Source of the DNA: Vitrella brassicaformis CCMP3155 | Taxonomy: Eukaryota > Protista > Chromerida | Assembly (NCBI GenBank): GCA_001179505.1 | Contig: CDMY01000785.1 | Location: 1 to 20,294, forward strand | Direction: 5' to 3' | DNA: 20,294 nt | Shown: positions 1 to 20,294 of the stretch, in pieces | Layout of the letters: each line of letters begins with the position of its first letter | How positions within the stretch are numbered: position 1 is the stretch's first letter | Program-made: the position numbers and the translations under genes | The notes under the pieces: generated by a model | Told to the model about the DNA's origin: nothing | What the model saw: only the letters and a program-made list of their open reading frames with translations | Databases searched by the model: none

Positions 1-2302
1 ACCAGACGAAAGAGGCCCTTGGCAGCTCAGAAGACGGGCGCGGGCTCTGCTGTCGGGGGGGAGGGAGTTGAAGAGCTCGTTGAAGCGGAACTTGTGCAGT
101 TGATCGGTCAGGCGCTGCTGTAGCCGAACCTGCGGTCTCGAGAGAAAGTCTTGGAGGGAGGGGAGGGAGAAGGAGGGGCCGACCACCTCAGAGATGGCAG
201 CGAGGGCGGGGACTGCCGGTCGAAGCCATGGCAATCCAAAAGAGCAGCGGGCCCACCCTGAGGCATCCACGGTGCTCCTCGGAACCGGCTAGAGACGTCA
301 AAAGCCGTCACACCGATCGAGCCCAGAAAAGCAGCACGGGCAATCGTGGATGCGGAGACAAGGCCAAACCCTCCCAGCCGGATGGGTAGCTGCACTTGTG
401 CGGAAACCGAGTCGGGGAAGTCGCCGGGAAAGCGGAACATGCGCCTGAATGCCCTGATAATGGCGGCGTCATGTCGCTCGGCGGCTGCCAGGGAGACATC
501 GGATTCTGGGGGGAGGAGGCGCAGCCAATAGTTCAGCCGGGGGGATGCACAATAGCGGAGAAGTAGGCCTGAGCCCTGTAATCCCTTCTGAGCAAAAGTC
601 ACGATTGCGTCGAGCAGCGGTTGGTGGCCGTTGGTGATCTTCTCGAGGCTATGCTGGATGAAAGAGTTGCCGCCAAGCGGGCAGCCGAGGACAGTGATGC
701 CATCAGTGGAGCACTTGACGCCGGAAGCAGCGATGTCCGCCGGGATGTCGGAGTCTTGTTGCCAGCGGGGGCTCCATGCAGCGCTCTTGTCTCTCCGCAG
801 CCGCAACTTCTTCTCGGCCAGAAGCTGCTCGGCTCTGTCCACATACCCCGTGACACGTGTCTCGTCCAGTCCACCATCGATGTCATCCATGAACGCACTA
901 ACGAAGGCGTCGGGGAACTCCTCTTGCAGCTTGACGAGGGCGGGATGGAGGCCCAGGCAGAAGAGGAAAGGGCCCGCCGCGTCGCCTTGCTGAGTGCCCT
1001 CCTGACTGAGGATGGTCTCTGTGCGTCCGTCCTCCATCCGATACCATAGTTCGGCCGGGGTACCGTAGAACGGCCACTTTGTGCCGAGCGCGTCGAGGAT
1101 CGCCTGTCGGTCGATGCTGTTGAAGGCGTTCTTGCAATCCAAAGTCACCAAAACCCGTCTATCGGAGTCATCGCGGCGTGTCTCCATGTAGGTCTGACAG
1201 GCCCGGAAAATCTTCTCTCCGCCTGCCGACGTGCCAACCGCAAACTGTAGAGGCGCGAAGTCGTCCTCAAAGGCCAGCTTGTCCTCCATACAGACTGCCT
1301 TCGTCACCCATCTCCGAAGCACATCACCCACAGCAATCGGCCGGACACCACCGTTGTCCTTCATCAGAGCGAAAGGCGGGCCGCCGAGAGAGTCGTGGTG
1401 CAGCTGTCCGGCATGTTCCCAGCAAGCATCCGGTTGACAAAGGAGGGTAGAGGGACGGCCCCGTCTTCTGCCGAGGCGTCACCCTCTCCCATGCAGGCAC
1501 GAAGATGCTCATACCGCCATCCCGTAGGGCCGGCTGCGGAGCCTCGCGGCGCCGTCTTGAGGGCAGCTAGTAGAACTCTGGGCGGGACCGTGAGAGGGAC
1601 GGCCGGCTCATCTGGGCTGTTCTGGGTCTGCGGCTTTCTAGGGAGCGGGGCTGCCGGGTGTAGTTCCTTGAGCTGCTGGAGCGTTGCCGCTGTCGCCGGA
1701 GCGACCTTGGCGGCCGTCAGCCGCCTCGCCGCACGCGACAGCTCTCCCTGTCTCACAAATCTCTCTATTTCCTCCAGGGATGGCTCAGACACGCCGTCCA
1801 CCGGTCCATCGCCGCGTGGAGCGAATACGTGGCGACCCTGTTCAGCAAAATTCCTAGACTCGTCGAGCAATCCTTGCCACTCTCCAGCCCAGAACCGCTT
1901 GAAGCGAGCACGCCATTTGCGGTGGCCGCCGTCTCCGCCGCGATTCATCGGGAAGAGCAGCATAGTCGGCACGAAAATGGCTATCAGGCAGCCGACATCC
2001 GAGTCCTCTTCGTCCTTCACGTACTTCTCGGTAGTGTCCACCACCATCCTTAGCGATTCCCGGACACACCCAGGTATGCGGCATATGGTGCGAACGCCCA
2101 GCTTGAAGTGATCATCCCGTTGCTCGGCGGTGAGGCTGCGGAGATAATCAAGCCCACGCTGCGGGAAAATGCCTTTCGAGCGAAACCAGTGGGAGTCGTG
2201 GGGCGGGTCTGGTGGTGGACCTGAGGGAGGTGGAGGTCCTCCGCCGTTTGGGGGCGGCCCATTGCCGCCCGAGTCACCATCTCCTGCTCCGCCATCCCCC
2301 GG
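1..2302 (-). pseudogene. Reverse transcriptase region of the retroelement ORF (copy A), frameshifted
   Basis: ORFs 1364..2047 and 108..1364 join if the 1-nt deletion at about 1372 is repaired (gcgaaaggc here, gcgaaaaggc in copy B). A second frameshift at about 233 restores PWLRPAVPALAAISEVV...FNSLPPDSRARARLLSCQGPLSSG, open to base 1. Catalytic FMDD at 882-893. A 15-nt deletion near 1767 removes KLRAA. Confidence 0.92.
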
Positions 2303-2602
2303 NNNNNNNNNNNNNNNNNNNNNNNNNNNNNNNNNNNNNNNNNNNNNNNNNNNNNNNNNNNNNNNNNNNNNNNNNNNNNNNNNNNNNNNNNNNNNNNNNN
2401 NNNNNNNNNNNNNNNNNNNNNNNNNNNNNNNNNNNNNNNNNNNNNNNNNNNNNNNNNNNNNNNNNNNNNNNNNNNNNNNNNNNNNNNNNNNNNNNNNNNN
2501 NNNNNNNNNNNNNNNNNNNNNNNNNNNNNNNNNNNNNNNNNNNNNNNNNNNNNNNNNNNNNNNNNNNNNNNNNNNNNNNNNNNNNNNNNNNNNNNNNNNN
2601 NN
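2303..2602. other. Assembly gap (300 N)
   Basis: Run of 300 N. Confidence 1.
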
Positions 2603-3852
2603 CCGTTGTCCTTCATCAGAGCGAAAAGGCGGGCCGCCGAGAGAGTCGTGGTGCAGCTGTCCGGCATGTTCCCAGCGAGCATCCGGTTGACAAAGGAGGG
2701 TAGAGGGACGGTCCCGTCTTCTGCCGAGGCGTCACCCTCTCCCATGCAGGCACGAAGATGCTCATACCGCCATCCCGTAGGGCCGGCTGCGGAGCCTCGC
2801 GGCGCCGTCTTGAGGGCAGCTAGTAGAACTCTGGGCGGGACCGTGAGAGGGACGGCCGGCTCATCTGGGCTGTTCTGGGTCTGCGGCTTTCTAGGGAGCG
2901 GGGCTGCCGGGTGTAGTTCCTTGAGCTGCTGGAGCGTTGCCGCTGTCGCCGGAGCGACCTTGGCGGCCGTCAGCCGCCTCGCCGCACGCGACAGCTCTCC
3001 CTATCTCACAAATCTCTCTGCCGCTCGCAGCTTGATTTCCTCCAGGGATGGCTCAGACACGCCGTCCACCGGTCCATCGCCGCGTGGAGCGAATACGTGG
3101 CGACCCTGTTCAGCAAAATTCCTAGACTCGTCGAGCAATCCTTGCCACTCTCCAGCCCAGAAGCGCTTGAAGCGAGCACGCCATTTGCGGTGGCCGCCGT
3201 CTCCGCCGCGATTCATCGGGAAGAGCAGCATAGTCGGCACGAAAATGGCTATCAGGCAGCCGACATCCGAGTCCTCTTCGTCCTTCACGTACTTCTCGGT
3301 AGTGTCCACCACCATCCTTAGCGATTCCCGGACACACCCAGGTATGCGGCATATGGTGCGAACGCCCAGCTTGAAGTGATCATCCCGTTGCTCGGCGGTG
3401 AGGCTGCGGAGATAATCAAGCCCACGCTGCGGGAAAATGCCTTTCGAGCGAAACCAGTGGGAGTCGTGGGGCGGGTCTGGTGGTGGACCTGAGGGAGGTG
3501 GAGGTCCTCCGCCGTTTGGGGGCGGCCCATTGCCGCCCGAGTCACCATCTCCTGCTCCGCCATCCCCCGGGTCACCGGGTGGCGGGCCGGGCGGCGGGGG
3601 GGGCCGAATCCGCCTCCACCTCGAGCACCGCGGACGCCTCGTGGGGCTCCACGCGTTCCTCTACCGCGACCTCTCCCCCGAGCTCGGCGCGGCGGCGGTA
3701 CGGGCTGCGAAGCACCACCTTCACCATCCCCGCCTCGCCCCGTCGTATCACGGTCATCTAAGGGCATGTCTCGGGTGTCTAGAGCCGGGTTGACCGTGTC
3801 TCGGTTGATCGAAGGCGGTGGCGGTGGCGGGGGAGGCGGAGGGGGTGGGGGT
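2603..3852 (-). repeat. Copy B: near-identical duplicate of the Pro-rich linker and pre-RT region
   Basis: 2603-3562 matches 1351-2302 and 2957-3852 matches 4153-5052. Private CAG>TAG stop at 3001-3003. Confidence 0.95.
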
Positions 3853-4152
3853 NNNNNNNNNNNNNNNNNNNNNNNNNNNNNNNNNNNNNNNNNNNNNNNN
3901 NNNNNNNNNNNNNNNNNNNNNNNNNNNNNNNNNNNNNNNNNNNNNNNNNNNNNNNNNNNNNNNNNNNNNNNNNNNNNNNNNNNNNNNNNNNNNNNNNNNN
4001 NNNNNNNNNNNNNNNNNNNNNNNNNNNNNNNNNNNNNNNNNNNNNNNNNNNNNNNNNNNNNNNNNNNNNNNNNNNNNNNNNNNNNNNNNNNNNNNNNNNN
4101 NNNNNNNNNNNNNNNNNNNNNNNNNNNNNNNNNNNNNNNNNNNNNNNNNNNN
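3853..4152. other. Assembly gap (300 N)
   Basis: Run of 300 N. Confidence 1.
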
Positions 4153-5637
4153 ACCTTGGCGGCCGTCAGCCGCCTCGCCGCACGCGACAGCTCTCCCTGT
4201 CTCACAAATCTCTCTGCCGCTCGCAGCTTGATTTCCTCCAGGGATGGCACCGGTCCATCGCCGCGTGGAGTGAATACGTGGCGACCCTGTTCAGCAAAAT
4301 TCCTAGACTCGTCGAGCAATCCTTGCCACTCTCCAGCCCAGAACCGCTTGAAGCGAGCACGCCATTTGCGGTGGCCGCCGTCTCCGCCGCGATTCATCGG
4401 GAAGAGCAGCATAGTCGGCACGAAAATGGCTATCAGGCAGCCGACATCCGAGTCCTCTTCGTCCTTCACGTACTTCTCGGTAGTGTCCACCACCATCCTT
4501 AGCGATTCCCGGACACACCCAGGTATGCGGCATATGGTGCGAACGCCCAGCTTGAAGTGATCATCCCGTTGCTCGGCGGTGAGGCTGCGGAGATAATCAA
4601 GCCCACGCTGCGGGAAAATGCCTCTCGAGCGAAACCAGTGGGAGTCGTGGGGCGGGTCTGGTGGTGGACCTGAGGGAGGTGGAGGTCCTCCGCCGTTTGG
4701 GGGCGGCCCATTGCCGCCCGAGTCACCATCTCCTGCTCCGCCATCCCCCGGGTCACCGGGTGGCGGGCCGGGTGGCGGGCCGGGTGGCGGGCCGGGCGGC
4801 GGCGGGGGTGCGAATCCGCCTCCACCTCGAGCACCGCGGAGCCCCACTTGGTCTCCACGCGTTCCTCTACCGCGACCTCTCCCCCGAGCTCGGCGCGGCG
4901 GCGGTACGGGCTGCGAAGCACCACCTTCACCATCCCCGCCTCGCCCCGTCGTATCACGGTCATTTAAGGGCATGTCTCGGGTGTCTAGAGCCGGGTTGAC
5001 CGTGTCTCGGTTGATCGAAGGCGGTGGCGGTGGCGGGGGAGGCGGAGGGGGTGGGGGTGGGGGTGGTGGTGGTGTCGGTGGAGGTGGGGGTGATGGAGGA
5101 GGCGGTTGAGAGCCTCCTTCCGGCTTCGAAGCGGAGGGCGGCGGGGGAGGGTTGGGCGCAGTCTGCTGTCGTCGCAACTCACGGGCCCGACGGCCTCTCC
5201 CCCTGTGTTGCCCCACCTCCCGCTGACGGAAGCATTGACCGCCACAGAAAGCCGTACATATCATACATCTGCCAAAACCTCTGCTCCTTGCTGAGCGCCG
5301 GCGGGCGTCTGCCGGCGGCTGAGAGGAGGGCGTAGGGGCGGCGGAGTCATCAAGCCAAGCTGACAGAACGTCTCTCGAGTCGCGAAGCCCTTCTGGAGGA
5401 TCCGGGTTCTCCGGATCAAAGCCTTCACGTGCTGCAATCTCCGGTGCGGCTGAAGGTCGTGTGTCGTCCCACGCATTGAGGATGTCCTCCGATTCTCGAA
5501 GGCCCCCGGGCGGGTCACGATTGTCCGGATCGTAGCCTTCGCGCGACGTCATGTCAGCCAGAGCCTCAGGTCTGCCAGGGGGAAGCGTGGGGCGATCGCC
5601 GCCATTTGGCCCCGCCGCCAAAGATGGGTCCGCACCC
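4153..5637 (-). pseudogene. Copy C: linker part of the retroelement ORF (acidic repeat, Cys motif, poly-Pro, RG-rich, pre-RT)
   Basis: Open frame throughout (part of track ORF 3318..7508). Private 15-nt deletion near 4248 removes DGVSE. The 12-nt unit ggtggcgggccg is expanded at about 4759-4795. Confidence 0.85.
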
Positions 5638-5937
5638 NNNNNNNNNNNNNNNNNNNNNNNNNNNNNNNNNNNNNNNNNNNNNNNNNNNNNNNNNNNNNNN
5701 NNNNNNNNNNNNNNNNNNNNNNNNNNNNNNNNNNNNNNNNNNNNNNNNNNNNNNNNNNNNNNNNNNNNNNNNNNNNNNNNNNNNNNNNNNNNNNNNNNNN
5801 NNNNNNNNNNNNNNNNNNNNNNNNNNNNNNNNNNNNNNNNNNNNNNNNNNNNNNNNNNNNNNNNNNNNNNNNNNNNNNNNNNNNNNNNNNNNNNNNNNNN
5901 NNNNNNNNNNNNNNNNNNNNNNNNNNNNNNNNNNNNN
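5638..5937. other. Assembly gap (300 N)
   Basis: Run of 300 N. Confidence 1.
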
Positions 5938-6476
5938 CCTCCCCTGCCCCCTGTCAAATCGCGGTCATCCGCAATATCCATCCATCCGCATCCATCCATG
6001 GTGTCTCCCACTTCACTTGTCCTGTCGACTTCTCGGCCATCTCCTGTGGGCAGGGCTGCATTGCCATTGACCGAATCTATGTGGGTGTCCTGATCCTGCT
6101 GTTGTTGCAGGCCACTAGAAGCCACTTCCTCCTCCCATTCCTCACATGACGGTGCCGCCGCCCCCTCTTGCAAACGCCTGCGGGTGCGGCGTTGCCGTTG
6201 TCTATCAGTGCGACGCTGGCGTCGGATGCCCGAGCGGGGGGAGGTCTGTAGATCGGCGATGCCCTCTGGGTGAGAAGGAGGCGGGACGAGGCGGGTCGGT
6301 CCATTGGTGGCAGCTGGGGGACGTGTCTCCGATGGACTCCCAAGGCCGTCTGACGGGCCCGCGGCATGGCCGTCAACTCTCGCGACCTCAGCGCAGGCGC
6401 AGGGCCACTCACCACATCGGCACCAGTCGCCTGCAACTTCCCCACGCGCTGCGGGGTCACTCCCATCCAACGGTAG

Positions 6477-6960
6477 CAGGGACATGAAGTGGTTGCCAGC
6501 GTAGAAAATGAAGAGTATCGGCGGGGGTGGAGGGAAGGGCTCCAGGACCGTCCTGGGCCGCTGCACACGTCCGCCCTCAGGGTGAACTGTGTCATGCTCG
6601 CGGAGCAGGTGCGGGACGGTGGGGTCTTCGAATTGTTCCTCGGCAAGGACACAGAGAACGATGGAGGCTCCCGTCACGTTGGCCAGAGAGCGTACGTCAC
6701 ACTCGGTAAGTGACGAATTCTGCATGACGTCCAAGATGTGGTCGCGAGGACTCGCAAAAAAGGCGTCCAATTGACCCGACGAACGCCGCCGTTCAAGGTC
6801 CTCCACCACCAGCCGGCGCAATTCTGCCGGTCCGGGGATAGGGATGGGAAGACGATCAGCCGGCTGTCTATTGGAGAGCCGAAGCCGCTCCAGACGCAGC
6901 TGGCGAATCGCCGCCTCAAGCAGACAATTGTTGCTGTCACCGCTCTCGTTAACGAAACGG
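6477..6960 (-). other. OTU-family cysteine protease (deubiquitinase-like) domain
   Basis: FVNESGDSNNCLLEAAIRQL (Cys box, Cys at 6924-6926), AELRRLVVEDLE, TECDVRSLANVTGASIVL and LFIFYAGNHFMSL (His box, His at 6489-6491) match the order of OTU motifs. Confidence 0.8.
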
Positions 6961-7355
6961 AACGCGATGCTGTAGCCTGCAGAGTGAAGAAGGCCACCCC
7001 GCTGTTGAAGTTGGCTGAGAGACGGAAGCCGAGGGGGGAACACCATGCTGCGCAGTGCAGCCGCTCGCACGGGGCTCTCAACAGCGATTGTCGCCAAAGC
7101 AAGACGCACTGTGTCTTCGCAGAGCTCACCGGTGCCTATCATCATCCGGATCCGAGCGGGGTTGTCATCGCGCGAGCGGCCGGCGGCGAGAGGGCCAACC
7201 AGCAGTCCAAAGGTCCGCAAGAGACATGTCACAGGTAGGTGAAAGCGCTCCTCATAGAGGCGGCCCTCAGCAAATCCATCCCACGAAGAGGGAGGCCACC
7301 CCCACTCCCTTTCTAGCTCCAAGAGGGCGGCATGCCAGGGCTGTTCTGCAAAAGA

Positions 7356-7505
7356 ACAGTGCTCCTCGTTCCCCACCATGCGCGAATTCCGGCGGGCGGA
7401 CTCCTCTGCCTCCACACAAGGCCCGCAGACGAGCGAATTGCAGGCCCGGCACGACAGATGGCGAAAGTCCTCGCCAGATGGCCGTGGAAGAGAGCATCCA
7501 GGACA
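7356..7505 (-). other. FYVE-like zinc finger
   Basis: CPGC-x14-CRAC-x4-CGPC...HC. RHLSCRACNSLVCGPC resembles the FYVE R(R/K)HHCRxCGxVxCxxC core but lacks the HH pair. Confidence 0.55.
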
Positions 7506-7895
7506 CACGCGGTCCTCAGAGGAGGGGGGAGGGGGTCGGAGGGGATCGGGGGCGAGGACAAGGGCGGAGACATCAGAGACACCAAGCAGACACTCTGGGC
7601 AGAAGGCGACGGGTCACGCGGGAGAGAGGGCCAGTGGTCATGGAGGCAGACGAAGTCCCTCGCAGGCCGGTCCTCAAAACACACCGGACATGTCTCAAAT
7701 GCAGAATCCAAACTCATCACCCCGAAGAGCAAAAAGAGTAGAGACAGGGCGAGTCCGCCAGGTAGCATACGGGGGGAAGTCAGAGTATTGACCGAACGCG
7801 AGTCCGCACACTCAAACAACAGTGTAGAGCATGCAGCGGCCACCCGTTCGCGTGTCTCTTCGGCTAGAGCCGGTCGGCAAAATCAGGAAGGTCCA

Positions 7896-8184
7896 GGCAC
7901 ACGGCCTGCAGCAACGGTCACTCCTCAATAGGCACACGGCCCACCTCGACGCCGGCTCACGGCCGGAGAAGGCAATTCCTCAGGCCCACGGCCAGGCGGC
8001 ACAGGCGCACGGCCTGTCGCAGAGAGCTGTCCTCCAGCAACCACACTCGACACTGGCACACGGCCAGCAACCACACTCGACACCGGCGCACGGCCGGCCG
8101 GGGCGTCCACCGGGCGCAAACAGGCTCACGGCCTGGCAGCGACGTCTTCAGATACACGCGGCACGCTTACACTGGCACACGGCC
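7896..8184. promoter_or_regulatory. Array of nine GGCNCACGGCC motifs in the element 5' UTR (copy D)
   Basis: Exact matches start at 7896, 7931, 7954, 7983, 8004, 8055, 8085, 8123 and 8174; includes a 30-nt tandem duplication at 8034-8093. The regulatory role is inferred. Confidence 0.6.
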
Positions 8185-8312
8185 AGTCACGAAAGCCTCA
8201 GATAGCCTCCGAAAGCCGCAGGCCAGCAGGTCCTTCGCGGGGTCGGTAAGGGGTCAACAAGACGTGGGAAGCCGAGGCATGCCATGCATTATCTGTGCTG
8301 TCCTCTCTGCCG

Positions 8313-8356
8313 CTGTCTGTTTGTCTGTCTGTCTGTTGTGTGTCTGTGTGTCTGTC
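8313..8356. repeat. Imperfect (CTGT)n/(TG)n microsatellite
   Basis: ctgtctgtttgtctgtctgtctgttgtgtgtctgtgtgtctgtc, about 35 bp from the 5' junction of copy D. Confidence 0.8.
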
Positions 8357-8845
8357 TTCTGAGTGTAGCTGATCTGCCGGCACACTGCTGGTGCCTGAAG
8401 GGGGGGAGAGACGATCGCAAGAGCTCAAAGCGTGCAAGAGAGATCCTTTGCGTGAAACCTTTAGCTGAAGCATCAAAAAGCACTGGCTGGCCACCTGGGG
8501 ATGGGCGGTATCTACGTATGGAGTCATGGTGCAGGATGCACGCATGCACGCCGCCTTCAAGCTGCTGCTGGGGTGGCGTGTGTGCGCCGTTGTGTGCCTG
8601 CCTGCCTGTATGTTGCCGTCGTTCGCAGCGCATTGCATATCCTCCTGTTTGCTGCATCTGCCCTCTGCGTGCTGCGTGTTGCGTGTCCGGGTTGCATGTT
8701 AGGGTGCGTGTTTTCATGTTGGACAGACCGACAGGGGACTTGGCCGCCAGGCCGCCTAGGGTGCTCCCTGAAACCGCTACTACAAAAAACCTGTAGGCAG
8801 CAGCAGGATGGCTCCCGCTATCGCACGTCCTACGGTTGATTCATC

Positions 8846-9145
8846 NNNNNNNNNNNNNNNNNNNNNNNNNNNNNNNNNNNNNNNNNNNNNNNNNNNNNNN
8901 NNNNNNNNNNNNNNNNNNNNNNNNNNNNNNNNNNNNNNNNNNNNNNNNNNNNNNNNNNNNNNNNNNNNNNNNNNNNNNNNNNNNNNNNNNNNNNNNNNNN
9001 NNNNNNNNNNNNNNNNNNNNNNNNNNNNNNNNNNNNNNNNNNNNNNNNNNNNNNNNNNNNNNNNNNNNNNNNNNNNNNNNNNNNNNNNNNNNNNNNNNNN
9101 NNNNNNNNNNNNNNNNNNNNNNNNNNNNNNNNNNNNNNNNNNNNN
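8846..9145. other. Assembly gap (300 N)
   Basis: Run of 300 N. Confidence 1.
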
Positions 9146-9455
9146 CCCACGAAGAGGGAGGCCACCCCCACTCCCTTTCTAGCTCCAAGAGGGCGGCATG
9201 CCAGAGCTGTTCTGCAAAAGGACAGTGCTCCTCGTTCCCCACCATGCGCGAATTCCGGCGGGCGGACTCCTCTGCCTCCACACAAGGCCCGCAGACGAGC
9301 GAATTCCAGGCCCGGCACGACAGATGGCGAAAGTCCTCGCCAGATGGCCGTTGAAGAGAGCATCCAGGACACACGCGGTCCTCAGAGGAGGGGGGAGGGG
9401 GTCGGAGGGGATCGGGGGCGAGGACAAGGGCGGAGACATCAGAGACACCAAGCAG

Positions 9456-9728
9456 ACACTCTGGGCAGAAGAGGTCCCGGCCAATTGGGCACTCAATGAG
9501 GGGTGGGGGAGTTGCTGACGTGGATCCCGCCTGATGAAGCGCACACGCTCGTCCCTCGACGTAGATGGGAAGCTGAGCTCTCTGGGTCTCGGCCAGCCGC
9601 ACCACGCAATAGGTGCAGCAGCGGTGGGAGCTCTGGTCTCCCCGCGACGGGTCACGCGGGAGAGAGGGCCAGTGGTCATGGAGGCAGACGAAGTCCCTCG
9701 CAGGCCGGTCCTCAAAACACACCGGACA
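9456..9728 (-). other. RING-like zinc finger (atypical spacing)
   Basis: CPVC-x10-CLH...HRCCTYC...CPIGRDLFCPEC: CxxC, C, HxxCxxC and CxxC ligands as in C3HC4 RINGs, with insertions. Confidence 0.55.
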
Positions 9729-9932
9729 TGTCTCAAATGTAGATCCAAACTCATCACCCCAAAGAGCAAAAAGAGTAGACACAGGGCGAGTCCGCCAGGT
9801 AGCATACGGGGGGAAGTCAGAGTATTGACCGAACGCGAGTCCGCACACTCAAACAACAGTGTAGAGCATGCAGCGGCCACCCGTTCGCGTGTCTCTCCGG
9901 CTAGAGCCGGTCGGCAAAATCAGGAAGGTCCA

Positions 9933-10218
9933 GGCACACGGCCTGCAGCAACGGTCACTCAATAGGCACACGGCCCACCTCGACGCCGACTCACGGCCGG
10001 AGAAGGTAATTCCTCAGGCCCACGGCCAGGCGACACAGGCGCACGGCCTGTCGCAGAGAGCTGTCCTCCAGCAACCACACTCGACACTGGCACACGGCCA
10101 GCAACCACACTCGACACCGGCGCACGGCCGGCCGGGGCGTCCACCGGGCGCAAACAGGCTCACGGCCTGGCAGCGACGTCTTCAGATACACGCGGCACGC
10201 TTGCACTGGCACACGGCC
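9933..10218. promoter_or_regulatory. Second copy of the GGCNCACGGCC array (copy E)
   Basis: Eight exact matches (9933, 9965, 10017, 10038, 10089, 10119, 10157, 10208) plus one G>A variant at 9988. Confidence 0.6.
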
Positions 10219-10671
10219 AGTCACGAAAGCCTCAGATAGCCTCCGAAAGCCGCAGGCCAGCAGGTCCTTCGCGGGGTCGGTAAGGGGTCAACAAGACGTG
10301 GGAAGCCGAGGCAGGCTCCCACCGAGGTGCTTTGCACTGGGACTCGAACAAGCAAGGAGGCGCAGTAGCGCCGGGTGAAATTGGGTTCAGGGGAAGACGA
10401 AACAGGTATCGTCAGGTCCGTCACGATGAGACGGACGCAGTGGCGCCCTCAGGCGCGGGCGGCGATGCCGCAGAAAGGAGAAAACCCCTCTGGAGACTGG
10501 GGGCTGCGAGCTGATTCCCTTTCCCTGGGACGCCTGGGACGCCAAGCGAAAGCACTCATATATCTCAGCGCATCTCCTCACGCTGCAGCTGTCTGTACGC
10601 ATTTCTCTTGCTGAAGCGCGAGGTTGGCTGAGACCGAACTTTAAGGGTTACTATCCGCCTAACTCACAACC

Positions 10672-13261
10672 GTGGTGATGCCGTGTAAGGCACATCCTCG
10701 TTCGTGCACCTTGCACAGTGCGTATATTCTCTCTATTGCTACTGCTTTGTTGGGGCGTCCAGGCACGGCGATCAGAGATGAAGCAGTGTCTCGGATGAAC
10801 ACAGAACAGCTATTGTCCTCTCTGCGCGCGAATGGAATTGACCCTGGTGCAGCGCCCAAGATACGAAGCGAAGACAATGAGCCGCAACTTTGTGTGAGCC
10901 TTCAAGTCTTGAAGGAGACGACCCCCTATGTCTATGCGCATCCCCTGCCGAACGCCGTCCTCGTCTCGCCTTACACAACAATTGCCTTCAGGCCGAAGGA
11001 CAAGGTGGACAGAGACAGCATTGACGGCAAGATTAGCGTCCGGGGAGAAGAATCGGGCGAGCACTCAAATGGAAAGATGGACCTTCTTCAGGACGGCCGA
11101 ACGGTATGGTTCAGGCCTGACGAACCCTTCAAGCCCGGCGAGAAAGCCTACGTGAACGTGCGTTCGGGTATCACAACGCGCACTGGGAAAGCGCTGCCCG
11201 CGGCCCAGTGGAGCTTCACCATGTCATGGCGCAAAGAAGACACATATTCCATGGAACCCCGTAACTCTACAGGCAAATCTGTGTCGAGCCCGGAGGACCT
11301 GCAGCTTCTCAAGAAGATTGGAGATATGATGTGGATACCAGGTGGCAACTCTACGGTCATCCAAGAAGGCCCCGAGCATATAATGGGCAGTGAGGATTGC
11401 GAAGATGAAGGGAAGGGTGGCGGTGTTATTCATACGCCAAACTGTGCGTACAGGTAGGCGATGGTAGGCGATAGCATGTAGATGGTAGAGATGTCTTTAC
11501 CTGGATCGGTCATTTCGCGACTGGCCAGGACACTCCCTCACAGGTACCCACGAATGGAGGTGACATCTGGCGACCTGACGAGACTCTCCCACGGATATGT
11601 CTTTACCTCTTCTTGCAACCTCAACCTTTCCTCTCAATCCGACAAGTTCCATATGATCACGACCTCCCTTGGTGATCCAATTTTTTACGAACCATCACCA
11701 TCGAGGGCAAGTATGTATGTCTGTACGTTTTCCCCGACAAACAACCGGCGGCTAATCCTTCGGGAAGCAAACGGCACGGTCGTCATTGGAGGGGCCGATT
11801 ACTCGAATGCCGCCGCATTCACGGCAGATCATGGGGCCCGCTTGAATTATCATGACTTCCAGCTCTCAGCGCGATCTTACCGGAAGGGCACTGGCCTTGT
11901 TCTGATATATGACCCTCAACCAATTAACATTCACAAGACACGCGGGAAGCTTAAATTTGGGGAGTCATCGAGTATGACGTGGCTAACAGGATTCACTATT
12001 CAAGAAATCACGCCAGAAGGTTCGCAAGAGACAGGCAATTACTATGCTTTTTGCTCATTCATCACGCCTCCTTTCTTCCAGGTCAAGTGATACTGGAATG
12101 GCGAAGTTGGGACCACTTGCCTCGCATGCTCTGGGAGACCCCGTCAAATGTGAAAGACTATCATATTTACGGCCATGCCGATGAAGGCGTCAGTGGGTAC
12201 GTAGAGTCATTGTCCGCGTACATACAACGTACATACGCGTAACGTCATAACGTTCAATGCTTACCTCTTGGGCAGGCGCGTGTGGGATATTGCACATGCG
12301 AACGCATTGGACGAGATGGACGACGGGAGCATTCTCATATCGCTGCGATTCCTGCATCAATTGATCAAGATACACAGGGAGACAGGCGAAATTATATGGC
12401 GGCTCGGGGGCAGTGGTGGAAACTTCGGATAACGCCGGGGAGAAGGGTAGATGTCTCATTGTGATTGGTGGTTGCAGGATTATCGGTGATCCAAGGGGGC
12501 GTTTCACCGGACAACACGACGGGGAGATATTGGAGATAACAAGATCACTCTCTTTGACAATCACTATAGAAGAGCAGGGAAGAGGACGGCTCGCGCTGTG
12601 GACTATCAGCTCGAGCTTAACGCCACAGAGAAGGTTGCCCGTTTCGTGTCATCGTACGATACCGGCGTTAAATCGTATGAAACACGAATACTTGAGCTCA
12701 GAAACTCATTACTTCTCATATGTATTCCTGTGCCTGCTTGTCCTTCTCAGCTACGCAACCGGCGCATACAGGCGCCTGTCCAACGCCAATCGTGCGATTT
12801 CCCTGGGGTTTCAAATGAAATCAGGACTGCCTAGCGGGAATCCTTTCTACCTCGAAGTGACCGGTGAAGGAGATTTGGTGGTCAAGATGCAATTTGTGTC
12901 TCGAAATCTTTGGGCGTACCGGGCTCTTAAGGCCCCTTGGATCGGTACGCCTACGTGGCCTCCGACAGCCCTCCTCGACGCCAACAACCCGACCAGGACA
13001 CCGCGGCTTCATTTCAGCTGGAATGGTGCCACGGAGGTGAAGAAGTGGCGAATTATGACGGGGAAGAGTTGTGATGACAAGGAACTGACAACAGCTTTTG
13101 CAGAAGTCGACAAGACACAGTTTGAACACTGGGTGGATATCCCGGAGGGAACCCGCAAGTGTCGGTGCTATCAGGTTGCTGCTCTAGGTGAAAACGGAGA
13201 GGAAATGAACAGATCTAAAGTGGTGGCCACATCAGCCTGCTCGGGTGGACAGGTAGAGTGA
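10672..13261 (+). CDS. Arylsulfotransferase (ASST-like) with N-terminal Ig-like domain; multi-exon; possibly a pseudogene
   Basis: NYHDF, EWRSWDH, WDIAHAN, ISLR, IWRLGG, GQHD, LFDN, RLSNANRAISLG and SWNGATEV motifs. GT-AG introns at 11454-11528, 12020-12081, about 12197-12275 and about 12675-12750. Frameshift at about 12531. Confidence 0.85.
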
Positions 13262-14096
13262 GGCGTGAAAACATTTGAGCGCCTTGCACTCACCGTCGTC
13301 GTTGGTTTAAAAAAAAACAAAAAACATTTCCGATTTCATCACCCGAAAACGAAACCAGAGCGTGTCGAATTACTTTGTTTTGATGTTGCTTGTGCATGCG
13401 TCAACATTCCTTTTTCCTCATTCCACGCACAATGTCAAATTGATGGTTTCCGAAGATCTGATGGTCTGTCCATTGCCACGTTGCTACATCAGAAAACGTC
13501 GCAATATGAATTCGGGAAAGAAACACAGCACAAAGTTGTCTCCTGATTCACCGCTCATCTCTCCTGATTCGGCGGGGGAAGGACTCAGTCGTGTGGACGG
13601 CCCTGTCGCAGAATTGCTGCTCTCACCCACCACTGTGCCGCATTGGGGTAGCCGCATTGGGAGAGGCAAGCTGGCACAGTGGTGGAAGGTGACAGACAAG
13701 AGAACAGGCGTGTGATGTGAGAAATGTGCTGGCTGTGAATGCCTTCAGTGATTCAGTAAAACAGGACGAAGGCCGCCATGTTCTACATACATATGTATGC
13801 ATATACATCGGGGGGTTTTGAGCATCATTGACAATGATTTGTCTCTGTCTCACTGAGCTCCTTGCTTGTTTTCCTCATCTTGTCAACGAATGAAAATATT
13901 GTGGGTTGGAGAGTGGCATACACTTGGCATCAGAAAACTGCAAAACTGTGACCATGGTGGTGGTGGTTAAGGGTAAGATTGTCCGTGTGTCCATGCGCTG
14001 GGACGGTCGATTACATGTTCGCATCCAAACTATTGACAGCAACGATCAAAGCATTCGCTACCTACCCAGGCACGCCCACCTACCCACCCCTTGCAA

Positions 14097-14381
14097 TCAA
14101 CGAGGGTGGAAAGGCCCCCGCTCTAGCAGCAGCCCCTCAGCAAAACCCGCCCTCTCCTGCCCATTCCACCTGCTTGCCCGCCACGCCCTGCTCCGCACCA
14201 TGTGTGCGTTGCCCTTCTGCAGCAGCACAGTAAGTCGAGCTTACCACCTGTCCACTGCTGTCTCACGGAAGAACTCCACATCGCCCTCCTCCATATAGAC
14301 AGGTGGCCGCACATGCCGGGCCATACGGTTGAGGACGGCAGCCGCCTCGTCCCCCCACCGTCCATAGCTCTCCGCCGACAG
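14097..14381 (-). mobile_element. 5'-truncated 3' fragment of an RLE-type non-LTR retrotransposon
   Basis: LSAESYGRWGDEAAAVLNRMAR...DRW*ARLTVLLQKGNAHMVR matches the C-terminal ExxGxWG...QxGNA signature of CRE-like ORFs; one internal TAA. Confidence 0.75.
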
Positions 14382-14592
14382 ATGTATGCTAAGTGATATT
14401 GTGAGAAAGTGCGCCTGAAAACGAGGAGTAAGCATGAGGTGAATTCATGCTTTCGGCATGTACTCGGCGCGCCAGGCCCCACTTTGTCTGTCTTCCCCTC
14501 CCCCACAAGTCATCGACGGCTTTCCAACTGCAGTATTTGTGCCAGTGTACAACTGCCATATTGTCTTCTACCGAACATTGACCCATTGAAGC

Positions 14593-16525
14593 TTGCCTTT
14601 TGAAGCCCCCTCCCGCGTTCAAGGGGGAGGGGGCGACATTGCATGGTCCGCACAGACATCTGACTTCACAGGATGTGCCTTTACTGCAATCACCCATCAA
14701 AAACAGTCGATTCTTGGCTTCTGGACCAGTCCTACCGCTAATGACTCAGTCCTCTTCATCCGCTCTCCCCGGAGGTGCGAGCGGAATGCGTCCCTGCCCT
14801 GTGTGTTCCAAGTGACAGAGGAAGAGTACTGTGGTATAAACTAAGACACCGTCCGCATTTGTGGGAATGATGCTTTCTTTGCCGTCAGGACATAGCACTC
14901 GGCGAGTATGATCCCAAAACAGGTGCTTTCTGTGCCCGTCAGTGTGGGACCTGCACAGATGATGACGACTGTGCCGCCGGACCAGGAGGAAGCGACCAGT
15001 GCTGTCCTAAGCTGATCTTAAAAGATGAAATTGACTGTCGGCACACGAAGTGGGCACTGTGTGTCTCGACACCCGAATCTACTGAGATCCTGCGAGAGCA
15101 GTCCAGCCTCATCGTGGCTGAATACGAATGTACGCGCGTACACAAACCCGGCCCGGTGTTGTGCTACGGAAATGTGTAATGTGTACACGCAAGATGGACA
15201 TTACGCAACCACGGCAAGGAGTCTTCGACTGGGGAGACTGTGACGCCATCGCTCAAGTCGCTAACGACCTCGATCTTCGCTTCCGCCTGTATACACTAGT
15301 GTGGCATCGTGCGGTGGGTGTACGATGTACGCATGCATGACGATACTCATGCTATTCACGTGTATACAGATGCCCAGCTGGATGCTCAATCGGCCGCCAC
15401 GGAAACGGAGGGGCATCTTGTTAGACCACATAGAGAAGGGCATGGAGCACTTTCGTGATGACCCCACCCTTTGGTCCATCGACGTTGTCAATGAGGGTAT
15501 GCATACAGCCCGGTCCAGTCGCTTCCGCGTGGAACGTATACGTGTCATGTATGCAGTCCTTCCTGACGACCAGCCCATCCCGGAGCAGCCCAGGCTGAGA
15601 GAATCCTACTGGACCAAGACGGAAGGTGGTGACGACTGGCCAGCTCTCGCCTTCAGGTCTGAACTTATTTGTGCCGCGTTAATCACATGTGTTTTTCACA
15701 CAGGAAGGCCAAGCAGACAGTCGGCGACAGGAGGAATGTTCGGCTGCTCATCAATGACTATGGAATCAACTCGATGTCGCGACGAGGGGTGGGAATGCAC
15801 ACCGTCTAGGCAAGAGTGCCTAGTGTTGACGGACGCCTGTGTGTCTGTACGCAGGGGCGCCCGAAAGCTGCTGCCATGTACCATTATTGCCGGCAGCTGC
15901 ATGGAAAGGGGGTGCCCGTGGACGGTGTGGGTGTGCTGGCGCACATAAACATTGCGAAGCGCGACTTCCACGGTATGTAGTGCTTCACGCTATCATAGAA
16001 GTGCGCATGTCCCGACTCTATGCGAGTGTACGCATACAGGTGTGCGGAAACAGTTCAAGCGCTTGAGCGAGATCGGTCTGGAAGTTCAGATATCTGAGGT
16101 TGCCAATGAAAGGAGTCGTCTGTTGCTCCTTCAGCTTGACGTCTCTTGCGGTCACTGGCACGGCAGCCGATTCAAAGCATGCGATGGCATGAACGACCTC
16201 AGGGAGTTCATGCAGGTGGGCACAGACAGATGCAGGCAGGAACGGGCACTTGTGTATCTGTCCACGCTGAAGGTCGAGGCATACAAGGCCATGGTGCGCA
16301 TATGCATGGACGCGGTCAACTGCACAGGTGACGGATGGACACATGCACACGTTAAAGAAAAGAACCTTGGGTATGCATGTCCATCTATGCGTCGGCGTGT
16401 GGGGCGTCTCCGACGATGGGTCTTGGCTACATAGCGAGTCGCGCAATAAGACGCCACTCCTGTTCGACTCGCATTTGAAGAAGAAGCGGGCCTCTTATGG
16501 CGTCAAGGAAGCCATGCAGACGTGA
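14593..16525 (+). CDS. Glycoside hydrolase family 10 (xylanase-like), divergent, multi-exon; true start uncertain
   Basis: Exons give TLVWH, WSIDVVNE (acid/base Glu 15493-15495), LLINDY, GVPVDGVG, GLEVQISE/LDV (nucleophile Glu 16096-16098), VWGVSDDGSW, PLLFD, and TGA at 16523-16525. Canonical introns include 15314-15369, 15497-15556, 15657-15703, 15973-16039 and 16099-16134. Confidence 0.88.
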
Positions 16526-18206
16526 TCTGCGCTTGTATGATGTGAGCTTGGCTTGGATTGTTGCCAGCACTCCTCCTTGTGAGACCTCGTGAGACTATTT
16601 TTGCTTGTCTGGCGGGGGAGGCGCTGGCAAGCAAAAAGGAGGCGCCAACCAACGACACAACCAACGACACACGCGCCAGCCAGTGATAAAACCTAGGTGG
16701 GCGTTTACGACGAGGCGTTCAAGAGTTGTCAGGCAGCAAAAATGGATAAGAATGCATCTCAAGACACGTGTCTTGACGTGTGTCCAGAATCCTGCTGTGT
16801 CACATTTCTTTATTCTGCCCTGTTGCCTGTTTGATGTCGATCGCCGGTCGCTCATGTCCCCAAGACGTTTCAGTAGGGATATCAGAAACTGTGCTATGCC
16901 TTCTCGCGTCAACAAGACCTGCACACAAAGTGGCAGGGAAATGATGAAATCGAGACTGAGCCCCCTGTAACCATGCCAAGGTATTCACCGCCAATGCCAT
17001 CCCCCTCGACACTTGGTCCAATGGCCTGCTGGTCCACTGGATGTATCGTAACAACGGAGAGGTCATCCAAACAACGTGTGACCTGTTTCCTTAGGTGGGT
17101 TCGAAGAATTTTAGTGTCGGCCAGAAACAGACCGAATGTGTCGAACCTCTGGGGTGTGTGTGTGTGTGCGGACACTGTACAGAGGACGTTCAGCTGAGCC
17201 TCAGCTGGACTCGAGATATGAGGGTAAGCCGGGCCTTTCTTTTTCTTCCTCGCTGACGTCTTTCTGACAAGGCGAATCAGAAATAGCTGCAGTCGGTAGC
17301 GGCGAGGAGAGCATCGAAGGACTCTTATCTGATCATATAGTTAAGGTTAAGCAAGAGAAACGTCACATGCTTACCTGTGATGCGCAAATCCTGTACTTGG
17401 GCTGTTTATCCTGGGATGCGGCATATCTCATCGACATGCAGCCATGCCCATACAGCACTTGACACAATGTCGCGATCGAGCAACAGTATACCTCTCAACA
17501 TGATACACGGCATCGAGAGTACGCGGTAAGCTGCAGGGCATACGCGGTGTGCACGACCGCAGACGTGACCAAATGTGTCTCGTGTCACTCTTGGAAGGGG
17601 TGCACGTATCGCGAACGAGTGGGGTCCGTTCAGTACAGCATGTCTCCTCCACATAGACACATGTACATAGATGCATCCAGGGTGAGCAGTAGGATGAGTG
17701 TGGTGCTCTTTCCATCGATGCATTTAGGTCTTCTGTAATTTATTGTGTTTTGACCTAATACCAGCGGGAGCCGCTTGTGTGCTGTGAATTGCAAGATAAA
17801 ACACACACTCAAACAGGGCGGGTGGCTCGCAGGCAGGTGTGTGTACTCGCTTTACAGCCTCACTCTCCTCAGATGTCTTTCTCAGCAAAATGGTCCGGCA
17901 GGAGTCTGTGCAGAAGAGCCTGACTGTGATTAAGCCCAGTGATTTGCATTCGCGGCTTTATGACGAAGGCGAGTGCTGGAGCCCCCGACAGTCGGACAAC
18001 CATGATGCAAGGATACATATGTGATCTCCGTAGGTTTTTTCTCGATATGAATTGACGCAACACGCGGCCGAGGACAGACCCCGCCCTCTCATTGTGCAAA
18101 TGATTGAGGAGAACACTCCCCTTTCAGTCATATGGATATGTCTCACGCTTTCCGTGCTGTGTGCTCCCATTTGCCCTCTTGTCCAAACGGATAAAAAATA
18201 GACAAT

Positions 18207-19685
18207 TCATACAACTTGGATCATTGCGTCTGGGGTGTATATCTGGACATCTCCCTGTGCGTATCCCGGCCCTCCTCCGACAACGAAAATGTGTTGTAAT
18301 GGCGAACCTCCCACCCCTGCAGCTGCAGTCATTCACATCACCGCGCAGACTCCCACTGCTGAACGGTTCCCTCGGCAGTGTCAACAGGACTTACCAGTAG
18401 CTTTCGCCGCAATGGGCAAATCTTTCCCTCTGATCCATTTCCTTTTGTCACTTCCCCGAACGTTGTCACAATCTGCTGGCGCTATGCGACCCAGTAGACT
18501 GAAAGCATCTTCGCTGCCCTCCTCTATCAGTGCGGCGCGAAGTTTCTGAGACTCGCTTTTGCGTCTCCCGCAGAGACCGCTAGAAGCTAAGAACTCGACG
18601 GAGGTCAGCGGAGTACCATCGTACTCCCCTCCCACGGCCACAAGATACTTATCATCGATAACCGCAACTCCATGAGCTGCCCGCGGCTGATTCAGAGGCG
18701 GGGCCTCATACCAGCTCATCGTCCTGCGGTCGTAAAGATAAGTATCACCTTTCTCAAGATGACCCTCTCCCCACCCCCATCTGCCTGCCACTACCCAAAT
18801 AGTCTCGTCGAAGACGGCGGCAGCGATGTGCTCAAGGTGCACTGGTGGGCCATCCCTCTCACCCCACTCGTTGGTCGAAGGATCGAACACCATCATCGAA
18901 GGGATCGGGACGTCAGTGCTGAGGTCTTGCCGCACGCCGTCATCTTGCATGCCACCAATCACGTTAGATAAGGCCGTCAAGTGTGACCGCTGCTCCAGCC
19001 GCTCGTGTCTTGGGCATGTCTGGCAGGTCCATGATGGTGTCTGTCGTAATGTTATACAGCCAAGCGCTGGCAGTAGCATGGTCTCCCAGCTCCCCATCAA
19101 TTCCTTTATTATATATACAGTACACTGCAGCAATTTTCTCTCTGCAGAAAGTGTTGAGTCACCTCCAACGATGACAAAGGCGTCATCAGCCGGCGAGAGA
19201 TCAACACTTGCCATGACATGGTGTCGTGCTTCAGGGAGTGGAGACAGGTCAGTCCACTCGCTCGTTTCAGGATCGAAGACCCTGATCTGATCCATGGCCC
19301 GGCCTTCACTTCCGATGTATCCTGACCGATGAAAACCAAGAAATATAGTGCAGAAGGGATCCGCACAGCTCTCACCTCCGACAGCATATATTTTGCCCTG
19401 AGCCATCAATGCCGCATGATCCCAGTAGTACGGATACGGCATTGATGGCCCCTGTTGCCATGACCCGCCGGTGATATTGCACGGGACGGATGGGAGGGCC
19501 TTGAGGTGAACAGGCTCGGACAAGCCACTTATCTTGGCAGCCCAGGACTCGCAGATCAAGCCACGAGTCTGAGTCGGTTTCTTGCAAAACGCGAGGGGCG
19601 GCTCCAGCATACCAGGGGACCGCACCTGCTGAGGACCGCAGAGGAGGGGACAAACAAATATCCCCATGATGAGCAATGTTCCCAC
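18207..19685 (-). CDS. Kelch-repeat beta-propeller protein, probable signal peptide; multi-exon; frameshifted
   Basis: Repeats IYAVGG..VFDPETSEW, FVIVGG, VIGG..VFDPSTNEW, IWVVAG..LYD..W, LVAVGG and IFVVGG. Intron at 19104-19162. Last exon HIFVVGGGPGYAQGDVQIYTPDAMIQVV* ends at 18207. An extra base gives TAA at 18964-18966. Confidence 0.88.
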
Positions 19686-20294
19686 TTACCGATCAGGTTA
19701 ACAGCGAGAAGGGGTGTCATCTGATCATTATTGACCACCCCAACGGCTGTGCAACGGCTGGCAAGTTCCATCCAAGCTTCGCTCGCGTCAGAAATCCCTT
19801 TCATGCGTGCTTGCTTGGCTCTTGGCCACCTCGCTCTGCGTCCTTGTTCGGCTCTTGGCCAGTATGACACATAGATTTGGCTTCTGAGCTCCGGCCCTTT
19901 TTTCTCCTGAATACGACGGCTGCTCGGGCCAACCACCAGGATCAAATCCAGCTTGAGCAGCTCTGCAGAATGTTGATATGTGTGGCGCGAATGTCAGGTT
20001 TGCCAGCTTGGCAAGACGAACCACTGCGAGCTTGTGAGCTAGGGTAGATTGCTGTGTAACGGAGAGAGAGAGGAGAAGACAAGGAAAGACAAGGAAAGCA
20101 TTCTGAGGAGACACGATCTTATCAGCCATCACCGAAGTAAGATCTGTGTTGACCATCCTTCATGATGCCATACATGGACAGAAACAACTTTGACTGATTG
20201 GCCAGTCCATCGGTCTTATGAAAGTAAAAGCACTCTTACTCTGGGACTTACTGCCCAGCAGATCCTCTATTGAGCTAACTACAGGAAAGGTCCT

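What the first reader, a model, noticed from the sequence alone, without database searches (positions are those of the whole stretch)
1..9728. Retrotransposon ORF combining RING-like, FYVE-like and OTU domains ahead of RT: a candidate ubiquitin-editing retroelement
Seen: repairing private lesions between copies gives a RING-like finger, FYVE-like finger and OTU domain in one frame, then a low-complexity linker and a CRE-like RT; the join crosses the unbridged gap 5638-5937. Known: RINGs are commonly E3 ligases and OTUs deubiquitinases. Accessory cysteine proteases occur in some non-LTR clades (Ulp1-type in the NeSL group, Josephin-like in Dualen/RandI). Inference: an element carrying both a ubiquitin writer and an eraser could process or stabilise its own polyprotein or counter host silencing. 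I do not know this architecture from CRE elements, but could not check novelty.
Basis: partly seen in the sequence, partly recalled or inferred. Interest (0 to 1): 0.88.

Follow-up and report, generated by a model that had tools for sequence, protein, structure and literature searches.

The report
Retrotransposon with OTU protease, RING-like finger
The window holds broken, badly scaffolded copies of an algal jumping gene (a non-LTR retrotransposon) whose single giant protein carries zinc fingers and an OTU-type ubiquitin protease ahead of its reverse transcriptase; I found no published report of an OTU domain in this class of element, but the proposed "ubiquitin writer plus eraser" function is untested.

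Summary
The window, most likely from Vitrella brassicaformis, carries degenerate, mis-scaffolded pieces of a non-LTR retrotransposon on the minus strand.

The 300-N gap at 5638-5937 hides about 63 bp and is in frame. Three other Vitrella loci (one same-family) and gap-free contigs from other assemblies run uninterrupted from the Cys-rich N-terminus through the OTU-like domain and a roughly 430-1200-residue low-complexity linker into RT. In four contigs this is one open frame of 2326-2740 codons, ending in a CCHC knuckle and a restriction-like endonuclease.

- **OTU:** supported by fold (AlphaFold pLDDT 82; top 50 PDB matches all OTU), invariant Asn-Cys and His, and a Pfam OTU hit at threshold in a relative.
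- **"FYVE-like" finger:** lacks the FYVE motifs and weakly resembles a NOT4-type C4C4 RING instead.
- **"RING-like" first finger:** no support.
- **Untested:** E3 activity, "ubiquitin editing" and CRE membership.
- **Window copies:** none is intact.

OTU is known in Helentrons and Ginger1, and Ulp1 or Josephin proteases in other RLE LINEs. I found no report of OTU in a non-LTR element, so this is a new variant of a known kind.

The parts
9806..10470 (-). 5' untranslated region of copy 1, with a 30-bp x2 tandem repeat at 10068-10129. The element's 5' boundary lies between 10470 and about 10660.
   Evidence: blastn homology to L003 reaches window 10470. TRF found the repeat. A host ORF on the + strand starts at 10663.
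9146..9805 (-). Copy 1 N-terminal zinc module. ATG at 9805-9803 with a hydrophobic leader; module 1 (CxxC...H...CxxC) at 9594-9737; module 2 knuckle at 9456-9494 with Cys to Gly; module 3 (RING-like) at 9198-9371 with Cys to Trp. There is a frameshift between the leader and module 1. The copy is cut by gap 8846-9145.
   Evidence: HMM A7 hit E 4e-69
8280..8845 (.). Spacer unrelated to the element, with an (ACAG)n microsatellite at 8313-8361. It abuts the 5'-truncated end of copy 2.
   Evidence: No match within the window or to L003/L004; TRF; sequence.
7769..8279 (-). 5' UTR of copy 2, truncated relative to copy 1.
   Evidence: Self-blastn 7606-8279 = 9644-10313, 98%.
7606..7768 (-). Copy 2 start codon (7768-7766), hydrophobic leader and first half of module 1. 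A 172-bp deletion follows (equivalent to 9472-9643 of copy 1) and shifts the frame.
7332..7505 (-). Module 3, a C4C4-type cross-brace zinc finger.
   Evidence: Six invariant Cys plus W-H. PDB profile hits on this stretch: NOT4 RING E 0.0046, HOIP RING1 0.069, RNF144A RING1 0.079. Pfam zf-RING_4 E 0.027 in L004. dN/dS 0.10.
6462..7046 (-). OTU-fold cysteine protease domain. The Asn-Cys motif lies in 6918-6932 and the catalytic-type His in 6483-6497.
   Evidence: AF2 pLDDT 81.6, pTM 0.80. Foldseek PDB top 50 all OTU domains, E 1e-4 to 6e-3. N45, C46 and H191 invariant in 8 lineages. OTUD5 is the top PDB profile hit, E 0.022. Pfam OTU 23.2 bits against a 23.3 cutoff in relative L006. dN/dS 0.19-0.25.
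5940..6461 (-). First part of the low-complexity linker (Arg/Gln/Pro-rich), running up to gap 5638-5937.
   Evidence: the gap is bridged by L003 (63 bp), L002 and P0033.
4626..5636 (-). Second part of the linker (poly-Pro, Gly/Arg-rich), with a small four-Cys knuckle at 5229-5273.
4155..4640 (-). Conserved N-terminal extension of the RT (P0034 residues 1327-1494). It is repeated at 2611-3456 and 1373-2188 in the overlapping contigs on either side of gaps 3853-4152 and 2303-2602.
   Evidence: tblastn of P0034; self-blastn.
258..1373 (-). Reverse transcriptase (Pfam RVT_1 core 681-1361; the catalytic FMDD box lies within 882-896). There is a frameshift at about 1373 against the upstream piece.
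   Evidence: Pfam RVT_1 E 1.6e-14; 58% identity to P0034 1602-1978.
1..234 (-). Post-RT region in another frame (frameshift near 235-258). The element runs off the window before the CCHC knuckle and the restriction-like endonuclease.
   Evidence: tblastn P0034 1986-2063.

Best explanation
The window comes most likely from the chromerid alga Vitrella brassicaformis. It holds degenerate, partly overlapping assembly pieces of a family of non-LTR retrotransposons that carry a restriction-like endonuclease (RLE).

The intact relatives encode one giant protein, from N- to C-terminus:
1. a zinc-binding module of three Cys-rich units, the last a C4C4 cross-brace finger that weakly resembles a NOT4-type RING;
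2. an OTU-fold cysteine protease with a conserved Asn-Cys ... His pair;
3. a variable, low-complexity linker of roughly 430-1200 residues, rich in Pro, Gly and Arg;
4. an N-terminal RT extension and the RT;
5. a CCHC knuckle;
6. a PD-(D/E)xK endonuclease.

Shown here: the order and continuity of the domains, the OTU fold and conserved catalytic-type residues, purifying selection on the N-terminal module, and head-to-tail tandem copies in relatives.

Inferred:
- The element moves by target-primed reverse transcription, as established for R2-type RLE elements.
- The OTU domain is an accessory ubiquitin or ubiquitin-like protease. It would either remove ubiquitin from element or host proteins, protecting the large protein or blunting host restriction, or cut the polyprotein in the linker as viral OTU proteases do. 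This would be the functional counterpart of Ulp1 in NeSL/Utopia and Josephin in Dualen.
- I put about 0.5 on deubiquitinase or UBL-protease activity, about 0.3 on the finger being a working E3, and about 0.9 on the architecture itself.

The copies in the window are dead. They carry a 172-bp deletion, at least three frameshifts and two lost zinc ligands.
For: - **Organism:** RT piece 86-92% identical to Vitrella CCMP3155 gene models. Relatives P0033, P0035 and P0036 are Vitrella proteins.
- **Continuity in Vitrella:** L003, L004 and L013 run gap-free from the zinc module through OTU and linker into RT.
- **Single open frames:** L001 2422 codons, L006 2704, L008 2740, L012 2326 and L005 2103 or more.
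- **Collinearity:** P0034 is collinear with all window pieces.
- **Gap 5638-5937:** equals 63 bp in L003.
- **RT:** RVT_1 E 1.6e-14. The best solved relatives are R2 proteins.
- **RLE:** C, C, H, C, H, E, D, D and K are invariant in 19 relatives.
- **No other enzymatic domains:** no APE or RNase H profile hit anywhere.
- **OTU:**
- **RING-like finger:**
- **Selection:** dN/dS 0.10-0.25.
- **Element ends and tandem copies:**
- **Transcription:** MMETSP transcript P0037 matches the linker.
Against: - The window's own OTU region matches no Pfam or PDB sequence profile. The OTU call rests on a model built from a shallow alignment of 6 sequences, and two of the five models were poor. It also rests on transitive links through relatives.
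- The usual third catalytic residue is not conserved. His+2 is Met, Ala or Val, and Asp at Cys-3 occurs in only 3 of 8 lineages.
- All RING-type matches are below curated thresholds and carry high compositional bias.
- The zinc-module model is poor, with pLDDT 58.7, and its fold matches are not significant, with best E 0.6.
- No enzymatic activity was or could be tested.
- The RLE is not in the window itself.
- The source organisms of the intact relatives are unnamed.
Confidence: 0.8

Rival explanations
1. One reading: the element carries both a ubiquitin writer (a RING E3) and an eraser (an OTU deubiquitinase). Together they would form a ubiquitin-editing module, comparable in logic to A20, that stabilises its own protein or counters host silencing.
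For: - A C4C4 cross-brace finger with NOT4-like spacing sits about 150 residues ahead of the OTU domain. It is the most constrained part of the N-terminus, with dN/dS 0.10.
- Its best sequence-profile matches are all E3 RING domains: NOT4, HOIP RING1, RNF144A RING1 and TRIM32.
- Two of those entries (1wim, 7v8f) also appear among the non-significant fold matches.
Against: - No match reaches a curated threshold. The model is of low confidence.
- The fourth ligand pair (Cys...His) is not conserved in two lineages.
- RING-like folds also serve as plain protein- or nucleic-acid-binding modules.
Confidence: 0.25
2. The zinc module is the element's nucleic-acid or target-binding N-terminus, as in other RLE elements. 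The OTU domain is chiefly a cis-acting polyprotein protease that separates an N-terminal, ORF1-like product from RT-RLE within the long linker.
For: - RLE elements generally carry one to three N-terminal zinc fingers used in target recognition (PMC4640811). No other candidate DNA-binding domain was found in the giant ORF.
- Viral OTU-like proteases process polyproteins as well as deubiquitinate (abstract of PMC5695851, listed).
- A variable linker of roughly 430-1200 residues between the two halves would suit cleavage.
Against: - The known N-terminal fingers of RLE elements are C2H2 or Myb types, not CxxC cross-brace types.
- No conserved cleavage motif could be picked out of the Gly/Pro-rich linker.
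- The flanks of relatives show no common target and no Rfam RNA gene.
Confidence: 0.3
3. The OTU-like domain is a catalytically dead scaffold (a pseudo-protease) kept for binding ubiquitin or another partner.
For: The canonical third catalytic residue is not conserved, and the Asp at Cys-3 is present in only 3 of 8 lineages. Sequence-profile similarity to OTU is marginal.
Against: Asn-Cys and His are invariant across lineages that share only 27-35% identity. They sit at a helix N-terminus and a strand start, as in active OTUs. Cys-His dyads suffice in some papain-like enzymes.
Confidence: 0.12
4. Assembly chimera: 5938-10313 is a host gene or a different element that scaffolding placed next to an ordinary RT element.
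For: The window is a scaffold of at least five contigs joined by 300-N gaps, with overlapping, non-identical ends.
Against: - The same order is found gap-free at three other Vitrella loci and in contigs from at least six other assemblies, as one open frame in four or five of them.
- The element boundaries in L008, L010 and L011 enclose both halves.
Confidence: 0.02

Closest known systems
[quoted passage not shown]
   Same: A single ORF carries N-terminal zinc fingers plus a ubiquitin-like-specific cysteine protease ahead of RT, a CCHC knuckle and RLE (PMC4640811).
   Different: The protease there is Ulp1 (a SUMO-protease fold), not OTU. The fingers are not cross-brace types. No linker of about 1000 residues. 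Those elements target U2 or spliced-leader genes, and no target was evident here.
Dualen/RandI non-LTR retrotransposons with a Josephin-related cysteine protease
   Same: A non-LTR element carrying a deubiquitinase-family cysteine protease as an accessory domain (PMC9977147; PMC8557442).
   Different: Josephin rather than OTU. Dualen also has APE and RNase H, and no Pfam match to either was found here.
Helentrons and Ginger1 DNA transposons encoding OTU cysteine proteases
   Same: The same protease family is recruited by a mobile element (PMC2836005; PMC4067079).
   Different: Those are DNA transposons (Rep/helicase or integrase-like transposase), and their OTU matches Pfam directly. Here the carrier is a retrotransposon, and the OTU is so divergent that only fold and transitive evidence reveal it.
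R2 retrotransposon proteins (solved structures 9nl3, 9dou)
   Same: These are the best solved relatives of the RT (E 1.5e-4). The C-terminal CCHC plus PD-(D/E)xK endonuclease layout is the same.
   Different: R2 has C2H2 and Myb N-terminal domains, no protease, a protein of about 1100-1400 residues, and rDNA specificity.
CRE clade (CRE1/2, SLACS, CZAR)
   Same: An early-branching RLE-type element with N-terminal zinc fingers.
   Different: Membership could not be tested, because no reference sequences were available. No spliced-leader or other RNA gene was found in the flanks.
Viral OTU proteases (nairovirus L, arterivirus PLP2, tymovirus PRO/DUB) and cellular OTUD3/OTUD5/A20
   Same: These are the best fold matches, with TM 0.5-0.63 on the target. 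OTUD5's catalytic Cys motif aligns to the family's Asn-Cys motif. They sit within a large multi-domain replication protein, as in viruses.
   Different: Sequence identity is 9-17%. The acidic residue at His+2 is absent. A20 couples OTU with a zinc-finger E3, which is an analogy only.

Membership tests
OTU cysteine proteases (Pfam PF02338) | OTU fold | tested here: met
   AF2 model of window 6450-7061 has pLDDT 81.6 and pTM 0.80. The Foldseek PDB top 50 are all OTU domains, with probability mostly 1.00 (0.97-1.00) and E 1e-4 to 6e-3.
OTU cysteine proteases (Pfam PF02338) | Match to the family profile at the curated threshold | tested here: inconclusive
   The window's domain gives no hit even at E 10. 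Relative L006 scores 23.2 bits against a 23.3 cutoff (E 1e-4), and L005 gives E 0.028. An 8-sequence profile puts OTUD5 top in the PDB at E 0.022.
OTU cysteine proteases (Pfam PF02338) | Catalytic Cys at a helix N-terminus and His on a C-terminal strand | tested here: met
   N45-C46 and H191 are invariant in 8 lineages. The model's helix starts at residue 46 and a strand at 191.
OTU cysteine proteases (Pfam PF02338) | Third triad residue (Asp or Asn at His+2, or Asp at Cys-3) | tested here: inconclusive
   His+2 is Met, Ala or Val in all lineages. Asp at Cys-3 occurs in L002, L005 and L006 only; the window has Ser there.
OTU cysteine proteases (Pfam PF02338) | Deubiquitinase or UBL-protease activity | not testable with these tools
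   Needs biochemistry.
RING finger (E3 type) | Eight zinc ligands in cross-brace spacing | tested here: inconclusive
   Module 3 has six invariant Cys with the spacing of the NOT4 C4C4 RING. The last Cys...His pair is missing in L004 and P0035.
RING finger (E3 type) | Profile or fold match | tested here: inconclusive
   NOT4 RING E 0.0046 (high bias), HOIP RING1 0.069, RNF144A RING1 0.079. Pfam zf-RING_4 0.027 and zf-RING_5 0.025, both well below their cutoffs. AF2 pLDDT 58.7, and the best Foldseek E is 0.6.
FYVE finger | WxxD, R(R/K)HHCR and RVC motifs of the PI3P pocket | tested here: not met
   None of the three motifs is present in any lineage (alignments). Pfam FYVE gives only E 0.18-0.64, and FYVE is absent from the PDB profile hits.
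RBR E3 ligases | RING1-IBR-RING2 order with a catalytic Cys in RING2 | tested here: not met
   Weak IBR hits (E 0.005-0.1) fall on module 2 and the RING1-like hits on module 3, which is the wrong order. No Rcat motif is present.
Non-LTR retrotransposon, RLE type | RT domain of the non-LTR type | tested here: met
   RVT_1 E 1.6e-14 in the window. The best solved relatives are R2 proteins.
Non-LTR retrotransposon, RLE type | CCHC knuckle and PD-(D/E)xK endonuclease after RT; no APE | tested here: met
   Not in the window, which ends at P0034 residue 2063. In 19 relatives C783, C785, H795, C799, H809, E830, D851, D864 and K908 are invariant. No APE hit was found.
CRE clade | RT groups with CRE references in a phylogeny | not testable with these tools
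   No named CRE, NeSL, R4 or Hero sequences could be retrieved. All homologues found are unnamed.
CRE clade | Insertion into spliced-leader genes | tested here: inconclusive
   No Rfam family was found in the window or in 10 related loci. The flanks of L008-L011 differ from one another.

The most novel reading that the evidence does not exclude
A lineage of retrotransposons has fused a working RING-type E3 ligase and an OTU deubiquitinase to its replication protein. It would be a self-contained ubiquitin-editing module used to reprogramme host ubiquitin signalling during retrotransposition.
Probability: 0.2. Interest if true: 0.8.

Novelty: new variant of a known kind. Interest (0 to 1): 0.55.

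Why it matters
Cysteine proteases of the deubiquitinase and UBL-protease families have now been picked up by RLE-type non-LTR elements at least three times: Ulp1, Josephin and, here, OTU. OTU has also been picked up by DNA transposons. That convergence suggests that handling ubiquitin-like modifications is a general need of mobile elements.

Intact relatives with open frames of 2326-2740 codons (L001, L008, L012) give material to test this directly. The domain is too divergent for profile annotation and is often mis-called by gene finders in GC-rich contigs, so similar cases are probably being missed.

For genome annotation, several Vitrella "unnamed protein" gene models (CEM07952.1, CEM30772.1, CEL99353.1, CEM27167.1) are fragments of this element family.

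Tried and rejected
**Searches that found nothing**
- Single-sequence Pfam and PDB searches of the N-terminal pieces found nothing usable. A 6-sequence OTU profile against the PDB was also blank.
- Alignment-based search for related loci failed because no stretch was conserved enough. Scans of genome contigs and metagenome contigs found no relatives.
- A profile search for short stand-alone OTU relatives found none.
- Rfam found no RNA gene in the window or in related loci.
- Paper searches found no report of OTU or RING in non-LTR elements. The one 'RING finger' hit referred to the anatomy of the RT hand.
- The assembly accessions of the intact relatives are not mentioned in any held paper.

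**Ideas rejected**
- RBR ligase: the modules are in the wrong order.
- FYVE: the defining motifs are absent.
- Signal peptide as a family feature: the hydrophobic leader is absent from L001 and L012.
- The 172 bp missing from copy 2 being an intron: the stretch encodes conserved, in-frame zinc ligands in copy 1, L002 and L003.

**Not done**
Natural intact relatives were used instead.
- No spliced model was needed.

Full report
**What the window is.** The feature reads on the minus strand. There are four runs of exactly 300 N at 2303-2602, 3853-4152, 5638-5937 and 8846-9145. The RT piece is 86-92% identical to gene models of Vitrella brassicaformis CCMP3155. The closest relatives of the N-terminal part are also Vitrella proteins. 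The window is therefore most likely a Vitrella scaffold, or one from a very close relative. The published assembly is a short-read scaffold assembly with only about 1.5 Mb of transposable elements (PMC4501334). The rest of the window (10.6-20.3 kb) holds ordinary host genes, including a Kelch-repeat ORF and a multi-exon gene with Big_5 and GH10-like pieces.

**Gaps and overlaps.** Self-comparison shows that the contig ends on either side of gaps 2303-2602 and 3853-4152 overlap:
- 1351-2302 = 2603-3570 (98%)
- 2957-3852 = 4153-5058 (94%)
- 1704-2302 = 4153-4751 (96%)

The two 5' regions 7280-8279 and 9146-10313 are 98-99% alike, apart from 172 bp (9472-9643) present only in the upper copy. The same stutter around 300-N gaps occurs in two other Vitrella scaffolds, L003 and L004. 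It occurs in none of the gap-free contigs of relatives, so I take it for a scaffolding artefact of a repeated family, though real partial duplication is not excluded.

The decisive gap is 5638-5937. Its flanks map to L003:11097 (plus two bases) and L003:11163. L003 is a same-family copy (about 85% nucleotide identity) with no N between 9099 and 13306, so about 63 bp, or 21 codons, are missing and the frame is kept. L002, a gap-free metagenome contig 78% identical in protein, also reads across the gap, as does the Vitrella gene model P0033.

**Lesions in the window.**
- Copy 1 (ATG 9805-9803) has a frameshift between the leader and module 1. It also has a Cys-to-Gly change in module 2 and a Cys-to-Trp change in module 3. 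It is cut by gap 8846-9145.
- Copy 2 (ATG 7768-7766) lacks the 172 bp. It is then open for 558 codons, through module 3, the OTU-like domain and the first part of the linker.
- The RT part has frameshifts near 1373 and 235-258.
- The element leaves the window at base 1, at the equivalent of residue 2063 of P0034 and ahead of the endonuclease.

No copy here is functional as assembled.

**The architecture is real.** An exhaustive phmmer search of 1.84 billion representatives with the OTU-bearing piece found six clusters. One of them is P0034, 2350 residues on a gap-free 7.5-kb contig (L001). It is collinear with every window piece and has RVT_1 at 1605-1839. Further contexts show the same order:
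- Vitrella loci L003, L004 and L013. L013 has no N at all.
- Contigs L005, L006, L008-L012, from six NCBI assemblies whose organism names the tools did not give.

Uninterrupted frames span everything from the zinc module to the endonuclease: L001 2422 codons, L006 2704, L008 2740 and L012 2326. L005 has 2103 but is cut by the contig start. Six-frame HMM searches confirm both N-terminal modules in all of these. L010 and L011 show head-to-tail copies joined by 20 and 8 bp, which fixes the element ends at about L008:115 and 8617. Both halves therefore lie inside one 8.5-kb unit.

Between the window, L002 and L003, dN/dS is 0.19-0.25 for the OTU domain, 0.10 for the RING-like finger and 0.36 between them. 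A more distant RT relative, L015 (36% identity, GC 41%), shows no such module within 3 kb upstream. Several ORFs of 1250-1430 residues related to the RT lack it too.

**RT and endonuclease.**
- The window's RT matches Pfam RVT_1 at E 1.6e-14.
- The best solved relatives of the RT-endonuclease half are R2 proteins, E 1.5e-4.
- In an alignment of 19 relatives, a C-x-C...H...C knuckle and the H, E, D, D and K of a PD-(D/E)xK nuclease are invariant.
- No APE or RNase H was detected.

This is an RLE-type non-LTR element. I could not obtain named CRE, NeSL, R4 or Hero sequences, so 'CRE-like' stays untested. No Rfam RNA gene lies in the flanks, and the flanks of relatives differ, so there is no sign of spliced-leader targeting.

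**OTU.**
- *Sequence evidence.* The window's domain is invisible to Pfam and to PDB sequences, even with a 6-sequence profile.
- *Structure model.* An AlphaFold model of 6450-7061 built on that alignment is confident, with pLDDT 81.6 and pTM 0.80, though two of five models were poor.
- *Fold matches.* Its 50 best PDB matches are all OTU domains: nairovirus OTUs, OTUD3, OTUD5, A20, Cezanne, Otu1/2 and a Wolbachia OTU. Their E-values run from 1e-4 to 6e-3, and TM reaches 0.63 on the target.
- *More lineages.* With eight lineages, Asn-Cys (at the start of a helix) and His (at the start of a strand) are invariant. OTUD5 then becomes the top PDB profile hit, E 0.022, with its catalytic motif aligned to the family's.
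- *Pfam in relatives.* Pfam OTU scores 23.2 bits against a 23.3 cutoff in L006, and E 0.028 in L005.
- *Third catalytic residue.* It is unclear.

I accept an OTU fold with a Cys/His pair. Activity is inferred.

**Zinc module.** It has three units:
1. CxxC...H...CxxC
2. a C-P-x-C-R-x-x-[FY]-C-P-E-C knuckle
3. C-x2-C-x13-14-C-x1-2-C-x4-C-x2-C, followed by a less conserved Cys...Trp-His

It has none of the FYVE signature motifs. A profile of the whole zinc module (A7) hits RING domains, and the matches fall on unit 3:
- NOT4 C4C4 RING, E 0.0046, with high compositional bias
- HOIP RING1, E 0.069
- RNF144A RING1, E 0.079
- TRIM32 RING, E 0.57

Pfam gives zf-RING_4 E 0.027, zf-RING_5 E 0.025 and IBR E 0.005-0.1, all far below their cutoffs. 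The structure model is poor (pLDDT 58.7) and its fold matches are not significant, although RINGs head the list. The verdict is a cross-brace finger that may be a RING, with no evidence for E3 function. An RBR arrangement is excluded by domain order.

**Mechanism.**
- *Shown:* the domain order, continuity, constraint, and tandem copies.
- *Inferred from what is established for R2-type elements:* target-primed reverse transcription by RT plus RLE.
- *Inferred by analogy* with Ulp1 in NeSL/Utopia, Josephin in Dualen and viral OTU proteases: the OTU domain removes ubiquitin or a ubiquitin-like modifier, cleaves the giant protein in its linker, or both.

The rivals and my probabilities for them are given in the structured fields.

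**Comparison and novelty.** OTU proteases are described in Helentrons and Ginger1 DNA transposons (PMC2836005, PMC4067079). Ulp1 is described in NeSL/Utopia (PMC4640811), and Josephin in Dualen and some Penelope-like elements (PMC9977147, PMC8557442). In four full-text searches I found no report of an OTU or RING domain in a non-LTR retrotransposon. Repbase reports and subscription journals are outside that library, so prior cataloguing cannot be excluded. I rate this a new variant of a known kind: an RLE LINE with a different deubiquitinase-family accessory protease and an unusual zinc module.

**Limits.**
- The alignments are shallow, at 6-8 lineages.
- The organisms of the intact relatives are unnamed.
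- No biochemistry was possible.

Noticed in passing
L010:4982-5001 and L011:5960-5967 (relatives); L001:7404-7468: Relatives sit in head-to-tail tandem. A full 3' end is followed after 8-20 bp by a full 5' end. In L001 the 3' flank contains a 65-bp piece of the ORF (= 6277-6341), as if a 5'-truncated copy followed. The 3' end of the L008 family is a short C-run. No common target sequence was seen.
   Followed up: partly
window 2303-2602, 3853-4152; L003:13308-13607; L004:15166-15465, 16227-16526: Most 300-N gaps inside copies of this family in the Vitrella assembly are flanked by repeated, slightly divergent sequence; window gap 5638-5937 is the exception. Gap-free contigs of relatives show no such duplication. 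This is probably a scaffolding artefact that inflates the apparent length of these loci.
   Followed up: partly
window 8280-8845: A 566-bp stretch between the two 5' copies is unrelated to the element and holds an (ACAG)n microsatellite (8313-8361) 33 bp from the truncated 5' end of copy 2. It could be a flank of a separate insertion or a mis-join.
   Followed up: partly
window 7718-7768 and 9755-9805; L002:172-225; L004:10001-10057: The Vitrella-type copies begin with a hydrophobic, signal-peptide-like leader directly after the ATG. It is absent from L001 and L012, where no in-frame ATG precedes the first CxxC.
   Followed up: no
window 5229-5273: A small four-Cys knuckle (C-x2-C-x3-C-x3-C) lies in the middle of the otherwise low-complexity linker. 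It is conserved in L002.
   Followed up: no
L004:3908-9525: In Vitrella scaffold CDMY01000278.1 a PAZ/Piwi (Argonaute-family) gene lies on the opposite strand, 476 bp upstream of the start of a copy of the second element family.
   Followed up: no
window 18384-19685 (-) and 10663-16431 (+): The host genes beside the element are a Kelch-repeat ORF (Kelch_1 E 1.8e-16) and ORFs on the + strand with a bacterial Ig-like Big_5 domain (E 6.7e-7) and a weak GH10 match (E 1.5e-4).
   Followed up: no
window 8034-8095 and 10068-10129: A 30-bp unit is repeated twice in the 5' UTR of both copies.
   Followed up: no
L006, L008-L011 (gene calls): Prokaryote-style gene calling on these GC-rich contigs splits the giant ORF and calls the OTU region on the wrong strand. 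Protein databases therefore under-represent the N-terminal module; only 6 clusters were found among 1.84 billion representatives.
   Followed up: partly
P0037 (MMETSP Transcript_35747): A transcriptome-derived protein matches the end of the OTU domain and the linker at 77% identity, so at least one related copy is transcribed.
   Followed up: no
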